Made by a program: the position numbers and the translations under genes | Shown: one piece after another, positions 1 to 45,610 of the stretch | How the letters are laid out: each line of letters starts with the position of its first letter | Numbering within the stretch: position 1 is the first letter of the stretch | The notes under the pieces: generated by a model | The model's input: the letters and a program-made list of their open reading frames with translations, nothing else | What the model was told of the DNA's origin: nothing | The model's database searches: none | From: a virus | Strand: one strand, 5' to 3' | DNA length: 45,610 nt | IMG/VR virus record: IMGVR_UViG_2853968202_000001 | Coordinates: 1-45,610 of that record

Positions 1-92
1 ACTACTACTACTACTAGAAAGTAGTAGTGTAGTGTGTACACAGCAGGTACACTCTTTGGGAAAACCTAAGTGCCTGTGTACACACTGTGTAC
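1..92. repeat. Terminal direct repeat, left copy (identical to 45519-45610)
   Basis: Read directly: ACTACTACTACTACTAGAAAGTAGTAGTGTAGTGTGTACACAGCAGGTACACTCTTTGGGAAAACCTAAGTGCCTGTGTACACACTGTGTAC occurs at both window ends. Confidence 0.95.
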
Positions 93-93
93 A
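33..93 (+). promoter_or_regulatory. Cluster of three TGTGTACA(CA) palindromic boxes upstream of the RHH gene (candidate operator)
   Basis: TGTGTACACA at 33-42 and 75-84, TGTGTACA at 86-93. The last box ends 6 nt before the ATG at 100. The boxes are self-complementary. Confidence 0.45.
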
Positions 94-99
94 TAGACG

Positions 100-1191
100 A
101 TGGGACGTACTAACGGCTCCAAGGTAAAGCGGCATCTTGCACTCCGGAAAGAGGCTTCCGACACTCTCGACGAACTGGCGAAGGACTCGACGATGAACCT
201 CGGAGAGATCGTGAGCGAGGCGATTCTCGAGTATTCAGACCGTGACCGGCTTGCACGAGTCGAAGGAAAGGTCGACAACCTTCTCGAGGAACTGGGGGCA
301 TCTCAGGACTCTACCCACGCCTCCGGAGTAACTCCGGTTGAAAAGAAAAAGAACTCGCAGGCGATCTCAGATTTTGATCCACTCGAGTACGATCCCGACG
401 AGTTCGAGGGGACGCTCTCGAAAGACGGGCTCGAGGAGTTGATCCAACTCGAGGAGCCCGAGATCGCACTCGATCACGTGGATACATCCGACCTGCCGGG
501 CAACACTGACGATAAGGCGACAGTGCTGGCGGCAACGCTCCGGCACGAGAATGACAAATTCGTGTTCCAGGACCAGATCGTGGATCGAATCAGCGAAACG
601 CTTGGAAACAGCTACTACTACCACAACACGTACGACGACCTCATCGCGAGCCACTTCGACCAATTCGAGGACATCACACAGGGAGAAGATGGGTTCTATA
701 CGCGTGCCTCTGAAGACCGCTACTTCGTCACCGAGGAGGTCAAACTGGCGCACTATCGGACGCGCTTCAACGACACGAGAGAGTCCGCAAGCGGCGAGAT
801 AGCGGAGACATCTAGGGCGACAGGACCGCTGATTGACCTTCCACGAGAGAAGCCATATCCGTACTATCTGAAGTGGCTTAACGAGTTCAGTGGCGAGCTG
901 GTGAAACACGATATCGCTACCTCTGACGAGATCGCTACAATCAAGCGAGACCTCGCTTCGAGCTTTTCTGATGTCAGGGACTCGATAGCGGATCTGATCG
1001 ACTTGGCGAGTCGAAGCCCGCCTCACGATTGGTTTGAGTACGAGGAAGCAGTTGATATGCTCGAGTACAACGACGAACAGGCTCGAGACCTCCTCGAAAC
1101 ACTCGATGAGTGGGCGTATATCGCAGAGAATGCGGACCGGAAGGACCACTGGAAGGTTGTGGCCGGAAACCTTCCCGGAGGTGAACTCTAA
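100..1191 (+). CDS. Ribbon-helix-helix (CopG/Arc-like) N-terminal domain protein with a large acidic C-terminal domain of unknown function (363 aa)
   Basis: ATG start. N-terminus KVKRHLALRKEASDTLDELAKDSTMNLGEIVSEAILEY fits a strand-helix-helix pattern. Acidic haloarchaeal composition. First gene of the operon containing ParA. Confidence 0.75.
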   Translation: MGRTNGSKVKRHLALRKEASDTLDELAKDSTMNLGEIVSEAILEYSDRDRLARVEGKVDNLLEELGASQDSTHASGVTPVEKKKNSQAISDFDPLEYDPDEFEGTLSKDGLEELIQLEEPEIALDHVDTSDLPGNTDDKATVLAATLRHENDKFVFQDQIVDRISETLGNSYYYHNTYDDLIASHFDQFEDITQGEDGFYTRASEDRYFVTEEVKLAHYRTRFNDTRESASGEIAETSRATGPLIDLPREKPYPYYLKWLNEFSGELVKHDIATSDEIATIKRDLASSFSDVRDSIADLIDLASRSPPHDWFEYEEAVDMLEYNDEQARDLLETLDEWAYIAENADRKDHWKVVAGNLPGGEL

Positions 1192-1283
1192 TGGATAACT
1201 CCCCCGACGGTTTCGACCACGGCTACCCCGTTAAGACGGTCAAACTTTCCGCAGAACAGATCCTCGAGCAGTATCGCGTCTGA
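1191..1283 (+). CDS. Small hypothetical protein (30 aa), possibly translationally coupled (TAATG overlap)
   Basis: Hand translation gives MDNSPDGFDHGYPVKTVKLSAEQILEQYRV. The ATG overlaps the upstream TAA. Below the ORF-track length cutoff. Confidence 0.25.
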   Translation: MDNSPDGFDHGYPVKTVKLSAEQILEQYRV

Positions 1284-1335
1284 CGTAGCTTTAAGCTCTC
1301 CGAGATCTTTGCTCTCTTTGAGGCAGGAGAGCTAT

Positions 1336-2109
1336 ATGAGAATCGGAGTTACCAATCAGAAGGGAGGAGCCGGCAAGACGACAACCACGCTGAACGTGGC
1401 CGGCGCGTTGAACCAACTCGGGAACGATGTCCTCGTGATCGACTTGGATCCACAGGGCCACGCCACCGAAGGACTCGGATGCGAGGATCTGTACGACGAC
1501 CGCGAGCGCGACTCGTTGTTCGATGTACTCCCCGACCTGGACCGAATGGACGACCTTGACCAACTGATCATCGAGCACGATGAGGTCGATGCCGTCCCGT
1601 CGCACGAGAAGATGATTAATGCCGAGGACGCGCTCGCGAACGTGATGAAACGCGAGGAGCGCCTCGACATGCTCCTCGAGGAGACTGACCAAGACTACGA
1701 CTACGTGCTGGTCGACTGCCCGCCGAACCTCGGCGTGCTCACGGACAACGCGATCGTCGCGACGGGAAACGTGCTGATCCCGGCACAGGCGAAGACAACG
1801 TCGATCCGTGCAATCAAACTCCTGTTCAAGCAACTCCGCTCGATCGAGTCCGCGTTCGGCGATGTCGACGAACTCGCGCTGGTCGCGAACGAGGTCGAGG
1901 TCGACGGCGAGGCCGACGAAATGATGGACTGGTTCAGAAATGTCTTTGAGGACAAAGACGGGTGCGAGGTTTTTGAGGTCAGAAAGCGAGTCGCCTTGCA
2001 GCGCGCCTGGAACAACGGCGTCTCGATCTTCGAACACGAGGAAGAGTCTGATATGGAAGATGTGTATCTCGATGTCGCCCGGCACCTGGAGGCGTTCGGC
2101 GATGAGTGA
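1336..2109 (+). CDS. parA: ParA/Soj-family partition ATPase
   Basis: Deviant Walker A KGGAGKTTT in MRIGVTNQKGGAGKTTTTLNVAGAL, followed by DLDPQGHAT and VLVDCPPNLG. Internal ATG at 1336 is preceded by AGGAGAG. The track ORF begins at 1309. Confidence 0.9.
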   Translation: MRIGVTNQKGGAGKTTTTLNVAGALNQLGNDVLVIDLDPQGHATEGLGCEDLYDDRERDSLFDVLPDLDRMDDLDQLIIEHDEVDAVPSHEKMINAEDALANVMKREERLDMLLEETDQDYDYVLVDCPPNLGVLTDNAIVATGNVLIPAQAKTTSIRAIKLLFKQLRSIESAFGDVDELALVANEVEVDGEADEMMDWFRNVFEDKDGCEVFEVRKRVALQRAWNNGVSIFEHEEESDMEDVYLDVARHLEAFGDE

Positions 2110-2470
2110 CAAGCGCGATTACGACCCGTGGGACGACCGCTACGACGGGAGAGACAACTCAAAGAGCGAGGAGACGACAGAGACGGCAGATACATCAAAG
2201 ATGCAACAGAGCACACAGACGGAAGAGAGTTCAGAGAACTCAAAGGGTGAAGGTGGTTCAGAAACAGTCCGCGAGCGCAGGAACGTAAACATGTACTTGC
2301 CGGACGACCTCGTCGACGACCTGCAACTGCGGTACTCGGAACTGAACGTCAAGTGGCGACGGGAGCACGGTGACGATCTCCCGAAGAATGGCGAGTTCTA
2401 TCCAGCGGCGATCCGCGCAGCGCTGAACGAAACGTCGATCGAGGAGGAGCTCGGCCTCGACGACGAGTGA
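2102..2470 (+). CDS. Small acidic ParA-partner protein with an RHH-like C-terminal segment (candidate centromere-binding adaptor)
   Basis: ATG at 2102 overlaps the end of parA by 8 nt (ATGAGTGA). RRNVNMYLPDDLVDDLQLRYSELNVKWRRE resembles a strand-helix DNA-binding unit. Position immediately after parA. Confidence 0.6.
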   Translation: MSDKRDYDPWDDRYDGRDNSKSEETTETADTSKMQQSTQTEESSENSKGEGGSETVRERRNVNMYLPDDLVDDLQLRYSELNVKWRREHGDDLPKNGEFYPAAIRAALNETSIEEELGLDDE

Positions 2471-2587
2471 CGGGTTCGGGGCGTCCTTTTCTAGCGCGGC
2501 ATGTGATTCACACCGGTCTCGCGGCATCAACCCTTTCCCTCGAGCCGCCGAGACTGGGGATCCGGACACTGATCACTCGAGACACAA

Positions 2588-3136
2588 TCAGTTGTCGGGG
2601 TAGCCGATCGGTCGCGGATCCTCGAGTCGATCTTCGACGAAGTCGTTAGCCGGCCCGAACTCCCGGTCGGTCTCTGCGACGTGCTCGTTGGGATGGTGCC
2701 ACAGCGTCGGCTCTTCCAGAGCCATCACCTCGACACCGCCGTTCATCTCGAATAGTCGGACACGGACCTGACGGTTCGGGAGCGGATGATCTGGATCGTA
2801 GAAGTATAAACGCATGCACTCGTCCTCTCCCTCGAATCTCGATCCAACTGGCCACCCCTGGACAAAGCCCTGCTCAGCGAGGGTCTGTCGGACCTCCTCG
2901 AGGGATCGCTCCCTGAAAAACGACGGGTGGTTGGGCTTGGCGACGGTGCCATAGTTACGTCTGACCCAGCGAGCCAGCTCTCGCTTCGCTGCCCAGGGGA
3001 GCTTCTTGAGTGGGATTTTGCCGTTGTCGCGGAAGCTCCGGGCACTTTTGATCATCCCGCCGATGAGCATGAGCAGAGCGACGGCTAACTGAGGGTCGAT
3101 ACTGTTGACTAATCGGATGAGTTCTGCGTTGGTCAT
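2588..3136 (-). CDS. Hypothetical protein with an N-terminal hydrophobic anchor (182 aa); last gene of the late operon
   Basis: ATG start. LAVALLMLIGGMI near the N-terminus is followed by a soluble domain. Starts 3 nt after the stop of the upstream 89-aa membrane protein gene. Confidence 0.7.
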   Translation of the reverse strand: MTNAELIRLVNSIDPQLAVALLMLIGGMIKSARSFRDNGKIPLKKLPWAAKRELARWVRRNYGTVAKPNHPSFFRERSLEEVRQTLAEQGFVQGWPVGSRFEGEDECMRLYFYDPDHPLPNRQVRVRLFEMNGGVEVMALEEPTLWHHPNEHVAETDREFGPANDFVEDRLEDPRPIGYPDN

Positions 3137-3138
3137 AT

Positions 3139-3408
3139 CTAATCGTCGTCGCTCTCGAGGCTGACCTTCAAGCCATTTCCGAGGAACAATTCAAGGATGT
3201 CCGGAGCGCCCACTGCCAGAATGAAGAGTGCAATCTGATAGCCTTGCATACCCGTCTGAAGGCCAATGTAGGCGATTAGTAGCGACAGTAAGAGGTTCTT
3301 GGCTGCTTTGTATATTTCTACACCCATTCCGTATCTACCCCTCAACTCCCGGTCTAACCCGACTGTGAACTCGCCGATTGACTGGTCGTCGTCGTGTCTG
3401 ATACCCAT
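3139..3408 (-). CDS. Small membrane protein, two predicted TM segments (89 aa); holin-like by size and position
   Basis: ATG start. Hydrophobic stretches LLLSLLIAYIGL and IALFILAVGAP. Charged C-terminus SLESDDD. Confidence 0.65.
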   Translation of the reverse strand: MGIRHDDDQSIGEFTVGLDRELRGRYGMGVEIYKAAKNLLLSLLIAYIGLQTGMQGYQIALFILAVGAPDILELFLGNGLKVSLESDDD

Positions 3409-3604
3409 GACTAATATTGCTCCCTAGGTTTATCGTGGTGTTCGTAAACAGTGCTAGAGCCTCGGGATCTCTCTTGCATGGAGGAATCCCTTGGCCGCCG
3501 TAGGGGTTCTCTCCCCTGCGTTTTCGTACCCTCATTCATATGATTAGTTGGATTCAATTCATCCACACGCAGACAGTTTCTTATCGTACTATTCGGTTTG
3601 CCGG

Positions 3605-3847
3605 CTATCTCTCCCGTCCGCCGTCCCCAATGAGCTTCTCTCGAGAGGCATCAACGCTGACGGCATCCGAGAGAACCCACAAAAGGAGCGAGACAGCCGT
3701 CAAGATGAGGAAATCCTGCACGATCGGGGTGACTACATATCCTTGTTCAACGAACTTCTTGGCGGATTCTGAGAAGAATAGCAGCGTCAGCCACGGGTTT
3801 TCGATTATCTCGCTATAGATGCGTCTCAGGTTGCGGTGTTCAGTCAT
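3605..3847 (-). CDS. Small membrane protein, two predicted TM segments (80 aa)
   Basis: ATG start. Hydrophobic stretches WLTLLFF and FLILTAVSLLLWVL. Lies in a visibly AT-richer region just downstream of the fibre genes. Confidence 0.55.
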   Translation of the reverse strand: MTEHRNLRRIYSEIIENPWLTLLFFSESAKKFVEQGYVVTPIVQDFLILTAVSLLLWVLSDAVSVDASREKLIGDGGRER

Positions 3848-3936
3848 TATGGAGTGTGTGTGTGGTTGGTTAGTTCGCTATGCTCGAGGGGTCGGACGAT
3901 TGGTTGGCCTCGCTCTCGGGTCATCGACCTGCCATC

Positions 3937-5274
3937 TCACATTTCGGGGACGTTATCGTCGACCCAGATCGAGAGGTTCCGCTCGTAGAGATCGTTATCG
4001 ACCGGCGATCCCCAGTCCCCTCCAAAGTGGTAGTGGCGGCGCCAGTACGGGATCCCTCGGTCGGCGAACTCCTCTTCGAGAAACAGATACTCGTCGTAGT
4101 CCCACGCCTTGACGCCATTCACCCACCCCTCGAGCCGCCCGTCTGGCACGCCAGGAGTGTTCAGCGTGATTCGGTAGTCGATTGTGGTCCACTCGCCTTT
4201 GCTCCCGCCTTCGGTCCAGCAGTGATGCCACCCGTGCTTGTGTTCGTCAGGGTCAACAGTCGCATCATAGACCTGCGATAAGAACGGCACCTCAGCACCT
4301 CCCGAGGCGTCGTGGATGCCACCCTGACACGGCGACCCCATCCGCATCGAGTAAGAGGCACCCTGATTATGATTGCCACCCGCAGCGCCGCCGGGGTCCT
4401 CCTCAGTACCACGATGATCGGCCCAACCTGGCAGCTTGGTGCCGCCATTGATACCGTCGTCCCACGTCTGCCAGTCCTCCGGGAAGAACAACTCGAAACG
4501 AGCGTGTGCGACTCGAGGCTCGTAGCCGACCGCGTTCTCGAGGTACACTCGCTCGTTGATTCCGAGAATTTCATCCTCCGGATAGAACACCTCGAGCGCT
4601 TTCCCGCCACCGCCCGCAGGGTCATCCACGATGTGGCAGCGCTCTGCTCGCGTGGCCTCGACGCCAGTCGCGGAGTGGTAGTCGGGCGTCGGCTCGGATG
4701 GCTTCACGCCGCCGAGAGACTCCTGTGGTTGATCCTCTTCGACCGACCGGAGCGGACGGATCTGATTGATGTTGTAGCGGTATCTCGTCGTCTCGGTACC
4801 GCCTCCAGTGTAGATTCCGGCTGTCGCGACTAACGCCTCACTTTTGATGGGATACTCGATATGGCTCCGACCACGATCGTAGGGAGCTCTGCCGGCAGCG
4901 CAAACGACCTGATAGCCTTTGCCGGCCTCGAGAGGCGTCGTGAACGTGAAGGAGTCCCCCGCCTCGAGAGTATCGATCGACCGCCGCTCGAGGATGTCGC
5001 CACCGCCGTCCTTGAGATAGGCCATCACGAGGCCGGACGTCTGCTCAGAGAGTCGACACTCGAGGCCTTCGAGATTTTGCTCTGCACGGATTCGAACTCC
5101 GGAGTGGTGGCTCTGTCCGGCCTGTTGCTGGTCGTCAGACTCGAGGTCGAGCGCCTCAAGCGGTTCTGGTTCCTCAGGTTCTTCCGGTTCTGGTTCTGTG
5201 TCTGTCCTATTGTCTCGGTCTTGTCCTCTGAGTAGCCACTCAAGGCACTCGAGGATTGCATTCAGTGGGTTCAT
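3937..5274 (-). CDS. Tail-associated protein with a C-terminal polysaccharide-lyase-like / concanavalin-like domain (445 aa)
   Basis: ATG directly follows the stop of the upstream spike gene. The C-terminus has GTKLPGW, W.TIDYRITLNTPGVPDGRLEGWVNG and HFGGDWG, which I recall as typical of the PL14-type polysaccharide lyase fold. N-terminal EPEPEEPEEPEP linker. Confidence 0.55.
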   Translation of the reverse strand: MNPLNAILECLEWLLRGQDRDNRTDTEPEPEEPEEPEPLEALDLESDDQQQAGQSHHSGVRIRAEQNLEGLECRLSEQTSGLVMAYLKDGGGDILERRSIDTLEAGDSFTFTTPLEAGKGYQVVCAAGRAPYDRGRSHIEYPIKSEALVATAGIYTGGGTETTRYRYNINQIRPLRSVEEDQPQESLGGVKPSEPTPDYHSATGVEATRAERCHIVDDPAGGGGKALEVFYPEDEILGINERVYLENAVGYEPRVAHARFELFFPEDWQTWDDGINGGTKLPGWADHRGTEEDPGGAAGGNHNQGASYSMRMGSPCQGGIHDASGGAEVPFLSQVYDATVDPDEHKHGWHHCWTEGGSKGEWTTIDYRITLNTPGVPDGRLEGWVNGVKAWDYDEYLFLEEEFADRGIPYWRRHYHFGGDWGSPVDNDLYERNLSIWVDDNVPEM

Positions 5275-7245
5275 TCAGAAATTGCCGCGTTCGACGTAGT
5301 TGGCCGCCCAATTCGCCGGATCGTCGTAGTGGCCGATCGCACTATTCACTTCGTCGTTGTCAACGAGTCGTAGGGAGCCGCCGTACCCAATCGAGTAGTA
5401 TTCGATGTCGAGCGAGTTTCGGACGACGTTGACCGTCCCCCCAGTGTCCACCCGGCAGGCGGTCCCACCGCTCAGCTCGGAGATGATATTTGAGTTCTGG
5501 ATCGTGATCTTCGACCGATCGGTCGATGCTCCGACAACGGCACGATACTGCTCGCCGCCACCATCCTTACAGATGTACGTAATGCCATCGACAACGACGT
5601 TATGGACGTTCGAGTCGATCGCACGATTCTCAACGGAGTCGTTCGACACCTCATAGATCATCCCGCCCTCGATTCGGACGGTCCCCTCATTATCCTGGTA
5701 GTTGCGGTACTCGTAGTTATCGTCCGCGATAGAGTTCCTGCTCGAGGTGATCCGAATGACCTCATACGGGACCTCGTGGTACACCTCAAGATCTGTAATT
5801 CGAAGCGTCTCGACGTTCTGTCGGGCCGCTACAGTAGCGTTGGTACTACTAAGATTGATGAGCTTCGCGCCTTGGACAGACGTTGCGCCGTTCGAATCGC
5901 TGATGCTCAGTAGGTTGGGATCCATCTGCGAATCCCAACCATCCGGTCGAGCAGGCCCACTGGAATGGCCGAGATTGAAGATACTTACAGGGTTCTCGAC
6001 CGTGTCGTTGCGGCCGATCCGGACGTTTGCTTTCGCGTCATTTTTGTACAGTCCTCCGATGACTCTGTTCGACCCAGGGCTCCCGTTCACGAACAGCCCG
6101 TAATCACTGAACCCGTGGGCCTCGCAACCGATCCAGTCGATCGTCCCATGGTGACCGGAGTCGGCGCTAAAACCAGTCACTTCGTTGTTCCCGTATCCGT
6201 TCGGCACAGAACCATCGCGGAGATGGACGTTCCGAACCGTGCCGTGGCCACTCTCTGAGGCGATCTGGCAAAGTAGTGTGAATCGATCTCCGGTAGCGTC
6301 AGTCACTCGGTCTCGCTGGCCGATAAGCTGGACATTCTCTATATCCAGCGAGTCCTCTACTGTGATCCGTCCAATCCCACAGTCATTCGAGTCCCCGGAG
6401 ATATCTATATCAAGGTTGTAGAGTCCCAGACTCTCGATCGCATTGGATCCGTCATAGTCTCCCGTCACAAACAGCTTGTGGAACCGTCCGTTGACGTTAA
6501 GAGTGGCCTTCGGCCGGCCGTCGATCACAAGACGCTCGAGATTTGTGTCACGAACGCTCAACTCGCTCTCGACGTTGTAAGTGCCGTCGGGTAGGACTAG
6601 ATAGATCCGGTCGTGGTCGACGATAAGGTCCCGGATGTAGTCCATCAGGTCGCCTCCGGACCCATCCCCTGGATATCCCGCGTCGGCGGGGTTGAACATA
6701 CTCCAGTCTTCGAGATCGTCGTAGGGCAGGGTATCGACGTAGTCTTCCGTCGCGACATCCTGCCCTGCGATCGACAGTGCCTCGAAACTCCCAGTGCCAC
6801 CGATCACCTCCTGGGCATCGAGCACTCCGATTTCGACGTCGACCCGCTCGATATCATCAGGATTGCCGTCAGCATCGGGGACGTCGACGACCTCGATCGT
6901 GATAACCTGATTGCCACGCGGGGCTGACCACTGTTGGTCGCCCTCGAACCGGGCGATGAACACACCGGCGTGGGTACCCGTTCGCGACAGCTGGTCTGCC
7001 TCGAGCTGGTAGCTCACTTCGCCGGTCGTTGCGTCCTCGATCGTGGCGACGTCGTTGACGATCGTCTCGTTTCGAGCGGTGTGCACGAGGTAGAACCGAA
7101 CAGAGAGGGCGTCGCTCAGATCGAGTGGGTCGCCATCATCGATCGGCCTCGAATCTGGTGGTTCTCCGCGAAACGTCTCCTCGATCGGGATGTAGCTATC
7201 TCCTCGCTTGCGGATGTGGTCGGGTCGTGGTTTATGTGTGGACAT
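5275..7245 (-). CDS. Tail spike/fibre protein with an N-terminal anchor domain shared with 7327-8829 and a central beta-helix-like repeat region (656 aa)
   Basis: The N-terminal segment IVNDVATIEDATTGEVSY parallels FINDVATIEDRPESEVKY of the next gene. The central part has repetitive N/G/D-rich strands (NVHLRDGS, GLFVNGSPGSNRVIGG, RIGRNDTVEN) typical of right-handed beta-helix spikes. Confidence 0.7.
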   Translation of the reverse strand: MSTHKPRPDHIRKRGDSYIPIEETFRGEPPDSRPIDDGDPLDLSDALSVRFYLVHTARNETIVNDVATIEDATTGEVSYQLEADQLSRTGTHAGVFIARFEGDQQWSAPRGNQVITIEVVDVPDADGNPDDIERVDVEIGVLDAQEVIGGTGSFEALSIAGQDVATEDYVDTLPYDDLEDWSMFNPADAGYPGDGSGGDLMDYIRDLIVDHDRIYLVLPDGTYNVESELSVRDTNLERLVIDGRPKATLNVNGRFHKLFVTGDYDGSNAIESLGLYNLDIDISGDSNDCGIGRITVEDSLDIENVQLIGQRDRVTDATGDRFTLLCQIASESGHGTVRNVHLRDGSVPNGYGNNEVTGFSADSGHHGTIDWIGCEAHGFSDYGLFVNGSPGSNRVIGGLYKNDAKANVRIGRNDTVENPVSIFNLGHSSGPARPDGWDSQMDPNLLSISDSNGATSVQGAKLINLSSTNATVAARQNVETLRITDLEVYHEVPYEVIRITSSRNSIADDNYEYRNYQDNEGTVRIEGGMIYEVSNDSVENRAIDSNVHNVVVDGITYICKDGGGEQYRAVVGASTDRSKITIQNSNIISELSGGTACRVDTGGTVNVVRNSLDIEYYSIGYGGSLRLVDNDEVNSAIGHYDDPANWAANYVERGNF

Positions 7246-7326
7246 CTCAGCTTATTCTCGCATGATTGTCTACTTTTATCCCCAAATGGTTGTGCACATC
7301 TCCCGTTTCTGGTCCGAAATGACAGG

Positions 7327-8829
7327 TCATTTGATCCTCCCGTATGCTGTTATTGTTGGCGTTCGCAAATCAATCTCCTTCCCACCTTGCGACTTTCTCC
7401 TTATTTCCAGATTTATGTCTCCGCTCCCTGAATAAGGTCCGATAGAACTGGAAAACTCGGGATAACTTGCTGGTCCTGAAACCGATTTTGAAGTGATGGT
7501 TTCTCTCGATCCCCCCGAAAAAACAAATAGCTCTGTATCGGCCGTTTCGCCGTCAGGAACCGCCCAACTTGCCGAATAACCGAAGCCAATGGCGTCGAAT
7601 CCTGAAAGACTCGCAAGACTATCAAAGTCTACACGGATACGTCCGTCAAACCCCAGTGTATTCGTATAACTGGTCGAGGTGGTTTTATGATCGCCACTCT
7701 CTCGCTGTACCCAGAGGGGCCACCAATCGCCAGAGTCGCCCATTATCCCCGTTACTGGGCCTGTACCCCCGACCGTTATTTCGTCTGCACTTACCGAGTC
7801 GGCGTTGACTGTACCGGCCTCCGTGATGTCGTGACCATGTGCCCTGATATCTCCGTTTTCACGCAACTCGAGGAAGTCGGTGGTAGCCGCGTTCGAGTTC
7901 TGGAGACGGACACTTCTCCGCCCCGAGTCGTACATGATGTTCGCTACCGGGGAACCGTCATGGTCGAGCCGGAGGTTGATGTTCCCGTCCGATTCAGCTT
8001 CGATGATGAAGTCCATGTTACCGTCATGAGAACCGTCCTCCGTCCGGGGCCCAATGTGGTACTGGTCGACTTTGTAGTAATCGGCCTTAGTGACCGGAGA
8101 TCCACCGGCGATATTGAATCGCTTGACGGGCTGGGCGTCAGTTCCGTCGAAGGGACGGCCTCGAGTATAGATGCCCCAGTGGTTGTGGGCCTTGTCCGCG
8201 GCCATGGTAGCGATCCGCTCCCCAGCCTCGGTGAGAAAGTGAGCACCGGTCGCGTAGCCTGCATCTCCCACGGCCGCGCTGTCGTCCCCCATCTGGAAGA
8301 CGTGCATCCCACGGGCACTGAGCCCCGGCTCACCGCCCCAGAAGCCAACAATTAGATTATCGAGGTTCTTCACCCCGTGGGCTCTCAGAACACTATCAAC
8401 ATCCAGTGGCGACCCGACAGTCACGCCCGATGCCGTATTCGCCCCGATAGAATCGACCTGCAGATTCTCGAGCGAGAGATTCGGGTCGTCGTACTCTCGA
8501 ACGTCGGCCTGTCGATCGAGGATCTCCCGGACGTGGATCTCTTTCGGAGAGCCGTTCGGGACCGTCTGCGTCCCACCGTCGCTGTAGTTGATAACCCATT
8601 CGGCCTCATACGTCCCCGCAAGGGGCCAGCCGCCATCCATCTCGTATTTGACCTCGCTTTCGGGTCGATCCTCGATCGTCGCGACGTCGTTGATGAAGAT
8701 CTCTCCCTCGGGGTCCTCGACGTAGAGTTGGACAGTGTCGTTTGGGCCGAGCGGGATCGTCGCCCGCCCGCGCGTCAGCTGGTCGCGAATGATCGGTCGG
8801 TCGTCTCCTTTTGCGTAGTCTGTGTGCAT
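7327..8829 (-). CDS. Tail fibre protein, paralogous N-terminal anchor, distinct C-terminal tip (500 aa)
   Basis: ATG start. Shared N-terminal motif with 5275-7245. The last ~120 codons (about 7327-7700) are visibly AT-richer than the rest of the gene. Confidence 0.7.
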   Translation of the reverse strand: MHTDYAKGDDRPIIRDQLTRGRATIPLGPNDTVQLYVEDPEGEIFINDVATIEDRPESEVKYEMDGGWPLAGTYEAEWVINYSDGGTQTVPNGSPKEIHVREILDRQADVREYDDPNLSLENLQVDSIGANTASGVTVGSPLDVDSVLRAHGVKNLDNLIVGFWGGEPGLSARGMHVFQMGDDSAAVGDAGYATGAHFLTEAGERIATMAADKAHNHWGIYTRGRPFDGTDAQPVKRFNIAGGSPVTKADYYKVDQYHIGPRTEDGSHDGNMDFIIEAESDGNINLRLDHDGSPVANIMYDSGRRSVRLQNSNAATTDFLELRENGDIRAHGHDITEAGTVNADSVSADEITVGGTGPVTGIMGDSGDWWPLWVQRESGDHKTTSTSYTNTLGFDGRIRVDFDSLASLSGFDAIGFGYSASWAVPDGETADTELFVFSGGSRETITSKSVSGPASYPEFSSSIGPYSGSGDINLEIRRKSQGGKEIDLRTPTITAYGRIK

Positions 8830-8844
8830 GTGGTGTACCTCTGG

Positions 8845-9582
8845 TTAGCTTTCTGGTGGCTCGACGCGCTCAACCTCGTGAATACGCAGTGAGACGTGCT
8901 CTCCACTCCGATATCCCCATCTCCCGGGACCATCGTTCGGACCGATCCCATCGATACTGCTCCCGTTATCGTACGGATGGTCCGCAGAATCGATGTACAC
9001 GATCGCCTCCGACTCGAGCGGATAGTTCGAGTTCGCGTGCCAGACCCCGCCAAGGACCCCGCCGCCGGGCTTGCGGTAGATCCCTACGGCATAGGTCACG
9101 CCGGTCGAAAACCAGTCGTAGGTTTGATCGCTCTCGGCGTCGGTCGCAACGTCCACCTTGTTATCGGAGTTGTCCCGGGACTGGATGCGAAACGTCTCGC
9201 CGGAGTTGATGAGATGCATCTCGTAGCTTGGGTCGCGATCGCCCTCGTTGCTCGGATCGCCAAAGACTGGGAACCAGATCTGGTCGACGTTCTCCCAGCT
9301 GTCGATCGTCATCACGAAGATAATCCATTCGCCGGTGTCCGGGTAGCGCTCGAAACCGGACCCGGGGACCGTCCACATAAAATTGAATCCCTCAAGGCGA
9401 AGCCCGCCGGCAGTGTAGTAGCCAGCGTCGTCGACGATCGTCGTCTCGCCGAGAGTCGAACGCTCGTAGTACGCCGCCATCCTGTCTTCATCGAAGTTTT
9501 CGAAGAAGGTGCGGTCAACACCGTCGACGAGGCCGCCGGACGATGCCGACAGCCCGCCAGCACTAGCTGGATAGCCGCGCAT
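8845..9582 (-). CDS. Baseplate/tail-tip protein (245 aa), function by position
   Basis: ATG start shares one base with the upstream stop (TGATG). Acidic, beta-rich sequence. Lies between the tape measure and the fibres. Confidence 0.6.
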   Translation of the reverse strand: MRGYPASAGGLSASSGGLVDGVDRTFFENFDEDRMAAYYERSTLGETTIVDDAGYYTAGGLRLEGFNFMWTVPGSGFERYPDTGEWIIFVMTIDSWENVDQIWFPVFGDPSNEGDRDPSYEMHLINSGETFRIQSRDNSDNKVDVATDAESDQTYDWFSTGVTYAVGIYRKPGGGVLGGVWHANSNYPLESEAIVYIDSADHPYDNGSSIDGIGPNDGPGRWGYRSGEHVSLRIHEVERVEPPES

Positions 9583-10715
9583 CAGCGGATCATCTCCTTG
9601 GTGCTGCTAAGGTCGGCGTCAACCTCCTCAGTACGCTCAGCAACCGAATACGGACGCTCGATATCGAGCGTCCCGCTCGCCTCTCCGAGGCTCTCCTGGT
9701 AGGAGACGCGCTCGAGATCTCGCTCCTCGCCGTAGTACGGGACGTCGACGCGAACCCCTGGCGGCAGCAGCCGCGGGAGGATGTCGACCGAGCCCTCTTG
9801 CTGATCCTCCGCGAGCCGATCCTCAAGAGTGCTGTCGGCGATCTGCTGACAGTCCTCGTCGCTCTCGAGATCAGGCTCGGGACCGATCGACTCCTCAAGA
9901 CGTTCCCCGACACGCGCGATCTCGTCCTCGGCGACGGCCTCGCCGCGATAGCGCCGCCCAAGTTCCTCGGAGTAGGCGCCCTCGACGACGACGGCGTTGC
10001 GGTAGTCGCCGACGTCCCAGCGTGGATCGATATCGATCCGCGTCCATCCGCTTGGTCGGACGATCCGTCCTGGCCGGAACGAGATCACGTCGGGGCCGTC
10101 CGTTGGGAGCATCGTAAAGTAGAACCGCATCCCGGCGCGGTCGTGGAGCTCTTTGAGGATCGACTTCGGCGTCCCAGAAAGCTCGATCTTCGAAAACGCC
10201 TGCGGTTCTTCCGGACTCAACACAAGTGCGTCGAACGGCGTATGGTCGCGCCAGACGCGTTCGATCACTCGATAGAGGTTGACGTTCTGCTCTTCAACCC
10301 GAACGTGACCGAAGCGGATCGCCGAGCCGGGCCCGTATCCCTCAAGGACGGTTTCGGCATCCGTGACCGATGGATCGACGCGCTGCAGCGTCCCGGTAAA
10401 GAGCGTGTTGCCCTGATATCGGACTTCGACGTCGGCAAAGCGCCACTCGGGAAGCGTTGGATCCTCGGGGACGGTCGCCTGCCAATCCGAGGAGTCCGTG
10501 TGCTCGCGGACGACATCGACCGACTCGATATCGGTGAGCGTCCGCGTCTCGCCGGGGTTGCGCTCGAGGTGGATTGAGTACCGCGACGGAACGTCTCCGG
10601 GATCGGTCGGGGAGTAGGACTCTGGAGAGCCAGCAACACCCGGCTGCGGCCCGCTGGCAGTCATCGGCGCCGGCCCTCCTGCCGTTCGTCCTGGAGGCGT
10701 CTCGGGGAGCGTCAC
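9582..10715 (-). CDS. Baseplate/tail-associated protein (377 aa), function by position
   Basis: GTG start directly after the upstream stop. Size and position are those of siphovirus Tal/baseplate hub proteins. No motif recognised. Confidence 0.6.
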   Translation of the reverse strand: MTLPETPPGRTAGGPAPMTASGPQPGVAGSPESYSPTDPGDVPSRYSIHLERNPGETRTLTDIESVDVVREHTDSSDWQATVPEDPTLPEWRFADVEVRYQGNTLFTGTLQRVDPSVTDAETVLEGYGPGSAIRFGHVRVEEQNVNLYRVIERVWRDHTPFDALVLSPEEPQAFSKIELSGTPKSILKELHDRAGMRFYFTMLPTDGPDVISFRPGRIVRPSGWTRIDIDPRWDVGDYRNAVVVEGAYSEELGRRYRGEAVAEDEIARVGERLEESIGPEPDLESDEDCQQIADSTLEDRLAEDQQEGSVDILPRLLPPGVRVDVPYYGEERDLERVSYQESLGEASGTLDIERPYSVAERTEEVDADLSSTKEMIR

Positions 10716-11591
10716 TTAGATCGGCCTCCGGTCGACCGTCACGGCGAGCTGGGCCGACCAGTACTCCTCGTTATCCATGTCGCTGCTCCCGGTGTTGTGC
10801 AGTTGGATCCAGTAGGGCTGGATCTCGTCGGGCGACCCGCCGACGGCGATCTGCCAGGCAGGGTTACCACCGGCGAACTCGGATTCGGCGATCGTCGACT
10901 GGGCGGCGGTGTCCGGGTCACCGGGCTCCATGATTGAGAGTTCCCAGTTGGTATCCCACGACGCCCTGGATCCCTCGAGAAAACGATACTGTGCGACCGA
11001 CCAGACGTGGAGCCACGAATCGCCGGGAACCGCCAGCGGCTGGGCGTAGAAGTCGCCGCTCTCGAGATTGACCGTTGGGGTCGTGATGTTGGGTTGCTGC
11101 CAGCCCTGTCGGCCGGACGGTGCGGGTTCCCGCCGACGGTCCTCGACGTCGTCGATCCCCGACGACTGTGTTGCGTTAGGCCCGATCGAGACGACAGCCA
11201 GGACGACCGCGTCGTTGCTAGCCGTATCGGGTGGCTGGGGTTCCCAGGCGTTCGCGTACCGGTACTCGTTGCCCGAGTCGTCGGTCGGCCACGAGCCAGG
11301 ATCTCCCTCCTGGACGATGGCCTCGCCAGTCCCGTCGCCGGCGTCTTGGACGAGGACAACGTCGCGCCGAGGATCACCGGACCCGTCCGGGTGAGTGACA
11401 GCGGTCGGCGCGAACTCGAGCACGTTGCCGTCGATCTGAACGTAGCCACCGTCGACTTCGGTCTCGACGCTCGAACTCGAGTCGCCCGCCGAGACCTGGC
11501 AGCCCTCGAGGACGCCGTCGCCGCGGGTGGCTCGCCTGTTCTGGTTTTGCGTCAGTGCCGTGTGTGCGTGGCCGATTTGGTACTCGTGCAT
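10716..11591 (-). CDS. Tail/baseplate protein (291 aa), function by position
   Basis: ATG start. Acidic G/D-rich beta-type sequence. Second gene downstream of the tape measure gene. Confidence 0.6.
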   Translation of the reverse strand: MHEYQIGHAHTALTQNQNRRATRGDGVLEGCQVSAGDSSSSVETEVDGGYVQIDGNVLEFAPTAVTHPDGSGDPRRDVVLVQDAGDGTGEAIVQEGDPGSWPTDDSGNEYRYANAWEPQPPDTASNDAVVLAVVSIGPNATQSSGIDDVEDRRREPAPSGRQGWQQPNITTPTVNLESGDFYAQPLAVPGDSWLHVWSVAQYRFLEGSRASWDTNWELSIMEPGDPDTAAQSTIAESEFAGGNPAWQIAVGGSPDEIQPYWIQLHNTGSSDMDNEEYWSAQLAVTVDRRPI

Positions 11592-11607
11592 GTGTGGTCA
11601 GGTCAGG

Positions 11608-12105
11608 TCAGAAGGACAGTTCGGCGACGACCTCGTCGCGAGTCTCGTAGTCGTCGGTCGTCGCGAGCATCGTCACGTCGAGCGTGACGGTGAGCCCCGT
11701 TTCGGGGAGCGCGTTCGTCTCATCGTAGCCGTCGACGAGCCCCCAGACGCCACCGGCTGGCGTCTCGTAGGCTGGCTGGAGGCCGACGAGCAGTGACGGA
11801 TTCCCTGGAGGGACCTGCTCTCGGTAGCGTGGCTCGGCCTCGAGGGGCTCGCGGAGAACGTAGCGTCCGGCCCAACGGCCGATCTCGACGACGCGGTCGT
11901 AGCGATCCGTGTGCTCGAGCGGATCGTAGCTCCGGGGACCGGCGGGATCGTGGCGGAAATTGAACTGCCACGAGCCGCTCTCGGCGACTGTCCGCGGCGG
12001 GATCTCCTCGACGAGGCCGTCTGCGAACGTGACGTACTCCTCGGTGCCGTCATAGAGATAGACATACCATGCGGTCCTCGGGACTGATTTCGGTAGATCT
12101 GGCAT
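11608..12105 (-). CDS. Distal-tail-protein-like (165 aa), function by position
   Basis: ATG start 10 nt after the tape measure stop. The gene immediately after the TMP is usually Dit in siphoviruses. Confidence 0.55.
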   Translation of the reverse strand: MPDLPKSVPRTAWYVYLYDGTEEYVTFADGLVEEIPPRTVAESGSWQFNFRHDPAGPRSYDPLEHTDRYDRVVEIGRWAGRYVLREPLEAEPRYREQVPPGNPSLLVGLQPAYETPAGGVWGLVDGYDETNALPETGLTVTLDVTMLATTDDYETRDEVVAELSF

Positions 12106-12114
12106 GAATGTGGA

Positions 12115-14709
12115 TTACGCAGTTCGATTCTTTTCGCGCCGGCGGCGGTTGCGGACGGCCTCGTCGGCCATGTCCTCGAGGTCGCCGATCGAGACGAGGG
12201 CGTCCCGCGGGAGATCGCCGAAGTCGATCATGATCGGGCGTGGCTCTCTCCCGCTGTTCTGGTTGCCACCATCGCTCGAGTCGGCCGCATTAGCCAGACT
12301 CTCGAGGCGCTGGACCTGATCCGCTTGCATCACCTGCTCGCCCTTGTGAACCACCGCACGACCGGTCTCTCGAATCCGACCACCGACGTCGAGCTGCGGG
12401 AGTGAGATTGAGCCACCACTAATGTCTGCTCCCAGTGCATTTGCAGCCGCTACAGCAGCATCAGGGATATCAATACTACTGGGAATGGCCTCGTTGAACG
12501 CGCCGCGGAACCCTTCTGCGGCGGCGTCGCCAGCCGCGGAGAATGCTGACGAGAGCGTGCCAGCGATGTCCCAGTCGTTATCGAGCCAATTCGTGAGGTC
12601 GCCGAACATCCCCGTTACGTCGCCGTATAGCGTGTCATCGCCGGTCCCGGTCAGCCACTCGGCGGCCGACTCGGCCTTGGAGACGACAGTGTCGATTCCG
12701 CCCTCAACTTTCGAGCTCCCTGTATCCGTAATCCAGCTTGCGATACTCGAGAGGCCCGAGGTGACGGAGCCGTAGAGTGAGTTGTCGCCGGTCCCGTAGA
12801 ACCACTGGAACCCGGTCTTGACGGCGGAGATGTAGCCGTTGATCGCGCCCTTGACGAGCGAGACCGCGGTCGACTTGATATACGCCGCGATATCCTCGAA
12901 CATATCGGGAATCAGCGAGTTCCCGATCAGGCCCTGGTAGAGCCCCTTGGCAGCAGCCATGATCGCGTCGAACGCGAGTTTCGCGGCTGCCTTGAGGATC
13001 CCTGGTCCTTCGTTGATCAGCCATGACCCCGCGTCGATGATCATCGACTTGATAATCGAATCACCGTTCCCGGTAACCGCATTGTAAATATCAAGTGCGA
13101 TGAACCGGATGCCTTCCCCAATCTTCCTAAAGGCGGATTTGAGAAGAGCGGGCCCGTTCGCCTCCAGCCACGTGGCCGCGTCTGATGCGACGCTCTTCAG
13201 CTTCCCGATCGCCTGATTGGCGAACTTGCGAACCACTTCCCTGTTTTCACTCAGAACATAGCCGATTCCGCCGATGGCTGCCACGAGCAAGCCGATCGGG
13301 CCGAGGACTCCTACCACAGCAGTACCGAACGTCCCCATTGTCCCAACGAGGCCAGTGAGTGGCGCTAAGAGTCCACTCACCATTGCTGTAAGCGCGCTGA
13401 ATGGACCGATCACAGTACCGAGGAGTGCGTTGACTGGGCCGAGTACCGCAGTGAGACCTCCGAGCGTACCCACAGCCGTCGAAAGTGGGCCGATAAGCGC
13501 ACCGAACGCGATGAGCAGCGGGCCGAGCGCCGCAGCAACCCCGCCGACGCCGACGATAACTGTCTGTGTCGTCCTGTCGAGCCCCGAGAACCGGTCTGCA
13601 AGATTCGTCGCGAGGTTGGCAGCCTGCCGGATGTACGGCGTCAGTACACTTCCGAACTCGATCGCAAGGTCAGCGACCGACGACTTGAGCATCTCGATCG
13701 AGCCGTGCAGCGTGTCTCGCTGCGTCTCGGCGACTTTCTGCGTCTCGCCGTCGAGTTCGGAGAGGGCCTGAGCCTCGTTTCGGAGTGCGTCGCTCCCCTG
13801 GTCGACAAGCGCCTGCATGGCCGGTCCAGCCTGGTTCCCGAACAGGGCCATGATGTCGGCTGTCTTGGCGCCACTCTCCTCGAGCTGGCCGATGATCTCG
13901 TGGAGGGGGAGCATGTTCCCCTCGGCGTCGTTGACCTTGATGCCGAGGGACTCGATCGTCTCGGCAGCTTTCCCGGTCGGGTTCTGCAGCGACGATAAGG
14001 CAGACCGGAGGCCAGTACCCGCCTTTTCCGCCTTGATACCGACGTCGCCCATCATCCCGATCGCGGCCGAGGTCTCCTCGATCGACATCCCGAGACCGGA
14101 TGCAACCGGCGCAACCTGGCTCATCGCCGAGCCGAGACCCTGCATGGTCTGATTGTGTCGGTTGACCGTACCGGTCATCGTGTCAGTGACCTTGGAGAGT
14201 TCCGAAGCCTCCATTCCGAACGCTGACAGTGTATCTGTGGCTACGTCAGTGGCCTCCTGGAGACCCATTTGCCCCGCCTCAGCCATGGCGGCGACTTGTG
14301 GCATGGCCTCCATCGATTCGGCCGCGTCCATGCCCGCACTGGCGAGGTAGTAGTACGATTCTGCCGCTTGGTTATGCGACATCGTCGTACTCTTTGCGAC
14401 GTCCCGCGCCGTCTTCTCGAGTTTATTACGTTCAGCAGTTGACACATCGCCCATTATTGATATGGACTGCTGCATCGACTTTTCAAAGTCAGCAGCAGTC
14501 TTTGCTGCGGCGCCGCCCATCGCAGCAAGCGGCGCAGTGACGCCGGCGGTCATGGACTTCCCTGCGGATTGCATCCGCTGGCCGGTCGACTCGAACGACG
14601 CGCCCATGTCCTCGGCCTGGCCCTGGACGTCCTCGATCGCGGACTTGGCGCCAGAATGATCTATCTCGATACTGCCGCGTAATTCGCTTAGTGCTCCGAT
14701 AATTGACAC
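12115..14709 (-). CDS. Tail tape measure protein (864 aa)
   Basis: GTG start. The N-terminal third matches my memory of the TP901-family TMP core (ASAGMDAAESMEAMPQVAAMAEAG, GMSIEETSAAIGMMGDVGIKAEKAGTGLRSAL). Long central G/A/L/V-rich hydrophobic region. Position after the chaperone genes. Confidence 0.9.
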   Translation of the reverse strand: MSIIGALSELRGSIEIDHSGAKSAIEDVQGQAEDMGASFESTGQRMQSAGKSMTAGVTAPLAAMGGAAAKTAADFEKSMQQSISIMGDVSTAERNKLEKTARDVAKSTTMSHNQAAESYYYLASAGMDAAESMEAMPQVAAMAEAGQMGLQEATDVATDTLSAFGMEASELSKVTDTMTGTVNRHNQTMQGLGSAMSQVAPVASGLGMSIEETSAAIGMMGDVGIKAEKAGTGLRSALSSLQNPTGKAAETIESLGIKVNDAEGNMLPLHEIIGQLEESGAKTADIMALFGNQAGPAMQALVDQGSDALRNEAQALSELDGETQKVAETQRDTLHGSIEMLKSSVADLAIEFGSVLTPYIRQAANLATNLADRFSGLDRTTQTVIVGVGGVAAALGPLLIAFGALIGPLSTAVGTLGGLTAVLGPVNALLGTVIGPFSALTAMVSGLLAPLTGLVGTMGTFGTAVVGVLGPIGLLVAAIGGIGYVLSENREVVRKFANQAIGKLKSVASDAATWLEANGPALLKSAFRKIGEGIRFIALDIYNAVTGNGDSIIKSMIIDAGSWLINEGPGILKAAAKLAFDAIMAAAKGLYQGLIGNSLIPDMFEDIAAYIKSTAVSLVKGAINGYISAVKTGFQWFYGTGDNSLYGSVTSGLSSIASWITDTGSSKVEGGIDTVVSKAESAAEWLTGTGDDTLYGDVTGMFGDLTNWLDNDWDIAGTLSSAFSAAGDAAAEGFRGAFNEAIPSSIDIPDAAVAAANALGADISGGSISLPQLDVGGRIRETGRAVVHKGEQVMQADQVQRLESLANAADSSDGGNQNSGREPRPIMIDFGDLPRDALVSIGDLEDMADEAVRNRRRREKNRTA

Positions 14710-14814
14710 CTCTGTTGAAGACTCCGGATTGCAGGATTCGTGGGCGCGAGCAGCGTGCTCGAGCGTGACCGAACGCTTAACTTACTAGTTGTTATCATTA
14801 TAACTAGAGTCGCT

Positions 14815-15132
14815 ATGGATACTGAGACCCAGGCGGTCGAACCAACCGAATTGAAAACGTGCGAGCGCTGCGAGGGAGAGTTGCCGAAGGGGACGCGCTG
14901 GAAGTGCCCTCACTGCGGGATGCGGCCGTGGCTTGATGCCGTCGTGATGGGCAGCGTCTGTGTGTCGGTCGGGTTGTTCCTGACCGTCACGGTTGTCCTC
15001 GCGATTGTCGGCGTTCCGTTGATGGTTCTCGGAGGGCTAATCGTCTTGCTCGCACCGTTGATGCGGCCACACCGCTCCGATCTCATGTCGGGGCAAGAGA
15101 GAACGATAACCGGCGACGTCGTCGAGAACTAA
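14815..15132 (+). CDS. Zinc-ribbon membrane protein encoded antisense to the late operon ('moron', 105 aa)
   Basis: ATG at 14815, preceded by AT-rich TTATCATTATAAC about 15-27 nt upstream. CERCEGELPKGTRWKCPHCG is followed by two hydrophobic spans (VVMGSVCVSVGLFLTVTVVLAIVGVPLMVLGGLIVLLAPL). It is the only plus-strand gene between 2.6 and 38.2 kb. Confidence 0.65.
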   Translation: MDTETQAVEPTELKTCERCEGELPKGTRWKCPHCGMRPWLDAVVMGSVCVSVGLFLTVTVVLAIVGVPLMVLGGLIVLLAPLMRPHRSDLMSGQERTITGDVVEN

Positions 15133-15335
15133 TCCTCGAGCTCCGAGAGATCGAGCTGCAGCGGGATCCCGTCGGCGATCGCCTCACGCTCGAGTTCGTT
15201 CGTCTTGTTCACGATGTCATCAAAAGCGAGGGCGCCGGCACGGTTCCCGTGCTCACGGGCCGCGTCGCGCTGCTCTTTCGCGTACTCCCGGAGCTCGGCG
15301 AGCGGGCCAAGCGGGCGGACAACATCGTCGGTCAT
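15129..15335 (-). CDS. Small acidic hypothetical protein (68 aa) in the tail module
   Basis: ATGA overlap with the upstream gene. Its stop overlaps the stop of the plus-strand moron by 4 nt. Confidence 0.6.
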   Translation of the reverse strand: MTDDVVRPLGPLAELREYAKEQRDAAREHGNRAGALAFDDIVNKTNELEREAIADGIPLQLDLSELED

Positions 15336-15679
15336 GCTCCCCTCTCTCCGAAAAAGTATGGCCGGGTCTCGATCGACTCGTAGTCACCACCAACCCAGTG
15401 GGCCGTCCCACAGGCGCCGGCATCGAGCTCTCGATCGGGCCCGTAAATCTGGATGTACAGCTCGTCGGCACCCGGCCAGTCAGGATCGTCGATCTGGGCA
15501 ATCGCCTCGAGGACGGCGTCGGCGATCTCTCGAACGTCGTCGTCCGACGGCGCCGAGTCGACCGCGTCGTCTAGCTGGACAACAACCTCGTAGCAGTACT
15601 GTCGACCGTCCGGCGCCGGCGGCAGTTGCTCGGCGTCGACGACGTGAGCAGTGTCCGAACCGGGGAGTAGCGAGCGCAT
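15332..15679 (-). CDS. Acidic hypothetical protein (115 aa) in the tail module
   Basis: ATG at 15679 chosen (the track ORF starts at a TTG at 15703). Typical acidic composition. Confidence 0.6.
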   Translation of the reverse strand: MRSLLPGSDTAHVVDAEQLPPAPDGRQYCYEVVVQLDDAVDSAPSDDDVREIADAVLEAIAQIDDPDWPGADELYIQIYGPDRELDAGACGTAHWVGGDYESIETRPYFFGERGA

Positions 15680-15708
15680 GAGTAGTATGAAAAACGGATA
15701 CAACTCTA

Positions 15709-16568
15709 CTAGTTGTTCTGGTTGGCTTGCTCGGCCCGCTCACGCTTGGCGGCGGCCTTCGAGCGCACGTACTGCCGGATCGCATAGCGCTCTTTCGGCT
15801 CCGTATCCCGACCGAACTCGATCGGCGTTTTCCCGAGCCCTTCGACGACGACCTCCATCCAGGCGACGCCGTAGTAGTCGTCGCGCCCGACGAAGTCGTC
15901 GATCGCCTCACGTTCGTCGGGGGTTAGTTTCCCTCGCCCTCGTCGGTCGCCTCGAGGCGCTCGGCGACAACCTGCTGAGAGAGCGTCGATAGCCCCTCCT
16001 TGATGACGTTACCGTCGGCGTCGGTCTCGTCCTCGAGCTTGAACCGGCCCCAGCGCTGGGCGCCTCGGGAGAGATCATCGCCCTCGGGGACGGTCTCGTC
16101 GCCCATCACGGGGTCGGTACAGAGCTCGGTGATCGTCTCGAGCTGGTGATCGTAGAGCCCGACAACACTCTTGATCGACTCGGGATCGAGGTTCTCCTCG
16201 ATCGTCTCGTTGACTGCCTCGTCGTCGTCGGGATCAACGTCCTCGAACGTCTCGGGGTCCGACTCGGAGAGGATCTTCATCGTCTGCCGGCGGTGGATCA
16301 CGCCGGGCTGAGAGAACTCGAACTCACGGCCACGGAACGAGATCGTGTCGACGTCGCGGGTCGTCTCCTGAGTGAGCCAGTCCTCGATCGCCTGGCCGTC
16401 GGCAGCGCTCTCGAGTTGTTCTTGTTTCTGCTCTTGGCGCTCGTCTTCGGCAGCCTCGTGCTTTTGCTCGCCACGCTCGAGCTGCTCGTCGACGTTCTCG
16501 CCACCGAGGTCCTGGAGGACTTCCTCGCGATCCTCCGGCTCCGGCGGCTTGGTAGGTGCCTGGGACAT
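15709..16568 (-). CDS. Tail assembly chaperone, -1 frameshifted long (GT-like) product (~286 aa)
   Basis: Hand translation of the -1 frame after G GGA AAC gives 72 further codons: LTPDEREAIDDFVGRDDYYGVAWMEVVVEGLGKTPIEFGRDTEPKERYAIRQYVRSKAAAKRERAEQANQNN, then TAG at 15709-15711. This stretch has no upstream start codon of its own (the only in-frame ATG is internal, MEVVV). Confidence 0.7.
15886..15933 (-). promoter_or_regulatory. -1 programmed frameshift signal: slippery GGGAAAC plus 9-bp stem-loop
   Basis: On the minus strand: GGGAAAC (15933-15927), 5-nt spacer TAACC, stem CCCGACGAA (15921-15913), 18-nt loop, stem TTCGTCGGG (15894-15886). The two stem arms are perfectly complementary. Confidence 0.75.
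15924..16568 (-). CDS. Tail assembly chaperone, short (G-like) product (214 aa)
   Basis: Very acidic protein located between the major tail protein and the TMP. Ends ...GAG GGA AAC TAA, which contains the slippery heptamer. Confidence 0.8.
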   Translation of the reverse strand: MSQAPTKPPEPEDREEVLQDLGGENVDEQLERGEQKHEAAEDERQEQKQEQLESAADGQAIEDWLTQETTRDVDTISFRGREFEFSQPGVIHRRQTMKILSESDPETFEDVDPDDDEAVNETIEENLDPESIKSVVGLYDHQLETITELCTDPVMGDETVPEGDDLSRGAQRWGRFKLEDETDADGNVIKEGLSTLSQQVVAERLEATDEGEGN

Positions 16569-16574
16569 GAGTGA

Positions 16575-17078
16575 TCAGCTCCCGTCGTTGAGTGCTGCGG
16601 CGCCGTCGAACCAGTACTTGCCCTCGATGAACAGCGTGAACGTGAACTCGTAGGGCCCGTCGGACAGGCTCTCCTCACCAGTCTGGACGCGAACGTTCTC
16701 GCCGACGCGCTTGATCGCGGTCGTGTCGTCGGTTTCATCGGCGCTCGGCCAGATCACGAAGACGATCGCCTCTTGGCGGACGTTGTGGAGCTCGGCGCCG
16801 TCGTCGTCGACGAGGCCGAGCGTCTGGAGGTCGGCGTTCTCGGAATCCGGATAGATACCGAACTCGGCTTCGCGCGTGACGTGACCCTCCTCGGTGATCG
16901 TGTACTGCGATCCGTTGTACTGGAACTCGTCGCTGTCCGAGTCTTTCGAGATCGACGTGTCGGCGTAGACATGGTCGAGCCACTCGATCGTTTCCTCCGT
17001 GGTTCCGAGGTCGGTGACGACGCCGATGTCGACCCACCGGCCCTGAAAGTTCGCTTCGGTGTTGGGATCTGCGTTCAT
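16575..17078 (-). CDS. Major tail (tube) protein (167 aa), by synteny
   Basis: ATG start. Immediately upstream of the frameshifting chaperone. No sheath-sized gene is nearby. Confidence 0.7.
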   Translation of the reverse strand: MNADPNTEANFQGRWVDIGVVTDLGTTEETIEWLDHVYADTSISKDSDSDEFQYNGSQYTITEEGHVTREAEFGIYPDSENADLQTLGLVDDDGAELHNVRQEAIVFVIWPSADETDDTTAIKRVGENVRVQTGEESLSDGPYEFTFTLFIEGKYWFDGAAALNDGS

Positions 17079-17148
17079 GGTATGTTTGCGTTTTCGTTTT
17101 CGATCGCGTTTGCGCGTAGGATCCGGTCGTTATCCGGGACCGGAGCGG

Positions 17149-17472
17149 TTACTCGTCGGTCGGTTCGCCTTCGCTGTCGTCGGCATCGCTGCCGCCGGCG
17201 CCGACGGCCTCGAGGATCGCCGCTTTCGTCGAGTTCCCGTTGACGGCGTCGTAGGTATCGCTCGCCGCGATCCGCTGCAGCGTGCGATACTTGAGGCCCT
17301 CGAGGACGTCGCGATCGACGGCCCCAGTATCGGGATCGTCGAGGCGCTCGAACTCATCGCCGAACTTCTCGAGGATGTGCTCGGGCGGCGCGACGATGAT
17401 CTCGCCGCGGCGGTAGGCGCGGTCAGAACCGGCCCACGACAGCGTGCCTTTCTGGTTGCGATATACTGACAT
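17149..17472 (-). CDS. Hypothetical structural-module protein (107 aa)
   Basis: ATG start. Acidic C-terminal tail. Lies between the tail-terminator-like gene and the major tail gene. Confidence 0.6.
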   Translation of the reverse strand: MSVYRNQKGTLSWAGSDRAYRRGEIIVAPPEHILEKFGDEFERLDDPDTGAVDRDVLEGLKYRTLQRIAASDTYDAVNGNSTKAAILEAVGAGGSDADDSEGEPTDE

Positions 17473-17481
17473 GATGATCTC

Positions 17482-17967
17482 CTAGTTGCGAGACTGCTCG
17501 AACTGCCACAGCCGAGCGGCGGCCTTCTCCCCGCCCTCCATCGGCGAGTCGAGGATGCCCGATCCACCGCCAGTGCCAGCATCGGAGGGGGCGAGGTGGT
17601 CGACCCCGAAGCCGACGTTCGCGCGTTCGCTGACGGCGTCGAGGATACTCGAGAACGCGAGCTCGGCGTTCGGGCCCGGTCGGTTGCCCTCGATCCAGCC
17701 GGCGGTGACCGTGAGCCCGGCCTCAACCTCGTAGTCGACGAGGGCGGCGACGCCACGATCCGCCGAGGCGACGGCTTGGACGTCGATGATCAGCAGCGCC
17801 GGTGGGATGTCGTCAGGATCGGGAGCGGTCAGCGGGGTCCGGATCTGCTCGGTCGCATCGCCTGGAGAATCGCCGTCGCCGAGCGCCTCGAGCAGCGGGT
17901 CGTAGCTTCGCAGATCCGTGAGCGCCGCCTGCGTGAGGCCGGCCTCGTTGTCTGATCGGCGGGGCAT
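17482..17967 (-). CDS. Tail completion/terminator-like protein (161 aa), by position
   Basis: ATG start overlapping the upstream stop (TAATG). Position after the head-tail joining genes. Confidence 0.55.
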   Translation of the reverse strand: MPRRSDNEAGLTQAALTDLRSYDPLLEALGDGDSPGDATEQIRTPLTAPDPDDIPPALLIIDVQAVASADRGVAALVDYEVEAGLTVTAGWIEGNRPGPNAELAFSSILDAVSERANVGFGVDHLAPSDAGTGGGSGILDSPMEGGEKAAARLWQFEQSRN

Positions 17968-18287
17968 TACTCCTGGCCCTCGTCTCGATCTCGGTCGCCT
18001 AGATCGTGCGGCCCGACGCCGAACGCCTCGGCAATAGCGCGGACGTTCGCGGGACGTCGCGACCAGTCCTCGAGGTCGGCAAGTTCCCAGTACGCCTCGG
18101 GGCCGTCTTGGGCGAGTGCTTTCAGCATCTCCTGATGGATCGGACAGCTTTCGATCGGATCAGTGACGTCGCAATCCTGGCAGCGAGATCGGCGCTGAGC
18201 GAGATCTATGAACTCGGTACGCTCGGTGACTGCGAATCGCCATAGAGTCCGGGCTAGCGATGGGAGTGCTTTGAGTGTTCTGAGCAT
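17967..18287 (-). CDS. Hypothetical protein with Cys/His cluster (106 aa)
   Basis: ATG start. CQDCDVTDPIESCPIH motif. Embedded in the head-tail joining block. Confidence 0.55.
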   Translation of the reverse strand: MLRTLKALPSLARTLWRFAVTERTEFIDLAQRRSRCQDCDVTDPIESCPIHQEMLKALAQDGPEAYWELADLEDWSRRPANVRAIAEAFGVGPHDLGDRDRDEGQE

Positions 18288-18289
18288 GG

Positions 18290-18664
18290 TCAGAGAGCTC
18301 GAGCGGCCTGGTCCCAGCTTTTCGTGACCCGGTCGACAAGGTCCTGCTCGACCTTCCGCAGTGCCGGCCGGATCATCGGCTGAGCGCTCATATACACGGT
18401 CCCGAATTCGTTGTAGGCGCTGTGCTCAGCGCCGGCGATCAGGTGCGCAACGATCTTGCCAGTCATCTGCTCGACCTTGTTTCGGATCGAGTCGCGGAGC
18501 TCACCAGTGTCCACTCTGGCCCGGGACTGGGCCTCCTCGACGGCCTCATCGACAGTCGTTTCGACGTCGTCCTCGAGGCGGCCGAAGAACTCGTCTTTGA
18601 ATGTCTCGAGATCCTCGACAAGCGCGTCCGGACCCTGGCCGCTCGTCCAGTTGAAGTCGATCAC
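18290..18664 (-). CDS. HK97 gp10-family head-tail joining protein (124 aa)
   Basis: GTG start with GTGA overlap. VDTGELRDSI ... AEHSAYNEFGT ... AQPMIRPAL matches the gp10-family signature as I recall it. Confidence 0.8.
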   Translation of the reverse strand: MIDFNWTSGQGPDALVEDLETFKDEFFGRLEDDVETTVDEAVEEAQSRARVDTGELRDSIRNKVEQMTGKIVAHLIAGAEHSAYNEFGTVYMSAQPMIRPALRKVEQDLVDRVTKSWDQAARAL

Positions 18665-19065
18665 GACGTGACCACCTCGAGCTCGAGGCGGACGGCCTCG
18701 GGAACGCGACCGTTCGGGCCCGGTACCTCCGCGACGCTTTCGATCGAGCGCCGTCGAGGGTCGCGATCGCTACGATGGAGCTCGACGCGACGGTCGATGC
18801 CTGGACGGAGCCGATCGTCGAGAAGGTAGGTACCGTCGCCGGCGATCTCGCCGACATGGCGCGGATGGATCGAGACGAAAGCGGTGTCTTGGATGCGCTC
18901 GCCAGTGTCCTCGTCGACGATCGTTTTGCCTTCGGGGGAGTAGCGGGCAGGGATCTCCTCGGCGATCGCGACCCAGTCCTCGATCGGCTGGGTGCCGCCC
19001 ATGCCGTCATCCTCGGTCTCGCCGGTCTCGACGTAGGCCGAGATCGTGATTGTGGCGTTCTCCAT
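18661..19065 (-). CDS. Head-closure / head-tail adaptor protein (134 aa), by position
   Basis: ATG start. Size and order are those of SPP1 gp16 / HK97 gp9-type adaptors. Confidence 0.6.
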   Translation of the reverse strand: MENATITISAYVETGETEDDGMGGTQPIEDWVAIAEEIPARYSPEGKTIVDEDTGERIQDTAFVSIHPRHVGEIAGDGTYLLDDRLRPGIDRRVELHRSDRDPRRRSIESVAEVPGPNGRVPEAVRLELEVVTS

Positions 19066-19074
19066 GATGGGCCG

Positions 19075-19488
19075 TTATCTGACCTCGGGGACGTCTATCG
19101 ACGCCGTCGGCTTGTTGGCGTCAGCCAGCTTGCCGGACTGGTCGAGGTTGACAGCCTGCTGCCCGAGCGACGTGCTTCGGTAGTCGTCATGGTTGTAGTC
19201 GCCGACGTAGGACGCAGATGAGCCGTCCGCATCCGATTCGGACGTCGTCTGTCGGAGCTCGTCGATGTCGCTCGCGAGGATGAAGTGGCCTGCAAGGTAC
19301 GTCTCGATCTTCTCGAGCCGGCGATCGGACTGCTCAGTCTCGCTGAGGTCTTCGGTGACGACCATGTTCGCGTCGTCGATGAAGACCGTTAGTTGGTTGT
19401 CCTCGAGGCCGGTCGTGTCCCATCCGTCAAGCGTGAGTCGCTGACGAACCTTCCCCGGAGTCGTCCGGTGGTCCTCGGTTGTCGCCAT
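19075..19488 (-). CDS. Head-tail connector (gp6-like) protein (137 aa), by position
   Basis: ATG start. Second gene downstream of the major capsid gene, after the small 19494-19814 gene. Confidence 0.55.
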   Translation of the reverse strand: MATTEDHRTTPGKVRQRLTLDGWDTTGLEDNQLTVFIDDANMVVTEDLSETEQSDRRLEKIETYLAGHFILASDIDELRQTTSESDADGSSASYVGDYNHDDYRSTSLGQQAVNLDQSGKLADANKPTASIDVPEVR

Positions 19489-19493
19489 GTGCG

Positions 19494-19814
19494 TTACTCC
19501 TCGAGCTCGCCGATCCGAGATTCGATAGCGGAGACGGCCGTGTCCCGTTCGTCGTTCTTGTGCTCGCGCTCGAGCATCGCCTCGGCAGTCTCGATGTCCT
19601 CGACGTCACCGAGGGCGGCCTTGATCTCCTCGACCGTGGATTCGGCTGGGTCAGGTGGCTTTTCGCCGCTGTCTGGGCCGTCGACTCGCTCGAGCGTTCG
19701 CGGGTGGTTCTCGAGAGTGGCCTCGTCGACCTCGAGCTCGTCACCGTTTGCGTACCGTTCGCCGCCGTAGCCGAACGAACGACCGGCGACGCGGACAGGG
19801 ATCTCGTCAGCCAT
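19494..19814 (-). CDS. Small acidic protein next to the capsid gene (106 aa)
   Basis: ATG start 1 nt after the MCP stop. The C-terminal helix-rich segment STVEEIKAALGDVEDIETAEAML looks like a helix-extension-helix motif. Confidence 0.6.
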   Translation of the reverse strand: MADEIPVRVAGRSFGYGGERYANGDELEVDEATLENHPRTLERVDGPDSGEKPPDPAESTVEEIKAALGDVEDIETAEAMLEREHKNDERDTAVSAIESRIGELEE

Positions 19815-19815
19815 G

Positions 19816-20967
19816 CTAGATCCCCGTCATTCGGACGATGCCGCGAATACCGTCAGGCTGGCGCCGGACGAACGGCATCCGGCTCGCGACGAGCTTGTGT
19901 CGGCGTGCGTGTCCTCCATCGATGTCCCAGGCAGTGTTGGTCATGCCCTGGGCGTTGACGATCCCGAAGTAGCGCGGGTCGTTGAGCAGGAAGATCGCGG
20001 TGTCGCCGGCGAGACGCGGCGCCGGGAGCACGTTGATGTAGGGGTACTTCCGCTCGATGCGATCGATGAGCGGCTCGTCGACCGCACCGGAGTCAGGCTG
20101 GTAGTCCTGTCGAGTGACGTTGCCCCACTGCTGGCGCGGGACCAGCAGGTAGCCGCCGACCTGGTCGACGAGCGGGACGTCGTCAGTGTCCTCGACGTCC
20201 TCCTGGTCCTCGATCTGGTCGTGGAGGTGGTCGAAGTCGTCAAGGACGACCTGCGCGTCGTCCCAGCCGGCGCCGGTCGAGCCGGTCTGAATGATCTGCG
20301 AGGTGTCGGAATTGAGGCCGGTGACGCTAACGGATCCGAAGTCCTCCATCTCCCACGTTCCGCCCCAGCCGTTGAACAGGACATGAGCCTCGCGACGGTT
20401 GATCGCACGACGGGCTTCTCGAGCCTGGTCAGTCTCGGGCTCCTCGCCGTGGGCTCGGCGAACCTCCATCTCGCGGCCGTCGAGCTCGTAGTCGACGTGA
20501 ACCACGGGCTGTGCGACGGCGTCGACGCCCGATCGCGTTCGGTCCTGGCGGGAGCGCGATCGCGGGTTCATGGAGACGTCGGCCTCCATCCGGCCAGCCT
20601 GTAGGCTCGTCGCGTACACGTAGTTCGCGAGCGAGGATGGGATGTTGAAACCGGCGCCGAGTAGCGTGTCAATGATCGTCGACTGGACGAACTGCTCGTT
20701 CAGTACCTCATCACCGAACTCGATGCCCGACTGGTACCCGTAGGGACTGTCGGCGGTGATCTCCTCTTTCCCTTCGGGCTGCTTGATGCCGGCCTGGATG
20801 TCAAGCTGCTCCCACATCTCGGGGGAGTGGCCCGACTTGGCGCGAATCTCTTTGAGTGCGCGCTCTCGAGCGTCCTTGAAGGGGTTGAAGAACGCCGTGA
20901 TGTGCTCGTCCTCTGCTTCGTCCTGGAACTCACTGTGCGTCGAAACGTACGTCTCACTAGTTGCCAT
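19816..20967 (-). CDS. Major capsid protein, HK97 fold (383 aa)
   Basis: ATG start. Size and position (after protease/scaffold and the decoration-like gene, before the connectors). No other capsid-sized ORF in the module. Confidence 0.8.
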   Translation of the reverse strand: MATSETYVSTHSEFQDEAEDEHITAFFNPFKDARERALKEIRAKSGHSPEMWEQLDIQAGIKQPEGKEEITADSPYGYQSGIEFGDEVLNEQFVQSTIIDTLLGAGFNIPSSLANYVYATSLQAGRMEADVSMNPRSRSRQDRTRSGVDAVAQPVVHVDYELDGREMEVRRAHGEEPETDQAREARRAINRREAHVLFNGWGGTWEMEDFGSVSVTGLNSDTSQIIQTGSTGAGWDDAQVVLDDFDHLHDQIEDQEDVEDTDDVPLVDQVGGYLLVPRQQWGNVTRQDYQPDSGAVDEPLIDRIERKYPYINVLPAPRLAGDTAIFLLNDPRYFGIVNAQGMTNTAWDIDGGHARRHKLVASRMPFVRRQPDGIRGIVRMTGI

Positions 20968-20978
20968 CTTGAATCACC

Positions 20979-21437
20979 TCACTCGAACTCCACGATCGCC
21001 ATGTCCGTTCCGTCGACGTCGATGATCTCCTTGACGTGGCCGACGATCGTCCCAGGGTCGCCAGTCCCGTCACTACCAGTCGAAGTCAGCGCTCCATCGG
21101 CGTCCCAGCCGACAGCGTCATCGGCAGTGGCATCGGATACCTGGCAACGGGCCTGGTCGTGATCTCCGAAGCCGACCGTCTCGACGTGTTCGTCCGTGCT
21201 GTAGCTCTGGGAAAGCGGGCTCTCACCCTCGACGCCGAGACCGCGGGGCGGGTTACGAGCTTCACGGACGACTCGACTCGTCGCCTCGTCGGCGTTCGCC
21301 GAGCGCACGCGCTTCTCGCCGTTCTCATCCTCGTAGATGACACAGCCCGTGCCGGGGTCGAGTGCCTCGTCGGCGAAACCCTCCTCGTAGGAGGCCTGGT
21401 TGTGGAGCTTTGCGATGACTGCGTTAGGGGTTGCCAT
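20979..21437 (-). CDS. Head decoration / DUF2190-like protein (152 aa)
   Basis: ATG start. Small G/D/A-rich protein directly upstream of the MCP gene. The family assignment is from memory only. Confidence 0.4.
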   Translation of the reverse strand: MATPNAVIAKLHNQASYEEGFADEALDPGTGCVIYEDENGEKRVRSANADEATSRVVREARNPPRGLGVEGESPLSQSYSTDEHVETVGFGDHDQARCQVSDATADDAVGWDADGALTSTGSDGTGDPGTIVGHVKEIIDVDGTDMAIVEFE

Positions 21438-21461
21438 ATATTGTCACCTCTAGAATTGTTG

Positions 21462-23000
21462 TTATTCCTGGACGCCGGTACCGAAGGCATCGAGGTCGTC
21501 CTCGTCGGCGTCGGCGCCGGCCGTGACCTGCGAGCGCGCTCCCGCGGATCCCGGTAGCGAGGCGCCCGTCGTTCGCGTAGCCTGCGAGTGGATCTTCTCG
21601 AGCATGTCCGAGGCGACGAGCTCCTCGCGGTCGTCCTCGTCCCACTGCTCGCTCGAGGCGATGACCTCCTTGGCCATCTCCTCACGGTCCTGCGAAGCCG
21701 TGGCCTCACTGACAGCTTCGGTTACTTTCGTCTCGAGGAACCTGTCGAAGTCTTCGTGATCGCCGATGTCGACCTCGACCGTATTGCCATCGTCGCCGGC
21801 GTCAGCGTCGGGATCGTCGGGGTCGTCGGGAGTCTGTCCACCGTCGTCCGTGGGATCGTCTGGATCGCTCATGTCGTTCTCCGTGTCTGTGTCGTCGTCC
21901 GCTCCGGGTTCCGCCGGTTCGTTAGGTTCCTGTTCCTGATCACTCGCGACGATCACGCCGTCGGGAGCTACGGTGACGGTCGCCGAGTCAACGTAGTAGC
22001 CGCCGTCGCCGGTCGGGATGTGTTCGGACTTTTCGCCGTCCTCCGTGACATACCGAAGCGATGCGTAGACCGTCGCCGCCTCCTCGAGCGCTTCATCGAG
22101 CTCGACCTCCTCGTCGGTTCGATGATCGCCAGGTTGATGCGGCATCCCGTCACCGATCGACGGTCCGAGGCCAGGCCCGACGTCAGGGAACTCCTCGCCC
22201 TCAAGGTGGAGGCTCGCCATCCAGCCGGCGTCATCGAAGGCGGCATCGGAGACGGTGACCGTCTCGCCATCGGACGTCTGATCCGAGAGATACAACATGC
22301 CGCTCGTACCACCCTGTGGGAGCAGGCCAACATCCTCGGCCATCTCCCGGATCTTCTCTCGCAGCGAACTCGACTCGTCTGCTGTATCAGCCGCCGTCAC
22401 CGAGTCGATCTCCTTGCCGATGTCTGCCTGGCGTGTCCAGGAAGCAAGCGCCCGGTTCGGACCCCACTCGGCAGTGTTGCTCTCACTCATTCCCTTCGAG
22501 ACTACCGACAAATCTAGGAAGTTGACCGACTCGGGATCCGGGATGTAGGCGCCGGTCTCGGGATCTCGCTCGTCAGTGAGTTCGAACTGCGGATGTACCG
22601 AGACCTCGTAGTTGCCGGCCTCGACGCCGCTCGCGATCGCCTCGTCGTGGGTGTTGGCCTCGTAGATGAGGCCCTTCCCCTCAACGTAGCCTGCCTTTGG
22701 AACTTTCCCAGGAGACTTGTCGACCGGCGGGGGATAGATCGGGTTCCCGTTGTCGTCAGCGGGGTGATCAATTGATAGCGGTTCGCCTGCTTGAGTCTCG
22801 GCAGCTGTCGCGAGGACCTCCGGAGTAAACAGGACCGGCGTGCCGTCGTCCGTGTAGAGGATGTCGTTCTCTCCGACGGCGACCCCGCCGAAGCGCCAGC
22901 CGTCTGTATCCTCGTCGTCCTCGTCACCGGCCGTAAGTTCGACCGTGCGAGCCGAGACGCGAATGTTGTGTTCGTCTTTCATCTTTCCTCCGGAGCCCAT
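21462..23000 (-). CDS. Prohead protease / scaffolding fusion protein (512 aa)
   Basis: ATG at 23000 (alternative at 22982). The N-terminal ~190 aa are globular (SIDHPADDNG, DLSVVSKGMS). The remainder is an extremely acidic, low-complexity, scaffold-like region. Lies between the MuF-like gene and the capsid gene. Confidence 0.55.
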   Translation of the reverse strand: MGSGGKMKDEHNIRVSARTVELTAGDEDDEDTDGWRFGGVAVGENDILYTDDGTPVLFTPEVLATAAETQAGEPLSIDHPADDNGNPIYPPPVDKSPGKVPKAGYVEGKGLIYEANTHDEAIASGVEAGNYEVSVHPQFELTDERDPETGAYIPDPESVNFLDLSVVSKGMSESNTAEWGPNRALASWTRQADIGKEIDSVTAADTADESSSLREKIREMAEDVGLLPQGGTSGMLYLSDQTSDGETVTVSDAAFDDAGWMASLHLEGEEFPDVGPGLGPSIGDGMPHQPGDHRTDEEVELDEALEEAATVYASLRYVTEDGEKSEHIPTGDGGYYVDSATVTVAPDGVIVASDQEQEPNEPAEPGADDDTDTENDMSDPDDPTDDGGQTPDDPDDPDADAGDDGNTVEVDIGDHEDFDRFLETKVTEAVSEATASQDREEMAKEVIASSEQWDEDDREELVASDMLEKIHSQATRTTGASLPGSAGARSQVTAGADADEDDLDAFGTGVQE

Positions 23001-23049
23001 GTCCTCGCCATCAGGCGTGTTAGAGGTGGGTCATCGGTGGGCCCAGAAC

Positions 23050-23895
23050 CTAGATCGTCTCTTCTGTCGGAATCAGCCAGCAACGGCACCGCGGATGGGT
23101 GTCGCGAACTGGTTTCGGCGCCTCGCCGCTGCGTATCTCGGATATCTTGTAGGCGTTGCCCTCGAGCGCTTGGCACTGTTCGCAGACGTTCGAGTCGCCT
23201 GCAGTGGTCCACGAGTTCAAGGGCTCGTCGTCAATCGTGATCGCGGGCTCCTCGACCTCGACACCGAGCTCGTCGATCCCAGCCTGTTCGTATCGGGAGA
23301 GCCCGCCGTCGGCGATGAGCTCGACGCCGCGGGCCTCCGAGATGAGGTCGGTCCGGTTGCGACCAGTCTTGTCGACGCGGTCGTTCACTGCAGCAACGAG
23401 CCCAGCGACCGCAGCCCCCTCACGAACACCGGATCGGTACTCGCGAGTGGCCTCCTCCTCGGCTGCTCGGACAGCATCCTCGACGTCTTGATAGACCTCG
23501 AGGCGCTCCTCGCGGAGCTCGTCAGCGTAGGGCTCGCTCTTGGCGAGCTGTCGATAGTCCTGTCCGGTCGGGACGTCAACGCCAACCTTCCGGAGTTCCT
23601 GGTCGGCTCGCTTGAGCGCGTGAGTGTAGAGTTCGTCAACGTGCTCGGCAGTCCAGTGGCGACCGCGCTCAACGTCGCGAGTTGCGGCGGGCTCGAGGAC
23701 GGTCGTGTAGACGAGATCCTCGAACCAGTCACGAAAGTCGCCAACTTGTCGGGCGTCGGACCGATCCGACTGCGGCCGGAACCGGTCGCGCTTGAGTGCT
23801 CGACGAACCTCACCTCGGACGTCACGCCAGCGCCGGCGAAACTTCCGAGCGAATCGGTCGCGCTTGCTCGCCGATCGAGTGGGATCTGTCGCCAT
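23050..23895 (-). CDS. Head morphogenesis protein, Mu F / SPP1 gp7 family (281 aa)
   Basis: C-terminal signature DSNVCEQCQALEGNAY ... PKPVRDTHPRCRCWL. Directly downstream of the portal gene. Confidence 0.85.
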   Translation of the reverse strand: MATDPTRSASKRDRFARKFRRRWRDVRGEVRRALKRDRFRPQSDRSDARQVGDFRDWFEDLVYTTVLEPAATRDVERGRHWTAEHVDELYTHALKRADQELRKVGVDVPTGQDYRQLAKSEPYADELREERLEVYQDVEDAVRAAEEEATREYRSGVREGAAVAGLVAAVNDRVDKTGRNRTDLISEARGVELIADGGLSRYEQAGIDELGVEVEEPAITIDDEPLNSWTTAGDSNVCEQCQALEGNAYKISEIRSGEAPKPVRDTHPRCRCWLIPTEETI

Positions 23896-23904
23896 GCGTG
23901 AGCG

Positions 23905-25521
23905 TTAGTCGTCGTCCGCCGGCGCACCGTTGGCATCTGCGCCGTTGCTCTCGGCGCCGGTGCCGATCCCCATCTCTTCGGCTGCCTGTTGGACGTCGGC
24001 ATCGCTTTCGTCAATGTTCGACTCGGCACTGTTCGCGATTTCGTCGTCGAGCTCGGTCGGGAGCGTTCCCTCGCGATAGAACTCGAGTTGCTGCTCACGA
24101 GTCAGCAGGTCGTCGGGATAGCCTGCGGTCGCTGTGTTTAGGAACTCCGCACGAGTCTTCTTGATCGACGCGACCTCGGACTCGTCCGTTTCGGCGAGCG
24201 GCGGCCAGGAGACGTCGTACCCGCCGATCTCTCGATTTTCAGCCTGGCCGGCCGGCGCAATGAGGACCCCGTACCGGAGACAGCGATCGATGATCTCACG
24301 AACGAACGTCGGAGTCACGAACTCCTCGCGGCGGGACTGGATCTTGCCGTACCACTCTCGGAGATCCTGCTGGGTCGCCCGCTCGCCCGTCTCGTTGCCC
24401 TTGAGGACCGACTGCGGAATGCCGACCTGAGCCGAGATGGCTGCGACGTTCGGATCGATGATCGGCTGGGGGTCAATCGTTTCGCCGCCGAGGTTCTGGA
24501 CGTCGTCGGCGCCCTCGGTCCGCAGGATCGGCTCGAGTCCGTAGTACCAGCGCTGGAGGTGATCCCGGAGGTTGTCCCCTCCATCCTCGAGCTGGTAGTC
24601 CGGCGAGATGTTGACGTTGATCCCCCACGCCGAGGCGCGGTAGGCGACCTCGCCAGCGGAGCCGAGTGCCTTCTCGATGTCGACGAGATTGTTCCAGATC
24701 GGTTCCTGGCGCGGCGTCCCGCGGATCTCGTCGTCGAGCAGGCCGTCGCTCGGGATGTGGACGACTCGAGAGTGGTGAATCTCGAGCTCGGTCGGCCCGT
24801 TGTGGCTGACTGCGTCATCCTCGTCGTCGAGATCGACGTGGTAGACGTTGGGCTCTCCCCAGCGTCCGGATCCCGGCCCACCGAGCTCGATCTCGTCGAC
24901 GGAGGCCTGCGAGAAGGGGCGGAGGCCGTTGAGCTCTGAAACCGAGTTTTCGTCGACCTCGTCGGCGAACCCTTCCGGCGAATCAATGTCGTCGAACTCG
25001 AGGACGAGGATGCCGAACTCACCGATCCCCGAGAGCTTGTCTGCTCGGTGCGTGTAGTGCCACAATCGAAGATCCTCGACGAGGTGCTCGACCTCTTGCT
25101 CGAACTCGGTCTGTTCGTCGTCGGCAGTCTCACCTCGATCCTCGATCTGTGGGGCATCACGCCAGGTCGTGTCGACGGGCTGGTCGCAGACCGCCCTCGC
25201 GTAGGCGTTCCGCAGGTACATCCCGTAGTAGTCTTCGACCTCGGGATCCTCGTCCCAGCCGAAGACGTCGTACTTGTCCTGGCCACCGCCGATCTCGGAA
25301 TCGATCGCGGCCGTCAGCGCGTGCCGCATCTGCATGTCTGCACGCTGGCGCTGCTCGGCAGCCGTGATCTCGTAGGTCTCCGAGTCGTCAGTCTCCGCGC
25401 CGGCGGCTGCCCGGAGATCGATCGACGGTGCCTCGTGAACGTCGCTGGCCTCGAGGACGCCCCGGATGTCTCTGTGCGTCGGGCCGTAGACCTCGCGTTT
25501 GTCGTCGGTAGGTGCACCCAT
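23905..25521 (-). CDS. Portal protein (538 aa)
   Basis: ATG start 4 nt after the TerL stop. Size and TerL-portal-MuF order. Confidence 0.8.
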   Translation of the reverse strand: MGAPTDDKREVYGPTHRDIRGVLEASDVHEAPSIDLRAAAGAETDDSETYEITAAEQRQRADMQMRHALTAAIDSEIGGGQDKYDVFGWDEDPEVEDYYGMYLRNAYARAVCDQPVDTTWRDAPQIEDRGETADDEQTEFEQEVEHLVEDLRLWHYTHRADKLSGIGEFGILVLEFDDIDSPEGFADEVDENSVSELNGLRPFSQASVDEIELGGPGSGRWGEPNVYHVDLDDEDDAVSHNGPTELEIHHSRVVHIPSDGLLDDEIRGTPRQEPIWNNLVDIEKALGSAGEVAYRASAWGINVNISPDYQLEDGGDNLRDHLQRWYYGLEPILRTEGADDVQNLGGETIDPQPIIDPNVAAISAQVGIPQSVLKGNETGERATQQDLREWYGKIQSRREEFVTPTFVREIIDRCLRYGVLIAPAGQAENREIGGYDVSWPPLAETDESEVASIKKTRAEFLNTATAGYPDDLLTREQQLEFYREGTLPTELDDEIANSAESNIDESDADVQQAAEEMGIGTGAESNGADANGAPADDD

Positions 25522-25524
25522 AAG

Positions 25525-26850
25525 TTACCAGACCCCCGTGCCGGAGTTGTCCTCGTCCTCCTCGACGTAGCGGTCGCCCATCACGGCGTAGCGGGTGACG
25601 TCGAGGCAGTGATCATCAGCTCGAGCAGTCCCGACGTCGTCCTCCTTGTAGGACTGGAACTCCTGGATGAGCTCGGTGAGGTCGTCGACGACGATCAGTC
25701 CCGGTCCAACCTCGTCGACCTCGAGGACAGCCTGCACTTCTTGGATCCCCTCGTCGAGGTCCTTGGTCGCCGCCTCGGCAGGGTAGCCGGCGTCGCGGAA
25801 CTTCTGGATGTGCTCGGGGTCGTGGTCGCAGTAGATCGGACCGACCGGCTTGTCGTTGTCCTGCAGCCACGAGATCGCGTGCTCGACGGACTTCCCCGTC
25901 TCGTAGTAGGCGTCCCAGGCGACGTACTGATCGGCGTGGGTCTTCCCGTACTCGATCAGCACTCGCGGGTCGCCCCACCCGTAGTCGTAGCCGTACAGGC
26001 GGATGTCGTCGCGGATCTCGATGTCCTCGCGCGGACGGACGTGCGTGTTTCGAGAAAACGAGTCGTAGACCAGTCCCTCCGCAGCGGCGAAGCCGCCATG
26101 TAGGCCCTGCTCTTCGCGAGCGGTGCCTTTGAACTGGCGCTTGATCTTCTCGAGGCCGTCCTCCGGGAGCAGCGTGTTGTGCTCCGTGCTCGCGACGACG
26201 ACCTCGAGGCGATCGCGCCACGGGAGCGGCATCTCGCCGCCGTCGCCGTCGGGCTGGACCTGGCGCTCGGTGATGTCGAAGTACTGGTTGAATCCGTTCC
26301 CGGTCGACGTCCAGAGCGTCGTGTTGGGCCCGACGTCGGTCCGCTGTCGGGTCGTGAGCATCCGGTGGAGGTCGTACAGATCGGTCTGCGGCGGGTAGTG
26401 GGCGACCTCGTCGCACCAGATCCTCGCGAACTCCCCGCCGGCGAACCGCGACCACTTGTCGGCGCCGCCGAGCCAGACGGTGTGGCCGGTCACGTAGACG
26501 ACGCGCTTGTCGTTGGCGTTGTAGTCGTCGACGATCGGCGAGTTCTCCGGGTCGCCATCCTTGAACGGGTTCGTGTCCTCACCAGGTAGCGTCTTGAAAT
26601 AAACGCTGTAGGTCGTCGATTTGCCCTTTTCGTAGTCCTGGGCCATCACGAGGCTTTCGCCGACGCCCTCGGTATCTGTCATCCCGCCGCGATGGATCCA
26701 CTGCGCACCGCATCGGGACTTGCCACCCCCGTAGCCGATCCGGAGTACGACGACGTCGCAGTCGCCGTCCTCGAGGAGATCGCGGACGTGCGCCTGGTAG
26801 TCGGTCCACTGGTAGCTGACAGTCTCGACGGTTTCGGTGCTCGAGCTCAT
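25525..26850 (-). CDS. terL: Terminase large subunit (441 aa)
   Basis: Walker A-like IGYGGGKS. Walker B IWCDEVAHY. Nuclease-domain acidic motifs YGYDYGWGDP and ADDHCLDVTRYAV. ATGA overlap with the upstream gene. Confidence 0.9.
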   Translation of the reverse strand: MSSSTETVETVSYQWTDYQAHVRDLLEDGDCDVVVLRIGYGGGKSRCGAQWIHRGGMTDTEGVGESLVMAQDYEKGKSTTYSVYFKTLPGEDTNPFKDGDPENSPIVDDYNANDKRVVYVTGHTVWLGGADKWSRFAGGEFARIWCDEVAHYPPQTDLYDLHRMLTTRQRTDVGPNTTLWTSTGNGFNQYFDITERQVQPDGDGGEMPLPWRDRLEVVVASTEHNTLLPEDGLEKIKRQFKGTAREEQGLHGGFAAAEGLVYDSFSRNTHVRPREDIEIRDDIRLYGYDYGWGDPRVLIEYGKTHADQYVAWDAYYETGKSVEHAISWLQDNDKPVGPIYCDHDPEHIQKFRDAGYPAEAATKDLDEGIQEVQAVLEVDEVGPGLIVVDDLTELIQEFQSYKEDDVGTARADDHCLDVTRYAVMGDRYVEEDEDNSGTGVW

Positions 26851-27338
26851 TCGTCGTTGTTCTCTTCGCTCCAGGGTGTTTCGACGACCTGTTCGCTAAA
26901 GTTGATCTGGACCGGACCGCCGCCGTCGCCAGTGTGCTCGATCTTGTCGTTCGGGAAGATCCCCGCCTTGTCGCAGATCTGTCGGTACTCGCGAAGGAAT
27001 CGCTCGTCTCCGGAGCGCTTGAACTGCTCGAGCGCGACGCCGGCCATCATCCGGGCGTGCTGCTGCGACCCCTCGGGTGTCGAGAGGATCTTCTCGAGAT
27101 TCGTGACTCGGTCGGCCTCCTCCTCAGTGAGGTAGTCCTCGAGGAAGCTCTCGCGATAGGCGCCATGCTTCGCGGCATTCTGTGATGATGTGTCCTTCCC
27201 TTCCTCCGTATTGGGGCCTGTCGAGCTCCCGCCGTGGAACTTGCACGGACCGTCATCGTTCTCGGTTCCCCACCCCTTCGGGTGGCCGCACGGCTCGCCG
27301 TTCCGGTTCGTTCCGGGGCACCTATCCTCGTCGTTCAT
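26847..27338 (-). CDS. Putative terminase small subunit with an N-terminal Cys/His cluster (163 aa)
   Basis: Translationally coupled to terL. CPGTNRNGEPCGHPKGWGTENDDGPCKFHGG, then NAAKHGAY. The call rests mainly on position. Confidence 0.55.
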   Translation of the reverse strand: MNDEDRCPGTNRNGEPCGHPKGWGTENDDGPCKFHGGSSTGPNTEEGKDTSSQNAAKHGAYRESFLEDYLTEEEADRVTNLEKILSTPEGSQQHARMMAGVALEQFKRSGDERFLREYRQICDKAGIFPNDKIEHTGDGGGPVQINFSEQVVETPWSEENNDE

Positions 27339-27368
27339 GGGGTTCGTTTCGTTATATTTCGGAGACCG

Positions 27369-27656
27369 TCAGAATCCGGGCGCGTCAGGACTCGGTGACG
27401 GTGCTGACGTATCTCGAGGTGACGGTGGTTGCATCCGCTTCGAGACACGCCGGTTGCCGTGCTTGCCGTCCTGGTGGCAGTCGGTACAGAGCCCGATCAG
27501 ATTGTTCGGGTCGTTGTTGTGTTTCCGTTCGTCCTGGTGGTGGAGCTCGATCCCGTCGACGGCGTCTCGAGGCCGGCCGCAGCCAGGGCACCGATAGGAG
27601 CTCCCGTCTCGATCGGACCAATAGAGATCGCGACCGAGTTGGCGTTGGTCAGCCAT
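27369..27656 (-). CDS. HNH endonuclease (95 aa), terminase-associated
   Basis: CPGCG ... ELHHQDERKHNNDPNNLIGLCTDCHQ is a canonical HNH (His-Asn-His plus zinc) motif. It lies immediately upstream of TerS/TerL. Confidence 0.85.
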   Translation of the reverse strand: MADQRQLGRDLYWSDRDGSSYRCPGCGRPRDAVDGIELHHQDERKHNNDPNNLIGLCTDCHQDGKHGNRRVSKRMQPPSPRDTSAPSPSPDAPGF

Positions 27657-27843
27657 CGATGATCAGGAGTGTGTAGGTACACTCCTCACAGAGGGTCACG
27701 GTATCGCCCTCGTTGTAGCCAGCTTCTGAAAGGTCGCCGGCGAGCTGGCTGGTTCTGAAAAACTGCGGCGAGAACTGTGCGAGGAGCGCTGGCGACGGAT
27801 CGCACCGTCCTCCACAGCGGTCGCAGGCTGCTTTGTATCCCAT
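27649..27843 (-). CDS. Small zinc-ribbon protein (64 aa)
   Basis: ATG at 27843 chosen (the track ORF extends to 27942). CDRCGGRC ... CEEC. 8-nt overlap with the HNH start. Confidence 0.5.
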   Translation of the reverse strand: MGYKAACDRCGGRCDPSPALLAQFSPQFFRTSQLAGDLSEAGYNEGDTVTLCEECTYTLLIIDG

Positions 27844-27857
27844 ATTTCTGAAAACTG

Positions 27858-27992
27858 CTATCGCCACCGCTCGAGGTCGCAAACGACCAGGGACCGGAGC
27901 CAGCCGTCGGGCGTCCCATCCCAGAGGATAAGCCAGCCACACCCTTCGATCTCTTTCACGTCGTCTTCGCGGTCGAGAGGGTCGATAGCCAT
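27858..27992 (-). CDS. Small acidic hypothetical protein (44 aa)
   Basis: Hand translation gives MAIDPLDREDDVKEIEGCGWLILWDGTPDGWLRSLVVCDLERWR. Below the ORF-track cutoff. Fills the gap between flanking genes. Confidence 0.3.
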   Translation of the reverse strand: MAIDPLDREDDVKEIEGCGWLILWDGTPDGWLRSLVVCDLERWR

Positions 27993-28014
27993 ATCTCAGC
28001 CCGTGGTCAGAGTT

Positions 28015-28293
28015 TCACTTGTCCGTCGGAAGTAGGCGTTCGGCCTCGAGGTTCCAGAGGCGACCGACCAGCAGGAACACGAGCGCCGTGAACAGCCCGT
28101 AGTAAGGCGGGGCGACTGCCGCAACCCCCTCAAACGTGAGCGAGAGGGAGATCACCGACCAGAGAACGACCAAAATTAGCGCAACAACCTTCGGGACCGT
28201 CTCAGTCTCATCCTGCGGCATCAGTGCCCTCCAAAGTCCGACAGCCTCGATTTTCGCGCGCTCGTACGACGGAGTGTGTGGTTTGGCAGACAT
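28015..28293 (-). CDS. Small membrane protein, two TM segments (92 aa)
   Basis: ATG start. VVALILVVLWSVISLSL and LFTALVFLLVG. Confidence 0.6.
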   Translation of the reverse strand: MSAKPHTPSYERAKIEAVGLWRALMPQDETETVPKVVALILVVLWSVISLSLTFEGVAAVAPPYYGLFTALVFLLVGRLWNLEAERLLPTDK

Positions 28294-28302
28294 AGGTCAT
28301 CC

Positions 28303-28563
28303 TCAGTCCGTGAGTCCGCCGACGATCTGGTCCGCTACGGGGATCACCGCCCCCATCGCCACCTCGAACGATCCTGGTTCTGGCTCCTCGCCACGAGCCG
28401 CAACCAAGACACCAGCGATTGCACCAATTGCCAGCGTCCGACTAAATTTGCGTGGCTTAAATTCCTTCTCGTCGTTTAAGACTGCGTGAGCGTATCCCGA
28501 AACGGCATACGCAGCGCCCAAGACGACGTACAGTGCAAGCATCACCGCCTTATTTTCTGCCAT
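28303..28563 (-). CDS. Small membrane protein (86 aa), first gene after the 28.6-29.1 kb gap
   Basis: ATG start. AVMLALYVVLGAAYAV and LAIGAIAGVLVA. Confidence 0.6.
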   Translation of the reverse strand: MAENKAVMLALYVVLGAAYAVSGYAHAVLNDEKEFKPRKFSRTLAIGAIAGVLVAARGEEPEPGSFEVAMGAVIPVADQIVGGLTD

Positions 28564-28973
28564 GATTGCATTGAAAGTCTTCGAACCGCAGTACGGAAAG
28601 GTGGGGAGGCGGACTGGCTGATGAGGATCAGTTCGCGGCAGGAGGTCGCTCGAGAGAGATCCTCGCTTTCGCTCGGGCTCTCAAACGAACCGGCAGATCC
28701 TGAGTTGTCCCCAGGGCACTGCCGGCCTACCCGCACCGCGGACTCGCTGACTCGTAGCGCGTAGCGCTTAGACCGAAGAAGATGAACAATCGAAGAACTC
28801 CTGTCCAGGACACGACGTCCGAACGCTTGCCGACGGCAGCGTCACGTACCGTGTCAGTCGTGTACCAGCCCTCGAGTACAACGAGAAACTCACAGCGCTC
28901 TATCAGAGCGCTCGGGTATCCTCAGCCAGCTATGCTCGAGCGCAACACGAGCAGGGAACTGACTTCACCGGAA

Positions 28974-29029
28974 ACCGGAGCCGGGAGTCGAACCCGTTTG
29001 ACCTGGCCCATTGGTGCCAGTACTCCGGC
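28974..29029 (-). ncRNA. tRNA-like element: acceptor stem + D-arm + T-arm, with no anticodon arm (56 nt)
   Basis: Minus strand reads GCCGGAG-TA-CTGG-CACCAATGGG-CCAG-GTCAA-ACGGG-TTCGACT-CCCGG-CTCCGGT. It has a 7-bp acceptor stem (one G-U), a 4-bp D stem with GGG in the loop, and a consensus TTCGANT T-loop. One A-G mismatch closes the T stem. Confidence 0.4.
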
Positions 29030-29109
29030 GACGTCCGCAATCCCCTCGGGCATCGAACGATAGGATACGATCGGTTAGCCGAGCCACGGCGCCGTCATCG
29101 GAGAGGATG

Positions 29110-29340
29110 TTATAGCTGCGACCACTCTGGGAGCGTCGTCTGTCCTTTCACGACCGGGCGCTCTGGTTCAGCTGGCTCCTCTTCGGGATCGGTCGTCGTC
29201 GGGACGTTCTCGGCTCGTTCCTCGCCGACATCCTCCGGGTCGGTCGCGTAGACGACGTCGTCGGCCTCGTCCTCGAGCGATGGCCGCTCGGTAATCGACT
29301 GGTAGGTGGCGTCGAGCGGGTCGCCATCGTAGGAGTGCAT
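29110..29340 (-). CDS. Small very acidic hypothetical protein (76 aa)
   Basis: ATG start shares one base with the upstream stop. Acidic composition. Confidence 0.6.
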   Translation of the reverse strand: MHSYDGDPLDATYQSITERPSLEDEADDVVYATDPEDVGEERAENVPTTTDPEEEPAEPERPVVKGQTTLPEWSQL

Positions 29341-29906
29341 CAGAGGATCTCGAGTTGGTCGATGTGGTGGTCATCAGTTGCGAATGTCTCGTTGTACCGC
29401 TCGCACACGAGATTGCGAATCACCCCGTCGACGTCCCCATGCTCCGCGCTCGAGGCGCAATAGCCGATCGGGTCAACCCCCTGCTTGAATTTTAGACCAG
29501 AGCCACAGTGGGGACACCGCGGCGTAAAGTGATCTAGCATCCACACGACCCAGTAGCCCTTTCGACAGAGGCGCTCGGCGAGGACAAGCCACGCGACGGA
29601 GTCGTAAATCCGTTTGTGGTCGGCTTTGATACGCTTGACTGCAAGCGCTGCAGATCGGTCAAGAGACGTGTTCGGATCGTCTCGTACTGTCCGGTGGATC
29701 TTGCGGAAGTAACCGAGGAGCCCCTGCGAAGAACTCTCGAGTTCGCCGTTCGTCAGTGCAGCATCCCGATTCGCTTTCCAATTGGCGTCGGGATCCCTGA
29801 CCGGGGAGCGAACGCCCGACCCGCCACCAGTCTCGTAGGGCGGATATTCCTTAGTCTCCGAGAGCGGTGCTCCCGTCGCTGGGTCAAAGCGTACCTTTCC
29901 TAGCAT
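29340..29906 (-). CDS. Hypothetical protein with a C-terminal zinc-ribbon (188 aa)
   Basis: ATG start. CPHCGSGLKFKQGVDPIGYC. No family recognised. Confidence 0.65.
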   Translation of the reverse strand: MLGKVRFDPATGAPLSETKEYPPYETGGGSGVRSPVRDPDANWKANRDAALTNGELESSSQGLLGYFRKIHRTVRDDPNTSLDRSAALAVKRIKADHKRIYDSVAWLVLAERLCRKGYWVVWMLDHFTPRCPHCGSGLKFKQGVDPIGYCASSAEHGDVDGVIRNLVCERYNETFATDDHHIDQLEIL

Positions 29907-30039
29907 GGTTTGAGAAGGGCGTAGCTACGGAGCCAAGCCGATCACTCGCCCATTGGCGTCACGGCGGGCAGGCTATCGCGCTGTTACCTACCACATTCCG
30001 TTTATTGGTAAATAAAGCGCCGTATAGTGACCTAATAAG

Positions 30040-30273
30040 TCACTTGTCAAGTGAGTAGAGTAAGCGACGGGTGTCTGGGAGGTAGGTCTTTTTTGTGACC
30101 AGACCCTCATCTTCGAGCTCGGCAAGTGCACCACGGACCGTCCGTTGCGGGAGGTATGACTCCTCGGCGATCTCCGTCTGGGAGAGAGGTTCGTCCGCGT
30201 ACTCGAGCGTCTTGTAGACGAGTTTCTGTGCCGGGGTACACCCTTCGATCTCCCCGAGGTCAGCGTCACCCAT
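30040..30273 (-). CDS. Winged helix-turn-helix (MarR/TrmB-like) DNA-binding protein (77 aa)
   Basis: TPAQKLVYKTLEYADEPLSQTEIAEESYLPQRTVRGALAELEDEGLVTKK is a typical archaeal wHTH. Confidence 0.8.
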   Translation of the reverse strand: MGDADLGEIEGCTPAQKLVYKTLEYADEPLSQTEIAEESYLPQRTVRGALAELEDEGLVTKKTYLPDTRRLLYSLDK

Positions 30274-30321
30274 CGTGATCAGCCTCCTCGCCGAGATGCG
30301 AGTGAGTGAAACGGCGGGCGC

Positions 30322-30951
30322 TCATTGGCTTCTCACCCCACTCACACCACCAGGGCTCTCAGACCGCTTATAACTCCGCCAGATGTGTGGCTTGAGTCTC
30401 GAATCTTCTGCAAGGATTTTAGAGACTTTCTTCTCGTCCCTTTCGGCAGAACCCGCATGGATGGATTTGCAGTATCCAACGACCGGCTCACCGTTGATTT
30501 CTGCTGCTGAAAGCGGCCAAGTCGTGTGTCGCTTAATCCCTGTCACGGGCTCTTTCTGTCGGTTATATTCTTTAGCTTCATAGCCGTCGAAGGAGTACGT
30601 CGTAGTGATATCCAGCACCCCTGTATGGAGATCAACAGAGAACTTTCGCTTCACTACGATGTCACCAGCCTGTCGAATCCCCAGCCAACTACTCTCTGTG
30701 AGTTGCTTAAACGAAGTCTCACAGTCTTCGAAAAACACTATCCCGTTCTCAGTGTCATTGTCCTCGCCCTCAGTTTCGAACTCACTAAAGGGCGGGAGTC
30801 GGTTCGATATCTTCTGAGAGGCGTCTACTCTTGACTTAGCGTCCTCTCTATCTTCACCCTCGTATTTCTCTTGAAGGAGATTTAGTGCCTCTCCAATGAC
30901 GTTCCGTTCGTGCTCCCCGTGGATTTGGAGATTCCTCGTTATCTGGCTCAT
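30322..30951 (-). CDS. Hypothetical protein (209 aa) in an AT-richer island, no recognisable domain
   Basis: ATG start with ATGA overlap. More Lys-rich and less acidic than its neighbours. Local GC is visibly lower than the flanks. Confidence 0.65.
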   Translation of the reverse strand: MSQITRNLQIHGEHERNVIGEALNLLQEKYEGEDREDAKSRVDASQKISNRLPPFSEFETEGEDNDTENGIVFFEDCETSFKQLTESSWLGIRQAGDIVVKRKFSVDLHTGVLDITTTYSFDGYEAKEYNRQKEPVTGIKRHTTWPLSAAEINGEPVVGYCKSIHAGSAERDEKKVSKILAEDSRLKPHIWRSYKRSESPGGVSGVRSQ

Positions 30952-31202
30952 TCGTGGTCACGCCCCGTGGCCGATTCTATTGTCCACTCGTCCGATTCGA
31001 TGAGGTAGTCGCCAAGATCCGAAAACGCCTCATATAAATGGTATTCAGCGCCACGAATATCGCCCTCTGAAATCTTTTCAGCGGCTTTCGAATGGTGCGT
31101 CTGAACCGACGCCATAGCGATCATGAGGTCACGCCCCCACTCGCCCCCGCGATCAGTGTCGCTCGTAGACTTAACGTTCTCGTCACTCATGCTGGCCTCC
31201 AT
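30948..31202 (-). CDS. Small hypothetical protein (84 aa; alternative start 31190)
   Basis: ATG at 31202 or 31190 (the latter gives the 8-nt ATGAGTGA overlap). AT-richer island. Confidence 0.55.
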   Translation of the reverse strand: MEASMSDENVKSTSDTDRGGEWGRDLMIAMASVQTHHSKAAEKISEGDIRGAEYHLYEAFSDLGDYLIESDEWTIESATGRDHE

Positions 31203-31692
31203 AGCGATCGTGTCCGAGCTGGGTCTCGTACTGCTCGCGCTGCTCGTCGCGACGCCGTCGGGCCTCGCGGATATGATCCGGGAGTCGAGCGTTGCGATCC
31301 CGGCGGTCGTCCTCGAGGTCGGTACCGTCGAAGCATTCGCTAAGCGCGCTGGCCACTGACTCGGCCGCCTCTGCGACTGCGTCCATCAACGGTTCGAGCG
31401 CATCGGAGAACGCATCGGAGAACGCTACCGCATGTGCACTGACAACCGTCGCGAGCGAGACGACGTCGCCGGGCTCGGCGTCAAGCCAGTCGCGTGTCCG
31501 CTCGGGAAGGATTATCCGGCCAGCGTTGTCGGTCGAGAGGGCCCTGGTCGCGTGCATGATCGCCGCGATCTCGTCTGGCGACCTCGGGAACGCTGGATAC
31601 ACAGGCTCGAGAACCCACTGGCCGTTCTCGTCGATGATCCGGTACTGCAACGCCTTGCTCTCTGGGTCTACATCCAGTTCTGGATTACTCAT
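31183..31692 (-). CDS. AbrB/SpoVT-like (looped-hinge helix) domain protein with a charged C-terminal tail (169 aa)
   Basis: GRIILPERTRDWLDAEPGDVVSL resembles the AbrB/MazE swapped-hairpin motif. C-terminus RRRRDEQREQYE. Confidence 0.5.
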   Translation of the reverse strand: MSNPELDVDPESKALQYRIIDENGQWVLEPVYPAFPRSPDEIAAIMHATRALSTDNAGRIILPERTRDWLDAEPGDVVSLATVVSAHAVAFSDAFSDALEPLMDAVAEAAESVASALSECFDGTDLEDDRRDRNARLPDHIREARRRRDEQREQYETQLGHDRYGGQHE

Positions 31693-32002
31693 TGTGGTTT
31701 AGATTCTGCCGGGTCTGTCGTTTTATGATGCTCTCTACGCCTTTTTGCGGGACAGGATGTGCTGCTTCGGCCGATGACATTCGGGAAGCTGCCTGGGCCT
31801 GCTGGGCCGTCGTGATTGACTGATTCCCACGGAGGTTACCTGCGACCGTCGCTGTTCCGCCGCCAACGAGACAGACGATTCCAAGGATACCAGGTGGGAT
31901 CTCACACGAGGTACACGGGGTGTGGTTGTACTCGAGACACGCCCGACACCGGGACCAGTCTTCGATCCAGCCCCACCACGTCGGGAGCCAGTAGTCCGTC
32001 AT
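31685..32002 (-). CDS. Trp/Cys-rich membrane-associated hypothetical protein (105 aa)
   Basis: ATG at 32002 with ATGA overlap. WLPTWWGWIEDWSRCRACLEYNHTPCTSC, then a hydrophobic stretch ILGIVCLVGGG. Confidence 0.5.
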   Translation of the reverse strand: MTDYWLPTWWGWIEDWSRCRACLEYNHTPCTSCEIPPGILGIVCLVGGGTATVAGNLRGNQSITTAQQAQAASRMSSAEAAHPVPQKGVESIIKRQTRQNLNHNE

Positions 32003-32244
32003 CGGTCCGAACCCTCCGATTCCGGGTACCGTCCCCACTCAATTTCGCCGTCGCAGACTGTCCGGAAATCAACAAACGAGTGGTACACCGATTGGTGACC
32101 AGACTCAATTTTGTCGTCGGTTTCGGGAACGCTCTTGGGGATCCACTCGAGGATGATGAACCCGGAGGGGAAGCGGTAGCCCCACGCTTCGAAGCCTTCC
32201 GAACCGGTGTAGTGAAACGGGCCAGCCCGATAGGGATCAGTCAT
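31999..32244 (-). CDS. Hypothetical protein (81 aa)
   Basis: Internal ATG at 32244 of track ORF 31999-32523. From there the sequence is acidic (MTDPYRAGPFHYTGSEGFEAWGY...). The upstream part of the ORF is Arg/Ser-rich and overlaps the real upstream gene. Confidence 0.55.
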   Translation of the reverse strand: MTDPYRAGPFHYTGSEGFEAWGYRFPSGFIILEWIPKSVPETDDKIESGHQSVYHSFVDFRTVCDGEIEWGRYPESEGSDR

Positions 32245-32620
32245 CGTCCTCACCTCGAAGGTCGTCGACGCGCCGATTCGCGATGTTAAGACAGAGCGCT
32301 CCGTTGCGGGTTGTTCGGCTCGAGCGTTCGTGATACTCCCGTATCTTTCGCTCGAGGTCGTCCGGGTCGTCAATCCCGAGGTAGGTCCGCTCGTGCTCAC
32401 CTGAATCGTCAGTGACTCGAACAAGGTCGCCCCGAGACGTGGCCGCCGAGATCGCCGACCGGACCCGTGAAGGATGCTCGTCCGGGTAGCTCCACGAGAC
32501 GCTCGCGACGACCGGTGCCTCATGGATCAGCGGTGGCTGGGAGCCCCCGGTGTTGTGCTCGACGTAGCCAACCACGCTATCGTAGATCTCCTTCGACGAG
32601 GCGTCCGTCTGGTCACTCAT
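32237..32620 (-). CDS. Hypothetical protein (127 aa)
   Basis: ATG at 32620 gives the 8-nt ATGAGTGA overlap. The track start at 32653 is a TTG. Confidence 0.55.
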   Translation of the reverse strand: MSDQTDASSKEIYDSVVGYVEHNTGGSQPPLIHEAPVVASVSWSYPDEHPSRVRSAISAATSRGDLVRVTDDSGEHERTYLGIDDPDDLERKIREYHERSSRTTRNGALCLNIANRRVDDLRGEDDD

Positions 32621-32987
32621 CGCGATCAGCTCCCGCTTGGGGTGATCGGTCAACCTCTACCCACTCGCCTTGTCTGACTAACTGGCTCTCCATCTGATCA
32701 CCGACGCTATAGTATTTTGACTGGGCCGCGCTGTGTCCCTTTCCTCGTCGCTCTTTCCCGTGGGTTTGGGCTTTCATGGCGATTTCGCACAGCCCCCCAG
32801 AAGGGGCCCTGAAACGCATCTTACCAGAGGGGTAGTTCTCTGGTTCGTCGGCGAACGCTCGGTACAGTTCTTCCATTGCAGGATGGTCGCGTTCCATCCC
32901 CATCTTAGACGCAGCTATGTGAGCGGTTCGCGCCTCAGATGCCGACAATTCGACTACTGATGTGCGTTCAGTATCGTCACTATTCAT
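32613..32987 (-). CDS. Hypothetical protein (124 aa)
   Basis: ATG at 32987 (MNSDDTERTS...). The longer track ORF has a basic TTG-initiated N-terminus overlapping the upstream gene. Confidence 0.55.
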   Translation of the reverse strand: MNSDDTERTSVVELSASEARTAHIAASKMGMERDHPAMEELYRAFADEPENYPSGKMRFRAPSGGLCEIAMKAQTHGKERRGKGHSAAQSKYYSVGDQMESQLVRQGEWVEVDRSPQAGADRDE

Positions 32988-33441
32988 CGACCATCGCCTC
33001 CTCGAGTTCGATAAAGGACCAGCCACCTTTGGCGTAGAAGTCTGCGACCTCGGTGGCAGTCTCACAATGGGAGTGTTCCTTCCAATGAACGCCTGCGTTG
33101 TGTGGGCCAAGCCACGGTCCAGAGAAATCCTGGTAATTCTCAATCGAAATCGATTGAACCCCTGCAATGACGATTATCTGCTCTAATTCGTCCTTCGTGG
33201 CCGACGAATACATCACGTAGTCCAGAGTCTCCGCGTTCGAGAAGAACTCCCTCACCTCGTCGATTGAGACCGGACGGTCTGGAAAGAGGTTCTCGAGTGC
33301 GTACGTGAGTTGCGTTGTTGGGTCTGCCATGATTGCGTGCGTGTGTGTTGATGTTGAATTGGTGTGCGAACGATGCGGGACGGGAAGCCGACACCACGAG
33401 AGGACCGTCAGACGGGAAGGTCGTGGACAGATGACGGCCAC
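32980..33441 (-). CDS. Hypothetical protein, first gene of the 33.4->29.1 kb operon (153 aa from GTG 33441; 116 aa from ATG 33330)
   Basis: GTG at 33441 is preceded by GGAGGTGATC, a 10-nt complement of the 16S rRNA 3' end, with GGAGG 7 nt from the start. The ATG at 33330 begins the acidic part (MADPTTQLTY...). Confidence 0.6.
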   Translation of the reverse strand: MAVICPRPSRLTVLSWCRLPVPHRSHTNSTSTHTHAIMADPTTQLTYALENLFPDRPVSIDEVREFFSNAETLDYVMYSSATKDELEQIIVIAGVQSISIENYQDFSGPWLGPHNAGVHWKEHSHCETATEVADFYAKGGWSFIELEEAMVDE

Positions 33442-33605
33442 GGGATCACCTCCGAATCGGTCCTTGGATTAGACCGACGACGGACCGATCGAGCGGTATA
33501 CGAGCTAGTAGCGGTACGTTGCTTACAACCGCGTGCTGTGTGCATTGTTTTCTTAGTGTTTGATGGCTGAGGGCTCACGCCCGGTCTGCTGGGCCGGGGA
33601 CAGGG

Positions 33606-34454
33606 TCACTCGTGGACGCCAGCTGTCTCGTCCCCACCACCCGACGTGGTTTCTCCGGGGATCTCGGTTCCTTCCATGATCTTGACGCGGCGCTCCTTGC
33701 TGGTCACACCGCTCCGTCCACTCTTGGTCTTGCTAACCACGATCCGGTCCTTCGTGAGGTCCTTCATCGCACCGATCGTCCGACTAACCAACTTCTTTGC
33801 GTAGGCGTCGTCGACGGCACCGCGGCCGAGTTCACGGCGAATCCAGTGCTTTATCTCGCTCGCATCGATGTACTCTCGGACGCCCTTGCAGCCGTTCTTC
33901 CAGGGGTTGTCGACCTCGCTATCACGCGCCTGCCAGAGTCTCGCAGCGAGATAGTCGCCCTTCGTCTTGGCCGTCCGGTCGAGCATGTCGTCGTCCATCT
34001 GGGCCAGCTGCTGGATCGGGAGGAGATCAGCGTGCGCCAGGTTTGTCGAACCGCCGCGAGCCAGCGGATCCTCGCTCTCGGGGAGCCGGTAGTACTCGCC
34101 ACTGTCTTTCTGGATCTTCTCGAGGCGCCCCTCCTTGATCGGGAGGTCGAACTCGACGACGATCTCCGCGGGGAGGTGTGCTCCCTTCTCGAGCTCGCGG
34201 GCCATCAACTCGTTCAATCGATCGTCGTTGAGGTCAGTCGCGGCATCGAACCGGGCGTGCTTGACTTCTTGCTCGTCCTCGAGCTCATCGACGCGCGCTT
34301 CGAGCTCCTCGATACGCTCGTCCTTCTGCTCGTTCGCTTTCCGCAGCTCTTCGTTCTCGGCCTCAACGGTTTCGAGGCGATTGCGGATCTGTTCGAGTTC
34401 GGCAGCGAGTTGTTTGTTCGTCGGTGCGGTCGTCGTGTCGGGGTGGGCAGACAT
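33606..34454 (-). CDS. Coiled-coil protein with a basic C-terminal domain (282 aa), unknown function
   Basis: ATG start preceded by a TGTGTACA box (34457-34464). The N-terminus ELEQIRNRLETVEAENEELRKANEQKDERIEELEARVDELEDE is a clear coiled coil. Confidence 0.7.
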   Translation of the reverse strand: MSAHPDTTTAPTNKQLAAELEQIRNRLETVEAENEELRKANEQKDERIEELEARVDELEDEQEVKHARFDAATDLNDDRLNELMARELEKGAHLPAEIVVEFDLPIKEGRLEKIQKDSGEYYRLPESEDPLARGGSTNLAHADLLPIQQLAQMDDDMLDRTAKTKGDYLAARLWQARDSEVDNPWKNGCKGVREYIDASEIKHWIRRELGRGAVDDAYAKKLVSRTIGAMKDLTKDRIVVSKTKSGRSGVTSKERRVKIMEGTEIPGETTSGGGDETAGVHE

Positions 34455-34586
34455 CGTGTGTACAGAGTTGCCAGTTCGGTCGTCTCGCGATGCGTCTCGA
34501 AATACAAAGTAGCCTCTCGAGGGGTGGTGGAAGGCCGCGCAGGACAGAGCCGCGGCTCCTCGAGAGGCGAACTTTTATAGAGATCC

Positions 34587-34647
34587 GGAACGCAGGATTA
34601 TGCGACCAAGCATGGGGGCGAATTGACGCCCCCTTCTCCTGCGTTCC
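34587..34647. terminator. Nested inverted repeats (11-bp outer stem, 7-bp GC inner hairpin) between two minus-strand transcription units
   Basis: GGAACGCAGGA (34587-34597) pairs with TCCTGCGTTCC (34637-34647). Inside, GGGGGCG (34614-34620) pairs with CGCCCCC (34627-34633). CGAACTTTTATAG lies just upstream on the plus strand. Confidence 0.4.
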
Positions 34648-34757
34648 ACACCTCGTAGCGGTGGGTGTGCTTCTCCTATCGTGTTGCCTAACCGGTAGAC
34701 GCGGGCGGCACTTAAATCCGGTAGTCACACCTAACGAGTCACGTAGGCGGGGATCCA

Positions 34758-34985
34758 TCACTCACCACCGTCCGAGTCGACGATCGAGTAGAGGTAGCGA
34801 CCGCCGAGCCCCTCTCGGTAGGAGACCAGCCCCTGCTCACGCAGCCGATCGAGCGCCCTCGAGGCGGCGTTGGCAGTGATCGCTCCCGATCGATCCGTGA
34901 TCTGGCTCCGAGTGAGTTCGCCCGAGTCCTCGAGGACGTCGTAGATCTCGCGCTGGGTCGGGCCCAGCTGCTCTGGGTTCATCAT
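34758..34985 (-). CDS. Winged-helix DNA-binding protein (75 aa)
   Basis: ATG at 34985 (ATGATGA junction). PTQREIYDVLEDSGELTRSQITDRSGAITANAASRALDRLREQGLV. Confidence 0.75.
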   Translation of the reverse strand: MMNPEQLGPTQREIYDVLEDSGELTRSQITDRSGAITANAASRALDRLREQGLVSYREGLGGRYLYSIVDSDGGE

Positions 34986-35209
34986 CGCTCGACCACCTCG
35001 AGGAGGACTTCGGCGTCGCCGTCGGACGACCACGCCGCTACCGTCGATCGGACACGGCAGTCGGCCTCGTAGATCTGCTGATGGACGTCGTCGAGCTCGA
35101 TCGCGTCGGCGCCGTCGTGGCCCCGGCACGTCACGAGGATGTGGTCGTCCTCTTTCGAGACCGAGACATCATCGAGCTCAACCAGTGAGAGGACGAGTGC
35201 ACCCGTCAC
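34982..35209 (-). CDS. Small acidic hypothetical protein (75 aa)
   Basis: GTG start with GTGA overlap. Acidic composition. Confidence 0.55.
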   Translation of the reverse strand: MTGALVLSLVELDDVSVSKEDDHILVTCRGHDGADAIELDDVHQQIYEADCRVRSTVAAWSSDGDAEVLLEVVER

Positions 35210-35619
35210 GCCGAGTCACCCCCTGGCCGTTCTGTTCCCGTGTCGCGTGAGCGGGCCCAGTCCTCCGCTGCATGGAGGATACACTGGTCCCCTCCGTCAA
35301 ATTCGACCGGCCAATCGCATTCGCCCCGGCGGCAAGTTCCGCTCGTAGACTTAACGTCGCGACCTCCGTCGGTTACCGGCTCTCGGATCTCGATGCCCAT
35401 GATCTCGGCCGCCTCATCCTGGTCGTCGAGAGTCAGCGTCCCGTAGCGACTGTTGAGCATCTGCTGTGTGCCCCGCTTAGTGAGTGCCGCAATCGCATCA
35501 GCGGACTCGGCGTCGTAGCGCCCGGCCAGTCGCTCGGGCTTGAGGCCGCGACCGACCTGGACACGGGCTTCGGTCAGGCGCTCCTGCCAGAGTTCCTCGG
35601 TGGTCTTTCCGTCAGTCAT
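35206..35619 (-). CDS. Hypothetical protein (137 aa)
   Basis: ATG at 35619 with ATGA overlap. The C-terminus has a Cys/His cluster (CRRGECDWPVEFDGGDQCILH). Confidence 0.55.
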   Translation of the reverse strand: MTDGKTTEELWQERLTEARVQVGRGLKPERLAGRYDAESADAIAALTKRGTQQMLNSRYGTLTLDDQDEAAEIMGIEIREPVTDGGRDVKSTSGTCRRGECDWPVEFDGGDQCILHAAEDWARSRDTGTERPGGDSA

Positions 35620-35996
35620 CGCGACCACCGCGAGTCCGCGGGATCGGTTCGGCGGAGGTGGTCCTTCTGGGGCTCGTAGATGTGGCCGCGGGACTGGAGC
35701 CACCCAATCGCATCGATCACGCCCGCGCGCTCGAGGTCGGTCCGATCAACGACCCAGTCGACGACGTCTCCTGTCGGGATCCCATTGTCGGCCTCCTGGT
35801 CGCCGAGGTCCTCGAGGGCCCGACCGACGAGATCGTGGGTCGAGCATTCCTCGAGGTCGGAACCGCCATCAGGCCGGAGCTGTTGTGCACCGCTCGAGTC
35901 ACCGTCGCCGTCGAACGGCTTCCCGCAGCGGTGGCACTTGTAACACTTCTTGCTCTCGGCGTCGCAGACAGGGCAGTACCGGCTACTACCCGCCAT
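35616..35996 (-). CDS. Zinc-ribbon plus winged-helix-like protein (126 aa)
   Basis: ATG start. CPVCDAESKKCYKCHRCG at the N-terminus. Confidence 0.6.
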   Translation of the reverse strand: MAGSSRYCPVCDAESKKCYKCHRCGKPFDGDGDSSGAQQLRPDGGSDLEECSTHDLVGRALEDLGDQEADNGIPTGDVVDWVVDRTDLERAGVIDAIGWLQSRGHIYEPQKDHLRRTDPADSRWSR

Positions 35997-36796
35997 CAGG
36001 CGTTCACCCCAGCGTCTTCGCTGGCTTTGTCAGCGCAGACGAGGCAGAGTTCACGACCGTCGACAGAGTGGAGGCCGCGCTCGGGTTCGCGGCCACACTC
36101 TTCGCATGTCGATCGTCCGAGGACATCCTGATCGTCACCGGTGTCGTACTCGAGGTACGGGAGGATCTCGTCGCTGATCCAGGCGGCGAAGACGTCCTCT
36201 TGCGTGAGGTTGTAGGCGGCGACATAGCCGGACTTGGCGACCATCCCGCGGACCGGGTACCCGTCCCACTCGTAGGAAAAGCCGAGTGCGCTGATCCCGG
36301 TCGGCGGTAGGTTGTGCCAGGCGGCGTCCTTGTGGTACTGCGCGCCGGCGCGATCTTCGTCGTCGCCGTCGTCGATCGACTGCGAGTAGCTGGCGCCCCA
36401 GACGCTTCCGCCGTTCTGTTCGAACCGTTCGGCCCACGCGTCGAGGCGGATCATCGCGTCCTCCGCAACCATCCCCTCCTTAGCGAGGATCCAGTCGTGG
36501 ACAAAGCGGCCGTCGGAGGAACTGACCCCGACCCATCCCTCCTCGAGGTCGGCGTACCACTCGGTATCGACGCGGCGGGAGACCTCGTCCTGTTCTTTGA
36601 TGAAGCCGTCCTCGGTCGGGACGGGGACGCGCTTCTCCTCTTCGATCCACGCGGCAGCCTCGCCGTGGTAGAGCGTCTTTCCGTCGAGGTACTGCGTTCC
36701 GTCGACGACGATCGTCGGAAGGTCGCCGCCAAGCACGGACTCGAGTTCGCCTGTGTTGGGCTCGCCGGTCAGCAGCGAGAGGATCGCGGCGTGCAT
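35996..36796 (-). CDS. Hypothetical protein with a C-terminal zinc-ribbon (266 aa)
   Basis: ATG start. CEECGREPERGLHSVDGRELCLVC. No family recognised. Confidence 0.65.
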   Translation of the reverse strand: MHAAILSLLTGEPNTGELESVLGGDLPTIVVDGTQYLDGKTLYHGEAAAWIEEEKRVPVPTEDGFIKEQDEVSRRVDTEWYADLEEGWVGVSSSDGRFVHDWILAKEGMVAEDAMIRLDAWAERFEQNGGSVWGASYSQSIDDGDDEDRAGAQYHKDAAWHNLPPTGISALGFSYEWDGYPVRGMVAKSGYVAAYNLTQEDVFAAWISDEILPYLEYDTGDDQDVLGRSTCEECGREPERGLHSVDGRELCLVCADKASEDAGVNA

Positions 36797-37267
36797 CTAC
36801 GCACCACCTCCGACCTCCGAGACGTCGTCAGAAACGGCGCTGACTGCATCCTCGTTGAACTCGACTACCGCCGTCTGGTTGGACTCGCCATCGAACCGCT
36901 CCTCGAGATCGGCGCCGAAGTCAACGAACGCGTCGAAGTTCGGGCCCGGCTCAACGAGGTGGCCGCGTTCACCGATATCGATGACGTCGTGCACATCGAG
37001 TTTCGGTAGATGATTCTGGTAGAGGGTGCAGTACACTGACTTGCGGTTGTCGTCGGCGATCGTCGCGACGGCGTCCGCGAGTGCGCGGAGTCTCATCGGG
37101 CCGAGCTCGTTGACCAGCGCGACGGCCAGGCGCCGCCGCTGGTTTTTCATCAGATTCGCCGCCGTAGTGATCGGGACGTCGCAGGGCTCCGGATCAGCGG
37201 CCGAGTCTGACTCGGTGGTGGAGCTTTGGCTGAGGATACGGGCGATGCGCTCGAGCAGTCCGGACAT
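36797..37267 (-). CDS. Haloarchaeal ArsR-like wHTH protein (156 aa)
   Basis: NQRRRLAVALVNELGPMRLRALADAVA ... SVYCTLYQNHLPKLDVHDVI matches the common haloarchaeal HTH family pattern (N.RRR..L, LyH.HLPkL). Confidence 0.7.
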   Translation of the reverse strand: MSGLLERIARILSQSSTTESDSAADPEPCDVPITTAANLMKNQRRRLAVALVNELGPMRLRALADAVATIADDNRKSVYCTLYQNHLPKLDVHDVIDIGERGHLVEPGPNFDAFVDFGADLEERFDGESNQTAVVEFNEDAVSAVSDDVSEVGGGA

Positions 37268-37827
37268 CAGACCCGCGCACCTCCGTTACCGGTGAACGCG
37301 TCGAGCGTCGCCTGCGACGAGTCCGCCTCTACGTCCGGGGACGGGAACTCGAGCGGTTCGGTGTCGTTGCCCCAGCGCTGGTTGGTGTGGTAGGTGCCGT
37401 GGTCAGACTTGTCGACCGGACCGACGTTCGATGGGCGGTTGTCCCACGGAATCTCGTTGTCGTGGTGGACGTCCATATCCGCGACCGCATCGAAGCCGTA
37501 CTCCGAGACGGCGAGCAGGCGGTGGACGTAGCAAATCTTGCTGACGCGCTCGTCGCCTTCCCAGAGTTTCGTCACCCAACACTCGTACGGATGATTTTCA
37601 TGAAGCGTCCGCATCTTGACGCGCTCGACGCGGTTCGCCTCAGCGGCCGCCTCCACGCCCGCCTTCCAGTTCTCGCGTGTCTCGATTTCGTGCCGGTTGA
37701 GCCAATCTGAGATGGTGCCGTTGGAACAGTTGAAGTGGTCGGCGATCTCCCGCGTCGTCATCTCGCGGTCGACGTACAGGTCGCGGAGTGTCTCCTCGTC
37801 GCGGTAGGCACGCTCCGGCACTGTCAC
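37267..37827 (-). CDS. HNH endonuclease with an N-terminal HTH (about 186 aa)
   Basis: MTTREIADHFNCSNGTISDWL is the HTH. DVHHDNEIPWDNRPSNVGPVDKSDHGTYH is the HNH motif. GTG at 37827 (GTGA overlap) is preferred over the TTG at 37863. Confidence 0.75.
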   Translation of the reverse strand: MTVPERAYRDEETLRDLYVDREMTTREIADHFNCSNGTISDWLNRHEIETRENWKAGVEAAAEANRVERVKMRTLHENHPYECWVTKLWEGDERVSKICYVHRLLAVSEYGFDAVADMDVHHDNEIPWDNRPSNVGPVDKSDHGTYHTNQRWGNDTEPLEFPSPDVEADSSQATLDAFTGNGGARV

Positions 37828-38195
37828 TGCCCGTCGCCTCCGTTGATATGCTCCTCGAGCCAATTGAGCTCGTACTCGAGGACGTCCTCGCCCATCTCCG
37901 TGATCGCGTAGTTGTTCGTCCGCCGGTCGCGCTGCCCCTTCTCGACGAGGCCATAATCGACCAGCCTATCAAGGTTCGGAAAGAGTCGGCCATGCAACAG
38001 CTCCTCGCCGTAGTAGGTCTCGGCCTCGCGCTTGATCCCAAGGCCGTACCGGTCCTGCTGGGCGATCGTGGCGAGACAGCGGACTTGAAACTTCGTCAGG
38101 TCGGCCGCAATCGCTTGAATGTCCTCGTCCTCTGAGTTTCTAGTGCTGTGCGACGTGGCGTTGCGCTTATCTGTGTTGTTGTCGTCTGTTTGCAT
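37824..38195 (-). CDS. PadR-family transcriptional regulator (123 aa), first gene of the 38.2->34.8 kb operon
   Basis: RYGLGIKREAETYYGEELLHGRLFPNLDRLVDYGLVEKGQRDRRTNNYAITEMG is the PadR wHTH signature. Confidence 0.8.
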   Translation of the reverse strand: MQTDDNNTDKRNATSHSTRNSEDEDIQAIAADLTKFQVRCLATIAQQDRYGLGIKREAETYYGEELLHGRLFPNLDRLVDYGLVEKGQRDRRTNNYAITEMGEDVLEYELNWLEEHINGGDGQ

Positions 38196-38227
38196 GGTTG
38201 CAGGATTGCAGGATTGCAGGATTCGGA
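38196..38227. repeat. 8-bp tandem repeat (GGTTGCAG GATTGCAG GATTGCAG GATTCGGA) abutting the PadR start codon
   Basis: Read directly. Two exact and two degenerate units begin at the base next to the ATG (38195). Confidence 0.8.
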
Positions 38228-38507
38228 GCCGATTCTCGCTCCGGATTAGTGTCTGTGACCGGCGATCGGTCGGGGCGCGCTAGGACCTGGACAGTTGCAG
38301 CGGGCCCCGACGTAGATCGCAAGCGGCTGGTTGTTCGTTCGACACGATACCCTACTAAAGTGACGCGCACCGTTTCGGAGAGGATACACAACAGTAATAT
38401 GCTGTTAGAAGTGCTGAACGCTGCTGTAGGCAGCCATTTACGAAGTCGATTTTGGGTGTGTTGTGTCATCCTTGATGTTGTATGCCGACGCGAAATTACC
38501 GCGCCAG

Positions 38508-38726
38508 TTATAATTCTGCCAAATGGCTTTCAGCGGTGCCTAGTGTTTGGCCGGATTTCTTCCAACCGTCCTCCACTTCGTCACTGTGTTCATCGACATA
38601 GTCCTCGAGAGCTTCGATGAGGACATCTGTCCGGTTTATATCGGAATCTGGGCTAGACCGTGCATGGACGATTGCGTCCAAGTCATTTTTGAGCCCATTT
38701 GGAATTCGGAACGAGGTTGTCGGCAT
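38508..38726 (-). CDS. Ribbon-helix-helix (CopG-like) protein (72 aa)
   Basis: ATG at 38726. TSFRIPNGLKNDLDAIV ... NRTDVLIEALEDYV. Confidence 0.7.
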   Translation of the reverse strand: MPTTSFRIPNGLKNDLDAIVHARSSPDSDINRTDVLIEALEDYVDEHSDEVEDGWKKSGQTLGTAESHLAEL

Positions 38727-38735
38727 ACGAATTCC

Positions 38736-38822
38736 TGTAATGCGGCAATTCACATAAATGTAATGCAGCAACTCAGTAATTCCGTCGGTGGAATGAAGTG
38801 CATTGGCTTAATACTGTAATGC
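38736..38822. promoter_or_regulatory. Three TGTAATGC boxes in the divergent RHH-RHH intergenic region (candidate operators)
   Basis: TGTAATGC at 38736-38743, 38759-38766 and 38815-38822. The first two continue as (G/A)GCAA. AT-rich context. Confidence 0.55.
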
Positions 38823-38827
38823 AAGAG

Positions 38828-39058
38828 ATGACCGACGAAGACAAACTGAAGACGCACTCTTTTCGCGCCAATGAGGACACAGTCGAATACCTGGACTGGC
38901 TCATTGACCAGAAGAATGCCCAGCTACCGCCAGGATCTGATGAAAGAATTAGCCGTAGTGACGTCCTCAGAGAGTGCATCAACGATGTAATCGAAGAGCT
39001 TGAGGACGAGGTTGATGTGGGAAACTCAACCAGTCAGAAGATGATGACGGCTGATTAG
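38828..39058 (+). CDS. Ribbon-helix-helix (CopG-like) protein (76 aa; alternative ATG 38819)
   Basis: HSFRANEDTVEYLDWLI ... SRSDVLRECINDVIEEL. Divergent from the RHH gene at 38508-38726. Confidence 0.7.
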   Translation: MTDEDKLKTHSFRANEDTVEYLDWLIDQKNAQLPPGSDERISRSDVLRECINDVIEELEDEVDVGNSTSQKMMTAD

Positions 39059-39087
39059 GCGGAACTCACATACGACACACACTCTCT

Positions 39088-40158
39088 CTATGATGCGTTC
39101 GCCAGTAGCTCCAGCTGAATCGGTACCTCGAGATTCTCGTCGATGACTTCGTACTCTGCCCATCTGTTTTCTCCGTGCTGCCTGACGAGATCGTACTCTA
39201 CCAGTTTCGATAGGTAGTCGTTCACCCGTCGCCTCGAGACAGGGTCGTGATCTCGATCGGCGTAGATCGCGGACCCATGAGTCTCGTACAGTGAGTGGAG
39301 CCGCGCGCCATCGACGAGATTGGCGTCGGCGTACCGAAGGAGTTCATAGATCACACAGGGGCCGAACGGTAGGCTCCGGAGATTCGTCTCTCGGATCTTC
39401 GTACGTGCGCGGCCAAACGCATCTCGGATATCGTGCTCTCGGATCCGGCTATGGTCTCGTTCTTCGGCGAACTCCGCCGCAGACAGCAGCGACTGGATCC
39501 CATAGCGCGCGACGCCGGCGACTTCGTCGGCGATCCACTCCAGTTGTTCATTATGGATGACGCCGGGCTCGAGGCCATGCTCAGCACGGTGCTCGAGAAT
39601 ATCCGCGAGTTCGTCGACAGCGTATCGTTCGAACTCGATCTGCGATTTGAGCGAGAAGTAGTTTTGAAGCTCGTCATCGAGGCGGGCCAGCCACTCTCGA
39701 GGTTCATGGACGATCGCGATGACCGAGAGCAGCGGAATCTCGTATAGATCGCGGAGGACCTTCAGGTCGCGGACTGTTTCGGCTTCGTCGAGGATCACGA
39801 CGTAGGGCTGGTCAACAATGCTCTCGAGAGCGTCAACCAGCTGGTCGGCTGGCGAGTTTGGCCGCACTGCGGCATCGACCCGATGCTTTATCGCGGCTTC
39901 GTGGAGGATCGCGCAACGTGTGTTGCTCGAGTTGATCAATGTCCAATCGATGCTGTAGTCACGAAATTCGCGGCGGAGAACGTGTCGAGCGGTCGTTGTC
40001 TTTCCGACACCCGATGGGCCATAGATCAGCACGTCCTCGCCGCGCTGACCTCTCGTTGCCGGCTCGAGAGCTCGCGTGAGTTGCTCGCACTCACTATGCC
40101 GATGGGGAACCTGTTCCGGGAGCCGCTCGTCGAGAAACACCCATCGTTTGGTAATCAT
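39088..40158 (-). CDS. orc1: Orc1/Cdc6-type replication initiator (AAA+ plus C-terminal winged helix, 356 aa)
   Basis: LPHR-type N-terminal motif (VPHRHSECEQL). Walker A GPSGVGKTT. Walker B VVILDEAE. Winged-helix-like C-terminus. ATG 40158 preferred over GTG 40218. Confidence 0.85.
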   Translation of the reverse strand: MITKRWVFLDERLPEQVPHRHSECEQLTRALEPATRGQRGEDVLIYGPSGVGKTTTARHVLRREFRDYSIDWTLINSSNTRCAILHEAAIKHRVDAAVRPNSPADQLVDALESIVDQPYVVILDEAETVRDLKVLRDLYEIPLLSVIAIVHEPREWLARLDDELQNYFSLKSQIEFERYAVDELADILEHRAEHGLEPGVIHNEQLEWIADEVAGVARYGIQSLLSAAEFAEERDHSRIREHDIRDAFGRARTKIRETNLRSLPFGPCVIYELLRYADANLVDGARLHSLYETHGSAIYADRDHDPVSRRRVNDYLSKLVEYDLVRQHGENRWAEYEVIDENLEVPIQLELLANAS

Positions 40159-40284
40159 TACTGACCGTTTCAATAGATGGTGTAAAAGGTCTGACGGGCG
40201 TTGTTTCGGAGAGGACACCGCGTACTTCCGCTGTAACCCACGAACAGCGAGAGAGACCCGCCCTTAGGGCGAGAGGGCCGTGGA

Positions 40285-40716
40285 TTAGATCGACGTGCTG
40301 GTCTCGAGCTCGTACTCGTCGTATTCGGACGACCCAACGGTCGTCACAATTTCGAATGAGAGCGTTGAGCCGTCTGCCACATCATTGAAGTTATCCATCC
40401 CGTCACCGACGCGGGTACCCTCCGAATCGTAGAAGAGGGCTGAAACTTCAATGTAACTCTGTTCTTCGCCAGTGTTGTTCTGGATTTTCCCCTCGATGTT
40501 GACGGAGTCGCCGTACTCTGCCTCGACAGCCTCGTGTTCGAGGATTTCGACCGACCCACTGTCGCCGCCGTTCTCGTTCCCGTTCTCGTCACCGTTCTCG
40601 TCACCGTTGCTGCTTGCCGAGTCTCCGTTATCCTCGCTCCCACTGCACCCTGCGAGCAGCGCGGTAGTTGCTCCACCAATACCAACGATCGCTTTGCGTC
40701 GAGTTAGTTCCTGCAT
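40285..40716 (-). CDS. Tat-exported lipoprotein with an FxLYD-like beta domain (143 aa)
   Basis: Twin-arginine TRRKAIVGIGG followed by the lipobox LLAGCSG. A D/N/G/E-rich linker. SALFYDSEG. GGAGGT lies 8 nt before the ATG. Confidence 0.75.
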   Translation of the reverse strand: MQELTRRKAIVGIGGATTALLAGCSGSEDNGDSASSNGDENGDENGNENGGDSGSVEILEHEAVEAEYGDSVNIEGKIQNNTGEEQSYIEVSALFYDSEGTRVGDGMDNFNDVADGSTLSFEIVTTVGSSEYDEYELETSTSI

Positions 40717-40855
40717 CTGTCAGTACCTCCCCTGTGCGGGGAATGCTACCCGCCCGCTGTGACACGGGATACACACTCCTAAAGTCAGGTAGTTGAACAT
40801 AATAGGTGATTTGAACCTTATGTAGCTGTTTATTTCAAATATTCATATATTCTGA

Positions 40856-41224
40856 CTATAGGAGTGAGCTATCCCCGAACCGTTCGCGCTGGGCCTCGAG
40901 TGACCTGCAGACGTCGGCGTCAGCCGGTGGCAAGACTTGCTTGATGGCCATCCCGACACGAGCCATGTGCTTGCATCGAGTAATCTCGCCACGACCAGGC
41001 CCGCCACGGAAGCGCCAGTCGTCACAAGTGCACCGACCGGCGCCGGCGTCAACGACGTACTCGCTGTAGTCTTCACTACCAGTCCCGACGCCCCAGAGGC
41101 CGCCGCCGATCTCCCAGATCCCCATCGGCTCCTCCGCTGCTCGCCGGTCCCGCGTGAGCGTCTCAGTATCGATGCCGACAGCGCCGTCACTCGAGCGAGC
41201 GTGGGTATGACTCGAGGCCGCCAT
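40856..41224 (-). CDS. SWIM zinc-finger protein (122 aa)
   Basis: CTCDDW ... CKHMARV gives a CxC-x(n)-CxH pattern. Confidence 0.7.
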   Translation of the reverse strand: MAASSHTHARSSDGAVGIDTETLTRDRRAAEEPMGIWEIGGGLWGVGTGSEDYSEYVVDAGAGRCTCDDWRFRGGPGRGEITRCKHMARVGMAIKQVLPPADADVCRSLEAQRERFGDSSLL

Positions 41225-41640
41225 CACGAAGACACCTCGTCCCAGACGCCGGCGCGTTCGGCGGCCTCGTGGTGCGCTTGCAGCCAGTTTCGAGCCTCGT
41301 GCTTCGCCGCGGCGATCTCGTCGGCGCCCCAGGCGTCGTCCCAGTCGTCGATGTCCTCGAGGAGATCCGCGAGCGCAGCGGCGATCGTCTCGTCGACGAC
41401 GTCATCGATGTGGTCATCGATCGTCTCGGCGGCACCGAAGACGTCTAGCCGACGGTCCTCGCGATCCTCGTCAGCCGAGAGCTCGTAGACGTCCTCGGCG
41501 ACCGAGACGTACCGCTCGAGGTCGGGGCCGTGATCGTGGTGGCCCTGGACGACCTCGTAGACGCGGTTGTGGCAGATGGTCTCGTCGAACTCGTTCGCGC
41601 GCTTGTGGGCGAGTTCGTTGAGCCGCTTCCGAGCCTGCAT
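41224..41640 (-). CDS. Acidic hypothetical protein (138 aa)
   Basis: ATG at 41640 (GTG alternative at 41643). Very acidic helical sequence. Confidence 0.6.
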   Translation of the reverse strand: MQARKRLNELAHKRANEFDETICHNRVYEVVQGHHDHGPDLERYVSVAEDVYELSADEDREDRRLDVFGAAETIDDHIDDVVDETIAAALADLLEDIDDWDDAWGADEIAAAKHEARNWLQAHHEAAERAGVWDEVSS

Positions 41641-42128
41641 CACTCGTCACCTCCCTCGGTGCCGTCGCGATCATGGACTCGATGAACGACCTCGAGGCGC
41701 TCCTTCGGATACGCGTACGTCTTCTTGTCCTCGAGGGAAAGGTCGGTCTGGTCGGGGAATACGCACTCGACGACGTCGTCGTTCGGCGGGTACTCTGGGT
41801 TGACGTCCGCGACGGTCAGCCCGTCCTCGAGCTCGTAGGCGTCAGCCTGGAGCGTGTCGAGGTTGACGACGAGCATCGTCGCGTCGGGGTCCTGCTCGTC
41901 CTGGACGTGGTCGCCGACGCCGATCGGCTGGGACTGACCCTGTTCTTCGCCGCCGTCGGCGCGCAGCCCGTCGTCGCTGGCGACGATGATCTCCGAGCCA
42001 TCGGTCCCGTCGACGTGCTCCGGGCCCGCTATCGCGCGAGCCTCGGCCAGCTTTCGCATTTCCTTTGCGGCCTCGCGCTCGAGGGCCTCCGCGCGCCGAC
42101 AGACGTGATCGTAGTCGCGGACCATCAT
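41640..42128 (-). CDS. Hypothetical protein (162 aa)
   Basis: ATG at 42128 with ATGA overlap. The longer track ORF has an Arg-rich N-terminus overlapping the upstream gene. Confidence 0.6.
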   Translation of the reverse strand: MMVRDYDHVCRRAEALEREAAKEMRKLAEARAIAGPEHVDGTDGSEIIVASDDGLRADGGEEQGQSQPIGVGDHVQDEQDPDATMLVVNLDTLQADAYELEDGLTVADVNPEYPPNDDVVECVFPDQTDLSLEDKKTYAYPKERLEVVHRVHDRDGTEGGDE

Positions 42129-42424
42129 CGGCGTTCCCCTCCGTCGGTCGCGACCGCTCGCCCGCCGATCGGGCCGATGTAGCGCCGTTCGCGGGCCCCG
42201 CAGTCGGGACAGGCACAGTCGCCGTCGTGGTCGTACTCCGTCCCGCAAGCGGTGCACTCGACGCGCTTCGTCTCGGCGCGCTTCGTCTCGACGTCATCCT
42301 CGTCGTCTCCCTCGTCCTCGAAGTGATCCGAGGGGACTCCGTGGCGGTTCTCGAGGGAGCAGTCGCGGCAGATCCGGCGGTTCGGGCCGGTTAGATGGCC
42401 GCACTGTTTACAGTTGCGCGTCAT
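42125..42424 (-). CDS. Double zinc-ribbon protein (99 aa), first gene of the 42.4->40.9 kb operon
   Basis: ATG at 42424. CKQCGH ... CRDC and CTACG ... CPDCG. Confidence 0.6.
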   Translation of the reverse strand: MTRNCKQCGHLTGPNRRICRDCSLENRHGVPSDHFEDEGDDEDDVETKRAETKRVECTACGTEYDHDGDCACPDCGARERRYIGPIGGRAVATDGGERR

Positions 42425-42590
42425 TGGTCGATCACCGATTCCGAAATCGTTTCGTGGGTTCGCGTTTGAGCGTTCATTGCTGGTCTTCAGCACGGTCGGG
42501 GGCGCTCTAACGCCCGCCGGCCACAGACTTCTGCGGCCGATCTCCCGTGCACAGTAATGTCTATGCGACCCATTTACTTAAAGGTTTGCC

Positions 42591-42662
42591 TATGTGGGAA
42601 CGTATTCCTATTTGGGATCATTTGCTTTTGTGGGAAGGTTTATTGATATGGGAACTGTGTGT
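42591..42662. repeat. Four 18-bp direct repeats (iterons) with core T-N-TGGGA-W
   Basis: TATGTGGGAACGTATTCC / TATTTGGGATCATTTGCT / TTTGTGGGAAGGTTTATT / GATATGGGAACTGTGTGT. TGGGA starts at 42595, 42613, 42631 and 42649, an exact 18-bp phasing. Confidence 0.8.
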
Positions 42663-42699
42663 CCATATGGTAATGGAGGTAAAACAACCCGCCACTACG

Positions 42700-45610: not shown

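Follow-up and report, generated by a model that had tools for sequence, protein, structure and literature searches.

The players in the egress of haloarchaeal tailed viruses were described as 'completely uncharacterized' in a 2024 review (PMC10791045), and the earlier note on the DNA studied here, which called the egress of tailed archaeal viruses uncharacterised, agrees with that assessment. For some of these viruses, candidate genes have been named. In the strictly lytic Hardycor1, HrrHc1_150, HrrHc1_155 and HrrHc1_165 were described, on positional grounds, as a 'possible lysis module' (Dyall-Smith et al. 2021; PMC7911831). For HRTV-DL1, Mercier et al. (bioRxiv 10.1101/2022.10.18.512658) considered ORF6 and ORF27 as possible holins; ORF27 ranks sixth among the viral ORFs by transcription at 56 h p.i., shortly before lysis, and is represented by one peptide in purified virions, and the authors state that an integrated variant without ORF6 does not lyse. 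The lysis candidacy of the homologues discussed below is not new, since it was proposed in these two reports of 2021-2022. In HFTV1, gp33-gp34 form a proposed late lysis transcript that is expressed last and peaks at lysis (PMC12542753). The basis for a lysis role of gp33 and ORF6 is a personal communication together with the authors' conjecture.

Bacterial phages offer a second comparison. The classical sites of their lysis cassettes, in lambda-like phages and in phages of Gram-positive hosts, are after the tail fibre genes and just before the small terminase gene (terS). Like the locus described here, holin-endolysin cassettes such as those of P1 (Lyz) and phage 21 (R) place small membrane proteins with charged tails beside a larger protein with a weakly hydrophobic N-terminal helix, at either end of the late operon. 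Our locus, in contrast, encodes no muralytic domain or fold, has a domain that is predicted to lie inside the cell, and carries acidic instead of basic tails; its haloarchaeal host, bounded by a membrane and an S-layer, has no murein.

The locus and its genes

The window, by which we mean the whole stretch of 45,610 nucleotides that was analysed (IMG/VR virus record IMGVR_UViG_2853968202_000001), belongs to a circular Haloterrigena tailed provirus in which the genes for p182 and p89 form a pair at the end of the tail operon (Table 1). The earlier note had placed three open reading frames here, those of p182, p89 and p80, and its coordinates for them are right, with all three on the minus strand. 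Both p182 and p89 are real genes, as their homologues and coding statistics show (0.31 and 0.26 bits per codon, respectively, with an unambiguous best frame for both), and a spacer of 2 nt separates the stop codon of p89 (3139-3141) from the ATG of p182 (3134-3136). The cassette has a lower GC content than the contig (54.6% vs 60.7%) and occupies the very end of the late operon, where it adjoins the ParA partition module of the circular element. A megablast search with the region found nothing similar among phages, and no Rfam family or tRNA was found across the window.

Table 1. Positions of the p182/p89 locus, its neighbours and the second small-protein pair in the window
Feature	Position	Strand	Description	Evidence
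p182	2588..3136	minus	182 aa, phrog_6788 family	ORF, coding score, homologues, AF2 model
p182 aa 95-152	2681..2854	minus	Conserved core with putative metal site	Column conservation, AF2 strands
p182 aa 44-62	2951..3007	minus	Conserved basic helix LPWxxxRRxxxxxR	P47, W48 and R59 conserved; AF2
p182 aa 15-31	3044..3094	minus	Short Ala/Gly/Leu-rich hydrophobic helix	Hydropathy, AF2, flank charges
p89	3139..3408	minus	Small membrane protein, two hydrophobic stretches and acidic tail; holin-like candidate	
AT-rich intergenic region	3409..3604	minus	Upstream motif at 3422-3461	GC 48.5%
p80	3605..3847	minus	Unverified ORFan, single hydrophobic span	
445-aa protein	3937..5274	minus	Upstream neighbour of the cassette	C-terminal Polysaccharide lyase 14 match
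w92	28015..28293	minus	92 aa, two hydrophobic spans; head of the late operon	
w86	28303..28563	minus	86-aa hydrophobic protein, directly upstream of w92	

Two hydrophobic spans and a charged tail had been claimed for p89. On the Kyte-Doolittle scale one span is clear (aa 59-77, 2.02) and the other borderline (aa 32-55, 1.40), while the tail (...SLESDDD) is indeed charged, namely acidic. The protein thus has the architecture of a holin, being small, with 1-4 TM segments and a charged, in this case acidic, C-terminus, and being encoded beside a possible effector gene. No described family, holin families included, is matched significantly by p89 or p80 in Pfam, PHROG, NCBIfam or PADLOC, and tblastn searches with p89, p80 and the 445-aa protein against phages found nothing.

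A homologue of p89, P0160, is 72% identical, and a profile of the two proteins scores a syntenic 105-aa protein of Natrialba at 12.2 bits, a value reached by none of 1000 shuffles. A link to the proteins typified by HRTV-DL1 ORF6 and HFTV1 gp33 is more tenuous: against a profile that spans TM1, the loop (..YAIS.GA.P..) and TM2 of these proteins, p89 itself has a marginal score of 4.3 bits (2 of 300 shuffles do as well), and the scores of its homologues, 6.7 and 6.5 bits, are not attained by any of 300. Against a profile of gp33 and the L025 and Natrialba proteins the score of p89 is not significant (32 of 1000 shuffles reach it), and with an initial small HMM no connection was seen between p89 and the proteins encoded at the analogous position.

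The third frame, p80, fares worse. In place of the two hydrophobic spans that had been described, the Kyte-Doolittle plot has one (aa 46-64); the supposed first span consists of 9 hydrophobic residues (WLTLLFF), so that two spans are not confirmed. Its coding score, 0.05 bits per codon, is about equal to that of the antisense frame, and no homologue was found among 5.8 billion proteins or in any of the compared loci. We conclude that p80 is probably outside the system.

The 196-bp gap upstream of p89 is AT-rich, as had been claimed (48.5% GC, against 60.7% for the contig), and contains a motif (TAGCAC-GT...CA..ATAA..CTAGGG, 3422-3461) that is conserved upstream of p89 homologues in L027 and Natrialba. 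The motif occurs once in the window, where 0.05 matches are expected, and within IMG/VR it is confined to this small clade. Its conservation supports a separate regulation of p89 and p182, and the gap is probably a dedicated promoter or operator. The gap has no Rfam match and folds no better than shuffled sequences (z -0.9). A tool that has no archaeal promoter model detected no promoter of the bacterial type, and terminator-like sites were at chance level.

Upstream of the cassette, the 445-aa protein matches the Polysaccharide lyase 14 family (Pfam PF21294) over aa 359-433 with an E-value of 1.5e-7; the score of 31.8 bits lies above the gathering cut-off of 27, with positions 139-214 of the 215 profile positions aligned. 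A PL14 domain is also encoded upstream of the Natrialba orthologue of p182. The window gene for the 445-aa protein is the one that the earlier note had called the last fibre gene, an assignment that our results do not support. The 445-aa protein is possibly a glycan depolymerase, either tail-associated or lysis-associated; its AF2 model, computed without an alignment, has a pLDDT of 40.7.

A second pair of small proteins, to which the earlier note had pointed as alternative holin and antiholin candidates at 28015-28563, does exist as open reading frames (w92 and w86 in Table 1). At this head of the late operon, w92 lies upstream of genes for a CxxC protein, an HNH protein, terS and TerL. Three homologues of w92 were found in IMG/VR, and in the locus L029 the homologue directly follows an anchored 199-aa gene of the p182 family (family HMM, 5e-15). 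Thus, w92 probably belongs to the same functional module as p89 and p182. For w86 no IMG/VR homologue was found, and neither protein has a PADLOC match.

The p182 family

The earlier note had matched p182 to no recognised family, which proved wrong: the protein belongs to a sizeable, phrog_6788-like family of virus proteins. A profile search places 215 clusters (at 50% identity) in this family, 109 of them with E-values of 1e-10 or lower, and p182 shares with it both full-length similarity and the arrangement of a basic helix (LPW...R...F) before a beta-alpha-beta-beta-beta-alpha core. The profile built from our alignment A3, which includes p182 itself, scores p182 at 148 bits. The PHROGs v4 family phrog_6788, which is unannotated and of unknown function, is matched by 82 of the 133 family representatives (best E 9e-13); the match of p182 itself is weak (E 0.0064) and below the usual significance threshold.

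The closest relatives of p182 are 51-57% identical, the uppermost value being that of a Natrialba protein. Other members include Hardycor1 gp165 (HrrHc1_165), with 38% identity, and BJ1 ORF2, and the weaker match of HRTV-DL1 ORF27 (23.7 bits with the family HMM) marks it as a distant member. All genomic contexts that were inspected are contigs of haloarchaeal tailed viruses or virus-like contigs, except for one short contig on which the gene lies beside a UbiA gene. A scan of a genome collection retrieved the Natrialba contig as its sole match, and a tblastn search with a family member found nothing in plasmids. The cassette proteins have no hits in Pfam, NCBIfam or PADLOC, and when the PDB was searched by sequence, with alignments A1 and A3 of the family and with the 445-aa protein, a chance-level chorismate synthase (E 0.4) was the only match.

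Predicted topology and fold of p182

The single N-terminal hydrophobic anchor that had been ascribed to p182 is present as one stretch, but it is short and of borderline hydropathy: the stretch covers aa 17-31, its 19-residue Kyte-Doolittle mean is 1.56, and its hydrophobic core comprises about 14 residues, with Gly and Ala among them. AF2 places helices over aa 15-38 and aa 48-62. In the family as a whole the N-terminal helix is found in about a quarter of the members; the hydrophobic segment is absent in 102 of 133 representatives, and soluble members begin at the basic helix that corresponds to aa 44-62 of p182.

The charges around the segment are asymmetric. In 38 anchored relatives the flank that precedes the segment has a mean net charge of -1.2, and the 20 residues that follow have one of +3.7; the corresponding mean numbers of Lys and Arg residues are 0.8 and 5.1, and all but three of these proteins (35 of 38) have more of them after the helix than before. 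Such flanks predict an N-out/C-in orientation, in which the domain of p182 would face the cytoplasm, opposite to the domains of SAR endolysins. A direct reading of the p182 sequence revealed no twin-arginine or Sec-type signal.

The structure prediction and Foldseek comparison that the earlier note had proposed yielded a confident model of p182 (pLDDT 91) but no match to a solved fold. The best PDB match has an E-value of 0.065 and a TM score of 0.29, and no fold of a lytic enzyme or hydrolase appeared. Matches to BamC-N, KA1 and SRPBCC-like folds were weak and mutually inconsistent, all with TM scores below 0.3, and were rejected. Also, the label 'SRPBCC family protein' that BJ1 ORF2 carries in UniProt receives no support from the fold comparison. 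In neither sequence nor fold did we find a resemblance of the cassette proteins to any characterised lytic protein.

Conserved residues and the divergent copy in the window

The near-invariant core of the family comprises S98, E104, N107, H125, R127, H140, E142 and H152 (p182 numbering), and within it the conservation of H125, R127, H140, E142 and H152 suggests a metal site. The window p182 does not conserve this core. It retains E104, R127, E142, H148 and H152, and is altered at S98G, Y99S, Y101F, N107C, R110L, H125R and H140L. In 6 of the 14 most conserved columns it differs from the family, where the median is 1 and the next-worst copy has 3. Residues R125, L140, C107 and G98 occur in this copy alone among the 133 representatives, and the closest relatives keep the family residue at all four of these positions. 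Judged by these substitutions, the window p182 is a divergent and possibly inactive member of its family.

Genomic context of the family in haloarchaeal viruses

The position of p182, which the earlier note had likened to that of bacterial lysis genes, recurs across several viruses. Family genes follow the tail or fibre genes in Hardycor1, BJ1, CGphi46, Humcor1, the Natrialba provirus and two metagenomic contigs, and in most of those loci where a strand switch is visible the family gene is the last before it. In other viruses, the gene lies just upstream of the small terminase, and some soluble members are encoded between the TerL and portal genes or among stretches of genes without a known function. 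A small membrane-protein gene directly adjoins the family gene in 12 of 19 loci, where about 16% would be expected (this statistic counts related loci as independent, as does the shuffle control), and the stop and start codons of the two genes often overlap. BJ1, Humcor1 and CGphi46 have the family gene without an adjoining small membrane gene.

The partners in this arrangement include proteins that have already attracted attention. In particular, the loci L006, L007, L009 and L011 encode, just before the family gene, 2-TM proteins that can be aligned with HRTV-DL1 ORF6 and BJ1 ORF46, and a profile of these proteins scores HFTV1 gp33 at 18.2 bits, a score that none of 1000 shuffles reaches (best 9.8).

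Hardycor1 is similar to the window in that its p182 homologue, HrrHc1_165, is the last gene after the tail genes and is preceded by genes for small 2-TM and 3-TM proteins. It differs in that HrrHc1_165 keeps the conserved His and Glu residues and that a gene for a 321-aa acidic protein separates the family gene from the membrane genes; no homology was detected between the small membrane proteins of Hardycor1 and p89 or p80. In HRTV-DL1, ORF27 resembles p182 as an N-terminally anchored protein (222 aa) encoded after the tail genes and a glycan-hydrolase-like gene, although its subfamily has HxT instead of HxR. ORF6 is a 100-aa 2-TM protein encoded upstream of terS, and elsewhere its family directly precedes p182-family genes; in HRTV-DL1 and BJ1 the two genes are far apart, whereas in the window the genes of p89 and p182 are adjacent. 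HFTV1 gp33 has two TM segments and shares with p89 its small size and acidic tail; as described above, it matches the ORF6-like profile, but unlike p89 it is encoded inside the tail-gene region and the sequence similarity of the two proteins is not significant. HFTV1 lyses its host although no p182-family gene was found in it, so that lysis in general does not require the family.

A candidate lysis module and its alternatives

The coupling of p182-family genes to small membrane proteins lends partial support, by association, to a role in lysis. We tentatively favor the view that p89 and p182 represent a recurrent membrane module of haloarchaeal viruses that is non-structural and serves the late disruption of the envelope, that is, lysis. 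Such a module would consist of one or two small polytopic membrane proteins and a phrog_6788-family protein, and would most likely act late, at the cytoplasmic membrane. Here, p89 and p182 would be a separately promoted and translationally coupled pair. The small membrane protein, p89, would build up in the membrane as the holin-like component, probably in concert with w92 and w86, and p182 would be held at the cytoplasmic face by its short N-terminal helix and the basic interfacial helix, where it would serve the membrane protein as an accessory effector or as its regulator and would not be an exported wall-degrading enzyme. Canonical members, with a probable His/His/His/Glu metal site, may be enzymes whose target is the inner leaflet or a lipid-linked precursor of the envelope; the window p182, with two of the histidines lost, may be a binding or regulatory subunit only, or else an inactivated copy. 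The more specific proposal that the phrog_6788 family and the ORF6/gp33/p89-type proteins together are the lysis system of haloarchaeal tailed viruses, with a metal-dependent effector at the cytoplasmic face, is one that we consider fairly unlikely.

Small membrane lysis proteins of bacterial phages can have cytoplasmic or membrane-tethered partners, the antiholins (T4 RIII, lambda S107). By analogy, p182 may be likened to these as a cytoplasmic-side partner encoded next to a membrane protein, although it has no kinship with them in sequence or fold and its family has enzyme-like His, Glu and Arg residues.

Exclusion genes such as HK97 gp15, T4 Imm and the Cor-type genes lie after the tail genes of bacterial phages, and p80, p89 and p182 could likewise be a moron-type accessory cassette that is expressed from its own promoter in the carrier (plasmid-provirus) state and changes the host membrane, for example by superinfection exclusion or an injection block. 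The conserved upstream motif of the cassette's own, single in the window, would fit this explanation, as would the lower GC content, the location at the late-operon end beside the ParA module, the ORFan p80, and the p89 homologue in L027, which has a different downstream gene. It appears fairly unlikely in view of the occurrence of the family in the strictly lytic Hardycor1 and, in many viruses, within the late operon beside terminase genes; HRTV-DL1 ORF27, moreover, is strongly transcribed just before lysis in a lytic infection, and PADLOC gave no matches.

The cassette may also be decaying in this element, with p182 inactivated and p80 not a gene, an explanation that is compatible with the others. 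The number of deviating columns in p182, substitutions that are unique among the 133 representatives and absent from its closest relatives, and the weak coding score and missing homologues of p80 all point in this direction. We nevertheless regard it as unlikely, since the p182 frame is intact, has a normal coding score and keeps most conserved positions, including R127, E142 and H152, and since all virion genes of the element look intact.

That p182-family proteins are metal-dependent cytoplasmic enzymes with a role in DNA metabolism or packaging, such as His-Me/HNH-like nucleases, with a secondary link to the membrane, is suggested by the many members encoded directly beside terS, TerL or portal genes, by the strongly basic N-terminal helix, and by the arrangement of H125 and H140 as cross-strand neighbors followed by H148 and H152 on a helix. 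This spacing, H-x14-H-x7-H-x3-H, is presumably reminiscent of the colicin HNH motif, and we treat it as a lead only. Foldseek, Pfam and PDB searches, however, gave no HNH or His-Me match, the strands are long and part of a 4-stranded sheet with no short beta-beta-alpha finger, a quarter of the members are anchored and most have membrane-protein neighbors, and the window already has a typical HNH gene (27369-27656); such an enzyme thus seems quite unlikely.

Finally, the model of the earlier note, in which p80 and/or p89 is the holin and p182 an exported SAR-type (signal-anchored) endolysin that degrades the S-layer or glycans, is most improbable: the weakly hydrophobic, Ala/Gly-rich N-terminal segment does recall SAR domains, the gene follows that of a small membrane protein, and glycan-active genes lie directly upstream in several viruses (PL14 in the window and Natrialba, the levanase-like HRTV-DL1 ORF26 and the glycosyltransferase-like BJ1 ORF1), but the positive-inside rule puts the domain in the cytoplasm in nearly all anchored members, most members have no anchor and p182 no export signal, no hydrolase fold or family was detected, the window copy has lost a pair of conserved histidines, and HFTV1 lyses its host with no family member.

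Implications

The module outlined here, with a p182-family protein and its small membrane partners, is the best current candidate for a lysis system of haloarchaeal viruses. Our comparison joins what had been separate guesses (Hardycor1 gp155-165, HRTV-DL1 ORF6 and ORF27, HFTV1 gp33-34) in one picture, in which a widespread, virus-specific family of 215 clusters is genomically coupled to small membrane proteins, and one group of these partners contains the genes that have been put forward as drivers of lysis in HFTV1 and HRTV-DL1. It also provides concrete gene pairs for testing in tractable hosts such as Haloferax and Halorubrum; the window copy is a poor object for such tests because its conserved histidines are lost. 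The prediction is that of a partner facing the cytoplasm and not of an exported enzyme. If true, an effector that attacks the inner leaflet, or the lipid-linked precursors of the S-layer or glycans, from inside the cell would represent a logic of lysis without a bacterial counterpart.

The p182 family and its predicted fold

The earlier note could place p182, the largest protein of the candidate lysis cassette, in no family. A word-indexed search gives four close homologues (51-57% identity), and an exhaustive profile search extends the family to 215 representative clusters, of which 109 score E<=1e-10. Among 133 aligned representatives, 82 match the functionally unannotated PHROG phrog_6788, and there is no consistent Pfam match. 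Members from isolated viruses include Hardycor1 HrrHc1_165, BJ1 ORF2, CGphi46 HALG_00042 and Humcor1 HrrHm1_115; HRTV-DL1 ORF27 is a more distant member (23.7 bits against the family HMM). Nearly all readable contexts are tailed-virus or virus-like contigs from hypersaline samples. Most members are ~145 aa long and start at a conserved basic helix (LPWxxxRRxxxxxRxxF), with an N-terminal hydrophobic segment in only 31 of the 133 representatives.

The AlphaFold2 model of p182 is confident (pLDDT 91.0, pTM 0.75): a long N-terminal helix (residues 15-38) and the basic helix (48-62) lead into a beta-alpha-beta-beta-beta-alpha core. Across the 133 representatives, H125 (99%), R127 (100%), H140 (98%) and H152 (100%) are near-invariant, as are S98, Y99, Y101, G103, E104, N107, Q123 and E142, while H148 (67%) and R110 (78%), though conserved, fall well below invariance. 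Because strands 121-131 and 134-143 pair as a hairpin in the model, H125 would lie opposite H140 and Q123 opposite E142 on a single side of the sheet, and the next helix carries H148 and H152; this His/Glu cluster is a probable metal or catalytic site. Foldseek returns no solved structure at E<0.001 (best E 0.065, TM 0.29), and its hits in a viral library are limited to BJ1 ORF2 and halovirus proteins without annotation. Since PDB sequence searches also gave no matches, the family resembles no lytic enzyme, whether lysozyme, amidase, peptidase, lipase or another kind.

The cassette and its neighbourhood

ORF calling bears out the coordinates of p182, p89 and p80, the three cassette proteins, with a 2-nt spacer between p89 and p182. 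Coding statistics are clear for p182 (0.31 bits per codon) and p89 (0.26), all other frames being negative or near zero. The p80 frame scores 0.05, not above its own antisense frame, and neither 5.8 billion proteins nor any of the related loci yield a homologue; p80 is a putative ORFan with a weak coding signal. Hydropathy agrees with a single N-terminal hydrophobic stretch in p182, a short one (aa 17-31), and gives p80 one span where two had been described. For p89, the charged tail is there and is acidic (SLESDDD), and of the two proposed spans one is clear and the other borderline.

Coordinates of features in the window and in compared contigs
Feature	Sequence	Position	Strand	Remark
ParA-type partition ATPase	window	1309-2109	+	
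176-aa ORF	window	1940-2470	+	phrog_26668 match, E 1e-33
p182	window	2588-3136	-	
p89	window	3139-3408	-	
Conserved motif	window	3422-3461		TAGCAC-GT...CA..ATAA..CTAGGG, upstream of p89
Terminator-like GC hairpin and T-run	window	3499-3520	+	
p80	window	3605-3847	-	
445-aa protein	window	3937-5274	-	C-terminal Polysaccharide lyase 14 match above Pfam cut-off
HNH endonuclease	window	27369-27656	-	between w86/w92 pair and small terminase
CxxC protein	window	27649-27942	-	between w86/w92 pair and small terminase
w92	window	28015-28293	-	
w86	window	28303-28563	-	
Cdc6/Orc-type replication protein	window	39088-40218	-	
Family member and paralogue	L014	495-2467		
Family member and 63-aa protein	L023	7351-11155		
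131-aa gene	L026	1574-1969		
gp33	L031 (HFTV1)	16702-17034		

Small proteins with two or three spans precede the family gene after the tail/fibre genes in the window, a Natrialba provirus, contigs L004 and L026, and Hardycor1. In L006, L007, L009/L010 and L011, an 89-106-aa protein with two transmembrane spans (2-TM) overlaps the start of the family gene, and the pair lies immediately upstream of genes for a CxxC protein, HNH and the small and large terminases. In L029 an anchored member is followed directly by a homologue of w92, one of the two small hydrophobic proteins at the head of the window's late operon, with terS and TerL coming next. Small 2-TM genes also flank the soluble members of L015, L023/L024 and L025. 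Overall, a small membrane-protein gene is directly adjacent to the family gene in 12 of 19 distinct loci, against an expectation of ~16% given that such genes make up 8% of these contigs by a crude gene caller. Not every locus counts as independent, and the nominal P value therefore overstates the significance; the association is clear all the same. The small partners come from several sequence families with no relation to one another, a pattern usual for holins, and we infer a holin-like role for them.

In L023 and L024 a member and a 63-aa 2-TM protein lie between large terminase and portal, an unusual position for lysis genes. In L026 the p182 homologue overlaps at its end with the 131-aa gene, so the family gene is not always last in its operon. 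The 147-aa soluble member of L014 comes directly after a UbiA-type prenyltransferase gene; a distant 211-aa paralogue with the same motif, RQxHV...AHEE...H, stands next in tandem. This is the sole context that hints at lipid metabolism. The window's CxxC, HNH, terS order recurs in L011, and L028 and L029 have CxxC-terS without HNH.

The 445-aa protein, with an acidic Pro/Glu linker near its N-terminus, could be a tail depolymerase or the glycan-degrading part of the lysis module. The fibre role given to it in the earlier note finds no support in these results. A Polysaccharide lyase 14 domain is also encoded upstream of the Natrialba orthologue of p182, and other glycan-active genes directly upstream of family genes are the levanase-like ORF26 of HRTV-DL1 and the glycosyltransferase-like ORF1 of BJ1.

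Predicted topology and links to proposed lysis genes

In 38 anchored members, the region before the hydrophobic helix has a mean net charge of -1.2 (0.8 Lys/Arg) and the 20 residues after it +3.7 (5.1 Lys/Arg); Lys/Arg is richer after the helix in 35. By the positive-inside rule, this excess predicts a cytoplasmic conserved domain, which fits the signal-less majority of the family and the absence of a twin-arginine motif. The predicted topology is thus opposite to that of the signal-anchor-release endolysins to which p182 had been likened.

HRTV-DL1 ORF6 and BJ1 ORF46, which lie upstream of terS in their own genomes, align well with the small proteins encoded ahead of the family gene in L006, L007, L009 and L011. 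ORF6 was proposed as a holin, and an integrated variant without it was reported not to lyse; ORF27, beside the glycosyl-hydrolase-like ORF26, was discussed as a lysis candidate, yielded a single peptide in purified virions and ranked sixth in transcript level among viral ORFs at 56 h p.i., shortly before lysis (bioRxiv 10.1101/2022.10.18.512658). An ORF6-like profile also matches HFTV1 gp33 (18.2 bits; 1000 composition-matched shuffles reach <=9.8), which has the same TM1-loop-TM2 signature as ORF6, ORF46 and the proteins preceding family genes. The gp33-gp34 unit is a 'proposed (late) lysis transcript' that peaks at lysis (PMC12542753), and Hardycor1 genes 155-165 'could represent the lysis module' (Dyall-Smith et al., PMC7911831). 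HFTV1 has no p182-family gene, so the family would be an accessory or lineage-specific partner rather than a universal effector.

p89 itself resembles the ORF6/gp33-like family only marginally. After TM2, gp33, a 90-aa protein of L025, the 105-aa Natrialba protein and p89 share G-phi-x-phi-x-phi and an acidic tail, a resemblance seen by eye and without statistical support. The one sequence homologue of p89, P0160 (72% identity), precedes an HTH plus Mre11/PolD-small-subunit-like gene; BJ1 and HRTV-DL1 have this type of gene near their pre-terminase region. A p89/P0160 profile detects the syntenic Natrialba protein (12.2 bits, reached by none of 1000 shuffles), and the p89-p182 pair is therefore orthologous in both proviruses.

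The 196-bp gap upstream of p89 is indeed AT-rich (48.5% GC against 60.7% overall) and contains a ~40-nt stretch conserved ahead of p89, P0160 and the Natrialba gene. This motif occurs once in the window, with its ATAA box ~25 nt before the p89 ATG, and supports the suggested dedicated promoter for the last two genes; within IMG/VR it is confined to this small clade. The terminator-like hairpin in the p80-p89 gap is antisense to the cassette, and such sites are no commoner than chance in the cassette region.

The element carrying the cassette

The 45,610-bp window corresponds to an entire Haloterrigena salifodinae contig, and an exact 92-bp overlap of its ends (1-92 and 45519-45610) makes it a circular assembly; an ACT repeat forms its first 16 bases. 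It encodes large terminase, portal, HK97-type capsid, tape measure and BppU_N baseplate/fibre proteins, and the late genes, nearly all on the minus strand, run from ~28.5 kb down to 2.6 kb, converging on the plus-strand ParA module. ParA and Cdc6/Orc on a tailed-virus genome, with neither integrase nor tRNA gene detected in the window, suggest an extrachromosomal carrier state; given these genes, the element could be a plasmid-like provirus or a circularly permuted virus genome. As listed, the 176-aa ORF overlaps the parA 3' end by ~170 nt, but it probably starts further downstream, since its phrog_26668 match begins only at aa 55.

Alternative readings and significance

We tentatively favour, at somewhat under even confidence, reading p89 and p182 as one case of a module that recurs in haloarchaeal tailed viruses, is non-structural and membrane-associated, and probably acts in late envelope disruption; w92 and w86 probably belong to it as well. 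Support for the module is associative, and the window is not its best representative. The mechanism of holin plus signal-anchored endolysin put forward in the earlier note is not supported, as the domain is predicted to be cytoplasmic and its modelled fold matches no lytic enzyme.

Among the rivals, a separately promoted moron or exclusion cassette is unlikely, and an enzyme of nucleic-acid metabolism or packaging in the cytoplasm is improbable.

A further unlikely reading, compatible with every other one, is that the copy in the window is decaying. Its p182 alone among the 133 representatives carries G98, C107, R125 and L140, and is off-consensus at six of the 14 most conserved columns (median one, next worst three); its closest relatives retain the consensus at these four residues. 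If the family is an enzyme, these substitutions have probably inactivated the window protein; any function that it retains would not depend on the His pair.

The favoured module is organised like a phage lysis cassette, yet no known lytic protein is related to the larger of its proteins. The lysis idea for homologues, and the family as a PHROG, were already known; our analysis adds the link between the p182 family and ORF6/gp33-type proteins, the predicted cytoplasmic orientation, the conserved His/Glu site and the degeneracy of the window copy. A 2024 review describes the egress machinery of haloarchaeal tailed viruses as completely uncharacterised (PMC10791045); the module may bear on how these viruses lyse their hosts, and yields testable gene pairs.

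What the first reader, a model, noticed from the sequence alone, without database searches (positions are those of the whole stretch)
14710..15132. Opposite-strand zinc-ribbon membrane gene wedged between the tail chaperone genes and the tape measure gene
From 2.6 to 38.2 kb every gene is on the minus strand except one. That gene (14815-15132) encodes a 105-aa protein with a CxxC...CxxC zinc ribbon followed by two long hydrophobic spans. Its 3' end overlaps the stop of the upstream late gene by 4 nt. It has its own AT-rich promoter-like sequence (TTATCATTATAAC, 14792-14804). The late transcript must therefore run about 420 nt antisense through it to reach the TMP start at 14709. This is the classic layout of a prophage 'moron'. 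In the enterobacterial phage HK97, a membrane-protein moron next to the TMP gene confers superinfection exclusion by blocking TMP-dependent DNA entry, so an analogous role is plausible here. Convergent transcription could also make it a switch that interferes with late gene expression.
Basis: partly seen in the sequence, partly recalled or inferred. Interest (0 to 1): 0.65.

Follow-up and report, generated by a model that had tools for sequence, protein, structure and literature searches.

The report
Inverted zinc-ribbon membrane gene beside tape-measure gene
A small membrane-anchored zinc-ribbon protein gene sits backwards in front of the tail tape-measure gene of a salt-loving archaeal virus; it belongs to an unstudied gene family that such viruses keep at this same spot in either orientation, which makes it a candidate for a virus-entry blocker or some other partner of the tape-measure protein.

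Summary
ORF 14815-15132(+) encodes 105 aa: a CxxC...CxxC zinc ribbon followed by a 42-residue hydrophobic block. It is the only plus-strand gene in the roughly 35-kb minus-strand block. It overlaps the stop of the next minus-strand gene by 4 nt and lies 105 nt, head-to-head, from the tape-measure (TMP) start.

It is a real gene. A family profile built without it scores it at 76.8 bits, and relatives show dN/dS of 0.12-0.47.

The main new result is that it is not a one-off insert. Homologues lie directly upstream of the TMP gene in Humcor1, HJTV-4 (unannotated there) and several proviruses and metagenomic contigs, on the same strand as TMP. In two distant haloarchaeal siphovirus lineages (L011, L013) they are divergent from TMP, as here. 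The "unusual" opposite-strand gene HrrHc1_050 of Hardycor1 is also a family member. Cellular homologues exist.

TATA-like elements about 27 nt upstream travel with the gene, so it looks like an autonomous cassette.

The immediate neighbours are two ORFans, not chaperones. The true G/GT chaperone pair lies at 15709-16568.

The function is untested. My best guess is a membrane protein expressed independently of the late genes and functionally tied to TMP, for example one that excludes entry, as HK97 gp15 does.

The parts
14815..15132 (+). Gene for a 105-aa zinc-ribbon membrane protein ('ZnR-GIP' family), inverted relative to the late operon
   Evidence: ORF. Family HMM built without it scores 76.8 bits, E 4e-23. 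Exhaustive phmmer finds 31 distant relatives. tblastn to HJTV-4-type loci gives 37-41% identity.
14860..14916 (+). Zinc-ribbon knuckles C16xxC19 ... C31PxC34
   Evidence: All four Cys and P32 are invariant in alignments A1 and A4. The profile hits generic zinc ribbons (eL40, RPB12) in the PDB.
14938..15063 (+). 42-residue hydrophobic block (residues 42-83) with the conserved G66-V-P68 motif; predicted membrane hairpin or long helix
   Evidence: Hydropathy. Family motif T.IGA..GIP. AF2 helix 38-83 with pLDDT >90. Relatives hit Pfam DUF5362 over this part.
14770..14782 (+). CGAACGCTTAACT, a BRE/TATA-like element shared with HJTV-4-type relatives upstream of their ZnR genes
   Evidence: 13-nt exact match to L006, and 12/13 to HJTV-4, where it lies at about -29..-21 from the ATG. 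Unique as an exact match in the window.
14783..14793 (+). Copy 1 of the 11-nt direct repeat TACTAGTTGTT, between the TATA-like element and the ATG
   Evidence: Only two exact copies exist in the window; 0 of 100 shuffles reach the match count at <=2 mismatches. Removing it restores the TTAACT-to-ATG spacing of the relatives.
14792..14804 (+).
   Evidence: Sequence. One of 23 AT-rich patches in 45.6 kb. CTAG is observed 31 times against 161 expected.
14710..14814 (.). 105-nt divergent spacer between the TMP start and the ZnR start (GC 0.505)
12115..14709 (-). Tail tape measure protein gene (864 aa)
   Evidence: Pfam PhageMin_Tail 3.6e-47. PHROG TMP families. 37-49% identity to halovirus TMPs.
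15129..15335 (-). 68-aa acidic ORFan, tail-to-tail with the ZnR gene (4-nt overlap)
   Evidence: Strong codon score. No family or relative match.
15332..15703 (-). 123-aa ORFan (alternative ATG start at 15681)
15707..15717 (+). Copy 2 of TACTAGTTGTT, covering the stop codons of the GT chaperone frame
15709..16568 (-). G/GT tail assembly chaperone pair: 214-aa acidic G, plus a -1 frame extension open from 16008 to 15709; slippery G GGA AAC at 15933-15927
   Evidence: The same type of site is reported for Hardycor1 in PMC7911831.

Best explanation
**Shown**
- The window is a complete circular genome of about 45.5 kb. It is a haloarchaeal siphovirus-like element that is probably plasmid-borne (it encodes ParA and Orc1) and probably from Natrinema.
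- ORF 14815-15132(+) is a genuine gene of an uncharacterised family of small proteins. Members have an N-terminal CxxC-x10-12-CPxCG zinc ribbon and a hydrophobic membrane segment carrying a conserved G-[IV]-P motif.
- Haloarchaeal siphoviruses keep this gene at the junction between the G/GT tail chaperone and the tape-measure gene, in either orientation. TATA-like elements about 27 nt upstream of its ATG travel with it. It therefore behaves as an autonomous, promoter-bearing cassette rather than as an obligatory part of the late operon.
- In this genome the cassette is inverted. It is divergent from TMP and convergent with two ORFan genes. Together the three genes form a 1-kb accessory island between the GT stop and the TMP start.

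**Inferred**
- The protein inserts in the cell membrane with the zinc ribbon in the cytoplasm.
- It is transcribed independently of the late genes, for example in the carrier or provirus state.
- It acts on the process that TMP mediates. The most likely action is blocking membrane channel formation and DNA entry by incoming related viruses (superinfection exclusion), by analogy with HK97 gp15.
- In the inverted layout its terminator-less transcript would also run antisense into the two ORFans. TMP is then reached either by read-through of the late transcript or from a promoter in the 105-nt spacer.
For: **Gene and family**
- establish the gene and its family.
- Purifying selection in relatives: dN/dS 0.12-0.47.

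**Position next to TMP**
- Co-oriented, directly upstream of TMP: Humcor1, HJTV-4, a Hrr. aidingense provirus, JGI contig L005, L006/7, L010 and L182/183.
- Separated from TMP by an HNH gene: L009.
- Divergent from TMP with 48-50-nt spacers, in unrelated acidic-proteome siphovirus contigs: L011 and L013. L011 has the same 4-nt tail-to-tail overlap as the window.
- Hardycor1 HrrHc1_050, the opposite-strand CxxC/TMD gene called unexplained in PMC7911831, scores 33 bits against the family.

**Own promoter**
- CCTTATTACA is conserved at -29..-20 in five Humcor1-type loci, while the flanking bases vary.
- CGAACGCTTAACT is shared by the window, L006 and HJTV-4.
- 10 of 11 ZnR loci have a hexamer with at least 5/6 A/T at -36..-17, against 10 of 46 late genes.

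**Other**
- Carriers are temperate or persistent elements: Humcor1 is an induced provirus; P0002 lies in the Natrinema thermotolerans chromosome; the window has ParA and Orc1 and is circular.
- Cellular homologues sit next to TrkH/pyruvate kinase and next to AhpC. This mirrors the gp15/YebO relationship.
Against: - No expression data exist, and no phenotype is known for any family member.
- In most relatives the gene is tightly packed in the late operon, 30-80 nt from TMP, which in Humcor1 has a strong Shine-Dalgarno sequence. It could therefore simply be a late gene.
- There is no terminator-like T run downstream and no compositional deviation.
- In the window the TATA-like elements are at -38..-31 and -23..-12, not at the canonical -27 position.
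- PADLOC has no match, Foldseek finds nothing significant, and there is no sequence relation to gp15/YebO.
- Topology is unresolved: it may be one long helix or a hairpin.
- The loci are partly related by descent, so the promoter statistic is not made of independent samples.
Confidence: 0.5

Rival explanations
1. The protein is a late-expressed helper of the virus's own cycle. It would be a membrane-anchored factor that works with the hydrophobic tape-measure protein during tail assembly, or it would take part in egress (holin-like). Under this reading it is an essential or near-essential module partner of TMP, not a host-benefit gene.
For: - Linkage to the TMP start is strict across lineages whose TMPs are only 25-28% identical.
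- It is present in all close relatives rather than sporadically.
- In co-oriented genomes it is packed tightly in the late operon.
- HRTV-DL1 has an unrelated small TM ORF (ORF20) at the same place, which has been discussed as a holin candidate.
Against: - Inversion in at least three lineages, and relocation to the head module in Hardycor1, uncouple it from late-operon transcription.
- It has conserved TATA-like elements of its own.
- Cellular homologues occur in non-viral contexts.
- No endolysin gene is adjacent.
- The text searched on virion proteins of HRTV-DL1 did not list ORF20.
Confidence: 0.25
2. The protein is a membrane-tethered regulator. The cytoplasmic zinc ribbon would bind a host or viral protein or nucleic acid at the membrane, in the manner of anti-sigma factors or other sequestering proteins. 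This would tune the carrier state or host physiology, and its place next to TMP would be a historical accident of a permissive insertion hot spot.
For: - Small CxxC zinc-finger proteins are common regulators in haloarchaea and haloviruses (PMC7911831).
- The chaperone|TMP junction is a hot spot holding other accessory genes: HJTV-4 gp33-38 including an HNH gene, and the window's g123 and g68.
- Cellular paralogues exist.
Against: Six of the seven viral lineages examined have the gene at the TMP start, and immediately next to TMP even when other accessory genes are present. A general hot spot does not predict that.
Confidence: 0.12
3. The main function here lies in the inversion itself. Convergent or antisense transcription from the cassette would act as a switch that throttles the two ORFans and/or the tail genes downstream.
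For: - No terminator-like T run follows the gene for more than 650 nt, so its mRNA should run antisense into g68 and g123.
- The same tail-to-tail 4-nt overlap recurs in L011.
Against: - The co-oriented relatives cannot work this way.
- The protein itself is conserved and under purifying selection.
- No invertase gene was found, and the flanking inverted repeat is at chance level (11-nt core).
Confidence: 0.08
4. The ORF is a chance open frame on the antisense strand of a non-coding spacer.
For: - Long spurious ORFs abound in this GC-rich genome.
- Synonymous codon usage is no better than that of 40% of spurious ORFs.
- A word-indexed search with the single protein found only the protein itself.
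Against: - It matches the family profile at 76.8 bits, with all invariant residues kept.
- Homologues lie at the same genomic position.
- GC1/2/3 is gene-like.
- No alternative minus-strand ORF fills the 420-nt gap.
Confidence: 0.02

Closest known systems
HK97 gene 15 moron (gp15, YebO-like inner-membrane superinfection exclusion protein; Cumby et al. 2012, summarised in PMC3594210)
   Same: - It is a small membrane protein gene lying exactly between the tail assembly chaperone (G/T) genes and the tape-measure gene of a temperate siphovirus.
- It has homologues in cellular genomes outside prophages.
- It is proposed to be an independent transcription unit.
   Different: - There is no sequence relationship (no YebO hit).
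- It has an added N-terminal zinc ribbon.
- The host is archaeal, with a single membrane and an S-layer.
- It is conserved at the site across a whole virus clade rather than sporadic.
- It occurs in both orientations.
- It has no terminator and no GC deviation.
- Exclusion activity has not been tested.
Humcor1 HrrHm1_085 'CxxC domain protein' and the unannotated ORF upstream of tmp in HJTV-4
   Same: They are homologous (37-41% identity to the HJTV-4 type; family HMM). They have the same architecture and the same position, immediately before the TMP gene.
   Different: They are co-oriented with TMP and 30-40 nt from it. Here the cassette is inverted and lies 105 nt from TMP, with two ORFans on its other side.
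Hardycor1 HrrHc1_050 (opposite-strand CxxC + TMD gene in the assembly module, noted as unexplained in PMC7911831)
   Same: It belongs to the same family by profile (33 bits), and it is likewise an opposite-strand gene inside an otherwise unidirectional structural module.
   Different: It sits in the head module, not at the TMP junction, and its zinc ribbon has a longer spacer.
Pfam DUF5362 and bacterial 'zinc ribbon + IGAxxGIP' membrane proteins
   Same: The hydrophobic segment with the IGA..GIP motif is shared. Relatives P0021, P0024, P0039 and P0040 pass the DUF5362 threshold. Hundreds of bacterial loci match this segment.
   Different: The window protein itself does not reach E 0.1 for DUF5362. 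DUF5362 has no known function. The bacterial hits are not next to TMP genes.
Ltp-type and other entry-blocking Sie proteins (TP-J34 Ltp, P22 SieA)
   Same: They are membrane-located prophage proteins that stop DNA entry. From my own recollection, not tested here, Ltp is reported to target TMP.
   Different: No homology was found. Foldseek matches to 'host cell surface-exposed lipoprotein' entries were not significant (E 0.49). Those genes lie in lysogeny modules, not beside TMP.

Membership tests
ZnR-GIP small membrane protein family (defined here: Humcor1 HrrHm1_085, HJTV-4 ORF, Hardycor1 HrrHc1_050, P0002-P0048) | N-terminal zinc ribbon CxxC-x10-12-CPxCG | tested here: met
   C16, C19, C31, P32 and C34 align to invariant columns.
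ZnR-GIP small membrane protein family | Uncharged hydrophobic stretch (median 36 aa) containing G-[IVLAS]-P | tested here: met
   Residues 42-83, with G66-V67-P68.
ZnR-GIP small membrane protein family | Significant score against a profile built without the query | tested here: met
   76.8 bits, E 4e-23 at Z=1000.
ZnR-GIP small membrane protein family | In viruses: located at the start of the tape-measure gene | tested here: met
   105 nt from the TMP start. Six of the seven viral lineages examined share the position.
Phage moron (Juhala et al. 2000; PMC3594210) | Extra gene between two genes that are adjacent in related genomes | tested here: inconclusive
   All close relatives also carry it at this site. 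HRTV-DL1 (TMP 49% identical) lacks it and has an unrelated TM ORF. Hardycor1 has it elsewhere.
Phage moron | Own promoter | tested here: inconclusive
   TATA-like elements are conserved upstream in relatives and partly here. There is no transcript evidence, and the spacing in the window is non-canonical.
Phage moron | Own terminator | tested here: not met
   No run of four or more T on the plus strand between 14600 and 15800.
Phage moron | Nucleotide composition different from neighbours | tested here: not met
   GC 0.607 against 0.623 for the late module. Only synonymous codon adaptation is lower: 0.08 against 0.25-0.55.
Phage moron | Expressed from the repressed prophage; dispensable for lytic growth | not testable with these tools
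   Needs RNA-seq and genetics.
HK97 gp15 / YebO family | Sequence homology to YebO/gp15 | tested here: not met
   No YebO-type Pfam hit at E <= 0.1. No direct comparison with the gp15 sequence was run.
HK97 gp15 / YebO family | Gene between the tail chaperone and TMP genes; small membrane protein | tested here: met
   The G/GT pair is at 15709-16568, TMP is at 12115-14709, and the protein has a hydrophobic block. This is a positional analogy only.
HK97 gp15 / YebO family | Blocks DNA entry of superinfecting phage in a tail-dependent way | not testable with these tools
   An experiment is required.
Pfam DUF5362 | Score above the gathering threshold (25 bits) | tested here: not met
   Not listed for the window protein at E <= 0.1. 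Relatives score 27-31 bits.
Known anti-phage defence proteins (PADLOC) | Match to any PADLOC model | tested here: not met
   Best E-value 0.042, not meaningful.

The most novel reading that the evidence does not exclude
The ZnR-GIP family would be an archaeal counterpart of entry-blocking Sie proteins. Provirus or plasmid-virus carriers would express a membrane-anchored zinc-ribbon protein that recognises the incoming tape-measure protein of its own virus type and stops genome delivery across the archaeal membrane. The gene would stay glued to the TMP gene, in either orientation, so that the blocker and its target co-evolve and recombine as one module. If so, it would give a first genetic handle on how tailed archaeal viruses get DNA through the membrane.
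Probability: 0.3. Interest if true: 0.7.

Novelty: new variant of a known kind. Interest (0 to 1): 0.5.

Why it matters
Little appears to be known about how tailed archaeal viruses deliver DNA through the archaeal envelope, or about how resident archaeal tailed proviruses exclude competitors.

This finding defines a small gene family that several haloarchaeal siphovirus lineages hold next to the tape-measure gene, whatever its orientation. Members of the family are present in cultivable systems: HJTV-4 in Natrinema thermotolerans A29, and Humcor1 and Hardycor1 in Halorubrum coriense. That makes it a concrete, testable candidate for a TMP-linked membrane function.

It also explains a published oddity, the opposite-strand CxxC/TMD gene in the Hardycor1 assembly module. 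And it shows that the HK97-type chaperone|TMP junction is an accessory-gene site in archaeal viruses too.

Tried and rejected
- **Single-protein searches.** Word-indexed search with the single protein returned only the protein itself. IMG/VR scans with TMP and with g123 found nothing. Megablast of the region against phage genomes found nothing.
- **Coding tests.** Codon-model and synonymous-codon tests were not discriminating for this hydrophobic protein. I relied on homology instead.
- **G/GT extension idea.** I considered that the gap might hold the frameshifted 'T' extension of a chaperone on the minus strand. That strand has no long open frame there, and the true G/GT site lies 800 nt further on.
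- **Inversion by flanking inverted repeats.** The best pair (14738-14768 / 15184-15214; 71% over 31 nt, 11-nt exact core) is at chance level. Its right arm lies in well-adapted coding sequence of g68. No recombinase was found among the ORFs scanned.
- **Promoter scan.** I did not use the sigma-70 promoter/terminator scan, because the host is archaeal.
- **Broad pattern scans.** Scans of genomes and metagenomes returned mostly bacterial hits to the hydrophobic motif alone, which say nothing about viral context.
- **Structure and annotation libraries.** Foldseek against viral models, the PDB profile search, PADLOC and NCBIfam gave no functional lead.
- **Natrinema plasmid CP031301.1.** It shares only the replication/regulation region. 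It has no TMP and no ZnR-membrane homologue.
- **g123.** It has no match in PLSDB plasmids.
Full report
**What the window is**

The 45,610-nt sequence has a 92-nt exact terminal overlap, so it is a circular assembly of about 45.5 kb. Its proteins are strongly acidic (D+E 18%, K 2.3%), and its GC content is 61%.

It encodes a siphovirus structural module on the minus strand. The major capsid protein (19816-20967) is 48-49% identical to those of Halorubrum virus Humcor1 and haloarchaeal virus HJTV-4. The 864-aa tape measure protein (TMP, 12115-14709) hits Pfam PhageMin_Tail at 3.6e-47 and PHROG tape-measure families.

It also encodes a ParA-type ATPase (1309-2109) and an Orc1/Cdc6 protein (39088-40218). 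Patches of the 38-45.6 kb region are 78-84% identical to Natrinema plasmids. No integrase turned up among the ORFs scanned. The element is therefore most likely a plasmid-like temperate or persistent virus of a Natrinema-like haloarchaeon.

**Checking the observation**

The ORF runs from ATG 14815 to TAA 15132 and encodes 105 aa: MDTETQAVEPTELKTCERCEGELPKGTRWKCPHCGMRPW..., followed by a hydrophobic block at residues 42-83.

- Its last four bases overlap the 68-aa minus-strand ORF 15129-15335, with interlocked stop codons.
- It lies head-to-head with TMP across a 105-nt spacer of 50.5% GC. The spacer holds the AT-rich string at 14792-14804.
- No minus-strand frame is open across the gap.
- A crude codon-model gene map places every other gene from 2.6 to 38.2 kb on the minus strand.
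- The position-specific GC of the ORF (0.60/0.44/0.77) has the pattern of real genes here. Synonymous codon usage is weak, and 40% of spurious ORFs do as well. Sequence statistics alone would therefore not establish the gene.

**It is a gene, and it has a family**

A word-indexed search with the single protein found only the protein itself. The annotation of Humcor1, however, shows an 83-aa 'CxxC domain protein, two TM' directly upstream of tmp. BLASTP of that protein to the window protein gives E = 4e-6. HJTV-4 has an unannotated 89/91-aa ORF of the same build directly upstream of its tmp.

- A profile of these three proteins retrieved five more members.
- An exhaustive phmmer search of 1.8 billion representatives found 31 distant relatives of 65-143 aa.
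- The alignment shows a zinc ribbon, CxxC-x10-12-CPxCG, followed by a hydrophobic stretch with a nearly invariant G-[IV]-P motif (..LT.T.IGA..GIP....G).
- A profile built without the window protein scores it at 76.8 bits.
- Pairwise dN/dS among relatives is 0.12-0.47.
- The zinc-ribbon part resembles generic ribbons such as eL40 and RPB12.
- The hydrophobic part of some relatives passes Pfam DUF5362. This part is widespread on its own in bacteria.
- PADLOC, NCBIfam and PHROGs give nothing useful.
- AlphaFold (19-sequence alignment, mean pLDDT 78) models residues 38-83 as one long, confident helix. Foldseek finds no significant viral match.
- In many members both flanks of the hydrophobic stretch are basic, which favours a hairpin with both ends in the cytoplasm. 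This is not settled.

**The decisive context result**

Wherever a full-architecture member could be seen in a viral context, it lies at the start of the TMP gene, with one exception.

| Arrangement | Loci |
|---|---|
| Co-oriented, 30-80 nt upstream of TMP | Humcor1; HJTV-4; Hrr. aidingense provirus; JGI contig L005; L006/7; L010; L182/183 |
| Separated from TMP by an HNH endonuclease gene | L009 |
| Opposite strand, divergent from TMP across 48 and 50 nt | L011 (= L012, L018, L019); L013 |
| Opposite strand, in the head module (the exception) | Hardycor1 HrrHc1_050 |

L011 and L013 come from two distant members that I picked only because their contigs were long. They have different capsid protein families, their TMPs are only 25-28% identical to this one, and their proteomes are equally acidic. 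L011 also repeats the 4-nt tail-to-tail overlap with the next late gene.

The authors of the Hardycor1 paper flagged the opposite-strand CxxC-plus-TMD gene in its head module as unexplained. It is a member of this family too (33 bits).

Cellular members also exist. One is beside TrkH and pyruvate kinase in Halosimplex marinum. One is beside a peroxiredoxin gene in a metagenomic contig. One is near an integrase gene.

**The gene carries its own promoter-like element**

- In five Humcor1-type loci, CCTTAT[TC]ACA[CT]TCATG at -29..-14 is conserved, while the 13 nt before the ATG differ in every locus.
- In HJTV-4 and L006, CACGAAC[AG]CTTAACTAAA occupies about -36..-20.
- L013 has CCTTTATC at -32..-25.
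- These positions fit a haloarchaeal BRE/TATA box driving a leaderless mRNA. That consensus is established knowledge of haloarchaeal promoters and was not tested here.
- Ten of 11 ZnR loci have a hexamer with at least 5/6 A/T between -36 and -17, against 10 of 46 late genes. The loci are partly related, so this is supportive, not proof.
- The window keeps CGAACGCTTAACT (14770-14782) on the ZnR strand. It is identical over 13 nt to L006. So the inverted unit includes the promoter-like element.
- Here the element lies 10-11 nt further from the ATG than in the relatives. The extra bases are an 11-mer, TACTAGTTGTT (14783-14793). Its only other exact copy in the genome (15707-15717) covers the stop codons of the GT chaperone frame.
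- The two copies bracket the accessory island. They contain the strongly avoided tetramer CTAG (31 observed, 161 expected). I cannot say whether they mark a recombination event or a shared regulatory site.

**The neighbourhood**

The 214-aa acidic protein (15924-16568) ends in a canonical -1 slippery heptamer, G GGA AAC. The -1 frame is open from 16008 to 15709. This is the G/GT tail assembly chaperone arrangement, as described for Hardycor1.

Between its stop and the TMP start lie exactly 1.0 kb holding g123, g68 and the inverted ZnR gene. g123, g68 and the 49-aa frame have no tblastn match in the relatives and no family hit. HJTV-4 has a different accessory set at the same junction: three opposite-strand genes, two others and an HNH gene. 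The junction is thus an accessory-gene hot spot, with the ZnR gene as its constant member next to TMP.

**How it probably works**

Shown:
- It is a conserved protein-coding cassette with promoter-like elements of its own.
- It is linked to TMP across deep divergence, whatever its orientation.
- It is present in temperate or persistent elements.
- It has cellular homologues.

Inferred:
- The protein sits in the cell membrane with its zinc ribbon in the cytoplasm.
- It is made independently of the late operon.
- It acts on what TMP does at the membrane. Exclusion of superinfecting relatives is the best-precedented option. HK97 gene 15 lies at the same junction, encodes a small inner-membrane protein with cellular YebO homologues, and blocks DNA entry in a tail-dependent way (PMC3594210).

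I give the specific exclusion function about 0.3. I give the broader statement, an autonomous membrane accessory protein functionally tied to TMP, about 0.5-0.6.

In the inverted layout no T run follows the gene for more than 650 nt. If its transcript is made together with late transcripts, it should run antisense into g68 and g123. TMP must then be reached either by read-through or from the spacer. There is only a T4 run on the minus strand inside the cassette. In L013 a single TTTATC/GATAAA box lies about 25 nt from both divergent start codons, which hints at a bidirectional promoter.

**Rivals**

- A late helper of tail assembly or egress. This fits the strict linkage and universal presence in close relatives, but is weakened by the inversions, the relocation in Hardycor1 and the cellular homologues.
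- A membrane-tethered regulator placed at a permissive hot spot.
- A transcription-interference switch. This cannot apply to the co-oriented relatives or explain protein conservation.
- A chance ORF. Homology refutes this.

**Comparison with known systems**

It works most like the HK97 gp15 moron, but it is not a member of that family: there is no homology, and it has a zinc ribbon. It also fails two textbook moron criteria, a terminator and deviant composition, and a third (absence from relatives) is only met at larger evolutionary distance.

It is a member of a family whose only prior traces, in the records and papers I searched, are the annotations 'CxxC domain/motif protein' in Humcor1 and Hardycor1. 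I found no function assigned to it there.

I rate it a new variant of a known kind. It is of moderate interest, and it is directly testable in cultivable halovirus systems.

Noticed in passing
window 15709-16568 (slippery site 15933-15927, minus strand): There is a canonical -1 programmed-frameshift signal, G GGA AAC, at the end of the 214-aa acidic protein. The -1 frame is open from 16008 to 15709. This is the G/GT tail assembly chaperone pair, so the chaperones are not the genes that touch the zinc-ribbon gene.
   Followed up: partly
window 14783-14793 and 15707-15717: The exact 11-nt direct repeat TACTAGTTGTT, which contains the avoided CTAG, occurs only at these two places in the genome. 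The two copies bracket the 0.9-kb block holding the ZnR gene, g68 and g123. Each copy lies about 30 nt upstream of a possible start (ZnR ATG 14815; g123 ATG 15681). It could be a recombination scar or a shared regulatory site.
   Followed up: partly
window 15129-15335 and 15332-15703 (minus strand): Two well-coded ORFans (68 aa, acidic; 123 aa) lie between the GT chaperone and the ZnR gene. They have no match in Pfam, PHROGs, NCBIfam, PADLOC, the related viruses or PLSDB plasmids. Minus-strand T5 runs lie at 15690-15694 and 15351-15355.
   Followed up: partly
window 1-92 and 45519-45610: A 92-nt exact terminal overlap shows the contig is a circular assembly. The start of the window is an (ACT)5 repeat.
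   Followed up: partly
window 1309-2109 (+), 39088-40218 (-), 38000-45610: A ParA-type partition ATPase and an Orc1/Cdc6 replication protein are present. Patches of this region are 78-84% identical to Natrinema plasmids (for example CP031301.1 of N. thermotolerans A29), which share no structural genes with the window. No integrase was found among the scanned ORFs. This suggests a plasmid-like persistent virus.
   Followed up: partly
window 28015-29109: Two small predicted membrane proteins (28015-28293 and 28303-28563, minus strand; possible holin-like candidates) are followed by about 550 nt (28564-29109) with reversed AT skew and no convincing ORF.
   Followed up: no
whole window: The tetramer CTAG is strongly depleted (31 observed against about 161 expected). 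Many of the remaining sites coincide with gene ends. A similar depletion was reported for Hardycor1 (PMC7911831).
   Followed up: partly
L003 20754-21029 (HJTV-4, record OP374082 about 24431-24706): The zinc-ribbon membrane ORF directly upstream of the HJTV-4 tape measure gene is not annotated in the GenBank record. The same protein is annotated as hypothetical in the Natrinema thermotolerans chromosome (P0002).
   Followed up: yes
L185 207-521 (Hardycor1 HrrHc1_050): The opposite-strand CxxC/TMD gene in the Hardycor1 head module, called unexplained by its authors, matches the family profile (33 bits). This family therefore recurs as a reverse-strand gene inside halovirus assembly modules.
   Followed up: yes
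L013 7951-8000; L011 7953-8000: In the two other divergent layouts the spacer between the TMP and ZnR start codons is only 50 and 48 nt. In L013 a single TTTATC/GATAAA box sits about 25 nt from both starts, which suggests one shared bidirectional TATA element for two leaderless mRNAs.
   Followed up: no
L009 63-242 and 265-576: This metagenomic contig has a second, weaker zinc-ribbon ORF in tandem just before the family member, and an HNH endonuclease gene inserted between the member and TMP.
   Followed up: no
L001 6784-6987 (HRTV-DL1 ORF20): A halovirus whose TMP is 49% identical over the N-terminal 400 aa has, at the same pre-TMP position, an unrelated 67-aa hydrophobic protein without a zinc ribbon. 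A small membrane protein in front of TMP may be a more general feature of archaeal siphoviruses.
   Followed up: partly

Follow-up and report, generated by a model that had tools for sequence, protein, structure and literature searches.

A candidate virus-encoded t-element at the head of a conserved structured RNA region in a haloarchaeal tailed virus

Between two gene blocks of a haloarchaeal tailed virus lies a 56-nt tRNA-like element that lacks an anticodon arm (hereafter, the mini-tRNA) and that opens a conserved region of structured RNA, roughly 0.5 kb long, which the initial annotation of this DNA had missed. By analogy with known haloarchaeal elements, we consider that the mini-tRNA is, on balance, probably a viral t-element: it would be cut by RNase P and by tRNase Z, and the RNA that follows would owe its 5' end to the tRNase Z cut. 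We favor this reading because a tRNA-shaped unit, 1-4 nt, a kink-turn-led RNA and (in some relatives) a tRNA together represent a t-element cassette in its natural form. Positions refer to the window, that is, the whole stretch of 45,610 nt that was analyzed.

Genome setting and fold of the mini-tRNA

The window corresponds to one entire contig (C2) of an 11-contig, 4.96-Mb host genome, and because its two ends share an exact 92-bp overlap, it represents a closed molecule of 45.5 kb. Its minus strand encodes the gene set of a tailed virus (small and large terminase, portal, major capsid protein and tape measure protein) as well as an Orc1/Cdc6 replication protein, and the small terminase is ~40% identical to its counterparts in PhiCh1, phiH and ChaoS9. 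The 546-bp non-coding gap described in the initial annotation is indeed present, bounded by minus-strand ORFs at 29110-29340 and 28303-28563. Genes on both sides are encoded by the minus strand: a chain of small genes extends from 29110 upward, and a block of small ORFs, HNH, TerS and TerL extends from 28563 downward. The ORFs within the gap, already suspected of being spurious, have no Pfam match, and no frame is common in strand or position to the 13 related loci described below, such that a protein-coding role was dropped. Comparison with 50,697 phage records, by blastn for the gap and by tblastn for the upstream ORF, returned no match, and a protein-based search of IMG/VR found no relatives of the upstream ORF. 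PhiCh1, whose small terminase is distantly related, has no comparable non-coding gap upstream of its HNH and TerS genes. Listed in the direction of the minus strand, the features of the gap are:

29088-29101, minus strand: upstream copy of a C-box-like motif (CCGATGACGG...), forming the 5' edge of the non-coding block; kept in all loci
28974-29029, minus strand: mini-tRNA without anticodon arm, t-element-like (fold, conservation and covariation)
29029-29023, minus strand: 5' strand of the mini-tRNA acceptor helix (RNAfold)
29020-29003, minus strand: D-like hairpin of the mini-tRNA (RNAfold)
28997-28981, minus strand: T arm of the mini-tRNA (RNAfold)
28980-28974, minus strand: 3' strand of the mini-tRNA acceptor helix (RNAfold)
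28959-28971, minus strand: 5' strand of a kink-turn-like motif, made up of CC, a 3-nt bulge, GA, one unpaired nucleotide and a helix strand (13 loci)
28934-28952, minus strand: conserved hairpin inside the kink-turn-like helix (locus comparison)
28920-28929, minus strand: 3' strand of the kink-turn-like motif, a helix strand followed by UGA-GG, with a D-box-like CUGA (13 of 13 loci)
28894-28912, minus strand: 8-bp hairpin of module B, found at the same place in relatives with arms that are different yet complementary (L004, L008)
28865-28888, minus strand: conserved 3' end of module B, a UUCUCG...CGAGGG-CUGG helix (locus comparison)
28589-28775, minus strand: module C, an RNA whose outer helix and two long hairpins form a three-way junction (supported by RNAalifold and by covariance model R1)
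28591-28606, minus strand: pyrimidine-rich motif CCCCACC..TTTC.GTAC, situated after module C here and in front of the mini-tRNA in other relatives

The minus-strand letters from 29029 to 28974 match those originally described, and the minimum-free-energy fold of the 56-mer (RNAfold) consists of a closing acceptor-like helix (8 bp, including a G-U pair), a D-like hairpin and a T hairpin, with no anticodon arm, as had been claimed. All three of the arms initially drawn are recovered, with two amendments to their pairing: the acceptor helix gains one U-G pair and thereby reaches 8 bp instead of 7, and the T stem comprises 4 bp, not 5, because its outermost pair is an A.G mismatch. The fold has an energy of -28.1 kcal/mol (z = -3.2), which was equalled by 2 of 200 shuffled sequences, and it accounts for 66% of the predicted ensemble.

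We rejected a functional tRNA gene at this site, as ARAGORN called no tRNA in the window or among 11 related elements, and Rfam tRNA models remained below threshold; the only Rfam match to the element was a sub-threshold one to tRNA-Sec (14.9 bits, E 9.6), in an alignment that skips the anticodon region. Comparable folds are scarce: the host genome contains 83 T-loop motifs, 31 within ARAGORN-called tRNAs and 52 outside, and only four of those 52 are accompanied by an acceptor-like helix of at least 7 bp, namely the viral element itself, whose helix is the longest (8 bp), two host sites, and a tRNA with an intron that ARAGORN did not call. Shuffled windows yielded about 0.17 such mini-tRNA matches per 45 kb, and a relaxed scan of the actual window recovered no second convincing copy. 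The original judgment that this fold is unlikely to have arisen by chance is borne out both by its rarity in the host genome and in shuffled sequences, and by its recurrence, with compensatory changes, in related loci.

Conservation and covariation in related loci

A DNA search for the gap in 152 genomes of the host's family recovered it from a chromosome of the same genus (91% identity over 511 nt) and recovered parts of it from eight further genomes. Extra loci were obtained from IMG/VR, metagenomes and named genomes with two pattern searches and covariance model R1; the pattern scan of metagenomes added only near-identical copies of two known variants. The resulting comparison set consists of 13 distinct loci, which contain about nine independent sequence variants of the mini-tRNA. 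Pattern matches and plasmid records assign the carriers of these relatives to Natrinema, Natronolimnohabitans, Halostagnicola and Natrarchaeobius, and the host family is therefore Natrialbaceae. The carrier viruses persist as 45-58-kb plasmids or as proviruses, and three of the relatives are 49-58-kb Natrinema plasmids as deposited, with no annotation under the match.

The 13 loci have a modular non-coding block in common, the parts of which come in one order: the upstream C-box-like motif, the mini-tRNA, a second C-box-like motif, hairpins and a CUGAGG motif, then a variable hairpin, a conserved helix, a variable spacer of 73-190 nt, and a 150-nt three-way junction with a conserved tail. Because the flanking protein genes differ between loci, this RNA block moves as a unit.

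The shape of the mini-tRNA (an acceptor stem, one variable hairpin and a T arm) is present in twelve related virus or provirus loci, none of which has an anticodon arm. A T loop of the GGTTCGAnTCC type occurs in 11 of the first 12 loci and again in the thirteenth (L099), and minimum-free-energy folding produced the same three-helix topology for 10 of the 11 relatives' elements; one relative, L005, has a poor acceptor helix. The sequence of the acceptor differs by lineage, being GCCGGAG in the window and of the CCCCGG, CCGACG, CCGGCA, CGCCGT or AGCCCG type elsewhere. Acceptor 5' strands form far more stable duplexes with their own 3' strands (-12.1 kcal/mol on average) than with those of other lineages (-6.2 kcal/mol), and when six lineage representatives were permuted, the true pairing was the best of all 720 arrangements.

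Covariance model R2, in which only the acceptor and T helices are specified, recovers 12 elements, among them that of L099 (53 bits), which was absent from the training set. It also finds a second mini-tRNA in L008, situated before a second copy of the C-box-like motif, such that this locus repeats the pairing of mini-tRNA and motif. In the R2 alignment, 80.7% of cells are paired, compared with 67% after shuffling and 40-53% after sliding the partners, and 8 of the 12 pairs show compensatory change on both sides, with a covariation score reached by none of 500 shuffles; these counts overstate independence, for the sequences are relatives of one another and their alignment was fitted to the model. 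Compensatory pairs in related viruses, on which the initial annotation had staked its interpretation, were looked for and are thus found across about nine variants.

Every version of the element also keeps a GG in the unpaired stretch 5' of the T arm. In the elbow of tRNAs, that GG contacts the T loop, and by analogy, the GG-containing loop of the element can form an elbow with its T loop. The internal hairpin, by comparison, ranges from 4 to 10 bp across loci and varies in loop and position too, as would be anticipated were the acceptor/T-arm stack and the elbow the only parts that matter. In most cases, the acceptor and T helices stack to 11-12 bp, which is the length measured by RNase P (PMC4919913).

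Elements of similar build occur in the host itself. In front of all three host 5S rRNA genes examined is the same T-loop fold, ending 3 nt before the 5S start; these leaders fall into two sequence types, in one of which RNAfold recovered an acceptor-like closing helix, and R2 matched a host 5S leader weakly (15 bits, E 0.57). A further host mini-tRNA of the same build occupies a 90-nt gap between two co-oriented ORFs. The host encodes RNase P RNA as well as tRNase Z, the latter scoring above the curated cut-off. In Haloferax, the 5' end of 5S rRNA is generated by tRNase Z, which acts at a tRNA-like structure (PMC3296008). Both RNase P and tRNase Z accept t-elements as substrates, and an RNA situated between two t-elements is released with exact ends (PMC4326828, PMC4946936).

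The RNA downstream of the mini-tRNA

The 5' strand of the kink-turn-like motif begins 2 nt past the mini-tRNA of the window and, except for its bulge, is invariant in the 13 loci. Its distance from the mini-tRNA is nearly constant: 14-15 nt separate the T-loop motif from GAUGA (GGUGA in the window) in 11 of 11 loci measured, which places the CC that opens the kink-turn-like motif 1-4 nt past the acceptor 3' end. The trailers that follow the mini-tRNA never begin with CCA, a sequence that would inhibit tRNase Z.

Across the 13 loci, the 5' strand (CC/3 nt/GA/1 nt/helix) pairs with a 3' strand (helix/1 nt/GA/GG) located 35-95 nt downstream. The helix adjoining the G.A pairs averages -7.6 kcal/mol with its own partner and -4.8 kcal/mol with partners from other loci, and only 2 of 20000 permutations were as low. 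In the window lineage, this helix encloses one hairpin; in L014-type relatives, it encloses three, forming a four-way junction. The motif following the mini-tRNA has the sequence signature of a kink-turn in 13 of 13 loci, with covariation in the second helix, whereas the first helix is only 2-3 bp long; it is a probable site for L7Ae. The two strands are similar to the C and D boxes of sRNAs in archaea: the C-like box agrees at 5 of 7 positions, and a D box is present. We considered and rejected a box C/D methylation guide sRNA, since C'/D' boxes are absent and the segments that would serve as guides are paired with one another. A hammerhead core was also rejected, given that CCGAUGA...UGAGG does not fit CUGAUGA...GAAA and that Rfam is silent.

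The upstream copy of the C-box-like motif, which overlaps the stop codon of the preceding ORF in some loci, may pair with CCCGAGGGG near 29045, in which case it would supply one strand, the 5' one, to a further kink-turn-like fold of lesser strength. The TTTCAGTAC-type motif was rejected as a promoter in the form of one fixed TATA box, because it lies anywhere from 13 to 40 nt from the element.

Farther downstream, the 8-bp hairpin that had been reported at 28894-28912 does exist and constitutes the variable hairpin of module B. The core helices of module C span 28741-28632 and are followed by its conserved tail, and one of its two long hairpins bears a GAAA loop. Of all parts of the block, module C is the best supported: an alignment of 12 distinct homologues of it contains 43 pairs, with 92% of cells paired and compensatory change in 17 of the 43, a result matched by none of 500 shuffles. 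Module C occurs as a single copy in 9 of the 151 host-family genomes searched, always in a virus-like context. Searches of Rfam with the element and the downstream modules from nine loci, at both gathering and E-value thresholds, matched no family, and a homologue of RNase P RNA or SRP RNA was rejected for want of such a match.

In some relatives, module C is directly followed by tRNA genes: a tRNA-Trp gene abuts its 3' end in L007, and a tRNA-Phe gene, itself followed by tRNA-Tyr, abuts it in L038. In L031, a truncated tRNA comes after module C. This last locus retains the kink-turn-like motif and modules B and C without a mini-tRNA, which indicates that the mini-tRNA is a separable accessory; given the truncated tRNA downstream, L031 may be a decaying copy.

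Proposed processing, rival explanations and known systems

What the element retains are only the parts that host tRNA end-processing enzymes would need: an acceptor/T-arm stack of ~11-12 bp, the T loop and the GG loop. Under the t-element reading, the minus strand would be transcribed, probably within a longer transcript originating in the upstream operon of small genes, and RNase P would cut at the 5' side of the element, near 29030, ending the upstream message. The predicted cut by tRNase Z falls one nucleotide past the 3' acceptor strand, after the discriminator, near 28973/28972, and would generate the 5' end of a structured ncRNA that starts 0-3 nt later with the C/D-box-like kink-turn. 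This ncRNA would continue through the hairpins to the three-way-junction domain, and in some relatives, RNase P cleavage at the directly following true tRNA would set its 3' end. Among the options originally floated, a tRNA-mimic RNA thus holds up in the form of a processing signal, a role that fits the covariation in about nine variants, the missing anticodon arm, the fixed distance to the downstream motif and the precedent of the host 5S genes; cleavage itself we infer.

Because the downstream RNA heads the packaging and late genes and carries a probable L7Ae site, we speculate that it forms a ribonucleoprotein acting on late expression or packaging. A wider proposal, which we advance tentatively and as something short of probable, is that the mini-tRNA and the relatives' tRNAs bracket a new family of 380-515-nt ncRNAs (with a kink-turn domain, hairpins and a three-way junction) in tailed viruses and virus-like plasmids of Natrialbaceae. 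Such RNAs would be excised by host tRNA-processing enzymes, would act as ribonucleoproteins at the start of the packaging/late block, and would be the counterpart of the ornate RNAs of bacterial prophages.

The main alternative, which we regard as unlikely, holds that the mini-tRNA is never cleaved and is instead one domain of a single large viral ncRNA, alongside the kink-turn domain and the three-way junction, where it would recruit tRNA-binding factors or cap and stabilize the 5' end. The tRNA-like domains of tmRNA, YrlA and plant-virus RNAs work in this manner. A rigid two-domain RNA would also account for the constant distance from the T loop to the motif after it, and all modules are co-inherited in 11-12 loci; however, L031 keeps everything else without the mini-tRNA, and both the internal hairpin and the acceptor sequence vary freely. 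In addition, the host has mini-tRNAs built alike at positions where processing is known or likely, and the known haloarchaeal t-elements are cleaved (PMC4326828). If cleavage does occur, the product that matters might be the released ~56-nt mini-tRNA, serving as a decoy or competitor for a tRNA-recognizing protein (the CCA-adding enzyme, a modification enzyme or a tRNA-targeting defense), with the downstream RNA being unrelated. Many viruses carry tRNA-related RNAs, and no variant has lost the T loop or the elbow-forming GG loop, but this explanation is improbable in view of the lack of conservation in the acceptor sequence, discriminator and internal hairpin, from which it follows that no specific tRNA identity is maintained. 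Moreover, the sole tightly conserved relation of the mini-tRNA is to the motif downstream, and no candidate partner protein is encoded adjacent to it.

The two remaining explanations, both of which had been raised in the initial annotation, fare worse. That the element is a viral tRNA gene decaying after loss of its anticodon arm, or else a chance fold, and in either case functionless, could draw on the real tRNA genes and tRNA fragments that occupy the same RNA region in relatives. Decay would not, however, preserve acceptor pairing through different sequences or maintain the same arm-less shape in all loci, and the recurrence of this architecture in about nine variants, with compensatory changes, an invariant T loop, a fixed position relative to the next motif and a low chance expectation, renders decay and chance alike very improbable. 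Fainter still is the prospect that the element is an attP core, or a remnant left by integration at a host tRNA gene, as has been shown for HF2 and its tRNA-like gene. There is a precedent among haloviruses (PMC8707807, PMC7230728), and a close relative of the window virus is chromosomally integrated, but matches of the element to the host genome extend to 16 nt at most, none of them within a tRNA gene. In the integrated relative (G036), the element is uninterrupted; the viral sequence to either side of it is 91% identical, and it sits no less than 1.3 kb from the limits of the similar region. Comparison of the two stretches flanking that provirus revealed neither a tRNA gene nor a direct repeat of 14 nt or longer; the att site of G036 lies elsewhere than at the element. 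An attP core must also keep the tRNA sequence, yet acceptors differ between loci while their pairing is kept, and no integrase was detected among the flanking ORFs tested. We also noted a 12-nt identity between the 3' border of the element and repeated origin-like boxes on host contig C9, which is not kept in relatives and was taken as chance.

For the t-element reading, parallels exist in several systems. In the t-elements of plant mitochondria (a term also used in PMC11658184) and in the tRNA punctuation model of organelle transcripts, tRNA-like folds within long transcripts mark the sites between genes at which RNase P and RNase Z cut. The viral element differs in belonging to another domain of life, in having no sequence relation to these, and in being a single element at the border between the early/middle and late genes. 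At the level of the whole locus, ROOL and GOLLD invite comparison: these are large, ornate, multi-domain RNAs that are associated with prophages, often lie next to tRNA genes, and have Rfam models. The likeness consists of a large, multi-domain structured RNA in viruses and proviruses with tRNA genes often adjoining; the differences are that the RNA described here matches no Rfam model, originates from archaeal viruses and is smaller.

Within the haloarchaea, the t-elements of Haloferax volcanii are tRNA-like structures located upstream of 5S rRNA and elsewhere (Hoelzle et al., 2008, 2012, as relayed in PMC4326828 and PMC3296008). They share with the viral element an acceptor stem plus a T arm, a position a few nucleotides 5' of a structured RNA, and a haloarchaeal setting with RNase P and tRNase Z, whereas the element described here is virus-encoded, precedes a kink-turn-bearing ncRNA rather than 5S, and has its cleavage predicted. 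In several archaea, C/D box sRNAs directly follow tRNA genes, and RNase Z cleavage has been proposed to create their 5' ends (PMC3491384, PMC7994747). The viral locus has a similar layout, in which a tRNA-shaped unit is immediately followed by an RNA led by a C box and kink-turn, again with RNase Z as the proposed source of the 5' end, but its upstream unit is no functional tRNA, and unlike archaeal C/D box sRNAs, its downstream RNA is 380-515 nt long and has neither C'/D' boxes nor free guide segments. The tRNA-like attP of the HF1/HF2 group resembles the present element as a halovirus tRNA-like sequence that tRNA finders score poorly (PMC8707807, PMC7230728); however, the HF2 element corresponds to the 3' portion of a tRNA of its host and adjoins an integrase, whereas the present element matches no host tRNA, covaries, and is internal in the integrated relative.

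Haloarchaeal 5S rRNA, the tRNA-sno/sRNA genes of archaea and plants, and organelles all provide known cases of punctuation by tRNA processing, and in the literature that we searched, we found no description of it in archaeal viruses. The comparisons expose a conserved, strongly covarying structured RNA without an Rfam family, which heads the late and packaging genes of a group of haloarchaeal viruses and whose ends are predicted precisely enough for direct testing. The natural cassettes of mini-tRNA, RNA and tRNA mirror the synthetic t-element cassettes with which exact-ended RNAs are expressed in Haloferax. If the t-element reading is true, archaeal tailed viruses would borrow the tRNA end-processing enzymes of their hosts both to punctuate their transcripts and to manufacture a defined ncRNA.

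Mini-tRNA and kink-turn-like motif

The hairpin domain behind the mini-tRNA, the viral tRNA-like element that has no anticodon arm, is closed by a motif with features of both kink-turns and C/D boxes, and one related locus, L008, carries a second mini-tRNA:

Window 28920-28971, minus strand: kink-turn-like or C/D-box-like motif, closing the hairpin domain directly 3' of the mini-tRNA
L008:1954-2014, minus strand: second mini-tRNA, followed after 13 nt by a GAUGAC motif

Across 13 loci the kink-turn-like motif is invariant and the helix adjoining it covaries; judged by its sequence, the motif is a candidate L7Ae site. In other loci, the conserved non-coding block has the GAUGAC motif at its 5' edge, and the recurrence of this motif at 13 nt behind the second mini-tRNA suggests that the unit of mini-tRNA plus kink-turn was duplicated in L008.

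Three-way-junction RNA and its 3' neighbours

The 3' part of the conserved block forms a three-way-junction RNA, next to which two related virus loci carry tRNA genes:

Window 28589-28775, minus strand: three-way-junction RNA, strong covariation
Window 28591-28606, minus strand: pyrimidine-rich motif ending in TTTC(A/C)GTAC, 3' of the three-way-junction RNA in the window virus
L007:1408-1483, minus strand: true tRNA-Trp gene abutting the 3' end of this RNA
L038:1441-1513 and 1244-1316, minus strand: true tRNA-Phe and tRNA-Tyr genes at its 3' end

The RNA at window 28589-28775 had no match in Rfam, and a search of the host's family recovered it as a single copy in 9 of 151 genomes; it was also found in IMG/VR and metagenome contigs. 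Where L007 and L038 have tRNAs, L031 carries a truncated one. L005, L006, L014 and L016 each possess a hairpin beginning with GAGTCG, as do the tRNAs of L007 and L038. The pyrimidine-rich motif lies upstream of the mini-tRNAs in L005, L014 and L016 and recurs ahead of the gene or tRNA that comes next; its distances vary too much to fit a single promoter box.

Viral molecule and host counterparts

The window termini (1-92 and 45519-45610) overlap exactly over 92 bp, and the contig is therefore a closed molecule of 45,518 bp: the genome of an episomal virus, or else an assembly with terminal redundancy. A relative with 91% identity is integrated in the chromosome of another species, with a different circular permutation. 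The host genome (G000) contributed the following:

C9:56590-57850, both orientations: seven copies of a ~22-nt box, ACACACCACGTTTCCGGTGAA
C1:911796-911870, and sites preceding the 5S genes at C4:308 and C1:313: tRNA-like folds carrying a GGTTCGATTCC loop
C4:855833-855885, plus strand: chromosomal mini-tRNA with acceptor, 4-bp hairpin and T arm, lacking an anticodon arm

The C9 boxes resemble origin-recognition boxes of a haloarchaeal replicon. The box shares 12 nt with the 3' border of the window's mini-tRNA, an identity that relatives do not show and that is probably due to chance. A tRNA-like fold ends 3 nt upstream of each of the three host 5S rRNA genes examined, and these folds are the host counterpart of the Haloferax t-element, a tRNA-like processing element. 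The host mini-tRNA, possibly a punctuation mark in host mRNA, lies in the ~90 nt that separate two ORFs of the same orientation, and 15 nt of its T arm match the T arm of the viral element.

Follow-up and report, generated by a model that had tools for sequence, protein, structure and literature searches.

What do two small genes do for a tailed haloarchaeal virus when they are transcribed back to back from a short spacer, one toward orc1 and the other toward most of the viral genome? The locus lies in IMG/VR record IMGVR_UViG_2853968202_000001, of which positions 1-45,610 (45,610 bp, one strand) are called the window here. The original prediction interpreted the two genes as antagonistic ribbon-helix-helix (RHH) repressors that share three operators.

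The divergent pair and its neighbourhood

The window genome is circular and encodes ParA and orc1. Its leftward gene block spans about 35 kb, including the large terminase, portal and tape-measure genes, and the plus-strand RHH gene appears to be the lone rightward gene within that block. The genes relevant to the question are the following.

1309-2109: ParA, followed by its own downstream ORF, about 8 kb from the RHH genes across the circular junction
37824..38195, minus strand: PadR-family regulator (Pfam PadR, 3.3e-13), with which the recognisable genes of the leftward (early) block begin
38508..38726, minus strand: RHH gene of 72 aa (MPTTSFRIPNGLKNDLDAIV...NRTDVLIEALEDYV), upstream of the leftward block
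38727..38827: divergent control region, the spacer, 101 bp
38828..39058, plus strand: RHH gene of 76 aa, or 79 aa from 38819 (...KTHSFRANEDTVEYLD...SRSDVLRECINDVI...GNSTSQKMMTAD)
39088..40158, minus strand: orc1/cdc6 (Pfam Cdc6_lid and AAA_16), 29 bp from the convergent plus-strand RHH gene

The divergent ORF pair is real (38726 to 38508 on the minus strand; 38828, or 38819, to 39058 on the plus strand). The orientations described originally also hold: the plus gene is convergent with orc1, and the minus gene faces PadR and the leftward block. The ATG at 38819, within the third box of the spacer, had been offered as a possible start of the plus gene and was rejected because the relatives are out of frame there; the conserved start is at 38828 (M-T/A-D-(D)-E-D-K in relatives). 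The orc1 gene probably starts at ATG 40158 rather than GTG 40218, since homology to the BJ1 orc1 begins at 40158. Downstream of the minus RHH gene are genes for PadR, an HNH/HTH protein, a DUF7344 protein and unknowns, among which Pfam detected no Ant-type antirepressor domain. No integrase was found in the window genome by tblastn with three haloarchaeal integrases or by Pfam on the end-region ORFs, so a lysogenic state can be argued only from relatives and from the presence of ParA and orc1. The GC content is 0.52 in the 38-39 kb stretch compared with about 0.60-0.65 across most of the genome, and the spacer is AT-rich. Rfam gave zero matches over 37800-39300.

Both proteins had been called RHH proteins, and profile searches and a confident AF2 model bear this out. 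A direct Pfam search with both window proteins gave zero significant matches, which left the assignment unproven until the profile and model tests were made; a PHROG search with both gave nothing significant, its weak matches pointing to Arc/CopG-like repressors. The family profile retrieved 25 small acidic relatives from 1.8 billion representatives, and nine of 23 family members matched Pfam RHH_1. Among solved RHH structures, the profile matched TTHA0139 (5ytp, 7.8e-07), NikR (1.8e-04), CopG (4.8e-04) and pRN1 ORF56 (6.2e-04). Alignment of the window family with distant members, six of 14 of which match RHH_1, gave a probability of 99.4% (hhalign, E 2e-21). The AF2 model has a pLDDT of 83.5, with helices at residues 10-23 and 32-46 and an extended N-terminus (1-9); an earlier run on a 4-sequence alignment was poor (pLDDT 62.6). 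Residues 1-9 are coil in the monomer model and the strand is absent, as is expected for an RHH monomer. The best Foldseek matches, with weak E-values, were RHH proteins, namely TTHA0139 (prob 0.99) followed by VapB, ParD, PrpA and Reg576. These results support the prediction that both proteins are RHH DNA-binders.

The minus and plus RHH proteins are paralogues (35% identity, E 1e-07) with identical DNA-facing beta-strand residues, T-S-R, in the register given by alignment to NikR and ORF56. CP171783.1, carried by a Natrinema pallidum strain, contains the same cassette. The family is rare, with only three close loci among 5.8 billion proteins; tblastn with both proteins against 50,697 phage records gave zero relevant matches, and a plus-type profile search of genome contigs gave no match. 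Homologues of the minus protein (68-78% identity) occur in three loci with the same synteny, and the plus protein is about 89% identical to its counterpart in L001. Plus-type relatives in L004, L005, L010, L011, L014 and L015 are always divergent from an operon. The plus protein ends in a short conserved tail, GN...AD, and Pfam found no domain beyond the RHH core in its 76 aa. The plus gene is a candidate maintenance or immunity repressor, and by analogy the minus gene is regarded as its partner, in the position of Arc or Cro.

The spacer and the block upstream of PadR

The spacer behaves as a regulatory region under purifying selection: its identity between loci is 90-97%, compared with 48-68% for third codon positions in the genes on either side. 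As originally described, it contains three copies of TGTAATGC, at 38736, 38759 and 38815, all on the plus strand. These are the only copies in 45,610 bp, where 0.27 were expected, and none of 100 shuffles reached three; one-mismatch variants elsewhere in the window are at chance level (6 versus about 10 expected). The first two boxes are indeed 23 bp apart, and their shared repeat is 17 nt long, TGTAATGC(G/A)GCAA(T/C)TCA. The elements of the spacer are listed below.

38736..38751, plus strand: predicted operator O1, two 8-bp-phased units, TGTAATGC and GGCAATTC
38753..38758, minus strand: candidate TATA element of the minus gene, TTTATG, at -32 to -27 of ATG 38726
38759..38774, plus strand: predicted operator O2, TGTAATGC and AGCAACTC, on the BRE side of the TATA-like element, at -33 to -48
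38786..38814: nearly invariant block CGGTGGAATGAAGTGCATTGGCTTAATAC, with one variable position, C38807
38815..38823, plus strand: predicted operator O3, a single pseudo-palindromic box TGTAATGCA, 5-13 nt before the plus ATG

The boxes thus form three clusters, two with double units and one with a single unit. Relative to the ATG of the minus gene, O1 occupies -10 to -25, on the start-codon side of the TATA-like element, and O1 and O2 together sandwich that element. Both are invariant in four loci, and in L015 the position of O1 holds CGCAATAC followed by TGTAATGC. A third unit beside O2, AGTAATTC (38775-38782), occurs in the window only, and 38775-38785 is the sole variable patch of the spacer. 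The counterpart of O3 in L001 and L002 reads TGCAATGC, and a single box precedes the plus gene at a comparable place in L014 and L015. The window and L015 have a common layout that runs from the partner ATG through a two-unit site, a TATA-like element (-27 to -33), a second two-unit site and a single box to the plus ATG.

By consensus, TTTATG is a candidate TATA box for the minus gene. It is conserved in relatives, and equivalent TATA-like elements are present at -25 to -34 in L004, L008 and L015. Its location at -32 to -27 would make the minus mRNA leaderless or nearly so. The plus-gene promoter probably lies in the nearly invariant block at 38786..38814; no consensus TATA is present at -27 of the plus ATG 38828, and a TTAATA at -20 to -15 is too close.

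Further elements were found around and beyond the minus gene.

38480..38489 (left arm, GTATGCCGAC) and 38719-38728 (right arm, GTCGGCATAC): perfect 10-nt inverted repeat
38196..38472, minus strand: conserved non-coding block that separates PadR from the minus RHH gene
38197..38218, minus strand: three tandem CCTGCAAT copies, 8-bp-phased GCAAT/GCAAC units abutting the PadR ATG

The 8-bp inverted repeat GGAATTCG/CGAATTCC pointed out earlier does exist but is not a conserved feature. Its arms diverge in relatives without compensation (GAAATCCG or GGAATCCG versus CGAATTGC), it is one of 20 inverted-repeat pairs in 651 bp, and it is probably due to chance. The right arm of the 10-nt repeat covers the start codon of the minus gene. 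Both of its arms are invariant in four loci, and in the predicted structure of the minus mRNA (z = -3.1) they pair as the closing helix, in the MFE fold as well as the centroid fold.

The minus RHH gene is separated from PadR by 312 bp of conserved non-coding DNA. The block at 38196..38472 is 84-90% identical to that of L001 and 84.5% identical to that of the provirus-plasmid CP031301.1 of N. thermotolerans, whose RHH pair differs, and five compensatory pairs were found among three sequences. The block travels with PadR and not with the RHH cassette, and is a candidate promoter or leader of the PadR operon; with 312 bp between them and the minus gene, PadR and the genes after it may be transcribed from a separate promoter. 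A 100-aa ORF in the gap (38469 to 38167), basic and Arg-rich, was rejected as a gene, its apparent conservation mirroring that of the DNA. All five window matches to GYAAYNNNGYAAY fall either at 38197..38218 or in the spacer (0.34 expected), and matches occur at the same two places in L001. The CCTGCAAT array may, tentatively, be an extra RHH site. The different RHH pair of L008 is accompanied by the TGCAACCATGCAA part of this array, so part of the signal reflects coding or leader constraint.

Co-variation and exchange of the cassette

The degenerate box TGYAWTRC has 27 matches in the five spacers that adjoin plus-type RHH genes with an x-T-x-S-F-R strand (the window, L001, L003, L014 and L015, representing three independent lineages). 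It has no match in the remaining approximately 74 kb of those five loci and none in the spacers of RHH pairs with other beta-strands. The latter have enriched boxes of their own: GTCATVC in L004, L010 and L005, CCAWTGG in L011 and TAGAATGG in L008. Because the boxes change together with the beta-strand of the neighbouring RHH protein across independent lineages, they are read as RHH operators, a prediction that the comparison supports. The same co-variation is indirect evidence for an RHH dimer whose two-stranded sheet would read the major groove.

A divergent RHH pair around a spacer recurs in L004, L008, L010, L011, L012, L014 and L015. The two partners in L008 differ in their beta-strand residues, and the boxes in the spacer there belong to two distinct families. 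L014 and L015 have a divergent partner of another RHH type and L005 has none, which indicates that a logic of paired antagonists is not constant in the family.

Comparison of the window with L008 showed conserved flanks (orc1, 67%; PadR, 62%; non-coding block, 84.5% nt) around an unrelated RHH pair and unrelated boxes. The window orc1 is 67-69% identical to those of L008 and L001, and the window PadR is 41% identical to that of BJ1. The RHH/operator cassette is swapped between conserved orc1 and PadR flanks, as happens in an immunity region. In the same slot, BJ1 carries ORF20, which encodes a winged-helix protein resembling the phiH repressor; the gene is divergent from PadR, and orc1 and SWIM lie upstream of it (PMC2194725). 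In phiH, imm is transcribed away from a PadR-like gene and from T1-T3, the early lytic promoter (PMC6210493). The gene order supports the view that the cassette sits where the temperate haloviruses BJ1 and phiH carry their immunity or repressor gene. The phiH Imm protein was considered as an RHH homologue and turned out to be winged-helix. That related elements are temperate or episomal is supported by L008/L009, a tailed provirus that is plasmid-borne in cultured N. thermotolerans, by the integrases of L004 and L005, and by Humcor1, an induced provirus (PMC7911831).

The proposed switch, its alternatives and known systems

We consider it somewhat better than an even chance, with a probability of roughly 0.55, that this cassette is a transcriptional switch in a tailed haloarchaeal virus that is Graaviviridae-like and of the temperate type; most likely it would serve as the early-gene/immunity switch of the virus, an archaeal counterpart of P22 Arc/Mnt. 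Each 8-9-bp pseudo-palindromic box, TGYAWTRC(A), would bind one RHH dimer, and neighbouring units phased by 8 bp would be bound cooperatively. Occupancy of O1 and O2 would block TBP, TFB and RNAP at the leftward promoter, which would turn off the minus RHH gene and probably also read-through into the PadR-led early block. O3, near the start of the plus gene, would mediate auto- or cross-repression of that gene. The plus-type protein would be the primary operator reader, in the position of Mnt or CI, and the minus protein, with the same T-S-R residues, would head leftward transcription in the position of Arc or Cro. We infer the promoter positions, the assignment of proteins to boxes, the antagonism, the bistability and the role in lysogeny. 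The cassette might control only itself if the non-coding block holds an independent early promoter.

A possible though doubtful alternative is that the two RHH proteins are ordinary autoregulated early regulators, comparable to SIRV SvtR or AFV AvtR, with a temporal or homeostatic function rather than that of a bistable switch. The RHH and operator evidence fits this account equally well, and the lack of a detected integrase in the window genome, the potential promoter of the PadR operon in the conserved block and the variable partner composition between lineages are all consistent with it. Most characterised RHH proteins of archaeal viruses are gene-specific and have no role in lysogeny (PMC5569661). 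The location of the cassette in the immunity-gene slot of BJ1 and phiH, its mosaic exchange between conserved flanks and its recurrence in integrase- or ParA-bearing temperate elements argue instead for a switch, as does the orientation of the plus gene, the only one to oppose some 35 kb of leftward genes, as maintenance repressors typically do.

It is improbable that the spacer is a replication origin or copy-control element for orc1, with ORB- or iteron-like boxes and the RHH proteins acting as CopG-like copy regulators. Such a role would suit the adjacent orc1, the AT-rich spacer, the occurrence of the module on plasmid-like replicons and the match to pRN1 ORF56, a CopG-like copy regulator, among PDB structures. 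Yet the boxes follow the RHH type and not Orc1, and the origin reading was rejected on that basis: the window, L001 and L008 share 67-80% identity in Orc1, and the boxes of the window and L008 differ completely. Moreover, the available sequence of L004, L010, L011 and L015 shows RHH pairs with boxes and no neighbouring orc1, the window orc1 converges on the plus gene rather than being co-transcribed with it, and neither long ORB-type repeats nor G-strings are present.

The VapB and ParD antitoxins among the fold-search matches, the ParA gene and the fact that omega and ParG bind arrays of short repeats would fit toxin-antitoxin antitoxins or ParG/omega-type centromere-binding partition adaptors, but gene architecture makes these readings very improbable and they were rejected, as neither RHH gene has a co-oriented adjacent ORF that could be a co-transcribed toxin (downstream of the plus gene lies orc1 in convergent orientation, and downstream of the minus gene 312 bp without coding sequence and then PadR) and ParA is about 8 kb distant across the circular junction with a downstream ORF of its own.

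The switch reading was originally modelled on lambda CI/Cro as the nearest precedent. That place belongs to immI of bacteriophage P22 (mnt / arc-ant), a classical switch with two divergent paralogous RHH repressors, and SSV1 F55 comes second. The statement that no switch built on two RHH proteins is known holds for tailed haloarchaeal viruses and fails as a general one, given P22 immI. Arc and Mnt are RHH proteins expressed from divergent promoters that overlap, as reportedly described by Sauer and coworkers in 1983. Like the window, P22 has two small homologous RHH repressors that diverge around a short operator/promoter region; in P22 a lone maintenance gene (Mnt) stands against the first gene of the opposing operon (Arc). 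Unlike the window, P22 immI controls the antirepressor ant and is a secondary immunity region; the window promoters are predicted to be of the archaeal TATA/BRE type, and its predicted operators are 8-bp-phased TGYAWTRC units rather than Arc/Mnt operators. The immI region is very variable among P22-like phages (PMC8022706).

F55 of SSV1 is a small dimeric RHH protein that binds tandem 8-bp ATAGATAG repeats over the BRE and TSS of the early promoters and of its own promoter, by which lytic genes are kept off and lysogeny is maintained (PMC5569661, PMC10123103). The 8-bp-phased units of the window lie on both sides of a TATA-like element. Unlike the window pair, F55, from a crenarchaeal spindle virus (Fuselloviridae), is a single regulator without a paralogous divergent partner; its sites lie over four promoters, it acts with host RadA, and host, virus family and box sequence all differ. 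The 8-bp phasing of pseudo-palindromic units also resembles the met-box arrays of E. coli MetJ, in site geometry only. One MetJ dimer binds each 8-bp palindromic box, with tandem 8-bp-spaced boxes bound cooperatively, as reportedly described by Schreiter and Drennan in 2007. MetJ is a cellular, corepressor-dependent metabolic regulator without a divergent partner, unlike the window pair.

The window resembles lambda in its divergent regulator genes, in three box clusters that would be operators over the two promoters and in a lone gene pointing away from the lytic block. The window proteins are RHH paralogues; lambda CI and Cro belong to the HTH class and are not similar-sized paralogues. The C-terminal domain of CI is RecA-sensitive, whereas the plus protein has only a short conserved tail and, by Pfam, its 76 aa include no RecA-sensitive (S24 peptidase-like) domain. 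The L-region of phiH/phiCh1 (RepR; imm, T1-T3, Tant) and ORF20 of BJ1 have the same slot and geometry as the window cassette (PMC6210493, PMC2194725), and a long leader precedes PadR in phiH/BJ1 and the window alike. The regulators of phiH and BJ1 are winged-helix and single, in contrast to the window pair, which would be a non-orthologous replacement. In the Orf4-Orf7-Orc1 module of SNJ2, a temperate virus of haloarchaea (Pleolipoviridae), a small repressor adjoins a viral Orc1/Cdc6 that acts in the lysogeny-induction switch, and the authors of that study suggested that Orc1 of tailed haloviruses may act likewise (PMC10123103). The SNJ2 repressor is winged-helix and controls an integrase gene, whereas neither an Orf7-like anti-repressor nor an integrase was identified in the window. 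Involvement of orc1 in the window switch would be pure conjecture.

A broader proposal, which we regard as rather unlikely, is that tailed viruses and proviruses of haloarchaea carry exchangeable, bistable double-RHH immunity cassettes in which three beta-strand residues, matched to operator arrays in 8-bp phase, set specificity and the GN-x(5-8)-AD tail is an induction sensor. Heteroimmune types would then arise by cassette swap, and the tail of the plus-type repressor would act as a degron or as a peptide for docking, perhaps linked to Orc1 as in SNJ2. If this were true, the locus would represent the first defined immunity switch of its kind in archaeal Caudoviricetes.

Tailed haloviruses are the most commonly isolated group, and older transcript work exists for phiH. 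To our knowledge, no operator-level switch has been defined in tailed haloviruses outside the winged-helix repressors of phiH/phiCh1. A 2023 paper stated that archaeal lysis-lysogeny control had been studied only in SSV1 and SNJ1, to which it added SNJ2 (PMC10123103). The locus described here is compact, at about 550 bp, and makes predictions that can be tested, with a named protein (the T-S-R plus-type RHH), a named DNA element (TGYAWTRC) and named sites (O1, O2 and O3). Naturally occurring variants of other specificity, such as R-T-R with GTCAT boxes, could act as internal controls. If the switch reading is true, the locus would provide a recognition code for archaeal RHH proteins, a marker of immunity groups among haloarchaeal proviruses and small orthogonal repressor/operator parts for haloarchaeal genetics.

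The two RHH proteins and their genes

The divergent pair of open reading frames is real, and both products are ribbon-helix-helix (RHH) proteins, as the original prediction had proposed. Direct Pfam searches with either protein gave no match, and PHROG matches to Arc/CopG-like repressors were weak. Close homologues were very rare (three loci in 5.8 billion clustered proteins), and a profile search of 1.8 billion representatives returned 25 small, acidic relatives. Nine of 23 family members matched Pfam RHH_1, and the family profile matched solved RHH structures, including TTHA0139 (7.8e-07), NikR, CopG-family proteins and pRN1 ORF56. By hhalign, the window family aligned with 14 distant members, six of them bona fide RHH_1 proteins, at 99.4% probability (E 2e-21). 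An AF2 model from 23 sequences (pLDDT 83.5) placed helices at 10-23 and 32-46 after an extended N-terminus, and its closest structural matches were RHH proteins. The two window proteins are paralogues (35% identity, E 1e-07); their putative DNA-facing register, T-S-R by alignment to NikR and ORF56, is identical, suggesting that they recognise the same boxes.

Features of the cassette and its neighbours (window coordinates)
37824-38195, minus strand: PadR gene, leading the leftward gene block
38726->38508, minus strand: minus RHH gene, 72 aa
38736-38751: candidate operator O1, -10 to -25 from the minus-gene ATG
38758-38753, minus strand: TATA-like TTTATG, -32 to -27 from the minus-gene ATG
38759-38774: candidate operator O2, -33 to -48 from the minus-gene ATG
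38815-38823: candidate operator O3
38828->39058, plus strand: plus RHH gene, 76 aa (79 aa from ATG 38819)
39088-40158, minus strand: orc1/cdc6, convergent with the plus RHH gene

The ATG at 38819, inside box 3, had been offered as an alternative plus-gene start; it is out of frame in relatives, so the conserved start is ATG 38828. The inverted repeat GGAATTCG/CGAATTCC said to bracket the minus-gene start is present as one of 20 short inverted repeats within 651 bp; it decays in relatives without compensation and was discarded. A separate, perfect 10-nt inverted repeat, GTATGCCGAC/GTCGGCATAC (38480-38489 and 38719-38728), brackets the minus RHH gene; its arms are unchanged in four loci and the right arm holds the start codon. 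Folding predictions have the mRNA closed by this helix (z = -3.1), a hint that 5'/3' pairing controls translation.

The C-terminus of the plus RHH protein (39023-39058) carries a tail, G-(N/K)-x(5-8)-(T/A/S/K/M)-A-D-COOH, common to plus-type RHH proteins of many lineages (the window, L001, L008, L010, L011, L012, L014 and L015 among the comparison loci). Examples are GNSTSQKMMTAD, GNPRARAAPMAD, GNRNRATIKAD and GKSNPAIATAD; in a separate RHH subgroup the last residues are AQATN. The plus-type tail could serve as a degron or as a peptide that docks a partner. Downstream, the plus RHH gene and orc1 converge with just 29 bp between their stop codons (39059-39087) and no T-run terminator on either strand, so that convergent transcription could cause mutual interference, as has been reported for the phiH repressor gene. 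The longest orc1 frame begins at GTG 40218; ATG 40158 (MITKRWVF...) is the likelier start, as homology to orc1 of BJ1, L008 and L002 begins there.

The spacer and its candidate operators

TGTAATGC occurs exactly three times in the 45,610-bp window, at the predicted positions (38736, 38759 and 38815), always within the 101-bp spacer. By chance 0.27 copies were expected, and three were reached in none of 100 shuffles; one-mismatch variants outside the spacer showed no excess over the chance level. Boxes 1 and 2 lie 23 bp apart, each as part of a 17-nt direct repeat, and each consists of two units in 8-bp phase (TGTAATGC with GGCAATTC, and TGTAATGC with AGCAACTC). The phased pattern GYAAYNNNGYAAY was found five times in the window against 0.34 expected; every match falls either within the spacer or right over the PadR start, and L001 matches at the same two places. 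TGTAATGCA is a pseudo-palindrome, a form that suits a single RHH dimer.

Three other loci share the order orc1, plus RHH, spacer, minus RHH, PadR: L001, a 56-kb replicon of Natrinema pallidum, and L002 and L003, both of them Logan contigs. Across these loci the spacer is 90-97% identical, compared with 48-68% at third codon positions of the flanking genes, and its sole variable patch is 38775-38785. The TATA-like element of the minus gene is flanked on both sides by O1 and O2, an arrangement that we liken to the sites of SSV1 F55, which overlap the BRE and transcription start site (PMC5569661). No recognisable promoter was found for the plus gene, TTAATA at -20 to -15 being too close; presumably it lies within the invariant block 38786-38814.

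Boxes and proteins across lineages

Divergent RHH-RHH pairs, with spacers of ~100 bp and repeated boxes of their own, are also carried by haloarchaeal elements that are unrelated. These include an integrase-bearing element (L004), a tailed provirus that cultured N. thermotolerans A29 maintains as a 49-kb plasmid (L008/L009), an IMG/VR viral contig that also has SWIM and a convergent orc1 (L014), and L010, L011, L012/L013 and L015. The partner RHH type differs between lineages, and the box sequence tracks the beta-strand of the plus-type protein. Five spacers adjoin genes for x-T-x-S-F-R proteins (window, L001, L003, L014 and L015, three independent lineages) and together hold 27 matches to TGYAWTRC; the other ~74 kb of these loci has none, nor has any other spacer. 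R-T-R plus-type proteins (L004, L010 and L005) accompany GTCAT-type boxes, L011 has CCAWTGG boxes and L008 has TAGAATGG boxes. L015 repeats the window's layout: a two-unit site, a TATA-like element at -27 to -33, a second two-unit site and a single site before the plus ATG.

An origin recognition box (ORB) or origin reading of the boxes was excluded because they do not track Orc1: orc1 is 67-80% identical among the window, L001 and L008, yet the window and L008 boxes are wholly different.

L009 is CP031301.1, deposited as Natrinema thermotolerans A29 'plasmid unnamed4' (49,411 bp). It encodes a large terminase, portal, protease-like protein, minor tail protein, ParA and integrase, with the PadR/RHH pair/orc1 layout of the window; by gene content it is a tailed provirus kept as a plasmid.

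The carrier virus, the immunity slot and the proposed switch

The window encodes a tape-measure protein, portal and large terminase, together with a ParA ATPase (1309-2109), orc1/cdc6, PadR, an HNH/HTH protein and a SWIM protein. Its portal is 55-56% identical to those of HJTV-4 and Humcor1, the latter an induced provirus (PMC7911831). The ends share 95 bp (1-95 = 45516-45610), indicating a circular, terminally redundant or circularly permuted molecule with a ~45.5-kb unit. The regulatory backbone matches that of BJ1 (Graaviviridae): SWIM, orc1, a lone plus-strand regulator and a PadR-led leftward block. An integrase is present in BJ1 (PMC2194725), and none was detected in the window genome. 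ParA and orc1, together with the lack of a detectable integrase, suggest an episomal (plasmid-prophage) carrier state. Within an otherwise uniform leftward genome, AT skew flips at 28000-29100, where little appears coding except two small hydrophobic minus-strand frames (28015-28293 and 28303-28563) whose products may be holin-like or membrane proteins.

A ~280-bp non-coding block upstream of PadR is kept in the window (38196-38472, minus strand), L001 (10240-10516) and L008 (6047-6320), with 84-90% identity to L001 and 84.5% to the provirus-plasmid, which has a different RHH pair. RNAalifold gave 81 pairs, five of them compensatory, from three sequences only, including a hairpin just upstream of the PadR ATG (CCGGAGC...GCTCCGG to CCGGGAC...GTCCCGG); Rfam gave no match to the block. 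It may be an early promoter with a structured leader or antisense target, like the phiH T1 leader/Tant. Abutting the PadR start codon, three tandem copies of CCTGCAAT (38197-38218, minus strand) contain 8-bp-phased GCAAT and resemble operator units; L001 and L008 have one unit only, and the array may serve as an additional RHH site or may simply reflect repeat slippage.

The nearest known system is P22 immI (PMC8022706), whose homologous RHH repressors Mnt and Arc are encoded divergently; its Ant feature was not found here. SSV1 F55, an RHH lysogeny repressor on tandem 8-bp sites, provides the archaeal precedent (PMC5569661). The lambda CI/Cro switch is similar in logic only. According to a 2023 paper, SSV1 and SNJ1 were the only archaeal viruses whose lysis-lysogeny control had been investigated before SNJ2 (PMC10123103), and our literature search found no description of a double-RHH cassette in haloarchaeal tailed viruses.

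In the mechanism with the best support, the plus-type protein would bind O1 and O2 and shut the leftward promoter, O3 would serve auto- or cross-control of the plus gene, and the minus paralogue, whose gene leads leftward transcription and so takes an Arc- or Cro-like position, would compete for the same sites. Binding of the predicted boxes by the RHH proteins is highly likely, and their control of the divergent promoters is likely. Caveats to the switch are that no integrase was detected, that no promoter of the plus gene was recognisable, that the partner type differs between lineages and that the 312-bp block upstream of PadR possibly holds an independent promoter.

The placement of the cassette also bears on its role. 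Between window and L008, orc1 (67%), PadR (62%) and the non-coding block (84.5% nt) are conserved, whereas the RHH pair and spacer between them are unrelated, the kind of mosaicism seen in phage immunity regions. BJ1 has, divergent from PadR, a gene for a winged-helix protein that resembles the phiH repressor (PMC2194725). The small winged-helix imm gene of phiH1 has a constitutive leaderless transcript and diverges from the early lytic T1-T3 promoter; the ~150-nt leader of that promoter lies ahead of a PadR-like gene and is the target of the antisense RNA Tant (PMC6210493). The plus RHH gene therefore sits in a position that related viruses devote to immunity functions, and is a non-orthologous replacement. 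The interpretation as a lysis/lysogeny or immunity switch is partly supported, and considerably strengthened by the comparative evidence; we put it at about even odds (0.5).
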